From contig JBMFIF010000004.1 of assembly GCA_049976445.1 (NCBI GenBank), forward strand, positions 1 to 55,291: DNA of 55,291 nt. The letters run 5' to 3'. This document shows, one piece after another, positions 1 through 55,291 of the stretch. A program made the translations under genes and the position numbers. The notes under the pieces were generated by a model. That model was given only the letters and a program-made list of their open reading frames with translations. It searched no databases and was not told where the DNA came from. The first letter of the stretch is position 1. The number at the start of each line of letters is the position of its first letter. This stretch comes from Thermoprotei archaeon. Lineage in GTDB: Archaea; Thermoproteota; Thermoprotei; Gearchaeales; WAQG01.

Positions 1-225
1 TACAGCCTCAGCTTATATCGTTAAGGGGATTAGAAGCAATCAAAAATAACGAATAGTTACGTAAAAGTGTTATAGACGAAAGCCTCACCTAAAGGTCGAG
101 GAGAAGATCATATTTTCTTTTATGTTCTATTTGAAGTAATAGAATAAATATTGAGAAGGAAATAATTCTAATGTATGAAACCTCTGAACTAGTTAATTAA
201 ATGTTTAAATATTAGAATTTCTACC

Positions 226-420
226 TGCTTTGTTGCATAATTTGTGCGTGGTTTTATATGCGTTTAATGTGCTTCCTCTGATACTTTGTGATACAACTTG
301 ATGTGAATTGGTTAAAAGTACTCATCGAAATTATGGGAAAGCATCATCAAACTCTTAACACACAAGAATCCTTCACATGAAAGGCACATCAAAAACACAT
401 CAGAATTATGCAGCAAAGCA
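226..420 (+). mobile_element. MITE-A copy 1 (non-autonomous TIR element, about 195 bp)
   Basis: Terminal inverted repeat 'tgctttgttgcataatt' ... 'aattatgcagcaaagca'. Flanked by a perfect 8-bp direct repeat 'tttctacc' (218-225 and 421-428). The interior is homologous to the copies at 35221, 39812 (inverted) and 47190. Confidence 0.85.
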
Positions 421-472
421 TTTCTACCAATAAATATAAATTATTGTAGAATAGATATTTTAGTGAAAGGTT

Positions 473-865
473 ATGAGCATTGAGGGTTTAAAGACTCTTT
501 TTGCGTTGTTGGAGCTTCGGCCTGGTGATGTAGTGAAATGCATAATGGGGTTAGAAAGTAGTGAATTGGAGGCATACTATATATTATTAAGGGATGGCCC
601 TGCTACTGTTAAAATTATGATAGAAAAATTAAAGAAGAGTAGGCCTGCAGTGCAAAAGATTCTTCATAATTTAGTGATTAAAGGACTTGCAGTAAGAAGT
701 GAACGTTTTATCGGTAAGGGAGGATATATGTATGAATATAAGGCTGTTCCACCTGATGTGTTACGTAATATACTTAAGCAGAAATTAGCCCAATGGTATG
801 AAGCAGTTCAAAAACTTTTGGACAGCATGCCTGAAGATATAATTAAAGAAATCGCTAAAAAATAA
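473..865 (+). CDS. TrmB/MarR-like winged-helix transcriptional regulator
   Basis: 130-aa ORF with an HTH-like segment 'SSELEAYYILLRDGPATVKIMIEKLKKSRPAVQKILHNLVIKGLAV' typical of archaeal TrmB-type wHTH domains. Sits upstream of the feo operon. Confidence 0.6.
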   Translation: MSIEGLKTLFALLELRPGDVVKCIMGLESSELEAYYILLRDGPATVKIMIEKLKKSRPAVQKILHNLVIKGLAVRSERFIGKGGYMYEYKAVPPDVLRNILKQKLAQWYEAVQKLLDSMPEDIIKEIAKK

Positions 866-1131
866 TAACTATAAATTAGTATTAGATGCTCTATTTTCGA
901 GAAGGAATATTTTATTTTTGGATTAAGGAATTCATCGTAGGTGTTTTGTCTGGCTTAAAACTTTTAGATGACCAATTTTTGTTAATATTTTAATTAAGTT
1001 TAAATATTTTGATCTTTAATATTTATATAATCATTATATCAAATCCTTTACATAATTTTATTCTTCATTGTAATTACGTTATAACCTAAGTGATAAAGAA
1101 TATAAATATCTTAAAATATATTTTGTTGGAT

Positions 1132-1392
1132 ATGAGGGTGGAGAATGTGTTGCATACTGATGTGCTTATGTTCATTAGAGGGAAGGGATATGTTGACGTG
1201 AAAGAAATCTCTAAAGCATTTAATGAACCACTTGATAAGATTGAACTTGTCTTGCAACAGCTTATTGAATTGGGATATTTAGAGTATGCATCTAATAATT
1301 GTTCATTAAAGTTATGTAATACTTGTCCAATAAATAAATCATGTCCATTCGTTAATTCAAGCATGAGGTTTTATAAAGTGAAGGGCAAATGA
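1132..1392 (+). CDS. FeoC-like wHTH protein with a C-terminal Cys cluster
   Basis: wHTH-like N-terminus (MFIRGKGYVDVKEISKAFNEPLDKIELVLQQLIELGYLEY) followed by C-x4-C-x2-C-x5-C ('CSLKLCNTCPINKSC'). The stop overlaps the feoA start (ATGA at 1389-1392). I prefer the ATG at 1132 over the GTG at 1090 because an A/T-rich TATA-like stretch lies at 1100-1125. Confidence 0.55.
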   Translation: MRVENVLHTDVLMFIRGKGYVDVKEISKAFNEPLDKIELVLQQLIELGYLEYASNNCSLKLCNTCPINKSCPFVNSSMRFYKVKGK

Positions 1393-1610
1393 AGAGTTTA
1401 GCTGAGGTTGAGGAAGGTAAGAAGGTAAAAATTATGGAGATACTTGGTGGTTATGGGTTAGTTAGGAGGTTATTACGTATTGGTCTTACTGTTGGTATTG
1501 AGCTTTTTATCGTTAATAATCAGGGTCCTATAATTGTTAAGTTTGGAGATTCTACTATCGCTATAGGTAGAGGTATGGCTAAAAAAATATTGGTGGAGGA
1601 AGTGTTATGA
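1389..1610 (+). CDS. feoA: Ferrous iron transport protein A (FeoA domain)
   Basis: 73 aa with an SH3-like FeoA pattern (GKKVKIMEILGGYGLVRRLLRIGLTVG...). Translationally coupled to feoB by a 4-nt overlap. Confidence 0.85.
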   Translation: MKSLAEVEEGKKVKIMEILGGYGLVRRLLRIGLTVGIELFIVNNQGPIIVKFGDSTIAIGRGMAKKILVEEVL

Positions 1611-3700
1611 GTTGTCATGGTCATGATAATTTTAATTTTTCAGAGGATCAGGGGGATTATGTTGTAGGTTTAGTTGCGCAGCCAAATGCAGGTAAAACAA
1701 CGTTGTTCAATACATTGACTGGTGCTAGGGGGTATGTTGCTAACTGGCCTGGAAAGACTGTTGAAGTATTTTCAGGAAGTATTGAGCATCATGGAAAGAA
1801 ATTGAATGTAATAGATTTACCGGGTATTCAAAGCCTTCATACGTTAAGTAAGGAGGAAGCGTTAACGAAAGAATTTATATTAGAGAAGAAGTTTGATGCA
1901 ATAATATTGTTAATTAATGCAGAATCTCTTTATAGGTCTTTGTATTTTGTCTTACAGGTTCTTGAATTAACAAATAAAGTAGTTGTTGCTATAAATAAAT
2001 TTGATGTTGCTGAAAAGCGTGGCATCCACATAAACATTGCTAAACTTGAAGCAAAATTGGGCGTGCCTGTAGTTACTATAAGTGCGTTAAAGAAGATTGG
2101 CATTGGGCCACTCATGGATAGAGTAATGGATACTGTTGAGAAAAAAGATAATGATGACTATGCTTTAAAAATAAATTATGGATCGCTTGAAGAATATATA
2201 GAGCATATTCAGAAAATTATTAAAAATAGAGGGTTGGCTGTTCGTGTTCTTGAAGGCGATGATTACTTACTCGAAACATTAAGTAGAGAAGAAAAAGAAG
2301 AAATTGCAAAGATCAGGAGTGAGATTAGGGAAAAATATGGTTTTCAACCTGAAGAGTTAATTGCAATGTCTCGTTATAAAGTGGTTGAAGATCTCATACA
2401 AGATGTTATTGTAAAGGTAAATGTTGCAGAAAAAAGTTTTGAGGAGAAAATTGATAAAGTCATATTAAATAATTGGGCCATCGGTACAATTATATCGTTA
2501 TCTATTATATTAGCAGCACTCTTTATAGCGTTCACAATAAATACTGGTTTTCCTCTGAATTTAATTTTCAAAGGTTTGGGTTTATTAGAATTAGCTGATC
2601 TAATAGAAAATTATAGTCTTGGAGGAATAATTTCTACAGTATTTTCAATAGTTTCTAACATGATCCAAATTTTTATGGAAAACATTAATGTTCCTGCATG
2701 GTTTATCGACCTTACAGTTAATGGCGTAATAGCTGGTGTGAGTGCAGTATTGAGCTTTTTACCGTTAATATTCATGGTGAATATAACCATGTCCCTTATA
2801 GAAGATAGTGGGTTTATGGCTAGAATGGCTGTGATTTTTAATAAAGTTACACGATTGGCTGGACTTACTGGTAAATCATTCTTTCCACTAGGAATCAGTC
2901 TTGCATGTAATGTTCCAGGAATTTTAACAACTAGAATTTTAGAGGATGATAAAGAGCGGTACAGAGTAATTTTAACACTACCATTCACTATATGTCAAGC
3001 TAGATTAATAGTGATGATATTTCTTTTATCTGCATTTTTTGTATCACCACTTATTCAAACAGGAACTGTTTTGCTTCTCTATGGATTATCTATCACAATG
3101 TTCTTACTCTCTTCAAAAATAATCTCTAATGTGGGACCTTTTAAGGGTCAAGAACAGGAACTTATACTAGAATTGCCACCATATCATATTCCTAGTTTGA
3201 GAGTCATTTCATGGACGTCTTGGGAAAGAAGCAAGCATTTTATAACAAAGGCAGGAAAAATAATCTTTCCAGCAAGCATAGTAATTTGGATAATAATGCA
3301 TATAGGACTAAATGGTTATGCAGCAACCCCAAAGGAATCATTCGGATATATGATCGGGAATATGATAACTAAAGTGTTTAACCCAATAGGAATTAATAGC
3401 TGGGAAATAGGCTTAGCATTGTTATCGGGAATAATAGCAAAAGAGATCGTAATAGAAACATTAGCTATTGCTTTTTCTACTGAAAATCCCTTAGAAGCTG
3501 TCAGAGCATTAAACTTAACAATACCTCAAGCACTTTCAATACTCACATTCATAATGCTTTATACACCATGTATCGCAACATTATCAGCGATCTATTCGGA
3601 GACAAAAAGTCTAAAATTTATTTTAATAAATTTAATTACACAACTCTCTATACCACTTATATCTGCATATTTTATTTATGCACTCTTAACTTTTCTCTAA
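1607..3700 (+). CDS. feoB: Ferrous iron transporter FeoB (N-terminal G domain plus polytopic membrane domain)
   Basis: G1 motif 'AQPNAGKTTLFN', 'DLPG', 'NKFD', followed by a long hydrophobic permease region. 697 aa. Confidence 0.95.
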   Translation: MSCHGHDNFNFSEDQGDYVVGLVAQPNAGKTTLFNTLTGARGYVANWPGKTVEVFSGSIEHHGKKLNVIDLPGIQSLHTLSKEEALTKEFILEKKFDAIILLINAESLYRSLYFVLQVLELTNKVVVAINKFDVAEKRGIHINIAKLEAKLGVPVVTISALKKIGIGPLMDRVMDTVEKKDNDDYALKINYGSLEEYIEHIQKIIKNRGLAVRVLEGDDYLLETLSREEKEEIAKIRSEIREKYGFQPEELIAMSRYKVVEDLIQDVIVKVNVAEKSFEEKIDKVILNNWAIGTIISLSIILAALFIAFTINTGFPLNLIFKGLGLLELADLIENYSLGGIISTVFSIVSNMIQIFMENINVPAWFIDLTVNGVIAGVSAVLSFLPLIFMVNITMSLIEDSGFMARMAVIFNKVTRLAGLTGKSFFPLGISLACNVPGILTTRILEDDKERYRVILTLPFTICQARLIVMIFLLSAFFVSPLIQTGTVLLLYGLSITMFLLSSKIISNVGPFKGQEQELILELPPYHIPSLRVISWTSWERSKHFITKAGKIIFPASIVIWIIMHIGLNGYAATPKESFGYMIGNMITKVFNPIGINSWEIGLALLSGIIAKEIVIETLAIAFSTENPLEAVRALNLTIPQALSILTFIMLYTPCIATLSAIYSETKSLKFILINLITQLSIPLISAYFIYALLTFL

Positions 3701-3767
3701 ATAAAAGTTACAATTTTTATGTATTTATGATTGGAAAGAAATTTATTAATCATTAAGAATAAATGAA

Positions 3768-4440
3768 ATGGTGAGAAATATTTTAAAAGAAACTATTTCA
3801 AAAATAACTAATGGTATCTCTATTAACGATTCTTATATCTACGCTAAAAACATTACTAAAGGCAGGTTTTCTGAAGAAATAAACCTTGATCTCTATTTAA
3901 AGAAATATGGGAGCGAGGTATTTCTTTTATCAGTAAAGATCTTTCAAGGACGAAAGCCTTACTATAAACCATGGGTAGAAATTTTCAACATTAATAATGA
4001 ACTGAAGATTAATAGCGAAAAAATTGTTTATTTTAATTCTGATCTTGAAAATGGTGTGCTTTTAACGTTTTCACATATGCTAGAAAATGGTGAGAGTATC
4101 TATGTAGAATACTACAACGACGTAGAAACTAAAAAGCAACTTGATTTAGATTTTCCCCCAGTTGTCTCTCGTCTTGGGCATAAATTATTCACTCTGGGTT
4201 TTTCCATGGTTTAAAAATTGGTATTTTCCAGAAGGATTTATGGAGGGAAATGTGAAACTCCAAGCTGAAAAACCTGTAAACAACAATGTGAAAATTATGC
4301 AATTAACAAAGATATATGATGAGGTTATTATATTCCTTAAAAAGATGGAAAATTTTGAAAGCGAATGGTACATTATTAACGCTGTAGAAAGAGCAAAAAA
4401 TATCGCATATGACCTTTTTAAAACTAAGAATCATACATGA
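3768..4440 (+). pseudogene. Hypothetical protein split over two overlapping frames (3768-4214 and 4162-4440). Frameshifted gene or homopolymer error.
   Basis: The two ORFs overlap by 53 nt in frames offset by +1. A T5 run (4199-4203) lies inside the overlap. Skipping one T joins '...HKLFTLGF' to 'PWFKNWYFPEGFMEG...'. Confidence 0.45.
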
Positions 4441-4694
4441 AGGATCTAGAGTTGGAAAATGTTTGGATTGTATCTAATAACACGAGTAGTTGAGTCATTT
4501 TAGGATAAATTTCATACTGTCTTGAGAAGATGTGTGTGAATTGGTTCATACTAACCTGATTCCACTACCAATAACACGAATTACTCACAAAGAATTTGCA
4601 AAATTTTACTATGGGCTGAAAAATAAGAAGATCATGACATGCTCATGTATTAGAATATATATAGTACTGAATAATAGTTTAAGTTAGGGTATAA

Positions 4695-5372
4695 ATGTAC
4701 GCTGATCTACGTAAAAAAGCTGAAAAAGTGATTAGGGGTCTTTATGAGGAGGGATTTATTAAACGGAAGATTGTTCTCGATGCTATGCTTAAAGTTCCAA
4801 GAGAGGAATTTGTACCCCCTCCATATAGGAATCATGCATATGTTGATACTCCGATTCCCATAGGAGAGGGACAGACAGTATCTGCACTACATATGACTGC
4901 TATGATGTGTGAATATGCTGAGTTAAAACCAGGTATGAGAGTCTTAGAGATAGGTACTGGTTCAGGTTATATGGCTTCTGTTTACTCAAGTATAGTGTGT
5001 TCTCAGGAGGGAGGGATCGTAATAACATTAGAAATTTCACCATCTTTAGCTAAAAGGGCTTGGAAGAATATAGTAAGGTTAGGGTATGGAATGTTTATTG
5101 ATGTAATAGTTGCAGATGGAAGCATAGAGCCTCCTTTAAGAGGGAATTTTGATGCAATCATTGTTACAGCTGCGGCTCCTAATATTCCTGAAGAGCTTGT
5201 TAAAAAGCTAGGAAATGATGGTAGATTAATTATACCTGTTGGAACCCCAGATTTTTATCAAGAGTTAATGTTAGTTCATAAGGATGCTGAGGGAAAAGTT
5301 CATATAAAAAATTTAGGAGCTGTTGCTTTTGTTCCACTTAGAGGATTAAGAGGGATCTCATATGGAGCCTAA
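4695..5372 (+). CDS. pcm: Protein-L-isoaspartate O-methyltransferase
   Basis: SAM motif 'VLEIGTGSGY', the conserved 'GQTVSALHM' and C-terminal 'GRLIIPVG'. 225 aa. Confidence 0.9.
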   Translation: MYADLRKKAEKVIRGLYEEGFIKRKIVLDAMLKVPREEFVPPPYRNHAYVDTPIPIGEGQTVSALHMTAMMCEYAELKPGMRVLEIGTGSGYMASVYSSIVCSQEGGIVITLEISPSLAKRAWKNIVRLGYGMFIDVIVADGSIEPPLRGNFDAIIVTAAAPNIPEELVKKLGNDGRLIIPVGTPDFYQELMLVHKDAEGKVHIKNLGAVAFVPLRGLRGISYGA

Positions 5373-6656
5373 CGTAATTAATAGGTCTCTTATGAGGTTT
5401 GATATTGAAACACCTTTCAAATGACGAAGTATTGTAGAGACTAGCTTAGCTTTAGGGTAAATTCCTACTGTTGTAAGGTCTCTGAGGATCTCTACAATTA
5501 TTTCAGGGTATTCTTTGTATAAGCGTGGGTTCTCCATAATGCGCCAAACTCCGGAGAACATATCAATTTCTTTTAGTGTTTCCTTCATTTTTTCCTGATA
5601 TAAAGAAAGAGCTTCTGAATCAAATTTACCATTCTCCTTAGCTTTAATTGCTGTTTCTCCTGCAGCAATTCCTGATGCAATTGCTAGGTCCATACCTCGT
5701 AAGTTAAATACTGAGTTTATTATTAGGCCAGCAGCATCACCTACCACCATAACACCATTGCCATAAAGTTTAGGCCTGTGAGCTTTCGATAGCTCTGGTA
5801 TCAGTTTTGCTGAATACTCTACAGCTTTACCACCTTTCAGTAATCTTGATATTGGTGGTGTTGAGATAAATTTGTTCAGTATTTCATGAGAATCTATGAT
5901 TTGTCCTTCTGCAATTTTATTTATTGCAGAATTGAGCTTTATTGTTATTAAGACTGAAACTGTATCTTTGTTTGTGTATAATACACCACCACCAGCAATT
6001 CCATCAGTAAAATCTCCAAAATAAAGTTGTGCTGCCCCGTCATCATCCCCTGTTAATCCAAACCTCTCTTCAATAATATTCTTTGGTAATTCAACTACTT
6101 GTTTTATCCCTAAGAGAAAATCGCTTGGATCATATGGTTTTCTTAAACCTGCTTGTTCTGTGAGTATTGATGAGCAGCCCTCAGCTATTACAACGATATC
6201 TGATGGAACTTTATCACCACCTGATATTATACCCTTTACAAACCCATTTTCAATTATAAGATTATCAACTCTTTGATCTGTTATTATTAATGCTCCAGCT
6301 TTTTCTACTTCACTAGCAAACCATGCATCAAATCTGGCTCTCAGAACTGTGTAACTATGTCTTTCATTAACTAAAGATTTATCAGAAAATTCAAAAGTAA
6401 TCGTTGCATCCTTCCATACAAGACCAAATAGTTCTTTGGTAACAGGTCTTTCTACGTTCGCGCCTTCAGGAAAATTTGGAAAGATCTTTTTAATACTGTG
6501 TGTGTATAATCGTCCACCGACTACATTTTTTGATCCAGGTTTATGTCCTCGTTCAACCACCAGCACATTAAGGCCAGCCTTGGCCATAACGTAAGCTGCT
6601 GAGAGACCACCAACACCAGCACCAATAACTATAGCATCAAATTTTTCAAATCCCAT
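5358..6656 (-). CDS. fixC: FixC-like FAD-dependent oxidoreductase (ETF-quinone oxidoreductase family)
   Basis: N-terminal dinucleotide fold 'FDAIVIGAGVGGLSAAYVMAKAGLNVLVVERG'. 432 aa. Immediately downstream of a FixX-like ferredoxin gene. Confidence 0.75.
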   Translation of the reverse strand: MGFEKFDAIVIGAGVGGLSAAYVMAKAGLNVLVVERGHKPGSKNVVGGRLYTHSIKKIFPNFPEGANVERPVTKELFGLVWKDATITFEFSDKSLVNERHSYTVLRARFDAWFASEVEKAGALIITDQRVDNLIIENGFVKGIISGGDKVPSDIVVIAEGCSSILTEQAGLRKPYDPSDFLLGIKQVVELPKNIIEERFGLTGDDDGAAQLYFGDFTDGIAGGGVLYTNKDTVSVLITIKLNSAINKIAEGQIIDSHEILNKFISTPPISRLLKGGKAVEYSAKLIPELSKAHRPKLYGNGVMVVGDAAGLIINSVFNLRGMDLAIASGIAAGETAIKAKENGKFDSEALSLYQEKMKETLKEIDMFSGVWRIMENPRLYKEYPEIIVEILRDLTTVGIYPKAKLVSTILRHLKGVSISNLIRDLLITLGSI

Positions 6657-6661
6657 TTAAA

Positions 6662-6973
6662 TCACCCATATTTATACATAATACCTTTTCCTCCGCGTGG
6701 AGGAACCCATTTAATGTTACCATAAGGGCAGATATAAGGTGCTGCACCGCATTCGATACAATTCTCGTAGTTAAATGTTATTGTTCCATCATCTTTTGGT
6801 TCATAAACTTTAGCTGGACAGAGATGTGTACACCATTTTGCTTTACATTTCTTACAAACTTCTAAATCCTTCACTTCTATATGGGAAGTTACGTCAATCT
6901 CATAAGTGATTAGTCCAAGTTTTTCTTCTACTTTAGCAATGAGGTTTGATAGCTCAGTCAAATTAAACACCAC
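6662..6973 (-). CDS. fixX: FixX-like ferredoxin
   Basis: Cys motifs 'CKKCKAKWCTHLCP' and 'CIECGAAPYICP'. The ORF is open to 7021, but the conserved part starts near the GTG/TTG codons at 6961-6973. Confidence 0.7.
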   Translation of the reverse strand: MVFNLTELSNLIAKVEEKLGLITYEIDVTSHIEVKDLEVCKKCKAKWCTHLCPAKVYEPKDDGTITFNYENCIECGAAPYICPYGNIKWVPPRGGKGIMYKYG

Positions 6974-7071
6974 AAGTAAATAGTGAAATGTAGTATATAT
7001 TTTTGATACAATGACTAACAAACTGAATAGTGATTTATATAGATTTTAAACAAATATATAAACAATTTAAG

Positions 7072-7665
7072 CTAAAATGATGCAAAAAATGGAACAAGCA
7101 ACGCAGCAAGTAGCGTAAGTAATGTTCCGCTTATTATTGATGGTAATGAGTTCTCTATCCCAGAATAACGTATAATAAATGGGAGTGTCGTGTCCATAGA
7201 TGTTGCACCACCACTTGCTATTATAGCAGATGCTCCAAATTTTTTACCTAAAATTGGTGAAAGTATCATAGTAAAAAGCTCTCTAAAAAGGTTAGAAAGA
7301 AAACCTAGTATCCCAGCTTCAATACCAAGAAGTTTAAAGAGAACGGGACCAGTAAATGTATACCAACCAAATCCTGCTACGATAGATAGAGTTACCTTTG
7401 GCTGAATTCCTAAAACATAACTCATGAGAAATCCAAACATTAAAGTTCCTATGATTGATGATATAGGTGCTATTAAAGTTTCTAAGCTTAACTCCCTAAA
7501 TTTTTTTGGTAAACTTTCATCAATACTTATTCCAAGACCAACAACAAATATTAAACCGTAAAGCACTAATGTTTCTAAATCCTCTATTAATAAGGTATTA
7601 TTTAAATGGATAAGTCGTCCAATAAGAAATCCAATCAGTAAAGATATGATAGCTTCTTTAATCAT
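7072..7665 (-). CDS. LysO/DUF340-family membrane protein (large part)
   Basis: Polytopic membrane protein containing 'GFGWYTFTGPVL' and 'GGATSMDTTLPFI'. Overlaps the upstream small membrane ORF by 4 nt. Confidence 0.5.
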   Translation of the reverse strand: MIKEAIISLLIGFLIGRLIHLNNTLLIEDLETLVLYGLIFVVGLGISIDESLPKKFRELSLETLIAPISSIIGTLMFGFLMSYVLGIQPKVTLSIVAGFGWYTFTGPVLFKLLGIEAGILGFLSNLFRELFTMILSPILGKKFGASAIIASGGATSMDTTLPFIIRYSGIENSLPSIISGTLLTLLAALLVPFFASF

Positions 7666-7934
7666 TTTGCGTACCTCGTAATAATATAGGCTACTACAGC
7701 GCTCCCTAAAATTGACGCTAAAGCTAAGGCTAAAGATTTGAGCCCTAAAATCGTAAGACTCTGAACGATTGTTTCACTACTACCTAAACTAACACCTATA
7801 AGAAAAAGTAGTACTATAACAAAAAATACTAAATATTTGTCAACATTTATTTGTAAATGCTTATGCTTCATAGCATGACCAACAGCAAATCCTAAGGACA
7901 ATATTACAATTATGCTTAATGTGAAATAATCCAT
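7662..7934 (-). CDS. Small membrane protein, probable N-terminal half of a split LysO/DUF340 exporter
   Basis: 90 aa with three hydrophobic segments. Translationally coupled to 7072-7665. Confidence 0.45.
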   Translation of the reverse strand: MDYFTLSIIVILSLGFAVGHAMKHKHLQINVDKYLVFFVIVLLFLIGVSLGSSETIVQSLTILGLKSLALALASILGSAVVAYIITRYAK

Positions 7935-8021
7935 TAACTCTCACCTTTAAGTATTAGTTTACCATTCATACTTAAATTTATTGAAATTTTAAGTATTTTC
8001 TTTGAAGGATTTTGCTTTAAT

Positions 8022-9242
8022 TTATGATTGTATTATCGATGCTACTGCGAAAACTTTAGCATCAGCAATTATATTATCGATTTTCGAGTATTCGTTAGGT
8101 TGATGTGCTACCTCATCTAATGTGCTCCATACTGCAGCTGGTACTCCTTGTTTTCTAAAGAATGCAGCCACTGTTCCCCCACCTATACCCATGAGCTTTG
8201 GTTTAAAACCTCTAAGCATTTCTATGGCTGAGTTTAATCTTTTTACAACATCACTATCACTAGGTGTGGGCGGAGCTGGATCGTTTCGTTGGATTATCTC
8301 AATATCAATCTTAACACCATACTTTTGCTCATACTCTGCTCTAAGTTTATTCATTGTCAAGAGTACATCATCGATACTATATTCTGGTAAGATTCTACAA
8401 TCAAAATATATGATGTCTGTTCCTGGTATTGTATTGATATTATCTACATTTTTCTCTTTTTTAGTAGGTTCAAATGTTGATTCAGGTGGATCGAAGAGTT
8501 GATTTTTTATAGTATATTTGTTATGAAGTATCTCATCCAATTCTAGCGCATACTTCATTCCTACCCTGTGCGCATTAAGTCCTTTGTGAGGCATGCTTCC
8601 ATGAGCTTGTTTTCCACGTGTTGTAATTTTGAACCAAAGTATGCCTTTTTCTGCAACTTCTATCATGGAACCATCAGGGCTTCCTGCATCAGGAACGATA
8701 ACTATGCTCTCCTTATTAAATACATTATGCTCAATAAGATATTGCACACCATAGACGCTTCCTGCTTCTTCATCAGATACAAACGCTAAACCTAGATTTA
8801 CTGACGGTTTTATGTTGAGTTCCAAAAGAGTTTTTGTAGCAAGAAGAATTGATGCTATGGCTTGGCCATTATCTTCTGCTCCTCTACAGAAAATTTTTCC
8901 ATCTTTTACAATAGGTTTGAACGGATCAGTATCCCATAATGAACGATCACCTTCAGGTACGGTATCCATGTGTGCTAATAACCAAAGAGTACGTGAAGTA
9001 TCATTACCTTTAATGAGTGCTATTATATTAGGTCGAATACCTTCTGGAACCCTCTCATCTTTAGCATCATAACGTTTTATCTCGTCAAAATTATATTTCT
9101 CAAGAATTTTTTGAATAACTAATGCTCTTTCATATTCTCCGTTTCCTCCCATAGAGGGATTAACAGCTTTCGTACTAAGTATTTGGATAAATTCTTGTAA
9201 TGTGGAATTTAATAGATCATTAATCTTTTTATCAATCTTCAT
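8022..9242 (-). CDS. M20-family metallopeptidase (ArgE/DapE/carboxypeptidase-like)
   Basis: Metal-binding motifs 'LLAHMDTVPEGD' and 'FVSDEEAGS', and 'AHGSMPHKGLNA'. ATG at 9242; the ORF is open to a TTG at 9269. Confidence 0.85.
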   Translation of the reverse strand: MKIDKKINDLLNSTLQEFIQILSTKAVNPSMGGNGEYERALVIQKILEKYNFDEIKRYDAKDERVPEGIRPNIIALIKGNDTSRTLWLLAHMDTVPEGDRSLWDTDPFKPIVKDGKIFCRGAEDNGQAIASILLATKTLLELNIKPSVNLGLAFVSDEEAGSVYGVQYLIEHNVFNKESIVIVPDAGSPDGSMIEVAEKGILWFKITTRGKQAHGSMPHKGLNAHRVGMKYALELDEILHNKYTIKNQLFDPPESTFEPTKKEKNVDNINTIPGTDIIYFDCRILPEYSIDDVLLTMNKLRAEYEQKYGVKIDIEIIQRNDPAPPTPSDSDVVKRLNSAIEMLRGFKPKLMGIGGGTVAAFFRKQGVPAAVWSTLDEVAHQPNEYSKIDNIIADAKVFAVASIIQS

Positions 9243-9339
9243 AATTACATCATTCAAACTACACACCAAAACATGATAATAAAATACCTCTAAATAAAAC
9301 TAACACAAAAGTGGATTCTAAGAGATTTGACAACGAAAC

Positions 9340-9678
9340 TTACAGCATGAAGATGAGCACTATCTGCATCATGAGTACTAAACCTATAATCAATACAATT
9401 GTTTCACTAAAATCTAATAATAATCTATTTTTTATAAACTTACTTAACATAACATTAGTACCTGCAATGGTATGAATAAGAGCGAGTACAGCTATTATAA
9501 CCTGTAATTCTTCTAAATGCAGTATACTGCATACTTTTACATCTTCTAGTAGTCCAAGTGTTAATTGTTTAACGATATTAGTCTTTGTAAGACAATAGCC
9601 AGATAAAAGGATTAAATAAGCTCCTATTAGTAATGGGAATGATGTGAGATCTAAAATTATCACATATACTTTTCTCAT
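9340..9678 (-). CDS. Small hydrophobic membrane protein, unknown function
   Basis: ORF with 3-4 predicted TM segments and no recognisable motif. Divergent from 9730. Confidence 0.35.
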   Translation of the reverse strand: MRKVYVIILDLTSFPLLIGAYLILLSGYCLTKTNIVKQLTLGLLEDVKVCSILHLEELQVIIAVLALIHTIAGTNVMLSKFIKNRLLLDFSETIVLIIGLVLMMQIVLIFML

Positions 9679-9729
9679 GGGATTTCTATCAAGTGCTAAG
9701 TTTATAAACTTGCTCACAGTGTTAAAATT

Positions 9730-10560
9730 GTGGAGAAAAGAAGAACTCTTTTGAAATTTTTATTACTTTCACCGCTAGGTAGGTTTATTGGATCAATAAT
9801 AACAGCTTTAGGTCTAGGAGCTTATGCTGGATCAAAAGTATATTATAAAACTTATTATTATATCTCAAGAGAAATTGAGGATAAAAATAAAATCATATTA
9901 CCATTACCAAAGTTGATTGGAACGATGAGTGTTGAAGAAGCTTTGGCTTTTCGAAGATCTATTAGAGAATATACTGATGACCCAATAACACTAGAAAAAT
10001 TATCCCAAATACTTTGGGCTGCTTATGGAATAAGTGAAATAAAATGGGGATTAAGAACAGCTCCAAGCGCAGGTGCGTGCTATCCCTTAGAAATCTATGT
10101 TATAGTCTCTTTAAATGGTGTGATTTCTGATAACGGGTACATAGCCCCTGGAATTTATCATTACAATGTGCAGTCTCATGTACTTGAGCTAATTAAATCA
10201 GGCGATTTTAGAGAAGAACTTTACAAGGCTGCGTTGGAACAAGAATGGGTTAGAAAAGCACCAGTAAACATTGTTATAACAGCCATTTATGAAAGAACGA
10301 CACAACGATATGGGGAGAGAGGAAGAATTAGATATGTTCACATGGATTTAGGGCATGTAGGCCAAAATATCTATCTTCAAGCAACAGCATTATCTCTAGG
10401 AACTGTTGCAATAGGCGCTTTTCATGATGACAATGTGAAAAAGATTATAGGATTGCCTGATTATGAAGAACCATTGTATATAATGCCATTGGGTGTTCCA
10501 TCGTGGAAACATAGATTATCGCAAGAGGAACTTAAAAACTTTTACGATAAATATCGATAA
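9730..10560 (+). CDS. SagB-type nitroreductase-family flavoprotein with an N-terminal twin-arginine-like signal/anchor
   Basis: 'FRRSIREYTDDPITLEKLSQILWAAYG' and 'APSAGACYPLEIYV' are typical of SagB/ThcOx-type nitroreductases. The N-terminus 'EKRRTLLKFLLLSPLG...' resembles a Tat motif followed by a hydrophobic stretch. GTG start. Confidence 0.7.
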   Translation: MEKRRTLLKFLLLSPLGRFIGSIITALGLGAYAGSKVYYKTYYYISREIEDKNKIILPLPKLIGTMSVEEALAFRRSIREYTDDPITLEKLSQILWAAYGISEIKWGLRTAPSAGACYPLEIYVIVSLNGVISDNGYIAPGIYHYNVQSHVLELIKSGDFREELYKAALEQEWVRKAPVNIVITAIYERTTQRYGERGRIRYVHMDLGHVGQNIYLQATALSLGTVAIGAFHDDNVKKIIGLPDYEEPLYIMPLGVPSWKHRLSQEELKNFYDKYR

Positions 10561-10592
10561 AAATTGCTGTGCTCTTATGTAAGTATTCTGTT

Positions 10593-11651
10593 CTATTTTT
10601 GGATGTTAATAAGTCTGTTGTATGTTGTCAATATTTTTTCTTTTGTTTGTTGATCGACTTTTTTAATTTTTGCTATAAGTGTTCCGCTTTTTAATAATGT
10701 TATATCAAAACCATCTTCAACATTAAATGTTATGCTTAAGTTACTGGTTAATAATGGTTTCCATCCTTCTTTAATCCCTTTTTCTTTGATTCTAGATAGG
10801 TCTATGTTTTTAATTATTTTGTTTACGAAGTATACTCCTGAACCATCTCGTGCACAACTCGCTTCTATTTCTTCTATTTTTATAGGTTCAGGTTTTCTTT
10901 CTGGTGCTGTTCCACATACAGGGCATTTTTCGTTTCTGTTTATATTAAGTGTTACAAATTCCATTGTTTTTAAATCTATGTACATAAGTTTGTTTTTTAG
11001 TAATGGTTCCTGGTTCATTATTATTCTTAGCGCTTCTGAAACTGCTATGCTTGCGACTACGAACGTTACGCTTGGATGTACTCCTACGATCGCACATCTT
11101 GGCAGTGTGTCTTCATTATAAATTCCGCCGTAAAAACATTCTAAGCATGGTGTTTTTCCTGGGATTATTGTTGTGACATTTCCATACATTTCTAATGCTG
11201 CGGCGAATATGTATGGTTTTTTTAATTTTACTATTGTTCTGTTTATTATGTATCTTGCTCTTAAATTATCTAAACCATCTAGAACTACATCGACATCTTT
11301 GATTATGTCTTCAGCATTTTCTTCTGTAATAGGTTCAGCTATCACTTCTATCTTCATTCTTGGGTTTATTTCTTTTAATCTTTTTTCTGCTACTTCAACT
11401 TTTGGTTTATCTACATCTTTTCTTGTATAGAGTGGTTGTCTGTGCAGATCTGTTTTTGAGACTATATCCCTGTCCACAATTTTTAGGTATCCTAATCCCA
11501 TAGATGCAAGAAGCATAGCTGCTGGGCTTCCTAACCCTCCAACTCCTATTAATGCAATCTTTCCATTCTTTATTTTCTCTTGTCCGTTTAAGCCTATATC
11601 TTGTAGTACGATTTGTCTCGCGTATTCATCAATTTCTTCGTCGCTTAGCAA
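10593..11651 (-). CDS. E1-like ubiquitin-like-protein activating enzyme (ThiF/MoeB/UbaA family) with a C-terminal extension of about 95 aa
   Basis: Nucleotide loop 'LIGVGGLGSPAAMLLASMGLG', 'DRD', and zinc CxxC pairs 'CLEC' and 'CPVC'. About 95 further residues follow CPVCG with no rhodanese motif. Confidence 0.85.
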   Translation of the reverse strand: MLSDEEIDEYARQIVLQDIGLNGQEKIKNGKIALIGVGGLGSPAAMLLASMGLGYLKIVDRDIVSKTDLHRQPLYTRKDVDKPKVEVAEKRLKEINPRMKIEVIAEPITEENAEDIIKDVDVVLDGLDNLRARYIINRTIVKLKKPYIFAAALEMYGNVTTIIPGKTPCLECFYGGIYNEDTLPRCAIVGVHPSVTFVVASIAVSEALRIIMNQEPLLKNKLMYIDLKTMEFVTLNINRNEKCPVCGTAPERKPEPIKIEEIEASCARDGSGVYFVNKIIKNIDLSRIKEKGIKEGWKPLLTSNLSITFNVEDGFDITLLKSGTLIAKIKKVDQQTKEKILTTYNRLINIQK

Positions 11652-11695
11652 TATTATTCCCCCATTAAATATTAAATTAGAACTTATTTTTTTAT

Positions 11696-11977
11696 TTATC
11701 CACCTGCAACTATTGGTAGTATGTAAATTTCATCGTTCTCGTTCAATTTTGTTTCAATACCATTGAGTGTTTGAATATTTTTGCCGTTTACAAAGATACC
11801 GATTGTTGATTTTATTTGTTGGTTTTCATCTAATATTAAGTCTTTTAACGTTGCACCGTAAAGGTCTATTAATTTGTTTATTACATCTTTTACTTGGTTT
11901 GCATCTATATTAATAACGGTACTTCCCTTTACTCTTTGAGCTATGATTGAGTAGAGTTTTACTTTTACATTGACCAT
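11696..11977 (-). CDS. Ubiquitin-like beta-grasp sulfur carrier/modifier (MoaD/ThiS/SAMP/Urm1-like) ending in GG
   Basis: 93 aa. The C-terminus '...EIYILPIVAGG' is directly followed by the stop codon. Lies 6 nt downstream of the ThrC-like gene and 44 nt upstream of the E1-like gene. Confidence 0.8.
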   Translation of the reverse strand: MVNVKVKLYSIIAQRVKGSTVINIDANQVKDVINKLIDLYGATLKDLILDENQQIKSTIGIFVNGKNIQTLNGIETKLNENDEIYILPIVAGG

Positions 11978-11983
11978 TTAACA

Positions 11984-13198
11984 TCACCATGTTGCTATTT
12001 TGCTTTCAATAACCTGTAAATTAGCTTTTATCGGATTGGCTTTTAATTTTATTGCCTCTTGTTCGAAAATCTCAAGTGATTTAAACCCTGAACCTGTCAT
12101 TAAACAAACAATCTGTTCATCGGATTTGATAACATTGTTATTGACTAATTTTATTAATGCTGCTGTTGTTATTGCTCCAGCAGGTTCTGCGAATAAGCCC
12201 TCGTACTTTGCTAGGATTTTCATTGCATTTACTATTTCTTCATCGGTAACATCTATAGCTAGTCCTCTGCTTTCTTTAATAGCTTTTATTGCATAACGAC
12301 CATCAGCCGGATTACCGATAGCTAAACTTTTGGCTATTGTTTTACAATTACTAATACTAACTTGTCCAGTTTTATAGGCTGAGACTATTGGTGAGCAATT
12401 TTGGGGCTGAACACCTATTAAAGATACTTTTTTATTATCAACAAGATCGAGTGATATTAACTCGTTTAGTCCTTTCCATATCATGTAAAGAAGAGCTCCA
12501 CTAGCCATTGGTATGATAATTTTATCAGGTAATGACCAATTAAGTTGTTCGGCAATTTCGTATGCTAATATTTTTGATCCCTCTGCATAATAAGGTCTTA
12601 GGTTTACGTTTGCTAATCCATAAAGTCCATTCTCGGCTAACTGTAGTGTTAAAAAGTTTAGTTCGTCATAATTTCCATCAACCAGAAGTACATTGGCACC
12701 GTAAGCTATTGCTTGGACTATTTTGCTCAGTTCAGTATCGCTTGGAACTAGGACGAACGATGGTAATCCAACTCTACTTGACAATGCTGCAACTGCTGCT
12801 GCTAAGTTTCCTGTTGATGATGTTCCGATAGCCTTAAAGTTAAATTCTAAGGATTTAATTATTGCAACTGATGCAGGTCTGTCTTTAAACGAACCAGTTG
12901 GATTCAGCGTATCATTTTTGATATAAAATTCTTTTAAGCCTATTAATTGGTTTAATCTTGATGGTTTATAAAGCGGTGTAAACCCTATATCAGTAAATTG
13001 TTCTGGTATTGTCTTAACTGGTAAGAATTCTTTATATCTCCACATGTTTTTCCTTCTATTTTTTAGGTCATTAATCGAGAATTTTATTTCCTTAAAATCG
13101 TATACTACTTCTAAGGGCCCTAAGCATTTTTCACATACAAATCGCGCTTCTGGTTCATAAATCGTTCCGCATTCTCTACATCGTAATTTGAAACTCAT
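11984..13198 (-). CDS. Threonine-synthase-family PLP enzyme with an N-terminal zinc ribbon (ThrC, or a ThrC-like sulfur-incorporating paralogue)
   Basis: Zinc ribbon 'CRECGTIY...CEKCLG', PLP-lysine motif 'NPTGSFKDRPA', and 'SSTGNLAAA'. ATG at 13198; the ORF is open to 13261. Confidence 0.85.
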   Translation of the reverse strand: MSFKLRCRECGTIYEPEARFVCEKCLGPLEVVYDFKEIKFSINDLKNRRKNMWRYKEFLPVKTIPEQFTDIGFTPLYKPSRLNQLIGLKEFYIKNDTLNPTGSFKDRPASVAIIKSLEFNFKAIGTSSTGNLAAAVAALSSRVGLPSFVLVPSDTELSKIVQAIAYGANVLLVDGNYDELNFLTLQLAENGLYGLANVNLRPYYAEGSKILAYEIAEQLNWSLPDKIIIPMASGALLYMIWKGLNELISLDLVDNKKVSLIGVQPQNCSPIVSAYKTGQVSISNCKTIAKSLAIGNPADGRYAIKAIKESRGLAIDVTDEEIVNAMKILAKYEGLFAEPAGAITTAALIKLVNNNVIKSDEQIVCLMTGSGFKSLEIFEQEAIKLKANPIKANLQVIESKIATW

Positions 13199-13480
13199 TA
13201 AGTCCACCCCTTGTATTGAGATAAATTGATATAATAATTTTGTTTGAAAAAAATATTCCAAAAAGAATAAATTGTGCTAGGTTTTTACCTAAATTTTAAA
13301 TAATAATATTTTAAAATAATATGATAAGCAACGCTCAAATATCGTTTAATAGAAGAATGGCAAACTTCGCCCTTCAGAACGGGAAAGAGGTTAGTCAGCA
13401 ATCTGTGTTGTTAATTTTTTATTCAAATAAAACGTTTTTTTAAAATAAGCTTAAATTCTAAGTTTAAATAATAAATATCA

Positions 13481-14065
13481 ATGTTACCAGAACTTTCAGA
13501 AATCATGAAGCTTAGGAAGAAGTTGGGATTAACCCAAAGGGAGTTGGCGAAATTATCTGGGGTAAGTCAATCGCTCATTGCAAAAATTGAATCTGGTAAA
13601 ATTATTCCATCGTATTCAAAGGTAAAAATTATTTTTGATACGCTAGAAAATCTTGAAGAAAAGGTTTTTAAAGTAAACATTAAGGCTGGTGATATAATGA
13701 ATAAAAAAGTTGTCGGTGTTAAATCTAATGATAAAGTTATTAAAGCATCTCAAATAATGCTAAAGCATGGTTTTTCGCAGTTACCAGTTTTTAGTAAAGG
13801 ACGTTTAGTTGGTAGTATATCTGAAAAGGACATAATGAACATTTTATCAAAAGGTTTAAAAATGGAAGAACTTTCTAATATTTATGTTTGTGATGTAATG
13901 GATGAACCTTTTCCACAAATTCCAGTAAAAACGCCATTATCTGTAATCAGTACTCTCCTTCAAACATTTAACGCAGTTTTAGTAGTAAATAAAGGTAGAG
14001 TTGCAGGAATAATAACAAAAGCTGATGTATTAAAAGTTATAGAGAGTAATGAATTATTAAAATGA
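13481..14065 (+). CDS. XRE-type HTH plus CBS-pair domain regulator
   Basis: 'LTQRELAKLSGVSQSLIAKIESGK' HTH, followed by two CBS-like repeats ('IMNKKVVGVKSND...' and 'VCDVMDEPFPQI...'). Confidence 0.8.
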   Translation: MLPELSEIMKLRKKLGLTQRELAKLSGVSQSLIAKIESGKIIPSYSKVKIIFDTLENLEEKVFKVNIKAGDIMNKKVVGVKSNDKVIKASQIMLKHGFSQLPVFSKGRLVGSISEKDIMNILSKGLKMEELSNIYVCDVMDEPFPQIPVKTPLSVISTLLQTFNAVLVVNKGRVAGIITKADVLKVIESNELLK

Positions 14066-14431
14066 TTAGGTGCTCTTACTTTTTTCACTTTCTAAACGTT
14101 GTTTATAGTATGTTTCAAGTTCTGTATCGTTCATCGATCTGTATTTATCTGCTAATAATCTACGTTTCTCAGGATTCTTAAGAAAATAGTAAACTGAGTA
14201 ACTACAGATTGGTTCTATTTTTAAATTTCTCTCTTCCGCAACTTGAGTGGCTCGTTCAACCATCATTCTAGCTAAGCCCATACCCCTATATTCTGGTGGT
14301 GTATAAGTTTCTATTAATCTCATCACATCACCGTTAATATCATAAGATAGGTAAGCTTTTGAACCATTAGGAAGACGTATATAAAAGACAGTATGTGTCT
14401 GTTCAACTTTAAACTCACTACTCTTTGACAT
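14066..14431 (-). CDS. Small GNAT-like N-acetyltransferase
   Basis: 'YTPPEYRGMGLARMMVERATQVAEERNLKIEPICSY' matches the single-domain GNAT (YjdJ-like) pattern. ATG at 14431. Confidence 0.6.
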   Translation of the reverse strand: MSKSSEFKVEQTHTVFYIRLPNGSKAYLSYDINGDVMRLIETYTPPEYRGMGLARMMVERATQVAEERNLKIEPICSYSVYYFLKNPEKRRLLADKYRSMNDTELETYYKQRLESEKSKST

Positions 14432-14531
14432 CACAAACACCAGTAAAAAATTGTTCTGGTGACATATAAACATTCTTCACTGATTCAACAAAACATGAAA
14501 AATTGAATGAATGATCCTTTATGTTCTGTTA

Positions 14532-15326
14532 TTAATCAGATGACTTTGTAGTTGAGTATTCACTAAACCTTTTGAGCGCTTTATCTAACTCATTTGAAGC
14601 ATATATAAACATATCCATTATCGATGATTTTATATTTAAGCTTAAATATTTACGCAACAATTTTATAGTGATTCCTTTTGGAGTTATTACAGCATTTCTA
14701 ATGTTTAATAGGTCTTTAATACTTGTTAATTCTGCGGTGCCTGCAAATACATTAATTACAGCCTTTCTTGCCAAATCATGTGGTACTCCTAGATACAGGG
14801 CAGCAAGTTCCATAGCATCTATTAATTCAGCTACTAACGCAGGTGTTGAAGCTGATATGAGCGTTAATTTGTCTAATACATCTTCATCAACCCATACAAC
14901 CTCACCTAATAAACTAAATATCTTTTCTACTAATTCCGCATTATAACCTTTATTACCACAGAGTGCTGTAAAACCTTTATTAATTTCAACGTTTATGTTC
15001 GGCATAGCCCTATAAATTTCAGCATTGTTTAATGCATGTGAATATGTTTTAAGAGGTATTAGAGCTGCGACGGACACTACTATCTTTTCCTCGAAAGAAG
15101 TGGCTAATGAATGTAGAACATTAATAATTGTATGAGGTTTTAAAGCGATTATTACCAGGTCTGAATCTCTAATAACTTTTTCATTATCCAGGAATACCTT
15201 AATACCTAATTTCCTAACGTTCTCTGCAGATTTTAATGTTTTAACTGATGCAGCAATATTAGCAGAATTAATTCCAGCTCTTATAAGACCCCTAATTATA
15301 GCTTGTCCTAACCTACCTGCACCCAA
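14532..15326 (-). CDS. proC: Pyrroline-5-carboxylate reductase
   Basis: Rossmann N-terminus '(IGVL)GAGRLGQAIIRGL' and a P5CR-like C-terminal domain ('VITPKGITI'). The true start may lie a few codons upstream of the TTG at 15326. Confidence 0.75.
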   Translation of the reverse strand: MGAGRLGQAIIRGLIRAGINSANIAASVKTLKSAENVRKLGIKVFLDNEKVIRDSDLVIIALKPHTIINVLHSLATSFEEKIVVSVAALIPLKTYSHALNNAEIYRAMPNINVEINKGFTALCGNKGYNAELVEKIFSLLGEVVWVDEDVLDKLTLISASTPALVAELIDAMELAALYLGVPHDLARKAVINVFAGTAELTSIKDLLNIRNAVITPKGITIKLLRKYLSLNIKSSIMDMFIYASNELDKALKRFSEYSTTKSSD

Positions 15327-15416
15327 AACGCCTATTTTAAGTGTGGACTGGAATCAAACCACCACACCAGTTATCTAAGCATTAGAAAATATAAAAATCT
15401 TATTATAATAATTGAG

Positions 15417-15477
15417 GAGGCTGTCCAGATAAGCCACCAACCACAACATCACCATTACATAATAAGTGAACAGTTTC
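15417..15477 (+). mobile_element. MITE-C copy 1 (61-bp TIR element)
   Basis: Ends 'gaggctgtcca...gtgaacagtttc' form an imperfect inverted repeat. Flanked by the 9-bp direct repeat 'ataattgag' (15408-15416 and 15478-15486). Homologous to 47439, 48358 (inverted) and 49529. Confidence 0.8.
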
Positions 15478-15680
15478 ATAATTGAGAATTATTCTTCAGA
15501 GAAAAGAAGTTGTATCTTTTCTATCATGAAAGAGTTAAAATCTTAGGTGTTTTTATTTATATGTGCTATTGTTATTGAAAAGAGGTTTACATTATGAAAT
15601 AGATATATTGATGTATAGATTTATGGGATACTTTTAGTAAAGGTTAAATTGTAGATGTTTCTTTAATTGGTGAGAGTAAA

Positions 15681-16154
15681 ATGGGTATGTATCATCAGAT
15701 AGCAAAGTTATGGAAAAGAGTTAGAGAAGGACCGTTAGCTGAAGTATATCGTGAAAGACTAGTCTTATGGAGGCGTGAACCAACAGTTGTTCGCATTGAA
15801 AAGCCTACTAGAATAAATAGGGCCAGAGCTCTCGGTTACAAAGCTAAGCAAGGCTTCGTTGTTGTACGTGTACGTGTTAGAAGAGGAAAAATGGAAAAAC
15901 AGAGACCTAGGTCTGGTAGAAGGCCTAAACGTATGGGTACTGTAAAAATGACTGTAAAAAAGAGTTTACAATGGATTGCTGAGGAAAAGGCTGCTAGGAA
16001 GTTTCCAAATCTGGAGGTGTTGGGTAGTTATTGGGTTGGGGAGGATGGTAAATACAAGTGGTTTGAAGTGATAATGGTTGATCCGCATCATCCGGTTATA
16101 ATTAATGACAAGGATGTAAATTGGGTGTCAAGGGGTGTTGGTGTTGAGCAGTGA
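15681..16154 (+). CDS. rpl15e: Ribosomal protein L15e
   Basis: '[10 protein letters not shown]...[46 protein letters not shown]' is the characteristic L15e N-terminus. Confidence 0.9.
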
Positions 16155-16590
16155 ATCTGCTCAACCCATAATAGAAACGCCTGAACCAATTGTTTTAACT
16201 CCATTAGTTTGGAGGGGTAAATATAACATAGCTAAGCAAAGAGTCGGTAGAGGATTTAGTGTTGGTGAGCTTAAAGAAGCTGGGATTTCTAAAGAGCGAG
16301 CTAAGCTATTGGGGATCCATATTGATATAAGAAGAAAAAGTGTTTATAAGGAAAATATTGAAGCATTGAAGCGTTTTCTTGAAGCTTATAAAGAGGGTAA
16401 AGTTTTAGTTGTGCTTCGTAAAAAGTTAAGGGGTTCTAGTCCGCAAAGTGGACGAGTTTTCAGAGGATTAACACCTGCAGGTAAAAAGTCACGTGGACTT
16501 GTAAAATCCAGATATAAAGAGAGTCATAAAAGAAAATGGAAGATGGCTAGGAAGCCTAGAAAAACTCCTCCGATGTATTATCATGATTGA
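16135..16590 (+). CDS. rpl13e: Ribosomal protein L13e-like
   Basis: '[32 protein letters not shown]' matches the L13e core, with a basic C-terminal tail. The start is uncertain (several GTG/TTG codons at 16135-16150). Confidence 0.65.
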
Positions 16591-16602
16591 TGGTGAGGTT
16601 GG

Positions 16603-16809
16603 ATGGGTAAGATTGATAAAGGTGTTCACTGTATGGTGAAAGGCTGTGCAAACGTAGCTGTGAGATCAATTTCAATAAACGATCTTGGTCCTATGAGTTC
16701 TAAAGTGGAGCGTGGTAGCACTAGACGTGTCTATCTTTGCGCTGAACATTATAAAGAATGGAAAAAGATAAATAGAGATCGAATAAAGCTTGAACGTCTT
16801 AGATTTTAA
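16603..16809 (+). CDS. Small basic Cys/His (zinc-binding?) protein in the r-protein operon
   Basis: 68 aa with 'HCMVKGC' ... 'CAEH' and a Lys/Arg-rich C-terminus. Lies 12 nt downstream of the L13e-like gene. Confidence 0.5.
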   Translation: MGKIDKGVHCMVKGCANVAVRSISINDLGPMSSKVERGSTRRVYLCAEHYKEWKKINRDRIKLERLRF

Positions 16810-16955
16810 TGATCATCCTATGACTTCTTTCCTGCCCTAAAGGGTTGAGACTTTCATCTTTTGTAATCTTAAATTATGGGGACAAAATGCTGTTTAATTC
16901 TTAAGTTGTTAGGTTTAGAAAAAAATTAAAGAGAGATTGTCTTAAAGTCAAGTAG

Positions 16956-17972
16956 TTGGTAATGAGTTTAATAGGTTTTCTTTTAATTGGTGGTTATGAT
17001 GGTGTTCCATTCGGTGAGCTTAAAGCATTATGTAATTCTAGTGGTTTTCCATATAATATTGTTGGTGTTTATGATCGAATAGTGATTATTGAGTCGAATG
17101 AAGAAATAGTTGATTATGTTGTGAAAAGAGCGTCTATGGTTCATTTAGGTGGCCTTATATTTTTTATGAGCAGGCCAATTGTTGATGAGATAGTTGAAGC
17201 GATGCAAAAGATTGCTTTACCGTTTCCTGTCTCTAGTTTTTTGGTTAGAATAAAGCGTGTTGGTGTTCCTAAAAATCAGGTTGATGTTAGCAAGTTAGAA
17301 AGTATGCTAGGATCTGTGATTGTGTCTAAAGGTTTTAGTGTTGATCTGAATAAGCCTAAATATAAATTTATTGGATTGTTTGGTCGTGATGTATTTGTTT
17401 TATTGTTAGAGAAAGGTTCTGTTGATCGTGGAAAATTTATGGAACGACGACCTAGTAAAAGGCCATTCTTTCATCCATCTGCTATGGAGACTTGGCTTGC
17501 TAGGGCTTTAGTGAATCTTTCTGAGGCTAAGGAAGATGACATTGTCGTTGATCCTTTTTGTGGGACTGGAGGATTGTTAATCGAAGGATGTTTTATGAAT
17601 ATTAGGATGATTGGTATTGATCTCGATTGGGAAATGTGTAAAGGTGCGTTGAGGAATATTCGTTTTTATGGTTTATGGAATGCCGATATTATCAGGGGTG
17701 ATGCAGCATGCATTCCTTTAAGATATTTTTCAAAGATTGTTACTGATCCACCATATGGTAAGGATGCTTCTACGATGGGTAGAACACACCAGGACTTAGT
17801 AAGAGAGCTGCTTAAACAGTCTTTTTCAGTTAGTAAGATTGTTTATGGGTCTTTTAAAGGATCTAACGTTAAAAGTATTGAGGATGAGCTTAAGTTTGTA
17901 TGTAAGGATTCTTTTGAGATAAGGATTCATAGAAGTTTAACACGTAATATAAGAGTGGTGGAGCCGCAATGA
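16956..17972 (+). CDS. THUMP-domain tRNA (guanine-N2) methyltransferase (Trm11/Trm14-like)
   Basis: SAM motif 'VVDPFCGTGGLLIE' and catalytic 'TDPPYG'. The N-terminal region is THUMP-like. Confidence 0.8.
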   Translation: MVMSLIGFLLIGGYDGVPFGELKALCNSSGFPYNIVGVYDRIVIIESNEEIVDYVVKRASMVHLGGLIFFMSRPIVDEIVEAMQKIALPFPVSSFLVRIKRVGVPKNQVDVSKLESMLGSVIVSKGFSVDLNKPKYKFIGLFGRDVFVLLLEKGSVDRGKFMERRPSKRPFFHPSAMETWLARALVNLSEAKEDDIVVDPFCGTGGLLIEGCFMNIRMIGIDLDWEMCKGALRNIRFYGLWNADIIRGDAACIPLRYFSKIVTDPPYGKDASTMGRTHQDLVRELLKQSFSVSKIVYGSFKGSNVKSIEDELKFVCKDSFEIRIHRSLTRNIRVVEPQ

Positions 17973-18871
17973 TATTATTGACATTTTTAGGTACTGCTGC
18001 TAGCATTCCTGCTAAAGATAGATCACTACCTTCTATTGCTTTCAATATTGATGGCGATTTAATATTGATGGATGTCGGGGAGGGTACTCAGCGTCAAATG
18101 TTATATGCAGGTTTAAGTCCACAAAAAGTTATGAAGGTTTTAATAACCCACATGCATGGTGATCATATATTAGGATTGCCTGGTTTAATTAGGACTATGG
18201 CTATGTTGGGTAGAACGCAACCATTAGAAATTTACGGCCCTAAAGGTATCGCATCGTATGTTAATTTGATTATTGAACCAGCTCTCTTAGGATCTGAGTT
18301 TAAGATTCTTGTGAATGAAGTATCACATGGCACTTCTATAGTTGGAAAAAATTATTTTATTGAAGCTATTTCTGTGAATCATGGTGTCGAAGCTTATGGT
18401 TATGTGTTAAAAACTAATGACAGACCTGGCAAATTAGACATAAGTAAGGCTTTGAGTTTAGGGTTGAAGCCTGGTCCTGAACTTAGAATGCTAAAAGAAG
18501 GAAAGATTGTAAGGGTTGGTGGTAAGATTATAAGACCTGAAGATGTTCTTGGTGAACCGATGCGTGGATCAAAGATCGTATATAGTGGTGATACATTGCC
18601 TAGTGAGAATATTGTTAAATCGTCTATGAATGCTGATATTTTAATTCATGAAGCTACATTCATTGAAGATGATGTTAATTTGGCAAAAATTGCATATCAT
18701 ACTACTGTGAAACAAGCAGCAAACATCGCTTTAAACGCTAATGTTGGATTGCTTATTTTAACGCATATAAGTAATCGTTATCAAAATCTGAACTTGCTAC
18801 TTAATGAAGCTCGTGGTATCTTTTACAATACATTGATAGCTAACGATTTTTTAACGCTTCACATGACTTAG
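17969..18871 (+). CDS. rnz: Ribonuclease Z (tRNA 3' endonuclease)
   Basis: Metallo-beta-lactamase motif 'HMHGDH', 'FLGTAASIPAKDRSLPS', and C-terminal 'LTHIS'. Overlaps the upstream gene by 4 nt. Confidence 0.9.
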   Translation: MILLTFLGTAASIPAKDRSLPSIAFNIDGDLILMDVGEGTQRQMLYAGLSPQKVMKVLITHMHGDHILGLPGLIRTMAMLGRTQPLEIYGPKGIASYVNLIIEPALLGSEFKILVNEVSHGTSIVGKNYFIEAISVNHGVEAYGYVLKTNDRPGKLDISKALSLGLKPGPELRMLKEGKIVRVGGKIIRPEDVLGEPMRGSKIVYSGDTLPSENIVKSSMNADILIHEATFIEDDVNLAKIAYHTTVKQAANIALNANVGLLILTHISNRYQNLNLLLNEARGIFYNTLIANDFLTLHMT

Positions 18872-19324
18872 TTAAAAATGTTTTTGCCATGATTTTCGTT
18901 CAAGTTCTATTTCTTGTTGTTGCAGTTCCTTACTTTTTGGTGCTATCCAGTCTAAAAATTCATACGGATTATTGGTTTCTACTATTATAGTTATTGGGCC
19001 TAATGCTGATTCTTTTTCAGGCGCAGAGAATGAGACCTTACCCATGTATGCTGCTTGTTTGTTAAGGTAAAATTCTATAATGCCCTGCTTGAATTTTGGT
19101 GTTGATTTAATTACCTTACGTGCAGCATCTAATATGTACGATTTTCTTATGAGCTCTTTAAGTTTTTGTAAGCTATTAATATCATTACTATAAGCTACAA
19201 TGATTTTCCCATATTCATATTCTTCTGTATCAATTTTTTCGGGAGTAAATACATTGTATAGTGCTTTTAAAACTTTGTTTTCATCTTCAGTAAACCTAGC
19301 TTCAACTTTAGCTGTAATCCTCAT
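18872..19324 (-). CDS. UPF0201/COG1931-like putative RNA-binding protein
   Basis: 150 aa beginning 'MRITAKVEARFTEDENKV...'. Conserved archaeal pairing with the upstream P-loop kinase-like gene (recollection of the UPF0200/UPF0201 pair). Confidence 0.5.
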   Translation of the reverse strand: MRITAKVEARFTEDENKVLKALYNVFTPEKIDTEEYEYGKIIVAYSNDINSLQKLKELIRKSYILDAARKVIKSTPKFKQGIIEFYLNKQAAYMGKVSFSAPEKESALGPITIIVETNNPYEFLDWIAPKSKELQQQEIELERKSWQKHF

Positions 19325-19325
19325 T

Positions 19326-19883
19326 TTAACTAGCCTCTGTTATAAGTGTTATGAAAATTTTTTCAGCCGTTTCTAATGTATCTTTTAAAGGGCCTTCATT
19401 TATTATCATGTAGTCTGCTAAGGCTATAACAGATCCAATCCCAACTTCTAATTCTCTTAGATCTCTTAATTCAAATTCATTTAATGTTTTTGGGTCATCA
19501 TGTCTCCCTCTTAATAATCCTCTCTGAAATCGTATCTTTGGAGATGCATGAACCGCTACTATTCGAACAATTCCAAAATGTGATTTAAAATAGTTAATTT
19601 CATAAAGACTTCTAACTCCCTCAATAACTACTATGTTACTATCGATTTCTTCTACAATTTCTGAACATAATTTTGCTACTGCATCAGGACCCATTTCTTC
19701 TCTGAGTCTTAGCATAAACTTACCTATCGAATCTCCATCAAATTTTATACCTCTTTTTAATGCCTCACGTCTTACAGCATCTCCCATACTAATTACAGGT
19801 AACCCTAATTGTTCTGCAACTTTAGATACTTCAGTTTTACCAGCTAGAGGCATTCCTGTTATTGCTATGATACGTTTTTTCAT
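19326..19883 (-). CDS. P-loop nucleotide/nucleoside kinase-like protein (UPF0200, dephospho-CoA-kinase/adenylate-kinase-like)
   Basis: Walker A 'ITGMPLAGKTEV'. About 185 aa. ATG at 19883. Confidence 0.6.
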   Translation of the reverse strand: MKKRIIAITGMPLAGKTEVSKVAEQLGLPVISMGDAVRREALKRGIKFDGDSIGKFMLRLREEMGPDAVAKLCSEIVEEIDSNIVVIEGVRSLYEINYFKSHFGIVRIVAVHASPKIRFQRGLLRGRHDDPKTLNEFELRDLRELEVGIGSVIALADYMIINEGPLKDTLETAEKIFITLITEAS

Positions 19884-20038
19884 TTGCGCCCACAAATCAA
19901 AACTCAGTATATGTTAAAATAGTTTCACTTAACAAAAAAGTTTATGAATTTTTAATACACTTCTTACTCTAAGAGTGAGGATTTTAGTTATAACATTAGG
20001 TATATTATGCCTTTTTTACTAAGATAATATGAACTATT

Positions 20039-20596
20039 ATGTCGCAGCTAATAAGATGCTTTATTGCTGTAGATGTGAAGGATGAAAATGTATTAAATAA
20101 AATAATTAGAATACAAAATTTGCTACCTAATGGTTCATTAAAATTAGTTGAAAAAGAAAACATGCATTTCACTCTTAGATTTCTTGGTGAGATTGAACAA
20201 TCGCTTGTTGAAACTATTAGAAATTCGTTAAAATCTGTAAGTTTTAATCCTTTTAACATACACTTAAAAGGTGTTGGTGCTTTTCCATCGTTTCATAAAC
20301 CGAGAGTAGTGTGGATAGGAGTTAGTGAGGGTGCTGAAAATCTAATGAAATTGCATTCAACAATAAATGAAATTCTCAAAAATCTGCATATAAGATTAGA
20401 AGAGGAAGAATTTACTCCTCATTTAACTATTGCACGAGTAAAATATCCTAATAGAGAGCTTCCTCACATTCTGAATGAATTAAAGGATGAGGATTTTGGA
20501 CAAATTATTGTTAAAGCTTTTCAGTTCAAACAAAGTATCTTAACACCTAAAGGACCTATATACAAAGACTTAGAGGTTTATTCAGCAGTATTATAG
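20039..20596 (+). CDS. thpR: RNA 2',3'-cyclic phosphodiesterase / 2'-5' RNA ligase family (ThpR/LigT)
   Basis: Two HxT/S motifs, 'HFTLRFLG' and 'HLTIARV', at the typical spacing. Confidence 0.9.
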   Translation: MSQLIRCFIAVDVKDENVLNKIIRIQNLLPNGSLKLVEKENMHFTLRFLGEIEQSLVETIRNSLKSVSFNPFNIHLKGVGAFPSFHKPRVVWIGVSEGAENLMKLHSTINEILKNLHIRLEEEEFTPHLTIARVKYPNRELPHILNELKDEDFGQIIVKAFQFKQSILTPKGPIYKDLEVYSAVL

Positions 20597-20604
20597 GGAT
20601 TGTC

Positions 20605-21948
20605 ATGAATATCGAGGATATAATAAAACATTTGAAGAACAGGGTAACTCCTAATGAGAATGAAGTTTCCCTCGTAAATACTACTGTTAAAACTGTTGTC
20701 GATAAACTTAATCATGAAATTAAGCAGAGAAATGTTAGTGCCAAGGTTGAGGTGCACGGATCTATAGCGCATGGTACATGGTTGCCAGATGACAGAGATA
20801 TTGATGTTTTTATCTTGTTTGATCCGTCAGTTGGAAAAGAAAAAATAGTTAATGAAGGATTAGAAATTGCAAAATCTGCTTTTCCTGAGCATATAGAACG
20901 TTACGCAGAGCATCCATTCATTACCGCACATGTGAATGGTTTTCTTGTAGATATTGTACCTGCGGCAATGATAAGTGATGCAAGTAAACTAATTACTGCA
21001 GCTGATAGAACACCTTTACATTCAAGATATCTTTCATTAACATTAAACGATGAATTGAGGTTGCATGCGAAGATCTTAAAATTATTCATGAAAAATATAG
21101 GCGTTTATGGTGCTGAGATTAAGGTGGAAGGTTTTAGTGGGTATCTTGTTGAATTATTAACTGTACTCTATAATGGTTTTCCAAATTTTATTAGGAATGC
21201 TGCAAATTGGATACCCTACAAAACTGTTCTACCTAAAGAATATGAGAATATATTTAATGACCCATTAGTAGTGATCGATCCTGTTGATCCTAAAAGAAAT
21301 GTTGCGTCAGCTGTTAGCTTAGAGAATATGTCAATTGTCATACAAGCTTCTAGAGAACTATTAAAGAGACCATCTTTGAAATTTTTTATTTCTCCTAAAA
21401 TGAAAACACTCACTAGATCATCAATCATGGATTTAAGAAAACGAGGTTCACACATTGTTGTCATTGTAGCAAACTGTCCGAAAATACCTCCAGATATGCT
21501 TTGGGGAGAGTTAAAGCACAGTATGAAAGGTATTGCGCGTTTAATGGAAAACTATGAATTTAAAGTCATTGATTTTACATGTTGGAGTGATGAGAGTAAA
21601 ATTATTGCATTATTTTATGAGGTTAAAGAGCTAAAATTACCTAAAATAAAAATCGTGAAAGGACCGCCAATTGGTATGCGTGATTCATGTGAACGATTTA
21701 TAACGTCCCATAATAATGTATGGATACGTGATGGAACATTATACGCCTATTCACAAAGAAATGTAACAGACCTGCTAACCCTTTTAAAAAGCAAAATCTT
21801 TACTGCATCATTAAGTAGACATATTGCAGAAGAATTCAAGAGAGGATTTAAGATATACACAGATTATCAAGTACTAAATCTTAACGGAGGATTATCCATT
21901 CATGCGAGAAAATTCATCGATAAGGGTTTATGGTGGATTAAAGATTAA
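20605..21948 (+). CDS. cca: Archaeal class I CCA-adding enzyme
   Basis: 'HGSIAHGTWLPDDRDIDVFILF' nucleotidyltransferase motif, 'RTPLHSRY', 'GAEIKVEGFSGY'. 447 aa. Confidence 0.9.
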   Translation: MNIEDIIKHLKNRVTPNENEVSLVNTTVKTVVDKLNHEIKQRNVSAKVEVHGSIAHGTWLPDDRDIDVFILFDPSVGKEKIVNEGLEIAKSAFPEHIERYAEHPFITAHVNGFLVDIVPAAMISDASKLITAADRTPLHSRYLSLTLNDELRLHAKILKLFMKNIGVYGAEIKVEGFSGYLVELLTVLYNGFPNFIRNAANWIPYKTVLPKEYENIFNDPLVVIDPVDPKRNVASAVSLENMSIVIQASRELLKRPSLKFFISPKMKTLTRSSIMDLRKRGSHIVVIVANCPKIPPDMLWGELKHSMKGIARLMENYEFKVIDFTCWSDESKIIALFYEVKELKLPKIKIVKGPPIGMRDSCERFITSHNNVWIRDGTLYAYSQRNVTDLLTLLKSKIFTASLSRHIAEEFKRGFKIYTDYQVLNLNGGLSIHARKFIDKGLWWIKD

Positions 21949-22702
21949 GCCCTTAAGTTTTGATGATCCACGTTTGCTAAAGCTTATATGTTATCCATCT
22001 ATTGAAAATTGTAACATTAAAGCAAAAATTCTTGAACTAAAAGAACTGGGCATAAGACCCTGCATTGGTGGTCGTGTAGAACTTCATGGTGGATTACAAG
22101 TTTTAGGTAAAGGTACTACGAGTATTGTTACGTTTGGATTGATTAATAATAGTGTGGTTGCATTAAAAATACTACGTTGTGATTCAAACAGAGAATCCTT
22201 AGAAAGAGAAGCAAAAATCTTACAATTAGTAAATAATGTTGGTGTAGGTCCTAAATTAATCTTGTACTCAAAGAATTTTCTTGTCATAGAATTTGTAAAA
22301 GGACGAACTCTTGATGAAATTTTATTAAATGGATCTTTTACGTGCATTTCGAGAACTCTTGATAAATTGTTTTTACAATGTTTTAAATTGGATTCTATAG
22401 GAATCGATCACGGAGAACTTTCTACACCAAAAAAGCACATTTATGTATACAGATGTAATCCGATAATAATAGATTTTGAAACAGCAAGTTTTTCACGAAG
22501 GCCATCAAATTTAACTGCAATTATAGGACATGTATTCTTTAAAAAAACGTTAATATCTGAGCGCATACGGTCATTATTTAAACTTGACAATCTGAGACTT
22601 CAAAAACTGAGAGAGAATTTAAAATTATATAAAGAGAAGCCCAATTATGAACAGTTTTTAGTTATAAAAAGTATAATATTCACTAATAAACCTCTAGCTT
22701 AA
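21902..22702 (+). CDS. Predicted Ser/Thr protein kinase (COG2112-like)
   Basis: 'GKGTTSIV', 'VALKILR' (VAIK-like) and 'IDHGELS' (catalytic-loop-like). Overlaps the cca 3' end by 47 nt if the ATG at 21902 is used. Confidence 0.6.
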   Translation: MRENSSIRVYGGLKIKPLSFDDPRLLKLICYPSIENCNIKAKILELKELGIRPCIGGRVELHGGLQVLGKGTTSIVTFGLINNSVVALKILRCDSNRESLEREAKILQLVNNVGVGPKLILYSKNFLVIEFVKGRTLDEILLNGSFTCISRTLDKLFLQCFKLDSIGIDHGELSTPKKHIYVYRCNPIIIDFETASFSRRPSNLTAIIGHVFFKKTLISERIRSLFKLDNLRLQKLRENLKLYKEKPNYEQFLVIKSIIFTNKPLA

Positions 22703-22891
22703 AGACAAAGGAGGCTATTGTTTCTTAATGGAATAATCATCATTTTCCTTGATGAGTCCACGTTATGATTACATATGTAACTTTAGAATTACTTTTGTGT
22801 TCTAGAAAAATATTCTTGTATTTTGTTCTGAGTTGGATGATTGAATGAGTACAGTTAAATAGATTTTAGTAATTGATTTTATTGTGTAGAC

Positions 22892-24232
22892 ATGGAACAT
22901 CCAATATTATCACGATACTCGTATCCTGAAATGCGATATGTATTTAGTGAGGAGGCAAAATTAGAAAGATGGCTGAAAGTTGAAGCAGCATTAGCTAAAG
23001 CACAAGCGTTAGTCGGAAATATTCCTCTAGAAGCAGCTGAAATAATTATTTCAAAAGCTTCGCTTAAGTATGTGAAGCTTAATAGAGTACGCGAGTTGGA
23101 ACATATCTATGAGCATGATCTATTTGCTATGGTTGAAGCTCTAGCAGAAGTATGTGGTGATGCTGGTAAGTATGTACACTTAGGTGCAACAAGCTATGAT
23201 ATAGAAGATACAGCGCTTGCTCTCGCAATACGTGATGCTTTATCTATAATAGAAGATGACTTATATTCGTTAAGAGACACATTAATTGATTTAGCAATAC
23301 GATATAGGGATCTAGTTTGTATTGGAAGGACTCACGGTCAACACGCCCTTCCTATTACTTATGGAATGAAATTTGCGTTGTGGGCTGTTGAAATTCAAAG
23401 ACATATAGAGAGGTTAAGTGAGGTTCGAAAAAGAGCTGTTGTAGGTAAGATGAGTGGAGCTGTTGGTACAATGGCTGGGTTTGGTTCATATGGTATTAAA
23501 ATTCAAGAGTTAGTCATGAGGGAGTTAGGATTAGAGTATGAACCAATTTCTAATCAGGTTGTTCAAAGAGATAGGCATGCGGAAGTCATTATGTTACTTG
23601 CGTTGATAGCATCGTCATTAGATAAAATTGCTAAAGAGATCAGGAATCTTCAAAGAACTGAGATCGCTGAGGTTTTCGAACCATTTGGAGAGCGACAAGC
23701 TGGTTCATCTACAATGCCACATAAGAGAAACCCAAATAAAAGTGAAAGGATTTGTAGCTTAGCAAGGTATGTGAAAGCTCTTGTCCTTCCTGCTCTTGAG
23801 AATATTTCACTTGAACATGAGAGAGATCTAACAAACTCGGCTAATGAAAGAATAATCATCCCGGATGCTTTTATGGTTGTTGATTACATGCTCCGTCAGA
23901 TGAATGATGTTCTTAAAAAACTTGAAATAAACGAGAAGAATATAAGACGTAATTTAGAACTTACTGATGGTCTCATAATGGCTGAACGTATAATGTTAGA
24001 GTTAGTTCGAAAGGATGTTCCTAGGCAAGAAGCTTATAAAATCATCAGAGACCTTAGCTTAAAGTCAATAAAGGAGGGTAAACCGTTTAGAGAAGTGCTT
24101 GAGAATGACCCAACAATTTCGAAATTAATAGATGAAAGTAGTTTGAAAGTATTAATCAATCCATATACTTATATTGGAAACGCTAGAGAGATTGTCGACA
24201 ATGTAATAATGATGCTTAAAAGTAAAAGATAG
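22892..24232 (+). CDS. purB: Adenylosuccinate lyase
   Basis: Fumarate-lyase signature 'GSSTMPHKRNP'. 446 aa with PurB-like N- and C-termini. Confidence 0.95.
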   Translation: MEHPILSRYSYPEMRYVFSEEAKLERWLKVEAALAKAQALVGNIPLEAAEIIISKASLKYVKLNRVRELEHIYEHDLFAMVEALAEVCGDAGKYVHLGATSYDIEDTALALAIRDALSIIEDDLYSLRDTLIDLAIRYRDLVCIGRTHGQHALPITYGMKFALWAVEIQRHIERLSEVRKRAVVGKMSGAVGTMAGFGSYGIKIQELVMRELGLEYEPISNQVVQRDRHAEVIMLLALIASSLDKIAKEIRNLQRTEIAEVFEPFGERQAGSSTMPHKRNPNKSERICSLARYVKALVLPALENISLEHERDLTNSANERIIIPDAFMVVDYMLRQMNDVLKKLEINEKNIRRNLELTDGLIMAERIMLELVRKDVPRQEAYKIIRDLSLKSIKEGKPFREVLENDPTISKLIDESSLKVLINPYTYIGNAREIVDNVIMMLKSKR

Positions 24233-24240
24233 GGAGAATT

Positions 24241-24738
24241 ATGTTAATAGTCGTCACGAGTAAGCCTGGTAAAGAAATGCGAGCATTCAATGAAATAATG
24301 GATTTATTTTTATCATGCGGAATTGCAGCATCAAGATCATCGATATTCAGTTCAAGTGGTGTTTTTGTAATAGACGCAGATTGTGATATACATATACTAG
24401 CTAAGTATCTTAGAGGATATAAGAGGATTTATTCGTTAAAAGTAATGCCTCTTCAACTTATAGTTGATAATGTGTTGGAGGATTTAGCTAATGGAGTGCT
24501 TAATCTAATGAAAGGTTATAAGGGTACGTTTGCTGTTCGTGCAGTAAAAAGAGGTAAAATTAGTGTAAAAACTATAGAAGATTATCTTGGAGCAGTGATC
24601 GTTAAAGAACTAGGTTTAAATGTGAATTTACGTAATCCTGATCATGTAATAATTGTTGAAGGATTAGGTTCTAAGGCTGGTATTAGTATTCTTAATCCTG
24701 AATTATATTTATTATTTACTAGAAAGAAGAGGATTTAA
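24241..24738 (+). CDS. THUMP-domain protein
   Basis: 165 aa. 'FAVRAVKRG...' and 'PDHVIIVE' resemble stand-alone archaeal THUMP proteins. Confidence 0.5.
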   Translation: MLIVVTSKPGKEMRAFNEIMDLFLSCGIAASRSSIFSSSGVFVIDADCDIHILAKYLRGYKRIYSLKVMPLQLIVDNVLEDLANGVLNLMKGYKGTFAVRAVKRGKISVKTIEDYLGAVIVKELGLNVNLRNPDHVIIVEGLGSKAGISILNPELYLLFTRKKRI

Positions 24739-26894
24739 GATATGAGCTCTTTTTGTTCAAAGAATTTTCTAATGGAACGTAATGTTTCTGGGCCTATACC
24801 TGGTATTTTTAAGATTTCTGAATCCTTTGCTTGTGCTATTTTTTCTAGTGATGTAAAACCATAATTGTAGAGGACTCTAGCTTTTACCCTACCAATTCCA
24901 GGTATTTTAACTAATTCTAATAATTCCTCTTTTACACCATCTGCTAAACGTTTGTAGAGTTTATTTAATTCTTTTGCATGATTCATTTTATTTAGAAGTT
25001 TCATAAGCTCGTATGCTGCATAACATATCCAGTGTGCTGTTTGGGTATAGCTGTATATATCGCCTGAACCTACATTGTACATGTCTACAATATCTTCTTC
25101 TTTAACTTCGTTTATCCAATCGTTTAACATTAAGGCTGTTTTTAACTCGTAGGCTATTAATCTAGCATCATCTTCATCATATATATCATAATTGAGCCTT
25201 ACTGGTAATTCATCAATATATGGTTCAGCTTTCTCTATTATAACTCTTAATTCCCTCCTATTTACTGATAATTTTGGCATATCATCAGTAAGAACAATAG
25301 TATAGAGGTAACCGAAAGCTGTTAGGCTCTCACGTTTATTTAATATACTAATTATTGTGTAGGCTGAACTTGGATCAATGTAAAGTTCTGCAACACGTTT
25401 TCCTAGAGCCGTCGCAGAAAACCTTCCTTCATTTTCCTCTAAAAATCCTGATGATACTAGATATCGTAAAATCCTATTAGCAACCAATTGTACATGTTGC
25501 GAGCCTACAGTATACGCATAAAATGTTTTTGAGAGGAATTTATGCATGGATTGAGTGTCTGAAACAACATCTGTTGCAAAAAGTGAAAGAATGTGAGACC
25601 TCATGGCAGATTCATTATCAAGCTTCGAACTTATATCCTCTATATTACCATTTACGTATTCGTCAAGTAATCTTTTCACGTGCAGTTTACCTGGTGCGAT
25701 TATAATAGCTTCACCGTATTCATCGTATTTTGGTCTTCCAGCCCTACCTGCGAGTTGCTTATATTCCATAATAGGAATCTCTTCGGATATACCTTCTCTC
25801 ACGTTAAATCTATGTAATTCTGCGACTATTACTCGTCTGGCAGGAACATTCACGCCAGCAGCCAATGTAGGCGTTGCACAAATAATTTTTAAGATCCTAT
25901 CTCTGAACAATTTTTCTATAATACTCCTAGCATGATAAGAGAGCCCAGCATGATGAAACGCTACACCATTTTTTACAAGATTTGCCAAATCTAATGTGAT
26001 TTTATCCTCAGAAATCTTAATCAATGTTTCAGCAGCTTCTCTTAATATTCTCTTCTCATCATCAGTAAGAAATTTAGGCACAGAATCTTCATGCTTATGC
26101 GCATATCTAACAGCTGACTGTCTTGTACTAGCAAAAACAAGTGCTTGTCCACCGTTTTTTAAAGTATCTATTGACAGATTAACCACACTAGACTCATGAA
26201 TAATAGGTATTTTTTTCTTATCACCATTATCATAATATATCATTCCATCATAATATACACCTTCTCTAAGAGGAACAGGTCTCCAATCAGTTTCTATACA
26301 GCTTGCATTAAGCCATTCAGCTATCTCCTCAGCATTACCGATGGTTGCACTTAATGCCATGATCTGTGCTTCTGGCAGCTCTGTTCTTAATCTAGTTAAA
26401 AGAAATTCTAATGTTGGTCCTCTTTCAATAGAATCTAACAAATGTATTTCATCAGCTACTATTAATCCTACATCGCGTAACCATGAAGCGTGATGCCTCA
26501 AAAGGCTATCAGCTTTTTCATTCGTCGTAACTATGATATCATAATCTTTGAGCCATGGATCTGAACTATCGTAATCGCCTGTAGATATAGCAACGCGAAT
26601 ACCACCCTTTTCATACATCTTCAAATCCTCATATTTTTCAGAGGCTATAGCACGAAGTGGCGTTAGATAAAGTGTTTTTAAACCCTTTTCATAGAAGAGT
26701 TTAAATGCTGCAAGTAATGCAACTAATGTCTTTCCTGATGCTGTAGGGCTGGCTAAAACTAAATTTTTTCCGTGTAAAGCTCCTGCCTCGATTGCTTTAA
26801 TTTGTGGTGGGTATAGCTCGTTGATCTGGTTTGCTTTTAATATTTCAACAATTTTTTCAGGTATGCCGTAAATCTTTAGTTCATCGATTTTCAT
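24735..26894 (-). CDS. hel308: Hel308/Hjm Ski2-like DNA helicase
   Basis: 'LASPTASGKT', 'DEIHLL', 'SATIGN', 'GRAGRP', and a C-terminal HhH-like 'IPGIGRVKA...IPGIGPETL'. 719 aa. Confidence 0.9.
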   Translation of the reverse strand: MKIDELKIYGIPEKIVEILKANQINELYPPQIKAIEAGALHGKNLVLASPTASGKTLVALLAAFKLFYEKGLKTLYLTPLRAIASEKYEDLKMYEKGGIRVAISTGDYDSSDPWLKDYDIIVTTNEKADSLLRHHASWLRDVGLIVADEIHLLDSIERGPTLEFLLTRLRTELPEAQIMALSATIGNAEEIAEWLNASCIETDWRPVPLREGVYYDGMIYYDNGDKKKIPIIHESSVVNLSIDTLKNGGQALVFASTRQSAVRYAHKHEDSVPKFLTDDEKRILREAAETLIKISEDKITLDLANLVKNGVAFHHAGLSYHARSIIEKLFRDRILKIICATPTLAAGVNVPARRVIVAELHRFNVREGISEEIPIMEYKQLAGRAGRPKYDEYGEAIIIAPGKLHVKRLLDEYVNGNIEDISSKLDNESAMRSHILSLFATDVVSDTQSMHKFLSKTFYAYTVGSQHVQLVANRILRYLVSSGFLEENEGRFSATALGKRVAELYIDPSSAYTIISILNKRESLTAFGYLYTIVLTDDMPKLSVNRRELRVIIEKAEPYIDELPVRLNYDIYDEDDARLIAYELKTALMLNDWINEVKEEDIVDMYNVGSGDIYSYTQTAHWICYAAYELMKLLNKMNHAKELNKLYKRLADGVKEELLELVKIPGIGRVKARVLYNYGFTSLEKIAQAKDSEILKIPGIGPETLRSIRKFFEQKELIS

Positions 26895-26915
26895 CTCTTT
26901 TACCTCATAATAAGA

Positions 26916-28961
26916 TTAGCTTACTAACTTAAGGTAACCTGGTTTTGATTCATAAACTGTGCCATCAGCTCTCAGTTTTTTTAATGCGTTTTCGATGTGT
27001 TCTCTTGATATGCCCTCACTTTCTAATTTACTGAAAAGCTGCTCCTCTTCTATCTCACCGCCAGCTTCCTTTATCTTTTTAATCATGTATGATATGAGGT
27101 CTCTTTTACTTTTTGGCATTCCAGTATAGACAATATCAACATCATACATGCCAGTCGTCCTGTCGTATAACGTCTCCTCTAGCATCTTCTTTATTAGATT
27201 TATTGCTGCTTGGGCGTCTTCAGCAGTAACTACGTTACTAAGCCTCATCTTAGCTCTAGCTTCACTCAATCTAATAATAGCTTCTAGCTGTCTTGCGGTT
27301 ATAGGTATTGGGCCACCAGAGGAAGCTCTAGCCCTTAAATTCTGATAAAAGTTTTTAATTAATCCTTTTGCTTCGTCGGTTACTTTTGGTTTTATATAGC
27401 GTCTAGCATATATTATGTATTTTCTAAGTATGTCAGGAGAAATGAGAGAGTTTGATTTGCTTTCAGGATGTTGATGAAGAGATAATATATGTTCGGAAAG
27501 AGCTTCGTCTTGTTCAGGACTAGGTATATCTCTAATCGGCCAAATTAGGTCAAATCTGCTAAGTAATGTTTCTGGTAAATTAATATTCTCAGCAATAGTT
27601 CTATTAATGTCAAACCTACCTAAATAAGGATTTGCTGCAGCTAATACAGATGTCCTTGCATTTAACGTTGCGACAATTCCAGCTTTTGCGATACTTACTG
27701 TCTGTTGTTCTAATGCTTCATGCATTGCTGAGCGATCTTCAGTTTTCATTTTATCGATCTCATCTATACATGCTATACCACCATCTGCTAAGACTAATGC
27801 TCCAGCTTCAAGATAAAATTCATTGGTTGCTTTATCACGAACAACAGCTGCTGTAAGTCCTGCTGCAGTTGAACCTTTCCCTGAAGTATATAATCCTCTT
27901 GGTACGAGGCTTGCCACATAGCGTAATATTTGTGTTTTTCCTGTACCTGGATCTCCTACTAATAAAATGTTTATGTCACCTCGTATTCTTGTACCATCGG
28001 CTGCAACTTTCGGCACACCACCGAAAAGCTGGTAGGCAATACTTTCTTTCACGTGTCTATAACCGTAAATGCTTGGTGCAATACTATCAATAATTTTATC
28101 TATTATTAAAGGATCTTTTGCAAGATTCAAGATTTTCTCTTCATCATCTTTTGAAATTTCAATGTCTTCTATACTTTTTTCTTTTATCTCTATACTATTC
28201 GCCTCTATATAACTGTAATATAAATCTTGACCTGTACGCTCTTTCTCTATTCTAACAATGCCAACAACTGTTACTCTATTACCTGGTTGTGCAGTATCAA
28301 CTAGATCCTCCACTAATAATATTTCTGTGCTTCTGGGTAGTTGTCCTGGTAACAAGTTTTCTGGTTTTTCCTGTATGAACATGCGTTGTATATCCATTAA
28401 TGTTGATCTCTCTTTTATTAATATCATTTTGCCTTCGTATTCACAATCTGGATTTGGACATTTTCCTGAGGTTCTGATTTTTCCATCTTCATCACGTAAC
28501 ACTTTAAATTCTGTCTTGCATACTGGGCATCTTAGATTGCCTTCGATTATTACATGCCTTACTGTACTAACTTTCGATACAACACCCTCAACAGCTATTA
28601 GTTTATTTACATGTTTTGCCCTAATGTTACGAACATCAACATAGCTTTCTTCTGGTAAACCTTTGAACCTTGGGTAAAATTTTCTTACATTCTTTGCATA
28701 GTCCTCATCGTAAATGGAGATGATTCGTTTTATAGCTTCGCTTGCCTCTTCTATATGTCTATCGGGATTTTCTAGAAGATCGTGTGCAAGGTCTCTGTCA
28801 TAGTTGAGTAAATCATCAAAGTCTATGATTAGTGAGATCTCGTTTTTTGCAGGCATTGCTTCAATTCGTTCTCTATATTTATATCTTTCACCTACTTGAA
28901 AATATTTAAAGAAGTATTCATATCTTTGCGATAAAATAATAAGATCATCTTTACTAACCAT
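26916..28961 (-). CDS. mcm: MCM replicative helicase
   Basis: Zinc motif 'CPVCKTEF...CPNPDC', Walker A 'GDPGTGKTQ', Walker B 'IDEIDKM', arginine finger 'SRFDLI'. 681 aa. Confidence 0.97.
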   Translation of the reverse strand: MVSKDDLIILSQRYEYFFKYFQVGERYKYRERIEAMPAKNEISLIIDFDDLLNYDRDLAHDLLENPDRHIEEASEAIKRIISIYDEDYAKNVRKFYPRFKGLPEESYVDVRNIRAKHVNKLIAVEGVVSKVSTVRHVIIEGNLRCPVCKTEFKVLRDEDGKIRTSGKCPNPDCEYEGKMILIKERSTLMDIQRMFIQEKPENLLPGQLPRSTEILLVEDLVDTAQPGNRVTVVGIVRIEKERTGQDLYYSYIEANSIEIKEKSIEDIEISKDDEEKILNLAKDPLIIDKIIDSIAPSIYGYRHVKESIAYQLFGGVPKVAADGTRIRGDINILLVGDPGTGKTQILRYVASLVPRGLYTSGKGSTAAGLTAAVVRDKATNEFYLEAGALVLADGGIACIDEIDKMKTEDRSAMHEALEQQTVSIAKAGIVATLNARTSVLAAANPYLGRFDINRTIAENINLPETLLSRFDLIWPIRDIPSPEQDEALSEHILSLHQHPESKSNSLISPDILRKYIIYARRYIKPKVTDEAKGLIKNFYQNLRARASSGGPIPITARQLEAIIRLSEARAKMRLSNVVTAEDAQAAINLIKKMLEETLYDRTTGMYDVDIVYTGMPKSKRDLISYMIKKIKEAGGEIEEEQLFSKLESEGISREHIENALKKLRADGTVYESKPGYLKLVS

Positions 28962-29502
28962 CTAACTCACCATCATTCATTAAATTGATGCGCCATCGAT
29001 TGATTATTTTCACGAGTTTATCATAAAAGATTCGTTCTTCCACTGTTAATTTATCAGTTATCTGTGGGACTTCTTTTAAAGGGATCAGTGTTAAGATTTT
29101 TCTTAATCGTCTTTCTTCTAGATCTGTTAGTAGCTGTTTGTACCTTTTAATGTCATGTTCTGAACTTTTTATGTATCCCTTTTCCATTAGTGAGAGCATC
29201 CATTTGGTTTTTTGATAAAAATAGGGATCTAATTTTTTAAGTTCTTTAGTTTTTTCTTCAGCGAAGACTATTTTATTGAGGACATCTAGGGTTATTTCTG
29301 GTTGAGCAAGCTCACAGTATCCATCCTTCAGAAGAGTATCTGCTATGATTCTTGGTACCTCAATAACTTCGCCTGGGTTAGCAGAGTTAATCGAAATACC
29401 ACCATATTCAAGTTTACACGTGGGTTTAATAATCTTAACTTTAACTAGGTATAAGTCAAATTCAAGCTTTGCTTGTAAAAACGTGTCTTCAATTGAACTC
29501 AT
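28954..29502 (-). CDS. gins23: GINS subunit (Gins23-type)
   Basis: 182 aa. Overlaps the mcm start by 8 nt, which is the conserved crenarchaeal gins23-mcm operon arrangement. C-terminal helical 'LTVEERIFYDKLVKIINRW' is GINS A-domain-like. Confidence 0.7.
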   Translation of the reverse strand: MSSIEDTFLQAKLEFDLYLVKVKIIKPTCKLEYGGISINSANPGEVIEVPRIIADTLLKDGYCELAQPEITLDVLNKIVFAEEKTKELKKLDPYFYQKTKWMLSLMEKGYIKSSEHDIKRYKQLLTDLEERRLRKILTLIPLKEVPQITDKLTVEERIFYDKLVKIINRWRINLMNDGELDG

Positions 29503-29599
29503 TCTATTTCTAAATAATTAACTACATGCAGAGTTAAAAGTTTTTGCTTTTTGATTTTTTAAATAATTTGATTATTATCCCAATGATATATTTTTTAGA

Positions 29600-30895
29600 T
29601 TATTGTTTTTGCGTAGATTTTGCGTATTCTTCAAGGAAAGATATCATCCTTTCATCCAAACGTAACCATGAAGAGATTAATTTTAGATTCTTAGGATTGC
29701 TTACTATAATAGCTAAGTAAGGTAGATACTCATTGTTGATCTTTGATGTGGAAGCATGTAATTTTTTACTAAGTAATTCTAGGAGTTTTTGTTTAATTGC
29801 TCGTTTTTCTTTTAATTGGCTAGCTAATCTAAGACTTTTAGGATAATTGTAAGTTGATTTTGCAGGTCTATTTTTTACTGAAAGAGCAACCCCAGCTGAT
29901 ATGAGTTCTAAGTAATAGCTGAGAAGTTTCCAGTATCTCTTTTGTTCTGATACATTTTTAAATATATCGGCTAATGAAAGTGCATCGTATGCTGCTGCAA
30001 GGTCTCTTATGTCAGTGTAGATATATGGTAGGTTAGCTGAGATCCATGCAGAAATTATCTCTGGATCTTGTATTGTCTCGTTAAGAGCATCTCTCGCTGA
30101 TGATGCTGTTCTTGCATAGAAGATTTTTCTTAATACTGTGAACACGTCATAGACGCGATCTCTACTACTAGCTACATTGGCTAATGCTGGCGTTATGTTT
30201 TTGTCAATTGACATTGATGCTGCTAATTGTAGGTCGAGTATGGAACTTCTCATATCACCATTATTCCTTTCTGCTATTATATGTAAAGCCTGATCTTGGC
30301 ATGTAAGCTTTTCTATTAAACAGATTTTCTTAAGGTAAAAAATGACATCTCTAACTCCAAGTCTTTTAAATTCAATGAGCTGGCATTTTGATCTAAGAGC
30401 TGTTATGTTAGGATTCCATGCATCATTTGCTATTAATACAACAGGATACCGTGATGTGTCAATTATTTCTAATATCGCATTTATAATATCTAGTGCCTTA
30501 GCGCCTTCGATACTGTCTACTTCGTCAAAAAGTATTAAACGTTTTGATCTGAACTCTTTGCTTGGTTGTGCAAAATTTAGTATGTTTTCATTGATACTTG
30601 CAAAACCGGCTATCTTTTTAACTGATTCTGCATTTGCTAAATCTCCTGCATTCATTTCGATTAGATCAATATTGTATTGTTCGCATGCAACCTCTACCAA
30701 TAGTGTTTTTCCAACACCTGGTGGTCCATAGAGCATTACAGTTTTCTGTTTTGATTGTCTTCCCTCAATCCATGGTTTAAGCCACACAAGAAAGGCCTGT
30801 TTTGATTCATTATTTCCTACAATTTCTTCTACTGTTCTAGGCCTATGTTTTATCGTCCAAGGTAATCCATACCTAAGTTGTGGATTTGATATCAT
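29600..30895 (-). CDS. rfcL: Replication factor C large subunit
   Basis: 'PWTIKHRP', Walker A 'GPPGVGKT', 'LFDEVD'. 4-nt overlap with the rfcS stop. Confidence 0.9.
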   Translation of the reverse strand: MISNPQLRYGLPWTIKHRPRTVEEIVGNNESKQAFLVWLKPWIEGRQSKQKTVMLYGPPGVGKTLLVEVACEQYNIDLIEMNAGDLANAESVKKIAGFASINENILNFAQPSKEFRSKRLILFDEVDSIEGAKALDIINAILEIIDTSRYPVVLIANDAWNPNITALRSKCQLIEFKRLGVRDVIFYLKKICLIEKLTCQDQALHIIAERNNGDMRSSILDLQLAASMSIDKNITPALANVASSRDRVYDVFTVLRKIFYARTASSARDALNETIQDPEIISAWISANLPYIYTDIRDLAAAYDALSLADIFKNVSEQKRYWKLLSYYLELISAGVALSVKNRPAKSTYNYPKSLRLASQLKEKRAIKQKLLELLSKKLHASTSKINNEYLPYLAIIVSNPKNLKLISSWLRLDERMISFLEEYAKSTQKQ

Positions 30896-32748
30896 GGCTT
30901 CTCCTTTTGAACAATTTTTGATTCATACCCTATCAATGCTATTTGTGCTAACAAGGAACTAAGTTGGATCTCCTCATTGGAACCCTCCATTAACCTGTAC
31001 TCATAATCACCTAACATCTTCAGTATTTTTATCTTTACAGATTCATCAACATTTAACCTGAATACTTCTTTGTGTATTTGTGATATGATGTCATTTCCTG
31101 ATAACCCGTAGTTATATAATAATTCGTACAATTTATCACGAGCATCTGAAAATCTGCCTATTAGAGCTAGATTAAGTACTTCCCTGACTTCTTTAGGTCT
31201 CGTCATTCCTGCTACTTTATAGATAATATCTCCGGTAATCTTGCTACTTAATGCTGATGCACTTTGTAAGACATTTATTGCTTTTCTCATATCACCAGCA
31301 GAAACATCCCATATAGCTTCATAACCATCCTCTGAAACATCAACGTTCTCATTTTTAGCAATGAATTTCAACCTCTCTATTACTTTATTTTTGGGAAGTG
31401 GACTAAATCTAAACACTACAGTCCTAGATTGTATAGGTTCTATAATTTTGTTACTGTAATTACATGTTAATATGAACCTAACATTTCTGGCAAAAAGTTC
31501 CATTACTCTTCTTAATGCGGTTTGAGCATCTGCTGTCATTGCATCGCTTTCATCTAAAATTATAAGCTTAAAAGGCACATCACCTACAGGTAATGTTCGT
31601 GCAAATCTTTCCTTAATAGTTTCTCTAACAGTATCAATACCTCTTTCATCAGAATTATGCAATAAAATCGGAAGTGCTCCAGCAAAGAACTTTTCATTCC
31701 CAGGTACTGACACATCATAAACATAATCATCATAATCTATCGTTTCTATTTTCATTATCCTCACAACATGCAAATCTGAATTTATAAGAGCCATCAATTT
31801 GTAGTATTCTCTTTTTTCCTCATCACTCAATGAATTTGTATCAACTGGTAATAATAATTCTCTTAACAAATTCTTTGAAGCCACTTCTTCATTATATAAT
31901 CGATGTTCTAACGCATCTCTCCAGTTTATCTTCATTCTTCCATTTATCCTTTCAAAGAATCTCATAAACGGTATGATTGGCAATAAATTTACACTAGAAT
32001 TTTCCTTCCATTCTATTTTCACTTTTCCTTCGAATTCTAGTTTATCCATATTATATACATCTCCTAATAATTCATTTACTTTCAATTTTTGTACTAAGAA
32101 TGATCTGCCATTGTTGTTCAATGTAGAATATTCTATAGTAGTTTCATTAGTATTAGGGTTCGTATTAAATGTGAAAGATATGAGGTAATCTTTTTCCTTT
32201 AATTCATAAGCATGTTTAGTAGTAATATCTCCATTTTCATCAATTATCATTACAGAGTGATTACCTGTTAATTTTAGTTCTCCTTTTTCGAATTTTATTC
32301 TAAGTATTTTGTTTGCTTTATGCCTAATTAGGTACTTAACTTTTCTCCAAACTATTTTTCTATTTTCTTCAGTTAAAACGTCCAAATCATTAACCTTTAC
32401 ATATTCAGTAGTAGCATGATTATTGTTTTTATTAAAATAAATTTTATCCAAATCTTCAAATGCTAATTCTTTTATTCTTCCATTAACTTTTACTAATAGT
32501 GGAGTATCTTTAGAGACCGATGCATTCAGTTCTAAAGTGTTTTCTCTCCAGTTTTCGCCATACAGTTCTCTTGCAAAAGCGATAGCTGTAGCCGTCTTTC
32601 CAACACCCGCAGGGCCAGCAAATAACATATGTGGTACGCTTTTTTCTTTAACGAAAGATTTGAGTGCTCTTATAATATCATCCTGATTTATTATATCATC
32701 TAACCTCTTTGGCCTGTATTTCTCAGCCCACATTAACTCTTCTTCCAT
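30892..32748 (-). CDS. rfcS: Replication factor C small subunit, interrupted by one intein
   Basis: 'WAEKYRP', 'GPAGVGKT', 'ELNA|S...HN|SDERGI', 'ILDESDAMT', 'SRT'. ATG at 32748; the ORF track's 52-codon upstream extension is unlikely to be coding. Confidence 0.92.
   Translation of the reverse strand: MEEELMWAEKYRPKRLDDIINQDDIIRALKSFVKEKSVPHMLFAGPAGVGKTATAIAFARELYGENWRENTLELNASVSKDTPLLVKVNGRIKELAFEDLDKIYFNKNNNHATTEYVKVNDLDVLTEENRKIVWRKVKYLIRHKANKILRIKFEKGELKLTGNHSVMIIDENGDITTKHAYELKEKDYLISFTFNTNPNTNETTIEYSTLNNNGRSFLVQKLKVNELLGDVYNMDKLEFEGKVKIEWKENSSVNLLPIIPFMRFFERINGRMKINWRDALEHRLYNEEVASKNLLRELLLPVDTNSLSDEEKREYYKLMALINSDLHVVRIMKIETIDYDDYVYDVSVPGNEKFFAGALPILLHNSDERGIDTVRETIKERFARTLPVGDVPFKLIILDESDAMTADAQTALRRVMELFARNVRFILTCNYSNKIIEPIQSRTVVFRFSPLPKNKVIERLKFIAKNENVDVSEDGYEAIWDVSAGDMRKAINVLQSASALSSKITGDIIYKVAGMTRPKEVREVLNLALIGRFSDARDKLYELLYNYGLSGNDIISQIHKEVFRLNVDESVKIKILKMLGDYEYRLMEGSNEEIQLSSLLAQIALIGYESKIVQKEKP
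31654..32520 (-). mobile_element. Intein (289 aa) inserted between ELNA and SDERG of RFC-S
   Basis: Block A 'SVSKDTPLLV', block B 'LTGNHSVMI', block F/G 'VYDVSVPGNEKFFAG..ILLHN' followed by +1 Ser. Removing it restores the contiguous RFC-S motif 'ELNASDERGID'. Confidence 0.88.
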
Positions 32749-32804
32749 ACCAACACCTAAAGCTAAAATGTCACAAAACCAAATATACTTTAGGTGTTCC
32801 TCAA

Positions 32805-33590
32805 ATGTACTGGGCCTTAAAATTATTTTACGATGGCACAGCATTTCATGGTTCACAAATTCAACCAAACTTGAGAACAGTACAAGGAGAGCTTGAGAAA
32901 ACACTAAATGATCTTAAATACATAAAAGGACCTGTTAAATTTTGTTGTAGGACTGATGCTGGTGTGAGTGCTCTGAGCCAAATTGTCGTAGCAGATTTTA
33001 CTCGAAAACCGATCATAGGAGAGATAAACAGTAAACTACCTAAAGATATGTTAGTTTGGGCATATTCAGAACTTACAAAAGAATTTTTTATTAAAAAATT
33101 AATCGAGTGGAAATTATATAGATATTATCTTCCAGCATTAGAAAGCACAAATCTAGATAAAATGATCGAAGCAGCTGAATTAATAAAAGGACGTAAAGAA
33201 CTGGGTGGACTTTCAAAAAGTGGACAGGGAGGACTGATTGATGAAATAAGAATAAATCAGAAGAATGGGATATTAATAATGGATTTTAAGGGAAAATATT
33301 TTTCATGGAATCTTATAAGAAGAAGTGTTACAGCACTATACATGATAGGAATTGGAAAATTAACCATTAATCAATTTATAAATATACTAAATAATCGTAA
33401 ACTAGGTGTTCATCCAGCTCCTGCATGGGGCCTAATACTTTTAGACGTTGGTTGTAAGCTTAACTTTACTGTTGACCAACGCGCGTTACATAGGTTAAGA
33501 TTATTTGCAACAAATCTATTATTTATGATGAAAGCTCGAAGCATGATGCTGAATGATCTGATACAATTCTTAAAATATGAAAGCTCTTAA
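32805..33590 (+). CDS. truA: tRNA pseudouridine synthase A family
   Basis: 'YDGTAFHGSQIQP' and catalytic 'RTDAGVSA'. ATG at 32805. Confidence 0.8.
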   Translation: MYWALKLFYDGTAFHGSQIQPNLRTVQGELEKTLNDLKYIKGPVKFCCRTDAGVSALSQIVVADFTRKPIIGEINSKLPKDMLVWAYSELTKEFFIKKLIEWKLYRYYLPALESTNLDKMIEAAELIKGRKELGGLSKSGQGGLIDEIRINQKNGILIMDFKGKYFSWNLIRRSVTALYMIGIGKLTINQFINILNNRKLGVHPAPAWGLILLDVGCKLNFTVDQRALHRLRLFATNLLFMMKARSMMLNDLIQFLKYESS

Positions 33591-33737
33591 AAATCAAAAT
33601 TATATTATAAGTGATATCTTTAACCGAAATCTCAAAGTTAAAATGTTAAACATTTTTGATATATTATTCTTGCAAAAATAACCTTTAGAGAAAGTTATAT
33701 AGTGTTATTGCTAAATATTTTAAGGAGTTGCGCGAAT

Positions 33738-34946
33738 ATGTCGTTTGAGGAAGAGTTTGAAAAGAAGGGGATATTTAAAGATGAAAGTAGGCTCTCATCA
33801 GACTATGTTCCTGAGAGTTTACCTTTTAGAGATTCTCACATACGTCAATTAATTTCATTCTTTAAAGGTATGGTTGAAACGCCTGGTGGCACTTTTTATA
33901 AAGCTGTAGCTTATGGACCAGTAGGAACAGGCAAAACGGCTGTTTCAAAACGATTTGGTAGCTTACTAGTAGAATATGCGTTAAAAAAAGGAGTAAGCAT
34001 AAAATATGTTCACATAAACTGTTATCAAAACAGAACACTATTTATGGTCGTAAAAAGAATTGCAGATGCTATCATTCCAAACCTTCCCTCAAGAGGCTTA
34101 TCAGCACAAGAATTACTCGATATAGTATGGGATTATTTAGAAGAGAAGAATATTTATATTTTTGCTGTTGTTGATGAATTAGATTATCTAGCCAGATCGT
34201 CACCGGATACACTCTACATGCTAACAAGGCTCTCAGATACTTATCTCAATACAAAACAGAGAATCAGTATATTATTCATAGGTAGAAACTTAGCCTTTTT
34301 ACCGCTTATAGACCAAAGTGTTGCAAGTACATTATCAAGAAACATGATTAAATTTGAACCATACAAAGCTTTCCAGATCCTAAAAATATTAGAACAGAGA
34401 GTTGAAGAAGCATTTGAACCGTCAGCAGTAAGTCATGACATATTAACCTTGGTCGCAGAGACGTCTGGTGTAGATACGGGAGGTAATGGAGATGCTAGGT
34501 ATGCTCTAGAATTACTTTGGAGATCTGGCAAAATAGCTGAACAACAGGGTCTTCAAAAAATATTACCAGATCATGTGCGCATGGCAAAAAGCGAAACACA
34601 TCCATTCGTACGAGAAGAAATATTACTAAGCCTTACAGACCACGAACTACTATTACTCCAAAGCATTGCATCCACGCTTAAAAAGAGTTATAGCGTGCAC
34701 ATCACTTTCAGTGACGTAGAAGAAGAATACAACCTACTATGTGAAACAAAAAATATTGAACCGCGCAGACACACACAACTGTGGGAATATCTCCAAAACT
34801 TAAAAAATACTGGTCTCATTCACGCACGAACAATAAACAAAACTAACAGAGGAAGAACTACAATCATCAGTTTACAAGATATCCCAGCTGACATACTAGA
34901 ACAAAAAGTTAAATCAATATTAGAGGAAAGAATCAATGAAAGATGA
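33738..34946 (+). CDS. cdc6: Orc1/Cdc6 replication initiator
   Basis: 'LPFRDSHIRQL', Walker A 'GPVGTGKTA', Walker B 'VVDELDYL', and a C-terminal winged helix. ATG at 33738. Confidence 0.93.
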   Translation: MSFEEEFEKKGIFKDESRLSSDYVPESLPFRDSHIRQLISFFKGMVETPGGTFYKAVAYGPVGTGKTAVSKRFGSLLVEYALKKGVSIKYVHINCYQNRTLFMVVKRIADAIIPNLPSRGLSAQELLDIVWDYLEEKNIYIFAVVDELDYLARSSPDTLYMLTRLSDTYLNTKQRISILFIGRNLAFLPLIDQSVASTLSRNMIKFEPYKAFQILKILEQRVEEAFEPSAVSHDILTLVAETSGVDTGGNGDARYALELLWRSGKIAEQQGLQKILPDHVRMAKSETHPFVREEILLSLTDHELLLLQSIASTLKKSYSVHITFSDVEEEYNLLCETKNIEPRRHTQLWEYLQNLKNTGLIHARTINKTNRGRTTIISLQDIPADILEQKVKSILEERINER

Positions 34947-35217
34947 AACAGAAACCATTGAAAAAATGTTAGGTTCAAAAAGCAAGATAAGAATCCTAGC
35001 AACATTAATCAAACACAGAGAAATCAACATAGCAAACCTCGTAAAAATATGCGGTTCAGGATATACAGCGATAGAAAGAAGCCTAAAAGACTTAGAAAAA
35101 ATAGGCATAATTACTGAAAAAAGATTTGGAAGAATAAGGATCATCAAACTAACAGAAAACGATAAAAGAGTACAGGCCCTTATAAAACTCTTCGAGACTC
35201 TCAATAAAACTAAATAA
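34936..35217 (+). CDS. Small winged-helix DNA-binding protein (ArsR/MarR-like), overlapping the cdc6 3' end
   Basis: 93 aa. 'SKSKIRILATLIKHREINIANLVKICGSGYTAIERSLKDLEKIGIITE'. Its ATG overlaps the last 11 nt of cdc6. Confidence 0.65.
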   Translation: MKDETETIEKMLGSKSKIRILATLIKHREINIANLVKICGSGYTAIERSLKDLEKIGIITEKRFGRIRIIKLTENDKRVQALIKLFETLNKTK

Positions 35218-35220
35218 ACA

Positions 35221-35423
35221 TGCTTTGTTGCATAATTCGTGCGTGGTTTTGTGGAGCGTTTCACACGTTCCCCCCAATCTCATGATGCTTACTGATGTGG
35301 TTTGATGTATGCTAGTTAAAAGTGTTTTAAAATTGTGAGAAAACATCATCAAACACTCAACACACAAGAATCCTATATATAAAAAAACACACCAAAAGTA
35401 CGTCAGAATTATGCAACAAAGCA
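35221..35423 (+). mobile_element. MITE-A copy 2
   Basis: TIR 'tgctttgttgcataatt' ... 'aattatgcaacaaagca'. 8-bp TSD 'aataaaca' (35213-35220 and 35424-35431); the left TSD contains the stop codon of the wHTH gene. Confidence 0.88.
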
Positions 35424-35734
35424 AATAAACACAAAAATTTATATTCCTAATCAATCTATATACCTCAGCGATGATTGATCTGACCCCAATGACGGGCTCT
35501 TTTAAACAAAAGCCCGAATGAAATAGATCTTGAGTGATGAGCTAATATTAAAATGTTTAATAAATTTAATAAAAATTTATCAGCTTTATTTATTTAAATA
35601 ATTTACCTAAAAGTTATGATCGACAAAAGATATTAAGATAATATCAGATAAACTTAGTAAAACTTATAGGATAGAATTTATATTTGAATAAATAGTATAG
35701 TTGAATGTTTTACAAATATATGGTGGTATATATG

Positions 35735-36463
35735 TTTGAATTAAGAAATGTTGAAGTTTTTATAAATAATCGTAGAATTTTACATAATGTGAATTTCTCT
35801 GCAAATAACGGTGAGTTTCATATCATACTAGGTCCTAATGCATCTGGAAAAACTTCTCTTTTAAATGCTATTATGGGCATTAAACCCTACATGATCTCTA
35901 AAGGAAATGTCATCTTTATGGGTTATGATATAACTCATGAACCACCTCATATCAAAGCTAGGAAAGGTTTGGCCTTGGCACATCAATTACCACCGTCTAT
36001 AAAGGGTCTATTGGTTAAAAGTTTCATTGAAGAGCTAATTAAGAGATATAGTACTGAAAAAAGCTATATTGAACTGCTTTCTTCGATACTGGATATTAAA
36101 GGTTTGATGAATAAGTACTTATTTACAGATATGAGCGGTGGTGAGAGAAAAAGATTAGAAACGTTTTTAACATTCCTAATGAAACCTAAAGTAATTATGC
36201 TTGATGAACCGGATAGCGGTGTTGATATCGAGAGTCTTAATAAGATTGCTGATGTTATAAAAATTGCTCTCAAAATGAAAATAATAGTAATTTTAGTCAC
36301 ACATTCACTGCATATGCTTAAGATCTTAGAAAGTCACATCAATAGTGTTCACATAATTTATGGTGGAACTATTATGTGTTCGGGAACTTACAGTGATATC
36401 ATACCATTAATTGAAAAATATGGCTTTTCACAAGCAATCACAGAATTGTTAGCGAGGTCATAA
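35735..36463 (+). CDS. sufC: Fe-S cluster assembly ATPase SufC
   Basis: Walker A 'GPNASGKTS', ABC signature 'MSGGERKR', Walker B 'MLDEPDSG'. Confidence 0.9.
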   Translation, partial: FELRNVEVFINNRRILHNVNFSANNGEFHIILGPNASGKTSLLNAIMGIKPYMISKGNVIFMGYDITHEPPHIKARKGLALAHQLPPSIKGLLVKSFIEELIKRYSTEKSYIELLSSILDIKGLMNKYLFTDMSGGERKRLETFLTFLMKPKVIMLDEPDSGVDIESLNKIADVIKIALKMKIIVILVTHSLHMLKILESHINSVHIIYGGTIMCSGTYSDIIPLIEKYGFSQAITELLARS

Positions 36464-36466
36464 AAA

Positions 36467-37690
36467 ATGAACCGTGATCTAATAGTTAAGGCACTAAATA
36501 AAGCATCTCCTTATGGACCTGATATAAATTTAGAAAAGTTCGAATTAGGATTACCTTCAGGTGAAACAGTATTCTCTTCGTCTGTAAGCGATACTATGGT
36601 AGAAAGAATATCCAATAGGCTTGGTTTTAGTAATAATGTTGTAAAGAAGGCTGGATATTTACAAGTTAATGAATCAGTAATGATAAGAATTATGAGTGAA
36701 AAGCTTGAAAAGCATGGGGCAATAGTTTTACCAACTAAGGATGCATTAAAAAAGTTTGAATGGGTTAAAGATTATTCATGGAAACTTATAAATCCTGATA
36801 AGGATAAGTATGTGGCCGCAGTATATCTCTACGGTAATGAATTGGGATATTTCATTTATGTTCCACGTAATACAAAAATTAAAGAGCCTATATATACATG
36901 TCTTTTTATGACTAAAAATAATCTCGCTCAACTACTTCATAACATAGTTATTGTAGATAATGACGCTGAATTAAATCTAGTAACTGGATGCGGTGTTCCT
37001 GATCAACCGCTCGGCTCATTACATGCTGGTATTTCAGAATTCTACATTGGTAAAAATGCAAAATTAACATTCACTATGATCCATGCATGGTCACCAGGAA
37101 TGTTTGTTAGGCCTAGAACTACTATAGAGGTGATGGACGGAGGTGAATTTGTAAACTATTATGTGATTTACTCGTCAGTTAATTCTTTACAAACATATCC
37201 TCAAGTAATTCTTAGAGATAATTCTAAAGCGACACTTACTTCAGTAATCATAGGCAAAGGTGAAAGCATATACGATGTCGGGTCTGCAATAACGTTAGCT
37301 GGCAAAAATTCATCAGGGGAAATACTTTCGAGAAATTTAGGAAGAGGTAAATCTAAAATATACGCTAGATCTCGGATTGATGGTGTATTAGGTCCTTCTA
37401 AAGGTCATATAGAATGTTTAGGACTTCTCGAAGATGATACTTCAATAATAAATGCTATACCAGAATTAAGTTCATCAACTCCTGATACCATACTCACACA
37501 TGAGGCATCTATAGGTAAGATTAATGAGGAATTGATTAATTACTTAATGAGTAAAGGATTTACTGAAGATGAAGCCCGCGCTGCAATTATTAAAGGATTC
37601 TTGCACGTTGAGGAACCGAAATTACCTCCTCAAGTTATGGATACGATTAAAAGAACAATCGAATACATTGTATCAAAAGCGACCGGCTAA
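36467..37690 (+). CDS. SufB/SufD-family Fe-S assembly protein
   Basis: 407 aa immediately downstream of sufC. The beta-helix-type C-terminal region ends in '...THEASIGKINEELINYLMSKGFTEDEARAAIIKGF', typical of SufB/D. Confidence 0.85.
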   Translation: MNRDLIVKALNKASPYGPDINLEKFELGLPSGETVFSSSVSDTMVERISNRLGFSNNVVKKAGYLQVNESVMIRIMSEKLEKHGAIVLPTKDALKKFEWVKDYSWKLINPDKDKYVAAVYLYGNELGYFIYVPRNTKIKEPIYTCLFMTKNNLAQLLHNIVIVDNDAELNLVTGCGVPDQPLGSLHAGISEFYIGKNAKLTFTMIHAWSPGMFVRPRTTIEVMDGGEFVNYYVIYSSVNSLQTYPQVILRDNSKATLTSVIIGKGESIYDVGSAITLAGKNSSGEILSRNLGRGKSKIYARSRIDGVLGPSKGHIECLGLLEDDTSIINAIPELSSSTPDTILTHEASIGKINEELINYLMSKGFTEDEARAAIIKGFLHVEEPKLPPQVMDTIKRTIEYIVSKATG

Positions 37691-37694
37691 AAAG

Positions 37695-39560
37695 TTAAAA
37701 AATTATTTTATTTAATTCTGACATATCTTTTATGCTGTTCATTTTTATCATTTTGTCAGAAATTGTGTACAATACATCGTCTATATAAAGAATTCGTTTT
37801 ATGAAATATTTTCCCTCGTAAAATAAATTTGAAGTAAGATTCATGGTAGTGTTTAGATGAGAGATCTTACCTATTACTACAAATCCTTTCTCTAATGATA
37901 CATTAAAAACATATGCACCTTGCCAAATAGGTTTTCCATATTCATATGGTGGTGAGTTTGGGTCTTTTACTGCAACAAGTACAGGTATTGCCAAAAGTTT
38001 TCTTTTATAATCAAACAATAATGCTTTGTGATCATTAAGTATCGGAGAGTCTGAACCTCTATCTCCTATAATATATTTTGCAATTTCTTTTGGATTTTTA
38101 GGATCAGATACATCGAACAATGATATCTTTATACCTTGATACCATGCAAAATTGCCATAGGAATCTTCAACAGTATCCTTACCTATACCAATTACATGAG
38201 TCTCATCGTATAGATGTAAATAATTTGAATACCCAGGTATTTTTAACCATCCTAATACTTTTGGATGAATTGGGCTGCTTAAATCAATTACAAATAATGG
38301 ATCAGTCTTTTTGAAAGTTACTAAATAACCCTTATCACCAATAAATCTTGCTGAATAAATCCATTCACCAGGAGCTAAATCTGTAATGTTACTTATTATT
38401 TTCATATTATTCACATCAAGAATATATACATCATTCTTCGGTTCTGCATCCCATCTAGTTGTCGTAACTCTGAGATAACCATTATATTCATCTATTGAAA
38501 ACTGATTTAATATTGTACCTGGAACTTCACCGCTAGCTTTATATTTAATATTGTTACCACTAACACTAAATCTATAAATTAGTGTATTTTCATAGAAATT
38601 TCTAATAATTGGCATATTACTAAGAACAGGGGGTGCTTTCCACTTTGCAGATGTTATGTAAAGATTATGTAATGCCATATAAAGAGTATGCGCATCACCA
38701 AGTAAGAATGCACCAATGGCTGGATTTTCATAACCATTCACATTAAGAGCAGCAATTATAGTATATTCGTAGTAAGTTTCATTTGACTCTGGTAAATAAA
38801 ATATTTGATTAGCAGGTATATTAATTATTGCATCATTAATTTTAATCATTGGAATCTTAACAGATTCAAAAATATCTGGATTAGGAACACCCCAAAGAAA
38901 TGTTTTATGAAAATTGACAGCTGGGACTTTCGCAATAAGATAAATGTAGTCTTCTATAGCTCTTGATTCAAAATAAAATCCATTAACAGAAAAATCTGTT
39001 ATTAATTTTGGTATATTTCTATCCTCTATATCATATATTTTTATACTAACTTCATAATTATCATTTGAATCTTTACTCATTATTACTGAAAGTTTGTCAT
39101 TAAACAAAAATATGCCAATAATTTTACCGTCAAGCACAATCTTAGATAAAATATTACTATATTCCGGAGGATACGCCATGATTATATAAACTGTGTTATT
39201 CGAGGCAACATAAATATATTTACCATCAGTTTTCACAATATCTAATTCGTCAATACCCTCAACTTGAACATTAGTCTTAGAATAATAACTAGATTGATCA
39301 GACGCTGTTGCTCGTAATGGAGTTTCTAACGTTGCAGTTCCATATACAGGAATAACATTATACGATAAATGCTTAGAAATGAAAAATCTCAGCTCATTAT
39401 AAGATGAGAAGCTTTTAATTCCTTTAGCACCTGTAATATCAATGGCCTTGATAAATCTATTACTGGTTACATTCTCATTATAGTGAACCATTACTGCTAT
39501 TGATAACAGTATTAATAGTAGCACTGCAAAGGCAAAAAATTTTTCTGAGTTAAAGTTCAT
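37695..39560 (-). CDS. Secreted or membrane-anchored beta-propeller-domain protein
   Basis: N-terminal hydrophobic anchor 'FFAFAVLLLILLSIAVMV'. Repetitive beta-rich sequence; 'FSIDEYNGYLRVTTT' resembles the beta-propeller (pfam09826-like) family as I recall it. Confidence 0.55.
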   Translation of the reverse strand: MNFNSEKFFAFAVLLLILLSIAVMVHYNENVTSNRFIKAIDITGAKGIKSFSSYNELRFFISKHLSYNVIPVYGTATLETPLRATASDQSSYYSKTNVQVEGIDELDIVKTDGKYIYVASNNTVYIIMAYPPEYSNILSKIVLDGKIIGIFLFNDKLSVIMSKDSNDNYEVSIKIYDIEDRNIPKLITDFSVNGFYFESRAIEDYIYLIAKVPAVNFHKTFLWGVPNPDIFESVKIPMIKINDAIINIPANQIFYLPESNETYYEYTIIAALNVNGYENPAIGAFLLGDAHTLYMALHNLYITSAKWKAPPVLSNMPIIRNFYENTLIYRFSVSGNNIKYKASGEVPGTILNQFSIDEYNGYLRVTTTRWDAEPKNDVYILDVNNMKIISNITDLAPGEWIYSARFIGDKGYLVTFKKTDPLFVIDLSSPIHPKVLGWLKIPGYSNYLHLYDETHVIGIGKDTVEDSYGNFAWYQGIKISLFDVSDPKNPKEIAKYIIGDRGSDSPILNDHKALLFDYKRKLLAIPVLVAVKDPNSPPYEYGKPIWQGAYVFNVSLEKGFVVIGKISHLNTTMNLTSNLFYEGKYFIKRILYIDDVLYTISDKMIKMNSIKDMSELNKIIF

Positions 39561-39811
39561 TTTTTACACCATCATATTCATATATTATGAAAATAATAAT
39601 GCTAAACTTAAGAACAAACTGTCTAAAAAATAGAACAATCCATTAGCTAATAACAAAGAGTATGTCTTAGTTTATAGATAACGTTATAGCCACGATCAGC
39701 CATCCAACTGCATTTAATACTTGTGGATATGCGTTATGGGCAAGGTGGAGTTGTGAGACAGAAAACCCCCGCCTTTGGTCAGGAGTAGCTTATAATAGAA
39801 ATAGGATAATC

Positions 39812-39999
39812 TGCTTTGTTGCATAATTTTGATGTGCTTTTTATGCTGAGAATTCTTTTGCTAGTTTGATGATGCCTCCTCACAGTTTTAATGAACACTC
39901 TCAACTAACATACATCAAAACATGTTAGCAAACATCATGAGATTGGAAGAGACACGCGAAATGCTCCACAAAACTATGCACAAAATATGCAACAAAGCA
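39812..39999 (-). mobile_element. MITE-A copy 3 (interior inverted relative to copies 1, 2 and 4)
   Basis: TIR 'tgctttgttgcataatt' ... 'aaatatgcaacaaagca'. 8-bp TSD 'ggataatc' (39804-39811 and 40000-40007). Confidence 0.88.
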
Positions 40000-40030
40000 G
40001 GATAATCGAAAATAATATAAGCTGGTTTTC

Positions 40031-41212
40031 GTGTTTATAATTGCTATGTTAATAGCGTTGTTTGGTTCCGGTTTTATTGGTAAGAGTTTAGTGAAGAAGT
40101 TGGTTAATTATGATTTTGTTGATGAGCTGGTTGTGGTGGATAAGAATCAAGAAGCGTTAGATATGGTAAGGAAGATGATCACAAGTGATAAGATTACGTT
40201 CGAGCGTCAGGATGTAAGTGATATTGATATAATTTCTAAAATAATTTCAAGAATGGATTTGTCTATAGTAGCCCTTCCTCCTTCATTGGTTGTGTTAAAT
40301 GTTATTAAGGTTTGCGCTGATATGGGATGTAATTATCTTGATTTAGGTTTAGGAGATTATCCTCTACTTGAGATTCTTAAAAATGAGGATATTTTTAAAA
40401 ATGCGGGTATTGCTGTATTTACTGGTTTTGGGTTAGCTCCTGGGATCACTAATATTATGGTAAAACATTTATCACATAGGCTTGATAGTATTGAGGAAGT
40501 GAAAATAAGAGATGGTTCGTTAGTGAATCCAGGAGACAGTATGTTTACTTTTACTTATTCTCCCTCAATTTTTTTGAGCGACTTTACTATAAAACCTTTG
40601 GTTTACAGAGATGGAGAATTTAAGCGAGTGCAACCTCTAAGCGAAGAGGAAGATTATGAGTTTCCTTCTCCTGTAGGAAATCTAAAGGTTTATTTGATAG
40701 ATCATGAAGAAGTATTTTCACTACCAAAGTACTTAGGAAAGGAGATGAAACATTTAGATTATAAGTTAGCTTTGACTGATGAAACATACCAAGTAATAAA
40801 GACTCTATTAAGATTGGGCCTTCTCAGAGATGATTATATAGAAATAAATGGTATAAAGATAAGCCCTAAATCTGTTCTTTTGGAACTTATTTTTAAATCT
40901 GTAAATCAAAGAGTTTTAGACGGTTATGAAATGTTAGTTGTGGATATTAAAGGATATAGAGGTGGTAACAAATTTAGGTTAAAAAGTTATATTTATATGA
41001 CGCATAAAGAAGCATTTGAAAAGTATAACGAAAACGCTACATCATATTTAACCTCTCTATTACCATTAACGATAGTAGAAATGTTACATAAAGGAGAAAT
41101 AGAGCAAACAGGTCTCATACTTCCCGAAATGCTCAACTGTGAGATCATGATTCAAAAATTAATATCTAAAGGATTACCTTATTTCGAGAAAGAAGAACCT
41201 GGACTTCAGTAA
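40031..41212 (+). CDS. Saccharopine dehydrogenase-family NAD(P)-binding oxidoreductase
   Basis: Rossmann N-terminus 'LFGSGFIGKSLVKKL' and 'GLAPGITNIM', typical of the saccharopine-dehydrogenase-like family. GTG start. Confidence 0.65.
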   Translation: MFIIAMLIALFGSGFIGKSLVKKLVNYDFVDELVVVDKNQEALDMVRKMITSDKITFERQDVSDIDIISKIISRMDLSIVALPPSLVVLNVIKVCADMGCNYLDLGLGDYPLLEILKNEDIFKNAGIAVFTGFGLAPGITNIMVKHLSHRLDSIEEVKIRDGSLVNPGDSMFTFTYSPSIFLSDFTIKPLVYRDGEFKRVQPLSEEEDYEFPSPVGNLKVYLIDHEEVFSLPKYLGKEMKHLDYKLALTDETYQVIKTLLRLGLLRDDYIEINGIKISPKSVLLELIFKSVNQRVLDGYEMLVVDIKGYRGGNKFRLKSYIYMTHKEAFEKYNENATSYLTSLLPLTIVEMLHKGEIEQTGLILPEMLNCEIMIQKLISKGLPYFEKEEPGLQ

Positions 41213-41228
41213 TTACCTGTTAAACTAG

Positions 41229-41478
41229 TATTGTTCCTTTTTTCTAGATGTTCGTGATCACCGCACAAGTTCATAATCATCAACAATCCTGTACTATTTC
41301 GTTCCTCGCCTTTGGAATGGCCGCTTAAAGGACTAACCCAAACCATATAGATATGGACTTCATAACAATACAAAACCACAAACTTCTATAGAAATCTATC
41401 CATTTGAGAACTGCCATCTAACCTTCTACTTCTAAAAGTACAAAAATCCTAGTGAAAGAGGTTTTTTGAGGGTTTCAT
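41229..41478 (+). repeat. Repeat B copy 1 (asymmetric element without a TIR, about 250 bp)
   Basis: Collinear similarity to 49054-49275: 'tattgttcctttttt...gttcgt...aggactaac...caaaaccacaa...gagaactg...gag..tttcat'. No consistent ORF. Confidence 0.55.
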
Positions 41479-41763
41479 GAAATTTCTATTAATAATTCTT
41501 TAACACTCTTATTCTATCTATTCACTTTACAGAGTAAAAATACTATTATATAATGATATTCTTATAGAATATATGCTTGTTTAAAATCATTTACCTAACT
41601 CTTCTTATCAGATCATAAACCTAATAAAATATATACTCAGGTAGTGTATAGTATTTTTGGTGATGTTATGATAAGTTCAAACATTCGTACAGCATCCGCA
41701 TATATTCTAGCTTTTAGATTCTTAAAATCTATGAATAATTATTTATAAAATTGTTTTGTTGGG

Positions 41764-42432
41764 GTGATATCTTTGAATATAGAGCACAGCAATGAAGTTA
41801 GAATTTCTGAGAATATTGTTGTTAATGGTAACAAGAAGACTATACGATTAAGCAAGCAAACATACATTGCTGAAGATATTATGGCAATTAATTTCGCAAG
41901 AGTTCTTGAAGAGTTTAGCTTGAAGTATGCTGTCGTGGCTGGATATATAGCTATACTGTTTGGTCGTGCAAGGAGAAGTGACGATATAGACTTTATTGTT
42001 GAAAAGATTAATGAAGATATTTTTGTTAAACTCTGTAAAGCCTTAAAATTAGTAGGATTTTCTTTTATACAAGGCAATGTATCATCTGAGGATTCAGTCA
42101 GAGATATTTATAAACGATATCTAGCTGAAGGTCATGCTATTCGTTTTATATATGAAAATATCTTTTTGCCTAATATTGAACTTAAGATGATTAGTAGTCC
42201 TTTTCATGATTATTCCATTAAGCATGCTTATATTGTTATACTCAATGATAAAGACAAAATTAAGATTGCTCCATTAGAGTTCCAGATAGCTTATAAGTTA
42301 TATTTAGGTTCAGCAAAGGATGTAGGTGATGCGGTATTTCTTTATAACTTGTTTAAACCTACTATTAAAGAAGACGAATTAGAAAAATGGTGTATGGAGT
42401 TAGAAGTAGACTTACATATGTTACATAGGTAA
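41764..42432 (+). CDS. Nucleotidyltransferase-fold protein (AbiEii/DUF6036-like minimal NTase plus helical C-domain)
   Basis: 'VVAGYIAILFGRARRSDDIDFIV' (G-x-...-S-x-D-x-D pattern) and C-terminal 'APLEFQIAYKLYLGSAKDVGDAVFL'. GTG at 41764; an alternative ATG lies at 41881. Confidence 0.6.
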   Translation: MISLNIEHSNEVRISENIVVNGNKKTIRLSKQTYIAEDIMAINFARVLEEFSLKYAVVAGYIAILFGRARRSDDIDFIVEKINEDIFVKLCKALKLVGFSFIQGNVSSEDSVRDIYKRYLAEGHAIRFIYENIFLPNIELKMISSPFHDYSIKHAYIVILNDKDKIKIAPLEFQIAYKLYLGSAKDVGDAVFLYNLFKPTIKEDELEKWCMELEVDLHMLHR

Positions 42433-42442
42433 GGCGTCATCT

Positions 42443-42682
42443 ATGACCATTGCTCTTAAAAAGGTCATCGAAAAGGATAAGAAAAGGATTATCGAGGATG
42501 AGATTGAGCATGCTAAATGGGAAGCTGAGATGGTTAAGAAACTTGGAAATGAATGGTTTGAAATAAGAGATAAATGGCTTAGTGAAGCATTTAAGGCAGA
42601 TCAAAAACTGTTAAAAGATCCAAAAATACGAGAATCACTAATCAAAGCAATCCTAGCAAAAAACCACGATAATCTCCAGTAA
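42443..42682 (+). CDS. Small charged alpha-helical protein coupled to the NTase gene
   Basis: 79 aa starting 11 nt after the NTase stop. Lys/Glu-rich with no recognisable motif. Confidence 0.4.
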   Translation: MTIALKKVIEKDKKRIIEDEIEHAKWEAEMVKKLGNEWFEIRDKWLSEAFKADQKLLKDPKIRESLIKAILAKNHDNLQ

Positions 42683-42915
42683 CCTTTTAGTAAGATATTT
42701 TATGGAAATAACGCTTTAAGGACAATAAAAACAATCATATAATAATAGCGAATTTATCTTTAAATAGAACAATTTTTATATCTAATATAAAAATATTCAG
42801 AGACGTAAAGAAACTCGCAGTAATCATGCCAAACATACACTAAATCTTTCCCGTAACATATAATGTTCTAAATCTCTTGAGTTAAAGATTAGGTGAGAGT
42901 TTGCCTTGTGTTTTG

Positions 42916-43269
42916 TTATTCGCTTAGTTTTTTAAGTATTTTGCGGATGTCTGCTGGGTTTGTGTTGAGTATTTTTGCTATGTCTTCTATTGATAGTGAG
43001 GGGTCTGCTGTTAGTAGTGATTTTACTTTGTTTTCGAGTCTTTGTTCCTCGCTGCCTTCATCGAAGAAGTTGATTTGTGCTAGGACCGAGCCACTTATAA
43101 ACACTCTTGGTATTCTATTTCCTTTTTCGTAAGCTTCTTCTAGTATAATACTGTTGTCTTGTGGGTTAAATAGGGCTAGTTTTCCAACTATTACACGTCC
43201 ATCGAGAGTTCTGATTTCTACGATAGTTCCTATTTTATCCCTAATCTTGCTGTATATTGAGTTGCTCAC
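42916..43269 (-). CDS. Sm-like (LSm) domain protein with a C-terminal HTH-like extension
   Basis: Sm1/Sm2-like 'IGTIVEIRTLDGRVIVGKLALFNPQDNSIILEEA...RVFISGSVLAQI', followed by 'LSIEDIAKILNTNPADIRKILKKL'. Confidence 0.6.
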   Translation of the reverse strand: MSNSIYSKIRDKIGTIVEIRTLDGRVIVGKLALFNPQDNSIILEEAYEKGNRIPRVFISGSVLAQINFFDEGSEEQRLENKVKSLLTADPSLSIEDIAKILNTNPADIRKILKKLSE

Positions 43270-43420
43270 ACACTACACCACTAATAAATTGTACAATTGG
43301 ATTTAAAAGTTTAAGCTATACGTGTCTAAGAACGTATGGTTAGCATTGTTTTATAAAACGAAATTTGTCATTTAGAGACATTCCTTAATTGATCAATATA
43401 TGATCAAAAATAAATCGTGT

Positions 43421-44464
43421 TTAGAAAAGTTTGAATGATAGGTTATCTACTAGTTTTTTAATGGTGCTTAAATGTTTGTTATCTAGAATGTTGAGTTTTG
43501 AATAAAGACTTAAATATTTTGTCGCGTCGTCCGCAAATATTAGGACTGCAATTCCTTTGACACCTTCGTTGCTAAGTTTTAATGCTGCTGCTAGTACGGC
43601 GCCTGAAGAAGGCCCTATTAGAATGTTTTCTTTTTCTGCAGCTAGTGCTACAGCCTTGAATGCCTCTTCATCGTTTATTCTTATCCATCTGTCAATGATC
43701 TTAATTCTCTTGGAGAGTACTGGTGGTATGCCTGATTCTTCAAAGTTTCGTAGTCCTTGTATATGATGGTTTTTCTGTGGTTCCACAGCTATTATTTCAA
43801 CGCTTCCGTGTTCTTTTAAGTATGTACCTGCACCCGATATAGTGCCTCCTGTTCCGACACCTGCTATAAAGTGTGTGATTTCTCCCTTAGTTTCTTTCCA
43901 TATTTCTGGTCCTGTACTTTCGTAATGTGCTAAAAAGTTTGCCTCGTTTTCATATTGGTTTGGCATGAAGTATTGATCAGGATAACTCTCAACTATGGAT
44001 TTAGCTAGTGCAATGCTTTGATCTGTTCCTTTGCCAACTCTAGGGCACAGGTCGTCCGGTGTTTCAAAGATTTCCGCTCCTATGCTCTTTATTAATAGTT
44101 TTGTTTCATCACTTATTGCCTGAGGAACTACTGCATAAAATTGATATCCTAATGCTCTGGATATGCATGCCAAAGCTATTCCTGTATTACCTGATGTTGG
44201 TTCTATTATTTTTTTATTTTTAGAAAGTAATCCTTCGTTTTCAGCCATTTTAATCATCCAATATGCTGCTCTGTCCTTCAGAGAACCAAATGGGTTTGCC
44301 CATTCTAACTTTGCATATAGTTTAAGTCCTCCATTTTCTAGGTTACTGAGACGTAATAGGGGGGTATTTCCAACTTTTAATTTGTCGCTTGTTAGTAATC
44401 CTTTACTAGCTAGACTTATGTTGTTGATCCAATATTTTATAACGTTAATGTTTAACTCGTACAT
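43421..44464 (-). CDS. Cysteine synthase / O-phosphoserine sulfhydrylase-type PLP enzyme (CysK/CysM family)
   Basis: PLP lysine 'GSLKDRAA', 'PTSGNTGIALA', 'GVGTGGTISG'. 347 aa. Confidence 0.85.
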   Translation of the reverse strand: MYELNINVIKYWINNISLASKGLLTSDKLKVGNTPLLRLSNLENGGLKLYAKLEWANPFGSLKDRAAYWMIKMAENEGLLSKNKKIIEPTSGNTGIALACISRALGYQFYAVVPQAISDETKLLIKSIGAEIFETPDDLCPRVGKGTDQSIALAKSIVESYPDQYFMPNQYENEANFLAHYESTGPEIWKETKGEITHFIAGVGTGGTISGAGTYLKEHGSVEIIAVEPQKNHHIQGLRNFEESGIPPVLSKRIKIIDRWIRINDEEAFKAVALAAEKENILIGPSSGAVLAAALKLSNEGVKGIAVLIFADDATKYLSLYSKLNILDNKHLSTIKKLVDNLSFKLF

Positions 44465-44470
44465 ATCTGT

Positions 44471-44699
44471 TCAACCTACCGTGATCTTAATGATGTAGTT
44501 GTCATTATTATCGGTTATTGTAAATTTATAACCTCCATTTGTTAGTGTAGTAATAAGTGATCGTAATGTCGACTCGGATTTATCACATATCACTTCGATG
44601 CTTACTTCTTTTTCTATGTTTTTTATTTCGTTTAATTTTTTAATAGTTAAGAAAGATGGATACGGACGGGGGCATTCCTGGCATAAAAATTTTGTTCAT
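44471..44699 (-). pseudogene. TusA-like sulfur carrier domain (CPxP). It has no in-frame start unless a 1-nt frameshift is allowed.
   Basis: The frame ending in TGA at 44471-44473 reads '...CQECPRPYPSFLTIKKLNEIKNIEKEVSIEVICDKSESTLRSLITTLTNGGYKFTITDNNDNYIIKITVG'. The only upstream ATG (44699, 'MNKIF') is in the +1-offset frame across a T5 run (plus-strand A5 at 44685-44689). Confidence 0.55.
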
Positions 44700-44855
44700 A
44701 GTATCTTTACGTATTAAATCTAAACCTTTCATCGTTGCATATAAATGAGCTTTTACACCTAAACTGCTAGCTGCTAACATTAGAGTCAATGCCGGATATA
44801 CACGTTCTGGTTCATTTGAAACTAAAACTATATGCAATTCTTGTTTATCACTCAT
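44640..44855 (-). pseudogene. DsrE/DrsE-family N-terminal fragment
   Basis: 'ELHIVLVSNEPERVYPALTLMLAASSLGVKAHLYATMKGLDLIRKD' matches the N-terminal half of DsrE-like proteins. The frame terminates early (71 aa) and overlaps the TusA-like frame. Confidence 0.5.
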
Positions 44856-45076
44856 ATGAATCACTATAACATATGTTATAGCTGATATATAAACTTGATG
44901 ATGAATACGACTTTTTACAAAAAGTTTATCATAACAACTCTGTTGTTTTCTGATGATTATTATCAATATATCTATTGTCACGAAAATTGTTTACTCATGA
45001 GAATATTTTATGTTATTTTTCCAATTTTTCCTTAAAGTTTATTTTTATGTAGGAATCGCTTAAAGTGGTGAACAAG

Positions 45077-45547
45077 ATGCCAGTTAATATAGGACAGAAA
45101 GCTCCTGATTTTACACTACTAGACATGAATTTTAAACCTAGGAGCTTACAAGAGTTTGTTTGTTCCCAGAATGTAGTATTAGTATTCTTTCCAGCAGCAT
45201 TCAGTTCTGTGTGTACTAAAGAGATGTGTACTTTTAGAGATAGTATGACAAAATTAAACTCACTTAAAGCTAATGTAATAGGAATTAGCGTTGATACGCC
45301 GTTTGCACAAAAAGCATTCGCTGAACATAATAAACTTAATTTTACGCTCTTAAGTGATTTCAATAAAGAAGTAATAAAACTTTATGATGTTGTACTCCAA
45401 GATTTGCTGGGGTTAAAAGAGCTTGCAAAAAGAGCTGTCTTTATAATAGATAAAGAAGGCATTGTTAGGTATAAGTGGGTTTCTGATGATCCAAAGGTTG
45501 AGCCCAATTATAATGAAATAATAAAAGAATTAGAGCGTATTGGATAA
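45077..45547 (+). CDS. Peroxiredoxin (AhpC/TSA/Bcp-like)
   Basis: 'VLVFFPAAFSSVCTKEMC' peroxidatic-Cys motif. ATG at 45077. Confidence 0.88.
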   Translation: MPVNIGQKAPDFTLLDMNFKPRSLQEFVCSQNVVLVFFPAAFSSVCTKEMCTFRDSMTKLNSLKANVIGISVDTPFAQKAFAEHNKLNFTLLSDFNKEVIKLYDVVLQDLLGLKELAKRAVFIIDKEGIVRYKWVSDDPKVEPNYNEIIKELERIG

Positions 45548-45569
45548 ATAATATTTTTGATATATTTTA

Positions 45570-46337
45570 TTGGTGGTTTTTTTGAAACTAAAGGGTGAAG
45601 TAGCTGTTATAACTGGATCCAGTAAAGGTATTGGAAGGTTTATAGCATTAGAATTTGCTAAAGAGGGTGCAAAAGTTGTAGTCAACTACTCTAAATCCAA
45701 GGATGAAGCTGTGAAAGTAGTTAGAGAGATTCAGGAGTTAGGTTCTGAAGCTATAGAAATCCAAGCTGATGTTTCATCTGAAGGTGATGTAAAAAAACTC
45801 TTTGATGAGACTGTAAAAAATTATGGATACGTTAGTATATTAGTTAACAATGCTGGTCATGGCTCGAAAGCTTATTGGAACCTGAGTCTCTGGGATATAA
45901 ATAAAAGGGAGTGGGACGAAGTGTTTTCAATCGATCTTTGGGGAGCGTTTCTCTGTTCTAAAGAAGCATCCAAAATTATGCTTAATCATGGTCATGGTAG
46001 TATAGTAAATATAACTTCTACACCTGGTGTTGCGGGAGGTAGTGATGGAATTATCTATGCAATTGCAAAATCTGGTGTTGTAGGATTAACAAGAACACTC
46101 GCTAATATATTAGCACCAAAAATAAGAGTTAATGCTGTAGCGCTTGGAAGTGTTAGAACCGATTGGTTACAATGGATTAGTAATAAAGAAATTGAAGAAC
46201 TCATTAATCATATTCCACTAAAAAGACTTGGTGAACCAGAAGAAGTAGCGAAAGTAGTGTTATTTCTTGCATCACAAGACTCAAGCTATATAACAGGGCA
46301 AGTAATTATTGTTGATGGAGGTGTAGTGACTTGGTGA
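45570..46337 (+). CDS. Short-chain dehydrogenase/reductase (FabG-like)
   Basis: 'ITGSSKGIG', 'NNAG', catalytic 'YAIAKSG'. The start is ambiguous (TTG/GTG at 45570-45582). Confidence 0.88.
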   Translation: MVVFLKLKGEVAVITGSSKGIGRFIALEFAKEGAKVVVNYSKSKDEAVKVVREIQELGSEAIEIQADVSSEGDVKKLFDETVKNYGYVSILVNNAGHGSKAYWNLSLWDINKREWDEVFSIDLWGAFLCSKEASKIMLNHGHGSIVNITSTPGVAGGSDGIIYAIAKSGVVGLTRTLANILAPKIRVNAVALGSVRTDWLQWISNKEIEELINHIPLKRLGEPEEVAKVVLFLASQDSSYITGQVIIVDGGVVTW

Positions 46338-46813
46338 AGGTTAAAAGAGTAAAGAAAGACAGCCCAGGAATATTCATAGAGGCTGATTTTGATTATTCAC
46401 ATTTCATACCAGAACACCGAAAATGCTATCCTCTACATGGACATACATCCAAAGTAATAGTTTATCTCTATGGAAAACTAGTCGGATTAGATATGATATT
46501 AGATTTTGCTGAGGCAAAAAAGTTAGTAAAAGATGCAATAAGTATTATAGATCATAAATTAGTAACAGGAAAAAAATACGTAATCCAAGAATCAAATGAC
46601 ATAGTAATAGTAAGCTATGGTAAGTTTAGATTTGAGCTACCAAAGGATAATGTATTTATAATAGATGGAGAAGCAACTTCTGAGAACATAGCAAAAGCAA
46701 TAGCAAACTACATAATGACTAAAGCCCCAGAAAATATACACGAGATTCAAGTTCAGGTATATGAGGGAGTTAATAAAGGAGCCGTAGCAACAGCATCAAG
46801 AGATTCGATGTAA
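46331..46813 (+). CDS. queD: 6-carboxytetrahydropterin synthase / PTPS family (QueD-like)
   Basis: 'CYPLHGHTSKV' (Cys plus HxH zinc motif). 160 aa. Confidence 0.75.
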   Translation: MVKVKRVKKDSPGIFIEADFDYSHFIPEHRKCYPLHGHTSKVIVYLYGKLVGLDMILDFAEAKKLVKDAISIIDHKLVTGKKYVIQESNDIVIVSYGKFRFELPKDNVFIIDGEATSENIAKAIANYIMTKAPENIHEIQVQVYEGVNKGAVATASRDSM

Positions 46814-46878
46814 CTCTTTTTCTAAGTAGTAATTTAACTTTAAATATTTCCTCTATAGATGAATAAGATGAAAAGCAG

Positions 46879-46969
46879 GCTGGGGTAGCCAAGTCTGGTT
46901 AAGGCGCCGGCTTGCTAAGCCGGTGACGGTAGAACCGTCGCGCGGGTTCGAATCCCGCCCCCAGCGCCA
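46879..46969 (+). tRNA. tRNA-Ser (anticodon GCU) with an encoded CCA
   Basis: Hand-folded cloverleaf: acceptor gctgggg/ccccagc; anticodon stem ccggc/gccgg with loop 'ttGCTaa'; long variable arm gacgg-tagaa-ccgtc; T arm gcggg-ttcgaat-cccgc; discriminator G then CCA. Confidence 0.92.
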
Positions 46970-47189
46970 TTCTTAATCTATCCACCAAGTTTATTAAGCA
47001 TACTCAAAATACAGTAGAAACAAATCTCAGAACAAATTCTGTCACAAGCGATAATTACAAAGAACAGAAGTCTACCGAGGAAAAGATCATATAACTATCA
47101 CAGACGGGATTTACAAAGTGAAAATATACCTTTAAGATTTTATGATAGCCCTAAATTTTCTAACTTTTTAATGAACTCTATCTTTCTTT

Positions 47190-47391
47190 TGCTTTGTTGC
47201 ATAATTTGTGCGTGATTTTATGAAGCGTTTCACATATTTCCTCCAATCTCATGATGCTTACTGATGTATTTTGATGCATGTTGGTTAGGAGTGCTCATCA
47301 AAATTATGGGAGAGTGCCATTAAACCATTAACCCATAAGAATTCTTAGTATAAAAAGCTCATCAAAAACATCAGAATTATGCAACAAAGCA
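47190..47391 (+). mobile_element. MITE-A copy 4 (no TSD)
   Basis: TIR 'tgctttgttgcataatt' ... 'aattatgcaacaaagca', with the interior close to copy 2. The flanks 'ctttcttt' and 'agtctcgt' do not match. Confidence 0.8.
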
Positions 47392-47438
47392 AGTCTCGTA
47401 CTGAACACCAAAAAATTGTAGCATCTGCTACAAGGGAA

Positions 47439-47487
47439 GAGGCTACGGATAAGCCATTAACCACAGTATCACTAAGTGGACAATCCT
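47439..47487 (+). mobile_element. MITE-C copy 2 (degenerate, internally deleted)
   Basis: 'gaggctacggataagccattaaccacag...tatcactaagtggacaatcc' aligns to the other C copies, with mutated ends and a deletion of about 12 bp. Confidence 0.6.
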
Positions 47488-47493
47488 GAAACT

Positions 47494-47515
47494 TGCTTTG
47501 TTGCATAATTCTGAT
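47494..47515 (-). mobile_element. Solo MITE-A end (right-end type, inverted)
   Basis: 'tgctttgttgcataattctgat' equals the reverse complement of the right end of copies 1, 2 and 4 ('atcagaattatgcaacaaagca'). Similarity stops after about 25 bp, 6 nt from the stop of the 47522 gene. Confidence 0.65.
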
Positions 47516-47521
47516 ATGAAA

Positions 47522-48307
47522 TTAAATGTATTCTTTTATCTCTCGCCCTAAGATTAGTTTAATGTTTTCTCTTTTAGCCATCTCCTTCAGGAGATTTGAT
47601 GTATGCGGTTCGATGTTCGCTACTGCTAGGATTACCATATCTGCTCTCCGTTTATAAATTGATTCGATGGCTTCTTTCTTTTTTAAGAGTTTTTCAACCT
47701 CATTCTTAGCCTCGTTCTCATCCCTAATATATGTTGTGACCTCACCGACGATTAATGGATCCCTATTGAATATGTCAACTTCGATCTCTCTACCGTTGAT
47801 CATGAACTTTGTATTCACGCTAATATGAACCTTCTCCTCAGGATAACCCTCCCTCTCCAAATACTCCTCAAGAAACGCAGCCGTATAATGATCCAACGTC
47901 ATACCAACCGCCCTACCCAACTCCCTAAAATTCCTCCAAAGCTTATTCTGCCCCTCCCTCAATGCTTTTACCTCTTCCCATAATTTTTGTTGGCTTTCCC
48001 AGAGTTTATTTTGGTTCTCCCATAGTCTATTTTGTCCTTCTCTCAGGCTTTTCACTTCTTCCCATAGTTTGTTTTGTCCTTCTCTTAGTGCCTTAACTTC
48101 TTCCCATAGTTTGTTTTGTCCCTCCCTTAAGCTCTTAATCTCTTCCCATAGTCTATTTTGGTTTTCCCATAGTTTGTTTTGTCCTTCTGCTAGTGCGTCC
48201 AATTTTTTTAGTATTTCTGTGAGTCCTAGGTAGCCTGCTATGGCGTAGCGGAATTCTATGTCCTTCTCGAGTAGTTCTAGGATCTCTTTCTTCAAGCTCG
48301 ATACCAT
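47522..48307 (-). CDS. Heptad-repeat coiled-coil protein with a C-terminal restriction-endonuclease-like (PD-(D/E)xK-like) domain
   Basis: 12 consecutive heptads (GQNKLWE/NQNRLWE/EVKALRE...), then 'REIEVDIFNRDPLIVGEVTTYI...MVILAVANIE'. Resembles the crenarchaeal COG5493-type (DUF3782 plus DUF1626) families as I recall them. ATG at 48307. Confidence 0.7.
   Translation of the reverse strand: MVSSLKKEILELLEKDIEFRYAIAGYLGLTEILKKLDALAEGQNKLWENQNRLWEEIKSLREGQNKLWEEVKALREGQNKLWEEVKSLREGQNRLWENQNKLWESQQKLWEEVKALREGQNKLWRNFRELGRAVGMTLDHYTAAFLEEYLEREGYPEEKVHISVNTKFMINGREIEVDIFNRDPLIVGEVTTYIRDENEAKNEVEKLLKKKEAIESIYKRRADMVILAVANIEPHTSNLLKEMAKRENIKLILGREIKEYI
47933..48184 (-). repeat. Intragenic 21-bp periodic tandem repeat (12 units) encoding the heptads
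   Basis: On the plus strand the region shows repeated 'ttcccatag(t/c)tt(g/a)ttttg(t/g)cc(t/c)tc' units. The protein reads EGQNKLWENQNRLWEEIKSLREGQNKLWEEVKALREGQNKLWEEVKSLREGQNRLWENQNKLWESQQKLWEEVKALREGQNKLWR. Confidence 0.85.
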
Positions 48308-48357
48308 CACATAAATATTAGAATAAAACAATATATAAGCGCTACTATGTCCGATAC

Positions 48358-48418
48358 GAGACTGTCCACTTATTATGTGATAGTGATGTTGTGGTTGATA
48401 GCTTATCTGGACAGTCTC
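48358..48418 (-). mobile_element. MITE-C copy 3 (inverted orientation, best-preserved TIR)
   Basis: 'gagactgtccac...ctggacagtctc' gives an 11-bp perfect TIR 'gagactgtcca'. No TSD. Confidence 0.8.
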
Positions 48419-48551
48419 ATCATAGCAAAGAAAGAGTTATATTCTAACTAATGAGATCATCAATACATTATTAGTCTTCATCAGAGGTCTCCATTGTTCT
48501 GTGAAATGATTAGTCAAGATTTAAATATGGATTATTATTTAGATTAAATCA

Positions 48552-48986
48552 ATGGGATTCCTTAAGAATTTTGTTACGATGATAATCACGATCTTAAGTT
48601 TAATATTCTACCTTATAGCATTATACAGCTTGTTTTGGATTTGGAGTCGCTTAGGAGATACTACAAGTACTTCCTTTCTTACTGGTTTAGGCTTTGGGAT
48701 GGCAGCAGTGCTTATATGGGTCTTTGGAAGTCTTTCGGCATTTCTGCTAGTAATAGCATTTATGCTTAGTAGAGCTAAAGCTTTAAGGATAATTTCGGCA
48801 TTGTTTGGAGTTATTGGGCTTATCTTCACATTCGTAATAAGTGTTCAGTTATCAATTCATAAGATTGTGACTGACAGAGAGTCAGGAGTGATGATTACTG
48901 ATTATAGTAGTCTTATCTATTTTCTGGTAATGATGGGGTGGCCTTTTGCAATGTTGCTAATTCTGGCAGTATTTAAAAAGAAATGA
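48552..48986 (+). CDS. Small integral membrane protein (about 4 TM), unknown function
   Basis: 144 aa with four long hydrophobic stretches and no motif. Embedded between repeat elements. Confidence 0.5.
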   Translation: MGFLKNFVTMIITILSLIFYLIALYSLFWIWSRLGDTTSTSFLTGLGFGMAAVLIWVFGSLSAFLLVIAFMLSRAKALRIISALFGVIGLIFTFVISVQLSIHKIVTDRESGVMITDYSSLIYFLVMMGWPFAMLLILAVFKKK

Positions 48987-49053
48987 AAGCCTTGCCCTTT
49001 AAGATAAGAATGGGGCCATTTTGAGGAGATAGGTGGTAATCAGATTTTTATGA

Positions 49054-49275
49054 TATTGTTCCTTTTTTCATAGTTGTTCGTATTCATCGCGTAAGCTCGT
49101 ATTCATCAATGGTGCTGTTGGTCCTTTACACTTCACCTCTGAGGGAATGGTTATCTAGAGGACTAACTTCAACCATAAGATGAGGGGCTTTACTACAACA
49201 CAAAACCACAAGTCTCTATAAAAATTACCTATTCAAGAACTGTTAAACTCCTGTTCTTAAGGATGAGACTTTCAT
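49054..49275 (+). repeat. Repeat B copy 2
   Basis: Collinear with 41229-41478 and ending in 'gagactttcat'. MITE-A copy 5 starts 7 nt later. Confidence 0.55.
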
Positions 49276-49281
49276 TTATAC

Positions 49282-49410
49282 TGCTTTATTGCATAATTGT
49301 GTATTTTTATTGTATCTTGAAGAAATGTTACTTGATAAATAAGCTTAACAATGAAAAGATTTATCATTACTTTATGAAGAAAAAGAAATAAAAAATTATG
49401 CAGCAGAGCA
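49282..49410. mobile_element. MITE-A copy 5 (short variant with a divergent interior)
   Basis: TIR 'tgctttattgcataatt' ... 'aattatgcagcagagca'. 129 bp, with an interior unrelated to the long copies and no TSD. Confidence 0.65.
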
Positions 49411-49528
49411 AGTAAAGATATACTTTTTAAGTAGAAAAAGCTTTTGTCTCAATGTTTATTTTTAATTTAGATGTAGTTTTGATGGATGGTTTTTATGAGC
49501 TTTTCATATGATGCTATGATTTTCTTTG

Positions 49529-49589
49529 GAGACTGTTTAGATAAGCCATCAATTACAACAACACTATTACATACTAAGTGGACAGTCTC
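49529..49589 (+). mobile_element. MITE-C copy 4
   Basis: 'gagactgtttag...gtggacagtctc'. 8-bp TSD 'tttctttg' (49521-49528 and 49590-49597). Confidence 0.85.
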
Positions 49590-49651
49590 TTTCTTTGTAA
49601 GGAAGTATTTTTAAGTGGGTTTTTGATATAATTTTATTGTAGGGGCTGATC

Positions 49652-51544
49652 TTGGAGATAGAAAAATATTTTCCTTATTCATCGTTTAGGAAAGGGCAAA
49701 AGGAGATTGCGATTGCGGTGTACCAGACTATAGAGGAGAAGGGTCATTTGATAATTGAAGGTCCAAGTGGATTGGGTAAGACTGCTGCTGTTCTGGCTGG
49801 TGCTTTGTCTCATGTTATAGAAAATAATGTTAGACTTCTTTTTTTGGCTAGAACTCATCGTGAACTTGAAAGAATTATCGATGAATTAAGGTTGATAAGT
49901 ACTAAGGTTCCTGTGTCTGGTGTATCATTGAGAGGAAAGCTTGAAATGTGTGTGAATCTTCAAGTTATAGAGAGTAGTTTTGATCATCGTTCGCACATAG
50001 AACTTTGTAACTTAGCTGTAAAGAGTAGTAAGTGTGAATATTATAATCATACTTATGAAAAAGGTGTGGTGGATGATTTTGTTCGTAGGGCTGCTGAGTT
50101 TCCTGTAAAGGCTTCTGATGCTTATGAAATGGGTAGGTTTCAAAACGTGTGTCCATATGAGTTAATTAGAATTTTGTTGCCAAGTAGTAAAATTGTAGCG
50201 GTTAGTTATATGTATCTTGTGAACCCAATTGTGATAAAGAATTTTATAAAAAATTTGGGCCAAGATCTCAGTAATTTTGTTGTAATCATTGATGAAGCTC
50301 ACAATTTGCCGGATTTTGCATCATCTGTGTTGAGTGATGTTTTGTCGATCAGAAGTTTAAGGGAGGCTGTTAATGAGGCAGAACGATATAATCAGAGAGA
50401 ACTGAAAGAATACATACGATTTATCATTAATTTTCTTGAGAGTATAGGTAATAAAAATGATGAGGAATTGTTTAATACAAGGTTATTCATGGATGAAGTT
50501 TATGCAGAGTTTGGGCTTTCACTTAATGCTATAGCTGATCAATGCAGGATGTATGGTGAGGAGATTAAATATCAGTTATTAATTAGTGGAAAACATCCAA
50601 GATCGTACATACATCGTGTTGGGGAGTTTCTGTTAAGATTATATGATACTGTTGATCAAAAAAGTTATATTCATATTCTTAGTGGAAAAGCCGAAAAGAG
50701 AACAGTTGAGATTGTAGCATTAGATCCGAGGGAGGCTGTTGAGCATATTTTTAAAGAGGCGTTAGCCACGATAAGCATGTCAGGAACTATGAAACCTTTA
50801 GAAGCGTATACAAGTATAGTTGGTATACCTGAGAGTGTAAAATTTGTTGAGGTTCCATCACCATTTTCAGAAGAACAAGTATTAACTATTATAATAAAGG
50901 ATGTTACGACTAAATATGAATTACGCGAAACTGAAATGTATGAAAGAATGGCGAGATTGATTGCTCAGATTGCTATCAATACTCCTGGTAATACTGGTGT
51001 TTTTGCTGCTTCATATGAAGTCCAGCGAGGTCTTTTAGATGGAGGATTAAGAAATTTTCTTTCTAAACCGCTCTTTATAGAACTACAAGAAATGAGTTCT
51101 AAAGATAATGATAGGATGATACAAGAATTTAAAACGATGGGAGATAAGGGCGGAGCTATGCTGCTTAGTGTTCAGGGTGGCCGTAATTCAGAAGGAGAGG
51201 ATTATCCTGGTAGTCAAATGGATACTGTCATCGTAGTTGGAGTGCCTTTTGCTAAGCCAAGCATTAAGTTGAAAGCACAGATTGATTATTATGATGAATT
51301 ATTTCCAGGTAAGGGAAAATTGTTAGCATATCTTTATCCTGCAATAAGAAAGGCTGCTCAAGCTGCTGGGAGACCTTTTAGGTTACTTAGTGATAGAGGT
51401 GTGATCATACTCATGGATTCGAGATTTCTTTGGAAAGAAATTAGGGAAAATATGCCAAGCTGGATCATGAAAAATGCAAAAATAGTTAGTGCTTTATCTG
51501 AAAATAAGATAATTCACATGATTAGGTCATTTTATAAGGACTAA
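49652..51544 (+). CDS. xpd: XPD/Rad3-family Fe-S DNA helicase
   Basis: Walker A 'GPSGLGKT', 'DEAHNL', and four Cys in the Fe-S domain region (CVNL.., CNLAV, CEYY, CPYE). TTG start. Confidence 0.9.
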   Translation: MEIEKYFPYSSFRKGQKEIAIAVYQTIEEKGHLIIEGPSGLGKTAAVLAGALSHVIENNVRLLFLARTHRELERIIDELRLISTKVPVSGVSLRGKLEMCVNLQVIESSFDHRSHIELCNLAVKSSKCEYYNHTYEKGVVDDFVRRAAEFPVKASDAYEMGRFQNVCPYELIRILLPSSKIVAVSYMYLVNPIVIKNFIKNLGQDLSNFVVIIDEAHNLPDFASSVLSDVLSIRSLREAVNEAERYNQRELKEYIRFIINFLESIGNKNDEELFNTRLFMDEVYAEFGLSLNAIADQCRMYGEEIKYQLLISGKHPRSYIHRVGEFLLRLYDTVDQKSYIHILSGKAEKRTVEIVALDPREAVEHIFKEALATISMSGTMKPLEAYTSIVGIPESVKFVEVPSPFSEEQVLTIIIKDVTTKYELRETEMYERMARLIAQIAINTPGNTGVFAASYEVQRGLLDGGLRNFLSKPLFIELQEMSSKDNDRMIQEFKTMGDKGGAMLLSVQGGRNSEGEDYPGSQMDTVIVVGVPFAKPSIKLKAQIDYYDELFPGKGKLLAYLYPAIRKAAQAAGRPFRLLSDRGVIILMDSRFLWKEIRENMPSWIMKNAKIVSALSENKIIHMIRSFYKD

Positions 51545-51593
51545 CTTTAATCTATAAAATAATATAAGCGTGTTGTATCATTATTAGTATAGC

Positions 51594-52262
51594 ATGGTTG
51601 TGATAATTGCGGATAATAGGGAACGTAATAGTGGTGTTCCTGAAATACTCTCTAATATGGGTGTTGCTGTTGTGTTTAAACAATTAGACGTGGCTGATTA
51701 CATAATTTCTAATATAGTAGGAATAGAAAGAAAAAGTGCCTCTGATTTTATTTCCTCGATATTTGATGGAAGACTTTTTGATCAAGCTTCTCGACTATCT
51801 GATGCCTATGAGCGTGCGATTATAATTATCGAAGAGGAATTGGCAAAATTAGAAACTCTAGTAAGAAATCCTCAGATCATACGTGGTGCAATAATTTCAC
51901 TTATAATTAAACATGATGTCAATATAATTTTTTCAAAATCAATAGAGGAGACTGCAGAGCTTATTAAGTTAGCTGCTGAGCATGAGCAGAAAGCTGGAAA
52001 GAAGGTCGTGATTAAACACAAGCCCAAATTATCAACAATCAGAGATTGGCAGATAAATATAATTGGAAGCTTGCCAGGAATAGGCCCAAAATTAGCAGAA
52101 AAATTATTGTTGAGGTTCACCACTGTAAGATCAGTATTCCAAGCAAAATCTTCTGAATTAGAAGCAATATTAGGAGATGAGCGTACAAAGAAAATACTGG
52201 AGGTCATTGATGCACCGTATATGCGCGAATTAGAATCGAATAGAAAGCTTTTGGAATCATAA
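51594..52262 (+). CDS. xpf: XPF/ERCC4-type nuclease, short crenarchaeal form (nuclease plus HhH2)
   Basis: 'ADNRE', 'GIERKSASDF' (ERK motif), and C-terminal HhH 'LPGIGPKLAEKLL'. Confidence 0.88.
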   Translation: MVVIIADNRERNSGVPEILSNMGVAVVFKQLDVADYIISNIVGIERKSASDFISSIFDGRLFDQASRLSDAYERAIIIIEEELAKLETLVRNPQIIRGAIISLIIKHDVNIIFSKSIEETAELIKLAAEHEQKAGKKVVIKHKPKLSTIRDWQINIIGSLPGIGPKLAEKLLLRFTTVRSVFQAKSSELEAILGDERTKKILEVIDAPYMRELESNRKLLES

Positions 52263-52372
52263 TAGAAGATTTCGAGCAAAAACGTTATTAGGATTTTTAA
52301 AATAATTTTGTACTTAAATGTAGTAGAGAATAATTTATTATCTTGTTTTGTTAAAGTAGTGTGGTGTAATAG

Positions 52373-53734
52373 ATGCATCATACATTCAGAGAATTCATAA
52401 TAGAGAGCAGGAAAATGGGTGAAGTGATTGATATTAAAAATCATGTTTCAAGAGACTACGAGGCCGCTGCTATATTAAGAAAACTAGATGGTGGCCCAAT
52501 AGTATTTTTTCATAACCTAGATGGATATAAGGCAGTCGGTAATGTTGTAAGTACGCGAGAAAGGTTATACAGATCAATAGAAGTGGATGAAGAAAATTAT
52601 CATAAAAAATTAAGTAATGCTATGGATTCGCCAATTCCTCCTGAGGTTGTAGGAAAGCCAAATGAATTATCTCTAAGAAATATTACTCTTAAGGATTTAC
52701 CAGTACTGAAGCATTTTAAGGAGGATGTTGGATACTATATAACGTCTGGAATTGTTACTGCAAAAAGTGTAAAGCATGGATTCTTTAATTCATCAATACA
52801 CAGGTTTCTTATACTTGATGAGAAGCGAATGGCTATTAGAGTTGTTCCTAGACATCTTTATACTATGATTAATGAAGCCAAGGAGAAAAATCAAAGATTA
52901 CCCATATCAGTAGCTATTGGTGTTCATCCGGCTGTAATGATAGCAGCTGGTTCGTCTCCTCCTTATGGTGTAGATCATTTTGGCGTTGCTAATAAATTAT
53001 TAAATGGAATGTTGAAGGTGTTTGAATTACCTAATGGTTCCAGAGCACCAGTTGATTCTGAAATCGTTATTGAAGGTTATATAGATCCAATTGAGGTTGT
53101 TGATGAAGGACCTTTTACTGATCTTACTGGAACACCGGATATTGTTAGGAAGCAACCAGTTGTTTATGTAACATCTATTTACACAAAGAATGATCCATGG
53201 TATTATGCATTAGTGCCTAGTGGTCGTGACCATATGTTTTTCATGGGATTTTCGAAAGAAGCGCAAATTAAGAATTATATAGAAAAAATTGTGCCAAGTG
53301 TAAAGAAAGTGAGACTTACTGAGGGGGGATGTGGTTGGTTAATTTGTGTAGCATCAATAACTAAAATTCGTGAGGGTGATGGAAAAAATGTTTTAATGGC
53401 TTGTTTTGCTGCTCATCCATCATTAAAGATAGCTATAGTTGTTGATGAGGATATTGATCCTGATGATCCGAAACAAGTTGAATGGGCATTGGCTACACGT
53501 TTACAACCATCTACAGGAACTATAATAATTCCTTCAGTCACGGTTTCATCTTTAGATCCTTCAAGTAACCAGGGACAATCGATAGGTAGTAAATTAGGCC
53601 TAGATGTAACAAGAACATTATTAAAGCCCAAAGAGAAATTTATGAGGTCTACAATACCTATAAATGATGAATACATTAATAAATTAATAGGTGATGCTAT
53701 TGCATCTTACCAAAGAAGAGGAGAGCATACTTAA
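52373..53734 (+). CDS. UbiD-family decarboxylase (candidate anhydromevalonate-phosphate decarboxylase)
   Basis: 453 aa with a UbiD-like N-terminus ('FREFIIESRKMGEVIDIKNHVS') and 'EGPFTDLTG'. Adjacent to an aconitase-X large-subunit gene. Confidence 0.8.
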   Translation: MHHTFREFIIESRKMGEVIDIKNHVSRDYEAAAILRKLDGGPIVFFHNLDGYKAVGNVVSTRERLYRSIEVDEENYHKKLSNAMDSPIPPEVVGKPNELSLRNITLKDLPVLKHFKEDVGYYITSGIVTAKSVKHGFFNSSIHRFLILDEKRMAIRVVPRHLYTMINEAKEKNQRLPISVAIGVHPAVMIAAGSSPPYGVDHFGVANKLLNGMLKVFELPNGSRAPVDSEIVIEGYIDPIEVVDEGPFTDLTGTPDIVRKQPVVYVTSIYTKNDPWYYALVPSGRDHMFFMGFSKEAQIKNYIEKIVPSVKKVRLTEGGCGWLICVASITKIREGDGKNVLMACFAAHPSLKIAIVVDEDIDPDDPKQVEWALATRLQPSTGTIIIPSVTVSSLDPSSNQGQSIGSKLGLDVTRTLLKPKEKFMRSTIPINDEYINKLIGDAIASYQRRGEHT

Positions 53735-54869
53735 TGGTGAGAAAGGTGAAGGATTGCGTAAAATGATGAAATTAGTTGTTGGATTAGCAACTGTGTCAGG
53801 TGCTGAAAAATTAATTAAAATAGAGAGTGCTCATGTCTCAGGCATATCTTATGAGAATATTGGTGATGAAGGATTATCATTTCTAGAATGGCTTGTGAAA
53901 GAGAATGTTCACGTATCAGTTCCTACTACAATAAACCCAGGAGCGATCGATTTACAACAATGGAAAATCACCGGTATTAGTAAAGATTATTATGAGAAAC
54001 AAAAAAGAATAGTGGATGCATACATAAAATTGGGTGCAAAACCTACATTAAGTTGCACACCATATTTTTTGGATAATGTACCATCTCCTGGTTCTCATTT
54101 AGCTTGGGCTGAATCATCGGCAGTAATCTATGCAAATACGTTCCTTAATGTTTATACTAATAAAGAGAGCGGACTTTCAGCTCTTGCTGCAGCAATAATT
54201 GGTAAGACTGGATATTACGGCCTTCATTTAGACGAGAACCGAGAACCACAGGTTGTTGTCAAGGTTAAAGTTGATCTCTCTTCTTCACTTGATTTTGGTA
54301 TTTTGGGTTACAGGATAGGTGAATTGGTTGGTGATCGTATTCCCGCTATAATAGGAACAATTCCCAGGTCAATCTCTGATCAAAAACAATTTGCTGCTGG
54401 ACTCTCTGCATCAGGAACTGTAGGTATGGTTAGTTTTTCGAATAGAGTAATAGCAGCTGAGGATAAGATTGAGATTGATGAAAAAGAGTTGAGGAATGTC
54501 AGAACTAGGTTCATGTCATTAGATATTGATACTGTATATCTTGGTTGTCCGCATCTCTCACTTTCGGAATTAAGAGAATTAGCAGAATTATTAAATAAGA
54601 GAAGAGTGAGGAAAGGAAAATCATTGGTATTATACACATCGATTTCTGCTTATAAAATCGCTTATGAAGAAGGTCTTATAAGAGTTATAGAAAAAAGTGG
54701 AGCAAATGTCTTTGCTGGAGCTTGTCCTGTTTTTAATCCAAAAAGATCAGACGGTGTTATAGGTACTGATGCTATAAAGACGGCACATTATCTTAGCGCA
54801 TCAAAAGGTTCACGAATATATATCACAGAGAATATGTCTCTTATCGAAGCAGTAACTGAGATGATATAA
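53691..54869 (+). CDS. Aconitase X (DUF521) catalytic/large subunit (candidate phosphomevalonate dehydratase large subunit)
   Basis: 'LTKEEESILNGEKGEGLRKMM...IESAHVSG' is the typical AcnX N-terminus. 392 aa. The start overlaps the UbiD 3' end. Confidence 0.8.
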   Translation: MMLLHLTKEEESILNGEKGEGLRKMMKLVVGLATVSGAEKLIKIESAHVSGISYENIGDEGLSFLEWLVKENVHVSVPTTINPGAIDLQQWKITGISKDYYEKQKRIVDAYIKLGAKPTLSCTPYFLDNVPSPGSHLAWAESSAVIYANTFLNVYTNKESGLSALAAAIIGKTGYYGLHLDENREPQVVVKVKVDLSSSLDFGILGYRIGELVGDRIPAIIGTIPRSISDQKQFAAGLSASGTVGMVSFSNRVIAAEDKIEIDEKELRNVRTRFMSLDIDTVYLGCPHLSLSELRELAELLNKRRVRKGKSLVLYTSISAYKIAYEEGLIRVIEKSGANVFAGACPVFNPKRSDGVIGTDAIKTAHYLSASKGSRIYITENMSLIEAVTEMI

Positions 54870-54937
54870 AGAAAGACAAACTTCGACCTTCAGGGCGGAG
54901 TAAAACTTAAATACTCAAACGCACAACTCTTCTTAAG

Positions 54938-55291
54938 ATGACCTCCCCTGGTCAACTTCATAAGGATGAGGGGCGGGAGCCGACACTCACCCCCGCAATA
55001 CCAGGGGAAGGAGTCTACGAGGTAGAGTTTAAGAATATTAGGACAAACGTAGTCCGTCTCCTTCCAAACGGTTTTCAAGAAAGAAAACTCAAAAAACTAG
55101 GAAACACATCAGCAAAACTCTACAACGAAGCCAACTACGAGAGAAGACAACAATTCTTCAGCGGAAAAGTGGACCTCAAAACCACATGGAAAAAATACTA
55201 CCAGAAATACAAGGATGCACTAGGAGTTAACGCACAAGCTACACTACAAAAGAACAACGAAGCATGGCAATCATTCTTCACACTACTAAAA
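54938..55291 (+). mobile_element. tnpB: IS200/IS605-family tnpB (OrfB, IS1341-like), 5' part, truncated by the window end
   Basis: My own translation of an ORF that is open to the window end and absent from the ORF track: '...EVEFKNIRTNVVRLLPNGFQERKLKKLGNTSAKLYNEANYERRQQFFSGKVDLKTTWKKYYQKYKDALGVNAQATLQKNNEAWQSFFTLLK'. This is the characteristic TnpB N-terminus. The ATG at 54938 may be upstream of the true start. Confidence 0.8.

Follow-up and report, generated by a model that had tools for sequence, protein, structure and literature searches.

A probable MetM/MetO-type homocysteine biosynthesis module in a three-gene operon of a hot-spring archaeon

In the MetM/MetO/MoeZ/Mec pathway, O-phosphohomoserine is converted to homocysteine, a route that bioRxiv 10.1101/2024.10.14.618325 attributes to Hasebe et al. 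2024, Appl Environ Microbiol 90:e01247-24. The same preprint describes MetM as "often misannotated" as threonine synthase. The S. albulus metM gene is preceded by a SAM riboswitch and has metO adjacent to it, according to PMC12172450, and maturation by a Mec-type hydrolase is listed for S. albulus MetO in GapMind 2026. The preliminary description of the archaeal operon treated here had named a MetM/MetO route as a precedent; that route is real, as both papers that report on Hasebe et al. 2024 attest. No description of an archaeal MetM/MetO was found in the literature searched, and no link to threonine synthase is mentioned in the surveys of Makarova and Koonin 2010 or Iyer et al. 2006.

The operon in its window

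The operon belongs to an uncultured hot-spring archaeon and consists of three tightly linked genes on the minus strand, with 6 nt between those for the enzyme and the carrier (Ubl) and 44 nt between those for the carrier and the E1 (Table 1). All three were also called independently on six public contigs from this species. The co-directional reading frames and both gaps are as first described; the enzyme, given before as 405 aa, comprises 404 aa plus the stop codon. Its ATG at 13198 is preceded by GGGGTGG and its stop lies at 11984. The other structural details announced for the three proteins are likewise present: a CxxC...CxxC zinc ribbon at C7/C10/C22/C25 of the threonine-synthase-family enzyme, a 93-aa beta-grasp protein (Pfam ThiS) that ends in PIVAGG before a TAA stop, and both CxxC pairs of the E1, namely CLEC (C169/C172) and CPVC (C243/C246).

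Table 1. Features of the operon and its upstream region (positions within the window)
Feature	Coordinates	Strand	Basis
MetM-type ThrC homologue, 404 aa; predicted O-phosphohomoserine-dependent homocysteine synthase	11984..13198	-	Pfam PALP, NCBIfam, clade, AF2 model
N-terminal four-Cys zinc ribbon of the enzyme, residues 1-35	13094..13198	-	C7, C10, C22, C25
MetO-like sulfur-carrier protein, ThiS/MoaD beta-grasp, 93 aa	11696..11977	-	Pfam ThiS, C-terminal VAGG
E1-like adenylyltransferase, ThiF/MoeB type, 352 aa, TTG start at 11651	10593..11651	-	Pfam ThiF
E1 C-terminal alpha/beta domain, ~100 aa, about residues 255-352	10593..10889	-	AF2 model and alignment
27-nt block GAATATTTTTTTCAAACAAAATTATTA, -60 to -34 from the first gene's ATG; candidate promoter/operator	13232..13258	-	Cross-genome identity

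The upstream block GAATATTTTTTTCAAACAAAATTATTA is the same, letter for letter, in three genomes with enzymes of 82-100% identity, whereas the intergenic DNA that flanks it has diverged; this pattern makes it a candidate promoter or operator. Pfam and NCBIfam scans of the window, by which is meant the whole 55,291-nt stretch that was analysed, found no hom, thrB, metE/metH, sulfite reductase or tusA gene in it, and neither a canonical thrC nor a second E1. Rfam finds one tRNA only; neither a riboswitch nor any further methionine-linked signal turned up in the window, and methionine/SAM-responsive control, which supports rather than defines a MetM assignment, was thus not seen there. The possibility that a PALP gene at 43421-44464 is a second thrC was ruled out, as that gene is of the CysK/CysM family. 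A SagB-type nitroreductase and an HTH-CBS regulator were weighed as functional partners and set aside, because their conservation does not reach beyond the relatives at 82-89%, which amounts to local synteny. A thiazole/oxazole peptide cluster is not indicated, because no YcaO-type partner was seen.

Enzyme, carrier and E1

The enzyme matches Pfam PALP with 226 bits in the profile scan, and its PLP lysine, K105 in an SFKDR motif, aligns with K61 of T. thermophilus ThrC. Its best NCBIfam match is PRK08197 (284 bits), narrowly below that model's cut-off of 303; the thrC equivalog TIGR00260, whose cut-off of 167.1 the enzyme clears, scores lower (253.8 bits). The same order of scores is found in eight riboswitch- or Ubl-linked homologues (PRK08197 286-319, TIGR00260 268-304), and the opposite order in two canonical ThrCs that such loci also encode (TIGR00260 327-333, PRK08197 196-212). 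Since the riboswitch-linked, MetM-like proteins also clear the TIGR00260 cut-off, this model cannot separate the two groups. The cysteate synthase model TIGR03844 gives the enzyme only 89 bits, against a cut-off of 325.

A simple neighbour-joining tree of 89 sequences, in which five solved ThrCs and three in-locus canonical ThrCs served as canonical references, places the enzyme inside a Ubl-linked clade with a bootstrap of 75/100, a moderate level of support. Of the 19 alignment columns that separate the clades, 18 show the Ubl-linked state in the enzyme and none the canonical one. Signature residues L132, N199, R201, Y204 and S233 align with T88, S155, N157, R160 and N188 of T. thermophilus ThrC, and the replacement of T88, S155, R160 and N188 by L132, N199, Y204 and S233 extends throughout the clade. 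These four canonical residues reportedly form the substrate-phosphate site (Omi et al. 2003). By its sequence, then, the enzyme is something other than a canonical threonine synthase. Clustering with canonical ThrC, which the preliminary description had named as part of the outcome that would speak against its proposal, did not occur: the enzyme sits in a separate Ubl-linked clade, with 18 of the 19 signature columns to match.

The AF2 model of the enzyme (pLDDT 87.8) has the ThrC fold, with a TM of 0.86 to 2zsj. The PDB ThrC chains, which lack the zinc ribbon, align with the enzyme only past residue ~48-55. This ribbon is modelled as two beta hairpins (pLDDT 88-93), and its cysteines C7, C10, C22 and C25 are all invariant in the homologue alignment. 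It may serve as the docking site for the carrier.

The carrier matches Pfam ThiS with 37 bits and scores almost equally with two NCBIfam models, SAMP1 (59.8 bits; cut-off 60) and moaD_arch (59.6 bits). Its best PDB match is 2l52, the M. acetivorans SAMP1 homologue, and its match to CysO (3dwg_C) is weak (E = 4e-4). Urm1_like gives only 31 bits against a cut-off of 70, with a match to 4wwm at E = 3e-4, and the carrier does not, on these scores, appear to be an Urm1 orthologue of the Sulfolobus type. Carriers from bacterial operons with SAM riboswitches have the same score pattern (SAMP1 45-66), so the SAMP1 score is no sign of conjugation. The carrier is 27% identical to, and colinear with, that of the actinomycete Nonomuraea. 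Since GG itself forms the C-terminus, no trimming is needed; in several relatives the GG is trailed by 1-12 additional residues, and here it stands directly before the stop codon.

The E1 matches Pfam ThiF (259 bits) and no other family. Its GVGGLGS nucleotide loop (G36-G41), crossover-loop C186 and zinc site C169/C172/C243/C246 are conserved across E1 alignments, and its AF2 model (pLDDT 91.6) superposes on ThiF 1zud over the core with a TM of 0.96 and an rmsd of 1.9 A. It has no rhodanese domain: Pfam finds ThiF alone, and the MoeZ model yields 170 bits where its cut-off is 647. The C-terminal domain is confidently modelled and lies outside every ThiF/MoeB/Uba4 structural match (~247 columns aligned). 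Within it, C266-x-R268-x-G270 is invariant in 20 archaeal E1s and missing from short bacterial E1s, and it is a candidate sulfur-relay site.

The closest relatives of this E1 beyond the genus, at 56% identity, are stand-alone genes with neither enzyme nor carrier nearby. The E1 is of the general archaeal type, so that it could plausibly serve other Ubl pathways as well. The dual use suggested earlier is plausible for the E1, since those closest extra-genus relatives are general E1 genes standing alone, and less plausible for the Ubl, because the latter does not appear to be a Sulfolobus-type Urm1.

Conserved neighbourhood and competing readings

Among 77 related loci with room for a downstream carrier gene, a GG-type carrier gene follows the enzyme gene on the same strand in 68, in more than 10 phyla and usually at a distance of no more than 40 nt. 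Because a ThiS/MoaD-type gene follows in so many loci, the linkage of enzyme and carrier is not due to chance. In 13 Nitrososphaeria loci a Ubl-E1 fusion occupies the downstream position, and an E1 also adjoins in many archaeal loci. The neighbourhood that the preliminary description had asked about is therefore conserved, the Ubl across more than 10 phyla and the E1 in many archaeal loci. A SAM-I riboswitch lies directly upstream in 18 of the 23 bacterial loci.

In archaeal relatives of 50-52% identity, homoserine dehydrogenase, sulfite reductase and TusA join the string of genes. The order in archaeal locus L090 is enzyme, carrier, homoserine dehydrogenase, E1, sulfite reductase and TusA, and L089 has the same order without hom; the Hcy operon of Wolinella likewise includes a sulfite reductase. 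L090 also encodes a second, MoaD-like Ubl (moaD_arch 73.7 bits). The bacterial loci L013 and L022 are arranged as hom, tusA, E1, enzyme and carrier. A canonical ThrC is present besides the paralogue in L013, L027, L070 and Nonomuraea. The last, a cultured actinomycete whose chromosome was found by tblastn of a plasmid collection, has riboswitch, enzyme and carrier together and encodes a canonical ThrC at another place on its genome; its MetM-like enzyme is 44% identical to the archaeal one over the full length, zinc ribbon included. It serves as a proxy for S. albulus: a search from an actinobacterial homologue, aimed at S. albulus MetM, yielded nothing beyond near-identical sequences of Acidimicrobiia.

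These observations favour the reading, to which a probability of about 0.8 is given, that the operon is a MetM/MetO-type module for the biosynthesis of homocysteine, in the methionine branch. The original suggestion of a protein-thiocarboxylate module that makes homocysteine, as opposed to a plain thrC, draws support from the clade, the carrier linkage, the bacterial riboswitches and the archaeal hom, sulfite reductase and tusA genes. On this reading, the E1 would adenylate the carrier, and the AMP would be exchanged for sulfur, delivered by a persulfide relay or as free sulfide, to give the carrier thiocarboxylate. The ThrC-like PLP enzyme would take O-phosphohomoserine and, with loss of phosphate, form a PLP-bound vinylglycine intermediate, to which the thiocarboxylate sulfur would be added at C-gamma; homocysteine would then leave and the carrier be regenerated. 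Substrate, product and sulfur donor are thus predicted for the archaeal enzyme, which may also be bifunctional.

Should the enzyme instead be an ordinary threonine synthase, with Ubl and E1 serving unrelated pathways (molybdenum/tungsten cofactor, tRNA thiolation, protein conjugation) and adjacent only incidentally, its TIGR00260 score of 254 bits (cut-off 167), its ThrC fold and PLP lysine, the family name "threonine synthase" in every source and the SAMP1/MoaD-like score of the Ubl would all be expected. This reading is highly improbable, given a clade apart from canonical ThrC and none of 19 canonical signature states, a carrier linkage that crosses phyla in 68 of 77 loci, upstream control in 18 of 23 bacterial loci by a SAM riboswitch rather than a threonine-related element, and canonical ThrC coexisting with the paralogue in the four cases named above. 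A different substrate for the carrier thiocarboxylate, such as O-phosphoserine for cysteine synthesis (CysM/CysO-like on a ThrC fold) or the precursor of another thio-amino acid, is very unlikely. Sulfite reductase and TusA neighbours would suit any product of sulfur assimilation, and cysteate synthase is a known O-phosphoserine-using ThrC paralogue, but its model scores only 89 against 325 here; homoserine dehydrogenase lies inside the L090 operon and adjacent in L013 and L022, the bacterial riboswitches sense SAM and not cysteine, and O-phosphohomoserine is the substrate of the characterised relative. The CysK/CysM genes found in the enzyme-carrier operons of bacterial loci L074, L018, L042/L053, L067 and L046 can be read in favour of cysteine, yet they argue that cysteine comes from CysK/CysM and not from the ThrC-like enzyme.

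A MetM-type homocysteine synthase might also use free sulfide in vivo, hot springs being sulfide-rich, with Ubl and E1 engaged mainly in conjugation, tRNA thiolation and cofactor synthesis. Na2S mimicked MetM activity in a later study that cites the original work (PMC12172450), the single E1 of S. acidocaldarius serves Urm1 (PMC4569737), and the E1 homologues nearest to this one beyond the genus (56% identity) occur without enzyme or carrier. Against this, the tie to the enzyme extends to the carrier gene and is not confined to the E1: enzyme and carrier genes are linked in 68 of 77 loci, as a rule no more than 40 nt apart; the second Ubl of L090 (73.7 bits with moaD_arch) suggests that the operon carrier is a dedicated one, and the Ubl does not appear to be of the Sulfolobus Urm1 type (31 against 70 bits; 4wwm, E = 3e-4). 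Such a division of labour is unlikely. An extended version of the homocysteine module, in which the operon E1 is the sole E1 of the lineage and serves methionine as well as other Ubl pathways, sulfur is delivered through Cys266, invariant within the archaea-specific C-terminal domain, in place of a rhodanese, and the divergent HTH-CBS regulator acts on the 27-nt block as a protein counterpart of the bacterial SAM riboswitch, is doubtful as a whole. The other Ubl pathways in that version would be Urm1-type conjugation, tRNA thiolation and cofactor synthesis.

If the enzyme is of the MetM type, the name "threonine synthase" would be corrected across Thermoproteota, Bathyarchaeia and the ammonia-oxidising Nitrososphaeria, and a gap in homocysteine synthesis would be filled for thermophilic autotrophs, including a crenarchaeon and Acidimicrobium (PMC5764234). 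The operon would offer a compact three-protein system with its own E1 and a processing-free carrier, and a model for how a ThrC scaffold that adds water at C-beta is retuned to add sulfur at C-gamma.

Comparison with described systems

Canonical ThrC (TIGR00260; 2zsj, 6cgq, 2d1f, 1uim) shares with the archaeal enzyme its fold (TM 0.83-0.87), the SFKDR motif of the PLP lysine and probably the substrate. The two differ in sequence (32-37% identity), in clade and in the extra zinc ribbon of the archaeal protein, and the segments aligned with the ThrC phosphate site change from STGNT to STGNL, from N-SVNPxR to NVNLRPYY and from GNAGN to ASGAL. UbaA-SAMP of Haloferax and ELSA-Urm1 of Sulfolobus (PMC4569737) have the general archaeal E1 architecture of a core plus a C-terminal domain, described by Makarova and Koonin 2010 (PMC2948915), as does the E1 considered here; the archaeal Ubl lies at the SAMP1 threshold (59.8 versus 60) and does not appear to be an Urm1 orthologue.

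In CysO/CysM/MoeZ/Mec of M. tuberculosis (3dwg), too, a protein thiocarboxylate feeds a fold-type II PLP enzyme whose substrate is a phosphorylated hydroxy-amino acid. CysM, a member of the CysK/CysM family, carries out a beta-replacement on O-phosphoserine, whereas the archaeal enzyme is of the ThrC family and is predicted to catalyse a gamma-replacement on O-phosphohomoserine. HcyS/HcyF/HcyD/MetY of W. succinogenes also lead from a carrier thiocarboxylate to homocysteine (Krishnamoorthy and Begley 2011, cited in PMC5764234), but MetY, which is unrelated to ThrC, is an O-acetylhomoserine sulfhydrylase of fold type I and uses O-acetylhomoserine as its substrate.

The closest parallel is S. albulus MetM/MetO, where a ThrC-homologous PLP enzyme is likewise followed by the gene of a GG-type carrier that a ThiF/MoeB-type E1 activates, and where O-phosphohomoserine yields homocysteine, as predicted for the archaeal operon; the likeness to S. 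albulus MetM is drawn through the Nonomuraea proxy (44% identity) and published descriptions. The archaeal system differs in its host, in an E1 that is encoded within the operon and does not have MoeZ's rhodanese domain, in a carrier that ends in GG and needs no Mec-type trimming, and in having no SAM riboswitch. Most likely, the operon is an archaeal example of the route described in Streptomyces in 2024 and not a new kind of system.

Operon and flanking genes

The preliminary description of this archaeal DNA (33% G+C in the window) proposed that a ThrC-like PLP enzyme incorporates sulfur fed by an adjacent carrier protein, and is not the product of a plain thrC. This interpretation is supported by the enzyme's separate clade, its linkage to a carrier, SAM riboswitches in bacterial relatives, and hom and tusA neighbours in related loci. 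The three co-directional genes are as first described, with gaps of 6 nt (ThrC-like gene/carrier) and 44 nt (carrier/E1); coordinates, Pfam domains and the genes called independently on six contigs bear this out, except that the enzyme has 404 rather than 405 residues. The window sequence is present in contigs of uncultured Thermoprotei MAGs, e.g., GCA_049973215.1.

Features of the window and of related loci (L-numbers)
Feature	Position (strand)	Details
ThrC-like gene	ATG 13198 to stop 11984 (-)	404 aa; GGGGTGG 5' of ATG; Pfam PALP
Carrier gene	11977-11696 (-)	93 aa; C-terminus ...PIVAGG-TAA; Pfam ThiS
E1 gene	TTG 11651 to 10593 (-)	352 aa; Pfam ThiF
E1 C-terminal domain	10593-10889 (-)	last ~100 residues
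Spacer 5' of E1 gene	11652-11695 (-)	44 nt; ATAAAAAAATAAGTTCTAATTTAATATTTAATGGGGGAATAATA
27-nt block	13232-13258	-60 to -34 from operon ATG
HTH_3 regulator gene	13481-14065 (+)	two CBS domains; divergent from operon
SagB-type nitroreductase gene	9730-10560 (+)	TIGR03605 146 bits; convergent with E1 gene
CysK/CysM-family PLP gene	43421-44464 (-)	30 kb from operon; TIGR01136 286 bits, below cut-off
RFC small-subunit gene	30892-32904 (-)	split by intein (Pfam Intein_splicing, residues 177-417); in replication cluster with MCM, archaeal helicase and Cdc6
YeiH-family gene, L089	6492-7805 (-)	Cons_hypoth698
YeiH-family gene, L090	14381-15673 (+)	Cons_hypoth698
CysK/CysM operon, L074	7918-9787
Ubl-E1 fusion loci		L012, L017, L031, L034, L035, L038, L043, L057, L058, L059, L061, L073, L085

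Within the E1 spacer the stretch TTTAATATTTAA resembles, by eye, an archaeal TATA element, so that the E1 gene might have its own promoter besides that of the operon. Three genomes share the 27-nt block upstream of the operon without a single difference, although the DNA on either side of it has diverged. SAM sensing by the divergent regulator is a speculation built on the ability of CBS domains to bind adenosyl ligands. The nitroreductase has a hydrophobic N-terminus with Arg-Arg, and no YcaO-type partner for it was seen; its place beside the operon is shared only by the relatives at 82-89% identity, which retain all three operon genes together with it. Pfam and NCBIfam scans of the window showed no canonical thrC or other methionine gene, only the CysK/CysM-family gene.

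The enzyme and canonical threonine synthase

The enzyme begins with a CRECG...CEKC motif, all four cysteines of which are invariant in 14 homologues. Its top NCBIfam model is PRK08197 (284 bits; cut-off 303), followed by the threonine synthase model TIGR00260 (254 bits; cut-off 167), and the cysteate synthase model reaches only 89 bits. Eight homologues show the same pattern, PRK08197 (286-319) exceeding TIGR00260, whereas two in-locus canonical ThrCs (L013, L027) score 327-333 with TIGR00260 and 196-212 with PRK08197. In a simple neighbour-joining tree of 89 sequences, the enzyme falls into one clade with the 80 homologues (bootstrap 75/100), and five solved ThrCs plus three canonical ones encoded within the loci lie outside it. 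Nineteen alignment columns discriminate the two groups; the enzyme carries the new-clade residue at 18 of the 19 and the canonical residue at none. The comparison of models and phylogeny proposed in the preliminary description sets the enzyme apart from canonical ThrC.

Five signature columns were matched to Thermus thermophilus ThrC numbering by HMMER alignment: L132, N199, R201, Y204 and S233 correspond to T88, S155, N157, R160 and N188. T88, S155, R160 and N188 are reported to form the substrate-phosphate site of ThrC (Omi et al. 2003; Murakawa et al. 2011). An AF2 model of the enzyme (pLDDT 87.8) matches ThrC structures with TM 0.83-0.87, and structure comparison of this model found no solved structure closer than ThrC.

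Carrier, E1 and gene context in relatives

Scanning genomes with aligned homologues as the query gave 80 loci (44-52% identity) from Thermoproteota, Bathyarchaeota and Nitrososphaerota among archaea, and from Actinomycetota, Chloroflexota, Nitrospirota, Verrucomicrobiota, Acidobacteriota, Planctomycetia, Cyanobacteria and Zetaproteobacteria. Conservation of the neighbourhood, which bears on the earlier proposal, is borne out: a profile built from adjacent carriers found a ThiS/MoaD-type gene 3' of the enzyme, on the same strand and mostly within 40 nt, in 68 of the 77 loci with room downstream, and an E1 is nearby in many archaeal loci. The C-terminus of these carriers is either (A/S)GG or a GG trailed by a few residues. 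The enzyme, Ubl and E1 genes are separate in L010 and L080, like those of the window. In 13 Nitrososphaeria loci the ThrC-like gene and a Ubl-E1 fusion gene downstream of it are 0-35 nt apart; the fusions of ammonia-oxidising members have the carrier (...PAVAGG) at the N-terminus, then a linker and the E1. With its Gly-Gly internal, the predicted fusion must require cleavage or some use in cis.

A SAM riboswitch lies directly upstream of the enzyme gene in 10 of 11 actinobacterial loci and in 7 of 11 from other bacterial phyla. Another is in the cultured actinomycete Nonomuraea gerenzanensis, which brings the total to 18 of 23 bacterial loci. Its enzyme shares 44% identity with that of the window across the full length and is followed by a 91-aa carrier ending in AVAGG; 9 Mb away the genome also encodes a canonical ThrC with 65.5% identity to its M. 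tuberculosis counterpart. This replicon (NZ_LT559118.1, 11.85 Mb), filed as "plasmid I" in a plasmid collection, is chromosome-like, with canonical thrC, groEL and the riboswitch-metM-metO locus aboard. Haloarchaeal megaplasmids carry full-length zinc-ribbon "thrC" genes ~38% identical to the MetM-like query.

The archaeal locus L090 has the order enzyme, carrier, homoserine dehydrogenase, E1, sulfite reductase and TusA, and L089 the same without hom (enzymes 50-52% identical to that of the window); a putative sulfate exporter of the YeiH family adjoins both strings. The gene order in Nitrospirota loci is hom, tusA, E1, enzyme, carrier, to which L013 adds a canonical thrC. CysK/CysM genes share an operon with the MetM-like enzyme and carrier in several bacterial relatives (L074, L018, L042, L053, L067, L046), which hints that one carrier may supply both cysteine and homocysteine synthesis.

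The window carrier scores 59.8 with SAMP1, 59.6 with moaD_arch and only 31 with Urm1_like; its match to the Sulfolobus Urm1 structure 4wwm is weak (E = 3e-4). Since bacterial carriers from SAM-riboswitch operons give the same SAMP1/moaD_arch pattern, the SAMP1 score is no evidence of protein conjugation. Features of the E1 include a nucleotide loop, an invariant crossover-loop Cys186 and a four-Cys zinc site; its core superposes on ThiF (TM 0.96), and Pfam and NCBIfam scans found no rhodanese domain. Its C-terminal region is a confidently modelled alpha/beta domain whose counterpart is absent from ThiF, MoeB and Uba4 structures; C266-x-R268-x-G270 is invariant there in 20 archaeal E1s, both operon-linked and stand-alone. 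This extra domain fits the archaeal E1 architecture of Makarova and Koonin (PMC2948915). The nearest E1 relatives outside the genus (56% identity) are stand-alone genes, and the single E1 of S. acidocaldarius serves Urm1 (PMC4569737); it is therefore plausible that the window E1 is shared with other Ubl pathways.

Comparison with MetM/MetO of Streptomyces albulus

The MetM/MetO route from O-phosphohomoserine to homocysteine, named in the preliminary description, does exist (GapMind 2026, PMC12172450). GapMind 2026 (bioRxiv 10.1101/2024.10.14.618325) lists the carrier MetO, hydrolase Mec, ligase MoeZ and MetM, a frequently misannotated threonine-synthase homologue catalysing that conversion; in S. 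albulus, PMC12172450 places a SAM riboswitch upstream of metM and metO adjacent. Organisms listed in 2018 as lacking a known homocysteine route include a crenarchaeon and an Acidimicrobium (Price et al. 2018, PMC5764234), and the MetM-like family is abundant in Acidimicrobiia. The window cluster fits the S. albulus pattern as published descriptions give it, and its sequence supports the prediction of an archaeal member of the MetM/MetO kind. Four differences set it off: an archaeal host, an E1 encoded inside the operon, the absence from this E1 of the rhodanese domain of MoeZ, and a carrier that, in contrast to Mec-processed MetO, needs no trimming.

Follow-up and report, generated by a model that had tools for sequence, protein, structure and literature searches.

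Gene content and layout of the locus

The locus lies on the minus strand of a stretch of archaeal DNA of 55,291 nucleotides (hereafter the window) and contains two overlapping open frames followed by an intact gene. The first frame is a dsrE-like N-terminal ORF, which starts at ATG 44855 and ends at a TAA at 44642-44640 (71 aa, reading MSDKQELHIVLVSNEPERVYPALTLMLAASSLGVKAHLYATMKGLDLIRKDTMNKIFMPGMPPSVSIFLNY). The second, offset by +1, is a TusA-like frame that stays open from 44695 to a stop at 44473-44471 (reading TKFLCQECPRPYPSFLTIKKLNEIKNIEKEVSIEVICDKSESTLRSLITTLTNGGYKFTITDNNDNYIIKITVG); its translation begins with TKFLCQECPRPYPSFLTIKKL and ends with YIIKITVG. Six nucleotides separate this stop from the ATG (44464) of the third gene of the cassette (43421-44464), which encodes an intact CysK/CysM/CBS-like PLP enzyme of 347 aa (Pfam PALP, E 9e-69, 232 bits). 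This layout agrees with the first-pass annotation, which had described a DsrE-family N-terminal half starting at ATG 44855 with an early stop at 44640, and a TusA-like domain ending 6 nt before a cysteine-synthase-like ATG. That annotation also gave the TusA-like frame no start codon of its own, and our search found none: 5' of 44695 the frame has 13 stops in 53 codons, and no ATG, GTG or TTG occurs between the last of these stops (44698-44696) and the domain. The other elements it had listed, an ATG at 44699 (MNKIF), a T5 run (44689-44685 on the minus strand) and a C5 run (44672-44668), lie where it had placed them.

A TATA-box-like motif (TTTATATA, minus strand, 44893-44886) can be read from the sequence 30 nt 5' of the dsrE ATG, and is probably the cassette promoter, kept in the window. 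A promoter and terminator scan of bacterial type carries no information for an archaeon. An AGGT-containing stretch is found 9-12 nt before the ATG of the PLP enzyme gene; since both this stretch and the cassette promoter have been kept, the gene is probably still expressed. The genes around the site in the window (peroxiredoxin, SDR, PTPS and PALP) are all full length. A tblastn search with intact DsrE and TusA proteins identified no paralogue of either gene elsewhere in the window.

The intact cassette in related archaea

Relatives were found by a word-based search with the read-through of the two fragments, and the contigs encoding them were then compared with the window. The search returned TusA proteins of 80 aa, with 100% identity to the fragment where the two overlap, as well as DsrE-like proteins (125-127 aa) that are about 90% identical. 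Hot-spring archaeal contigs 99.3-99.9% identical to the window encode a dsrE of 127 aa, a tusA of 80 aa and a PLP enzyme of 347 aa. At two such loci, L035 (GCA_023255895.1) and L037 (from a JGI hot-spring metagenome), the three are separate genes, and the neighbourhood is that of the window: PTPS, SDR and peroxiredoxin lie together on one strand, opposite the cassette and a 117-aa gene.

The first-pass annotation had proposed to check whether dsrE and tusA are separate, intact genes at orthologous loci, and this is what we observed at the four loci with clean gene calls (L035, L039, L040 and L043). There dsrE (121-129 aa), tusA (77-81 aa) and PALP (339-351 aa) each have their own start. PALP begins 7 nt after tusA in L035, 6 nt after it in L039 and 42 nt after it in L043, and in L040 the two genes overlap by 4 nt. 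Lineages with a TusA only about 75% identical keep the dsrE-tusA-PALP order together with a gene of 117-119 aa, and have peroxiredoxin, SDR and PTPS running the opposite way. In L034, two A6-to-A5 differences inside the segment of 253 bp discussed below truncate dsrE and shift the start of tusA, and the SDR and PALP genes are split; L036 likewise has homopolymer breaks.

A 253-bp deletion across dsrE and tusA

The alignment of the window with L035 (blastn) consists of two blocks of 99.7% identity. Window positions 45100-44668 correspond to L035 1817-2250, and positions 44667-43301 to L035 2504-3871, so that L035 2251-2503, a stretch of 253 bp, has no counterpart in the window. The same break, between 44668 and 44667, was found against each of seven loci (L034, L035, L036, L037, L039, L040 and L043, about 73-99.9% identical at the DNA level), every one of which carries about 250 bp extra. 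At the junction (44667-44668) the window reads ...ATGCCCCC followed directly by GTCCGTATCC... (with a longer left flank, ...GGAATGCCCCC followed by GTCCGTATCC...), and the intact allele carries AGTTGAAGAATAT...GGTTTAGTAT at this site, absent in the window form. From the blastn break points and a flank-extension test, the junction is blunt, with no shared bases: neither flank could be extended by a single base against L035, which leaves no microhomology, and no direct repeats or shared k-mer were found at the two deletion ends. As a separate observation, L035 has an 8-nt inverted repeat nearby (2256-2263 and 2477-2484), which, in AT-rich DNA, we take as chance.

The missing segment takes in the 3' end of dsrE (residues 64-127, VEEYLKNALSVGAHICACAPSKEML...GGIVLFI, and the stop), 11 nt of spacer, and the 5' end of tusA, namely residues 1-15 (MNEEKKYILDVRGLV) plus one base, the first, of the Cys16 codon. 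Because 253 is 3x84+1, the remainder of tusA stands in the +1 frame relative to the remainder of dsrE. We infer an ancestor with three co-directional genes, namely a short DrsE_2-type dsrE (127 aa), tusA (80 aa) and the CysK/CysM-like PLP enzyme (347 aa). A single blunt deletion would have taken the last 64 codons of dsrE, the spacer, the first 15 codons of tusA and one base more. The resulting frame offset would account for both the picture of two domains in overlapping frames and the accidental Cys-Pro at the junction, and ribosomes starting at 44855 would stop at 44640. We give this reading, in which the overlapping-frame fragments are the remnants of one 253-bp deletion across dsrE and tusA, a probability of about 0.7.

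The dsrE and tusA remnants

The dsrE-like remnant (DrsE_2 family; 44668-44855, minus strand) comprises codons 1-62 and the first two bases of codon 63, and lacks codons 64-127. The intact L035 protein matches the window over residues 1-63 (44855-44667) with 100% identity (tblastn). Against DrsE_2 (PF13686) the fragment gave E 4.5e-5 and 23.9 bits over profile positions 3-54 of 156, below the gathering cut-off of 25. The intact orthologue, with 48 bits, passes the Pfam threshold; its match falls into two stretches and extends to profile position 154. The deleted part contains Cys81 (ACAPS motif), nearly invariant in an alignment of 15 relatives and thus absent in the window; this cysteine aligns with that of PDB 3pnx. 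Beyond the junction the truncated ORF runs on through tusA DNA in the wrong frame (44640-44667, minus strand, ..SVSIFLNY) until the TAA at 44642-44640. We also considered whether tusA might start at the ATG at 44699, with the T5 run in between, and rejected this, since the codon is that of Met53 of DsrE, which is conserved (DTMNKI in relatives).

What is left of tusA (44471-44667, minus strand) begins with the second and third bases of the Cys16 codon and goes on through codons 17-80 to the stop; tusA has lost its start codon, the ribosome-binding region, the first strand and the catalytic Cys16. Residues 17-80 of the intact TusA (P0004, from L035) align at 44665-44474 with 100% identity (tblastn). 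With an E-value of 1.7e-4 and 21.8 bits, the fragment stays below the gathering threshold of the TusA family (PF01206), 28.6 bits, and its match is confined to profile positions 15-69 of 70. The intact orthologue reaches 41.8 bits, matches positions 2-69 and passes the Pfam threshold. The intact proteins of relatives match the two fragments at 100% identity, over 63 residues in one case and 64 in the other, which puts the homology far beyond chance.

The first-pass annotation had seen here a convincing TusA-like domain with a CPxP motif. The homology to TusA holds over 64 identical residues; the domain is incomplete, with residues 1-16 missing, and the apparent active site is a chimera created at the junction. 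In relatives the native motif is GTA TGT CCG TAT CCA (V-C-P-Y-P), with Cys16 invariant in the alignment. In the window the TGT codon is cut by the deletion, and the DNA across the junction (marked by a slash) is ...GGA ATG CCC CC/G TCC GTA TCC..., which in the TusA-like frame (frame b) reads TGC CCC CGT CCG TAT CCA (C-P-R-P-Y-P). The TGC CCC of the apparent CPRP is A-TGC-CCC-C of dsrE (Met-Pro-Pro) read out of frame, and the Arg codon of CPRPYP spans the junction, so that the window cysteine stands two residues out of register (CPRPYP vs CPYP). The source of the accidental Cys-Pro is a piece of dsrE DNA in the +1 frame (44668-44695, minus strand, TKFLCQECP), which also holds the T5 and C5 runs. 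Neither sulfur-carrier gene is functional any longer: both lack the conserved cysteine, and tusA also its start. The case is a caution that a short catalytic-looking motif can arise by chance at a deletion junction.

Frameshift and homopolymer readings

Three explanations for the overlapping frames had been offered in the first-pass annotation: a homopolymer sequencing error, a recent inactivating frameshift, and a programmed +1 frameshift. According to the first, a one-base error in the T5 or the C5 run would split one or two ordinary genes. Errors of this kind do occur at the locus, where an A6 read as A5 breaks dsrE and tusA in L034. The sequence AAAATTTTTATGCCAGGAATGCCCCC, however, with T5 and C5 unchanged, lies inside the intact dsrE of L035 (a locus 99.7% identical), and no one-base change restores either gene, the 253 bases or the lost cysteines. 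The equal run lengths and the absence of a single-base rescue refute this explanation, and we give it practically no weight.

A programmed +1 shift, for example at CCC-CCG, would make a functional DsrE-TusA fusion. Mechanically, CCC_C allows a +1 slip, and it is situated between the frame-b stop (44698-44696) and the dsrE-frame stop (44642-44640). Against this, the arrangement is not conserved: the orthologues at the seven loci, all about 250 bp longer, are two separate genes (two ORFs in the four clean ones), and the same T5 and C5 runs are part of the relatives' intact dsrE, where no shift is needed. The product would join DsrE 1-62 to TusA 17-80; neither conserved cysteine would be in it, and half of the DsrE fold would be missing along with the first TusA strand. 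The region also has no RNA family match; an Rfam scan of 43000-45600 at E <= 1 gave none. As far as a comparison of loci can go, recoding is thereby refuted, its chances being vanishingly small.

The idea of a recent inactivating frameshift was correct as regards an inactivating mutation, and wrong as regards its nature, which is a deletion of 253 bp across both genes and not a 1-nt homopolymer lesion. We suggest that 44855-44471 be annotated as two pseudogene remnants (dsrE' and 'tusA) from one deletion; labels such as fusion, recoded gene or CPxP-bearing TusA should be avoided. The event is ordinary gene loss and decay, or an assembly variant, rather than a programmed frameshift. It resembles ordinary prokaryotic deletion pseudogenes in being an out-of-frame internal deletion across two adjacent genes that are intact in sister strains, and differs from them only in the accidental Cys-Pro that mimics the TusA motif at the junction.

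A deletion in the organism or in the assembly

Three public hot-spring runs (X1-X3) hold the locus as low-depth Logan contigs, and a 10-kb search gave the same three. The contigs of X1 and X2 match the window at 100% up to 44667/44668 and then continue into the ends of the missing segment (...AGTTGAAGAATATCTAAAAAACGCACTATC and AATATATTCTTGATGTCAGAGGTTTAGTAT...); that of X3, about 92% identical, has 261 letters at the deletion site. Junction words were listed for none of the public runs, a weak test in which 2 words were sampled. In the metagenome collection the 24-mer of the junction had no match, and the intact left boundary had one (L044). The exact sequences of the truncated DsrE ORF, the window PLP enzyme and the peroxiredoxin are not on record in the protein and contig collection. 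The deletion allele is so far unique to the window.

These observations bear on whether the gap exists only in the data, as an artefact that arose in assembly, in polishing or in the consensus, or through a low-coverage chimeric read, with dsrE and tusA intact in the organism. Every other data set with the locus (L034-L038, L044 and runs X1-X3) has the intact form, the remnants are without any decay, and the public runs cover the organism thinly, at about 3-7x. The clear indel errors in the sister assemblies L034 and L036 also indicate that error-prone data exist for this population. On the other hand, with no repeat or shared k-mer at the ends, a graph assembler needs junction-bearing reads to cross, and the flanking peroxiredoxin, SDR, PTPS and PALP genes are clean and full length. 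Long-read indels, moreover, are of 1-2 nt in homopolymers (as in L034), unlike a blunt deletion of 253 nt. We consider an artefact unlikely, and a recent deletion that is real in the organism, rather than only in its assembly, quite probable. Such a deletion would be very recent, because the remnants show no further decay (100% amino acid identity) and the flanks are 99.7-99.9% identical to the intact loci. If it is real, the strain offers a natural comparison without the relay discussed below.

The PLP enzyme

The PLP enzyme of the window differs by one residue from its L035 orthologue. Its translation contains both GSLKDRAA, which we take to be the segment of the PLP-binding lysine, and EPTSGNTGIALA, presumably the T-S-G-N-T substrate loop. 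The NCBIfam models for cysK, cysM, CBS and SbnA match it strongly, and those for cysKM, cysK, cysM and CBS do so below their curated cut-offs (TIGR01136 cysKM, 285.9 bits vs 344.15). In the PDB it is closest to cysteine synthases and cystathionine beta-synthases, and its matches there include the M. tuberculosis CysM structures 3dki and 3dwg (about 2e-48). Its sequence assigns it to the CysK/CysM/CBS group of type-II PLP enzymes as a whole. In the window, the enzyme would use free sulfide or thiosulfate. Its relatives in genome contigs (Nitrososphaeria and bacteria) are at most 57% identical, and near these neither DsrE nor TusA was found.

Possible function of the intact cassette

Judging from gene order and family knowledge, the intact cassette most likely would form a Cys-based relay, for persulfide or thiosulfonate, with the CysK/CysM-like enzyme at its receiving end. 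That related lineages conserve the cassette speaks mildly for such a relay as a source of sulfur for cysteine synthesis, a function which the first-pass annotation had proposed. In the window genome this relay is broken. Tentatively, the conserved cassette of this clade of hot-spring Thermoprotei could be a dedicated assimilatory relay, in which protein-bound sulfane sulfur or thiosulfonate would pass to the PLP enzyme and yield cysteine or S-sulfocysteine. In that case the window strain would be a double knock-out made by nature, with the synthase kept, and its survival might rest on plentiful sulfide or on a second module of ThrC-like, MoaD/SAMP-like and MoeB/ThiF-like genes. This module, at 10593-13261, is the second pairing of sulfur carrier and PLP enzyme in the window that the first-pass annotation had mentioned, and we confirmed it. 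The wider point is the conserved dsrE-tusA-cysK/M-like order in related archaea, a modest, testable lead on a sulfur route to cysteine synthase.

Several known systems resemble the cassette in part. In Metallosphaera cuprina, DsrE3A and TusA are reported to carry thiosulfonate or sulfane sulfur on cysteines, which DsrE3A transfers to TusA (PMC4175335). The relatives of the window pair a one-Cys DsrE-superfamily protein with a CP-x-P TusA, much like the DsrE3A/DsrE2B/TusA proteins of this thermophilic crenarchaeon (PMC4175335) and, in sHdr systems, the cascades of DsrE, TusA and rhodanese (PMC11094781). Unlike in those systems, there is no hdr, lbpA or dld near the cassette, and the partner is a PLP enzyme of the assimilatory CysK/CysM-like type. 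The DsrE-like protein of the relatives is also different, being short (121-129 aa), of the DrsE_2 type and without profile positions about 55-96 of 156; against the NCBIfam DsrE2 model the intact protein scored 24 bits, for a cut-off of 210. A further difference is that in the window both dsrE and tusA are destroyed.

YeeD, a TusA-family protein, takes part in the uptake of thiosulfate for assimilation, with YeeE/YeeD (TsuA/TsuB) feeding CysM (PMC11073785). As in YeeE/YeeD (PMC11073785), the cassette has a TusA-family protein beside cysteine assimilation; the intact TusA is best matched by YedF/TusA models, and aligns with E. coli YedF (1je3) across the CPYP motif. The cassette differs in having no YeeE-like membrane protein and a DsrE-like partner, and it is gene order that links it to the PLP enzyme.

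In the CysO-CysM system of Mycobacterium tuberculosis, cysteine synthesis depends on the thiocarboxylate of a sulfur carrier. What the two have in common is the idea that a PLP enzyme of the CysM type receives its sulfur from a protein-bound donor; the carrier there is a ubiquitin-like thiocarboxylate, whereas here it would be a Cys persulfide on TusA/DsrE. A ubiquitin-like module of the CysO-CysM type is present in the window separately, as the ThrC-like/MoaD-SAMP/MoeB genes at 10593-13261.

A more distant short DsrE-like relative (P0018, 71% identity) is encoded near an FTR1-like gene, a PF03601 membrane protein, a NIR_SIR sulfite-reductase-type protein and another TusA, a neighbourhood that again points to an assimilatory sulfur setting.

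Length differences and gene calls around the cassette

Compared with the near-identical relative GCA_023255895.1 (L035), which carries an intact dsrE-tusA-PALP cassette, the window shows two single-base length differences, both of them intergenic. The first lies in the spacer between tusA and the PALP gene (window 44465-44470), where the window has one base fewer (ACAGATATG vs ACACGATATG in L035); in another comparison, it appears as a G inserted after 44467. The spacer measures 6 nt in the window, 7 nt in L035 and 6 nt in the comparison locus L039. The second is found in an A run 5' of dsrE (~44911), which is A5 in the window vs A6 in L035.

Two public MAG records, GCA_049973215.1 (L034) and GCA_049970455.1 (L036), contain several split genes within 3 kb, with broken calls for an SDR (166+74 aa), PALP (85+275 aa) and DsrE (92 or 98 aa). 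We verified two A6-to-A5 differences in dsrE/tusA of L034. The gene splits in the two records probably stem from homopolymer errors in assembly, which makes the calls of a 73-aa TusA and a truncated DsrE untrustworthy.

L034, a sister contig 99.9% identical to the window, also has 61 bp inserted in the promoter region of dsrE (3469-3538, corresponding to window ~44904-44912), which are absent from both the window and L035. The insertion is accompanied on both sides by a 9-bp direct duplication (AGTCGTATT), and its ends (GAGGCTG...CAGTCTC) form an imperfect 7-nt inverted repeat. It resembles a very small MITE-like element or a footprint.

Region downstream of the cassette

Downstream of the PLP gene lies a gene for a 117-aa Sm-like protein (window 42916-43269, minus strand), for which there was no Pfam match at E <= 0.001. 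The gene (117-119 aa) is kept directly 3' of the cassette in the comparison loci L034, L035, L037, L039, L040 and L043. In L040 (~77% identity to the window), the 119-aa gene is followed within ~200 bp (4249-4441) by cdc6, a wHTH gene, truA and RFC, whereas in the window ~7.7 kb (~35195-42929) separate the cassette's downstream gene from this block. Given its content, namely a nucleotidyltransferase islet, a gene of saccharopine-dehydrogenase type and another of 621 aa, this stretch has the look of an accessory insertion adjoining the replication cluster. Part of it is common to L039 (~86% identical to the window).

Other sulfur-related loci

The first-pass annotation had pointed to a second sulfur-carrier/PLP module in the window, and such a module is indeed present on the minus strand (10593-13261). 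Its three genes, all intact, encode a ThrC-like PLP enzyme of 425 aa (NCBIfam thrC, 253.8 bits, above the cut-off), a MoaD/SAMP1-like small protein of 93 aa, and a MoeB/ThiF/UbaA-like E1 enzyme of 352 aa. The module could be an ordinary threonine synthase beside a SAMP system; alternatively, it could be a route to sulfur amino acids that depends on a thiocarboxylate.

The short DsrE-like family also occurs in a second, different sulfur-assimilation context: in JGI metagenome contigs (L045/L046, 4001-8390), a 129-aa member, 71% identical, is the first gene of a cluster that includes an FTR1-like permease, a PF03601 membrane protein, TusA and a sulfite/nitrite-reductase-type protein of 476 aa.

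LysO-like ORFs

Two ORFs of 90 and 197 aa, overlapping by 4 nt on the minus strand (window 7072-7934), match the LysO lysine-exporter family, the former to its N-terminal part and the latter to the full profile; the pair may represent two genes or a single gene that has been split.
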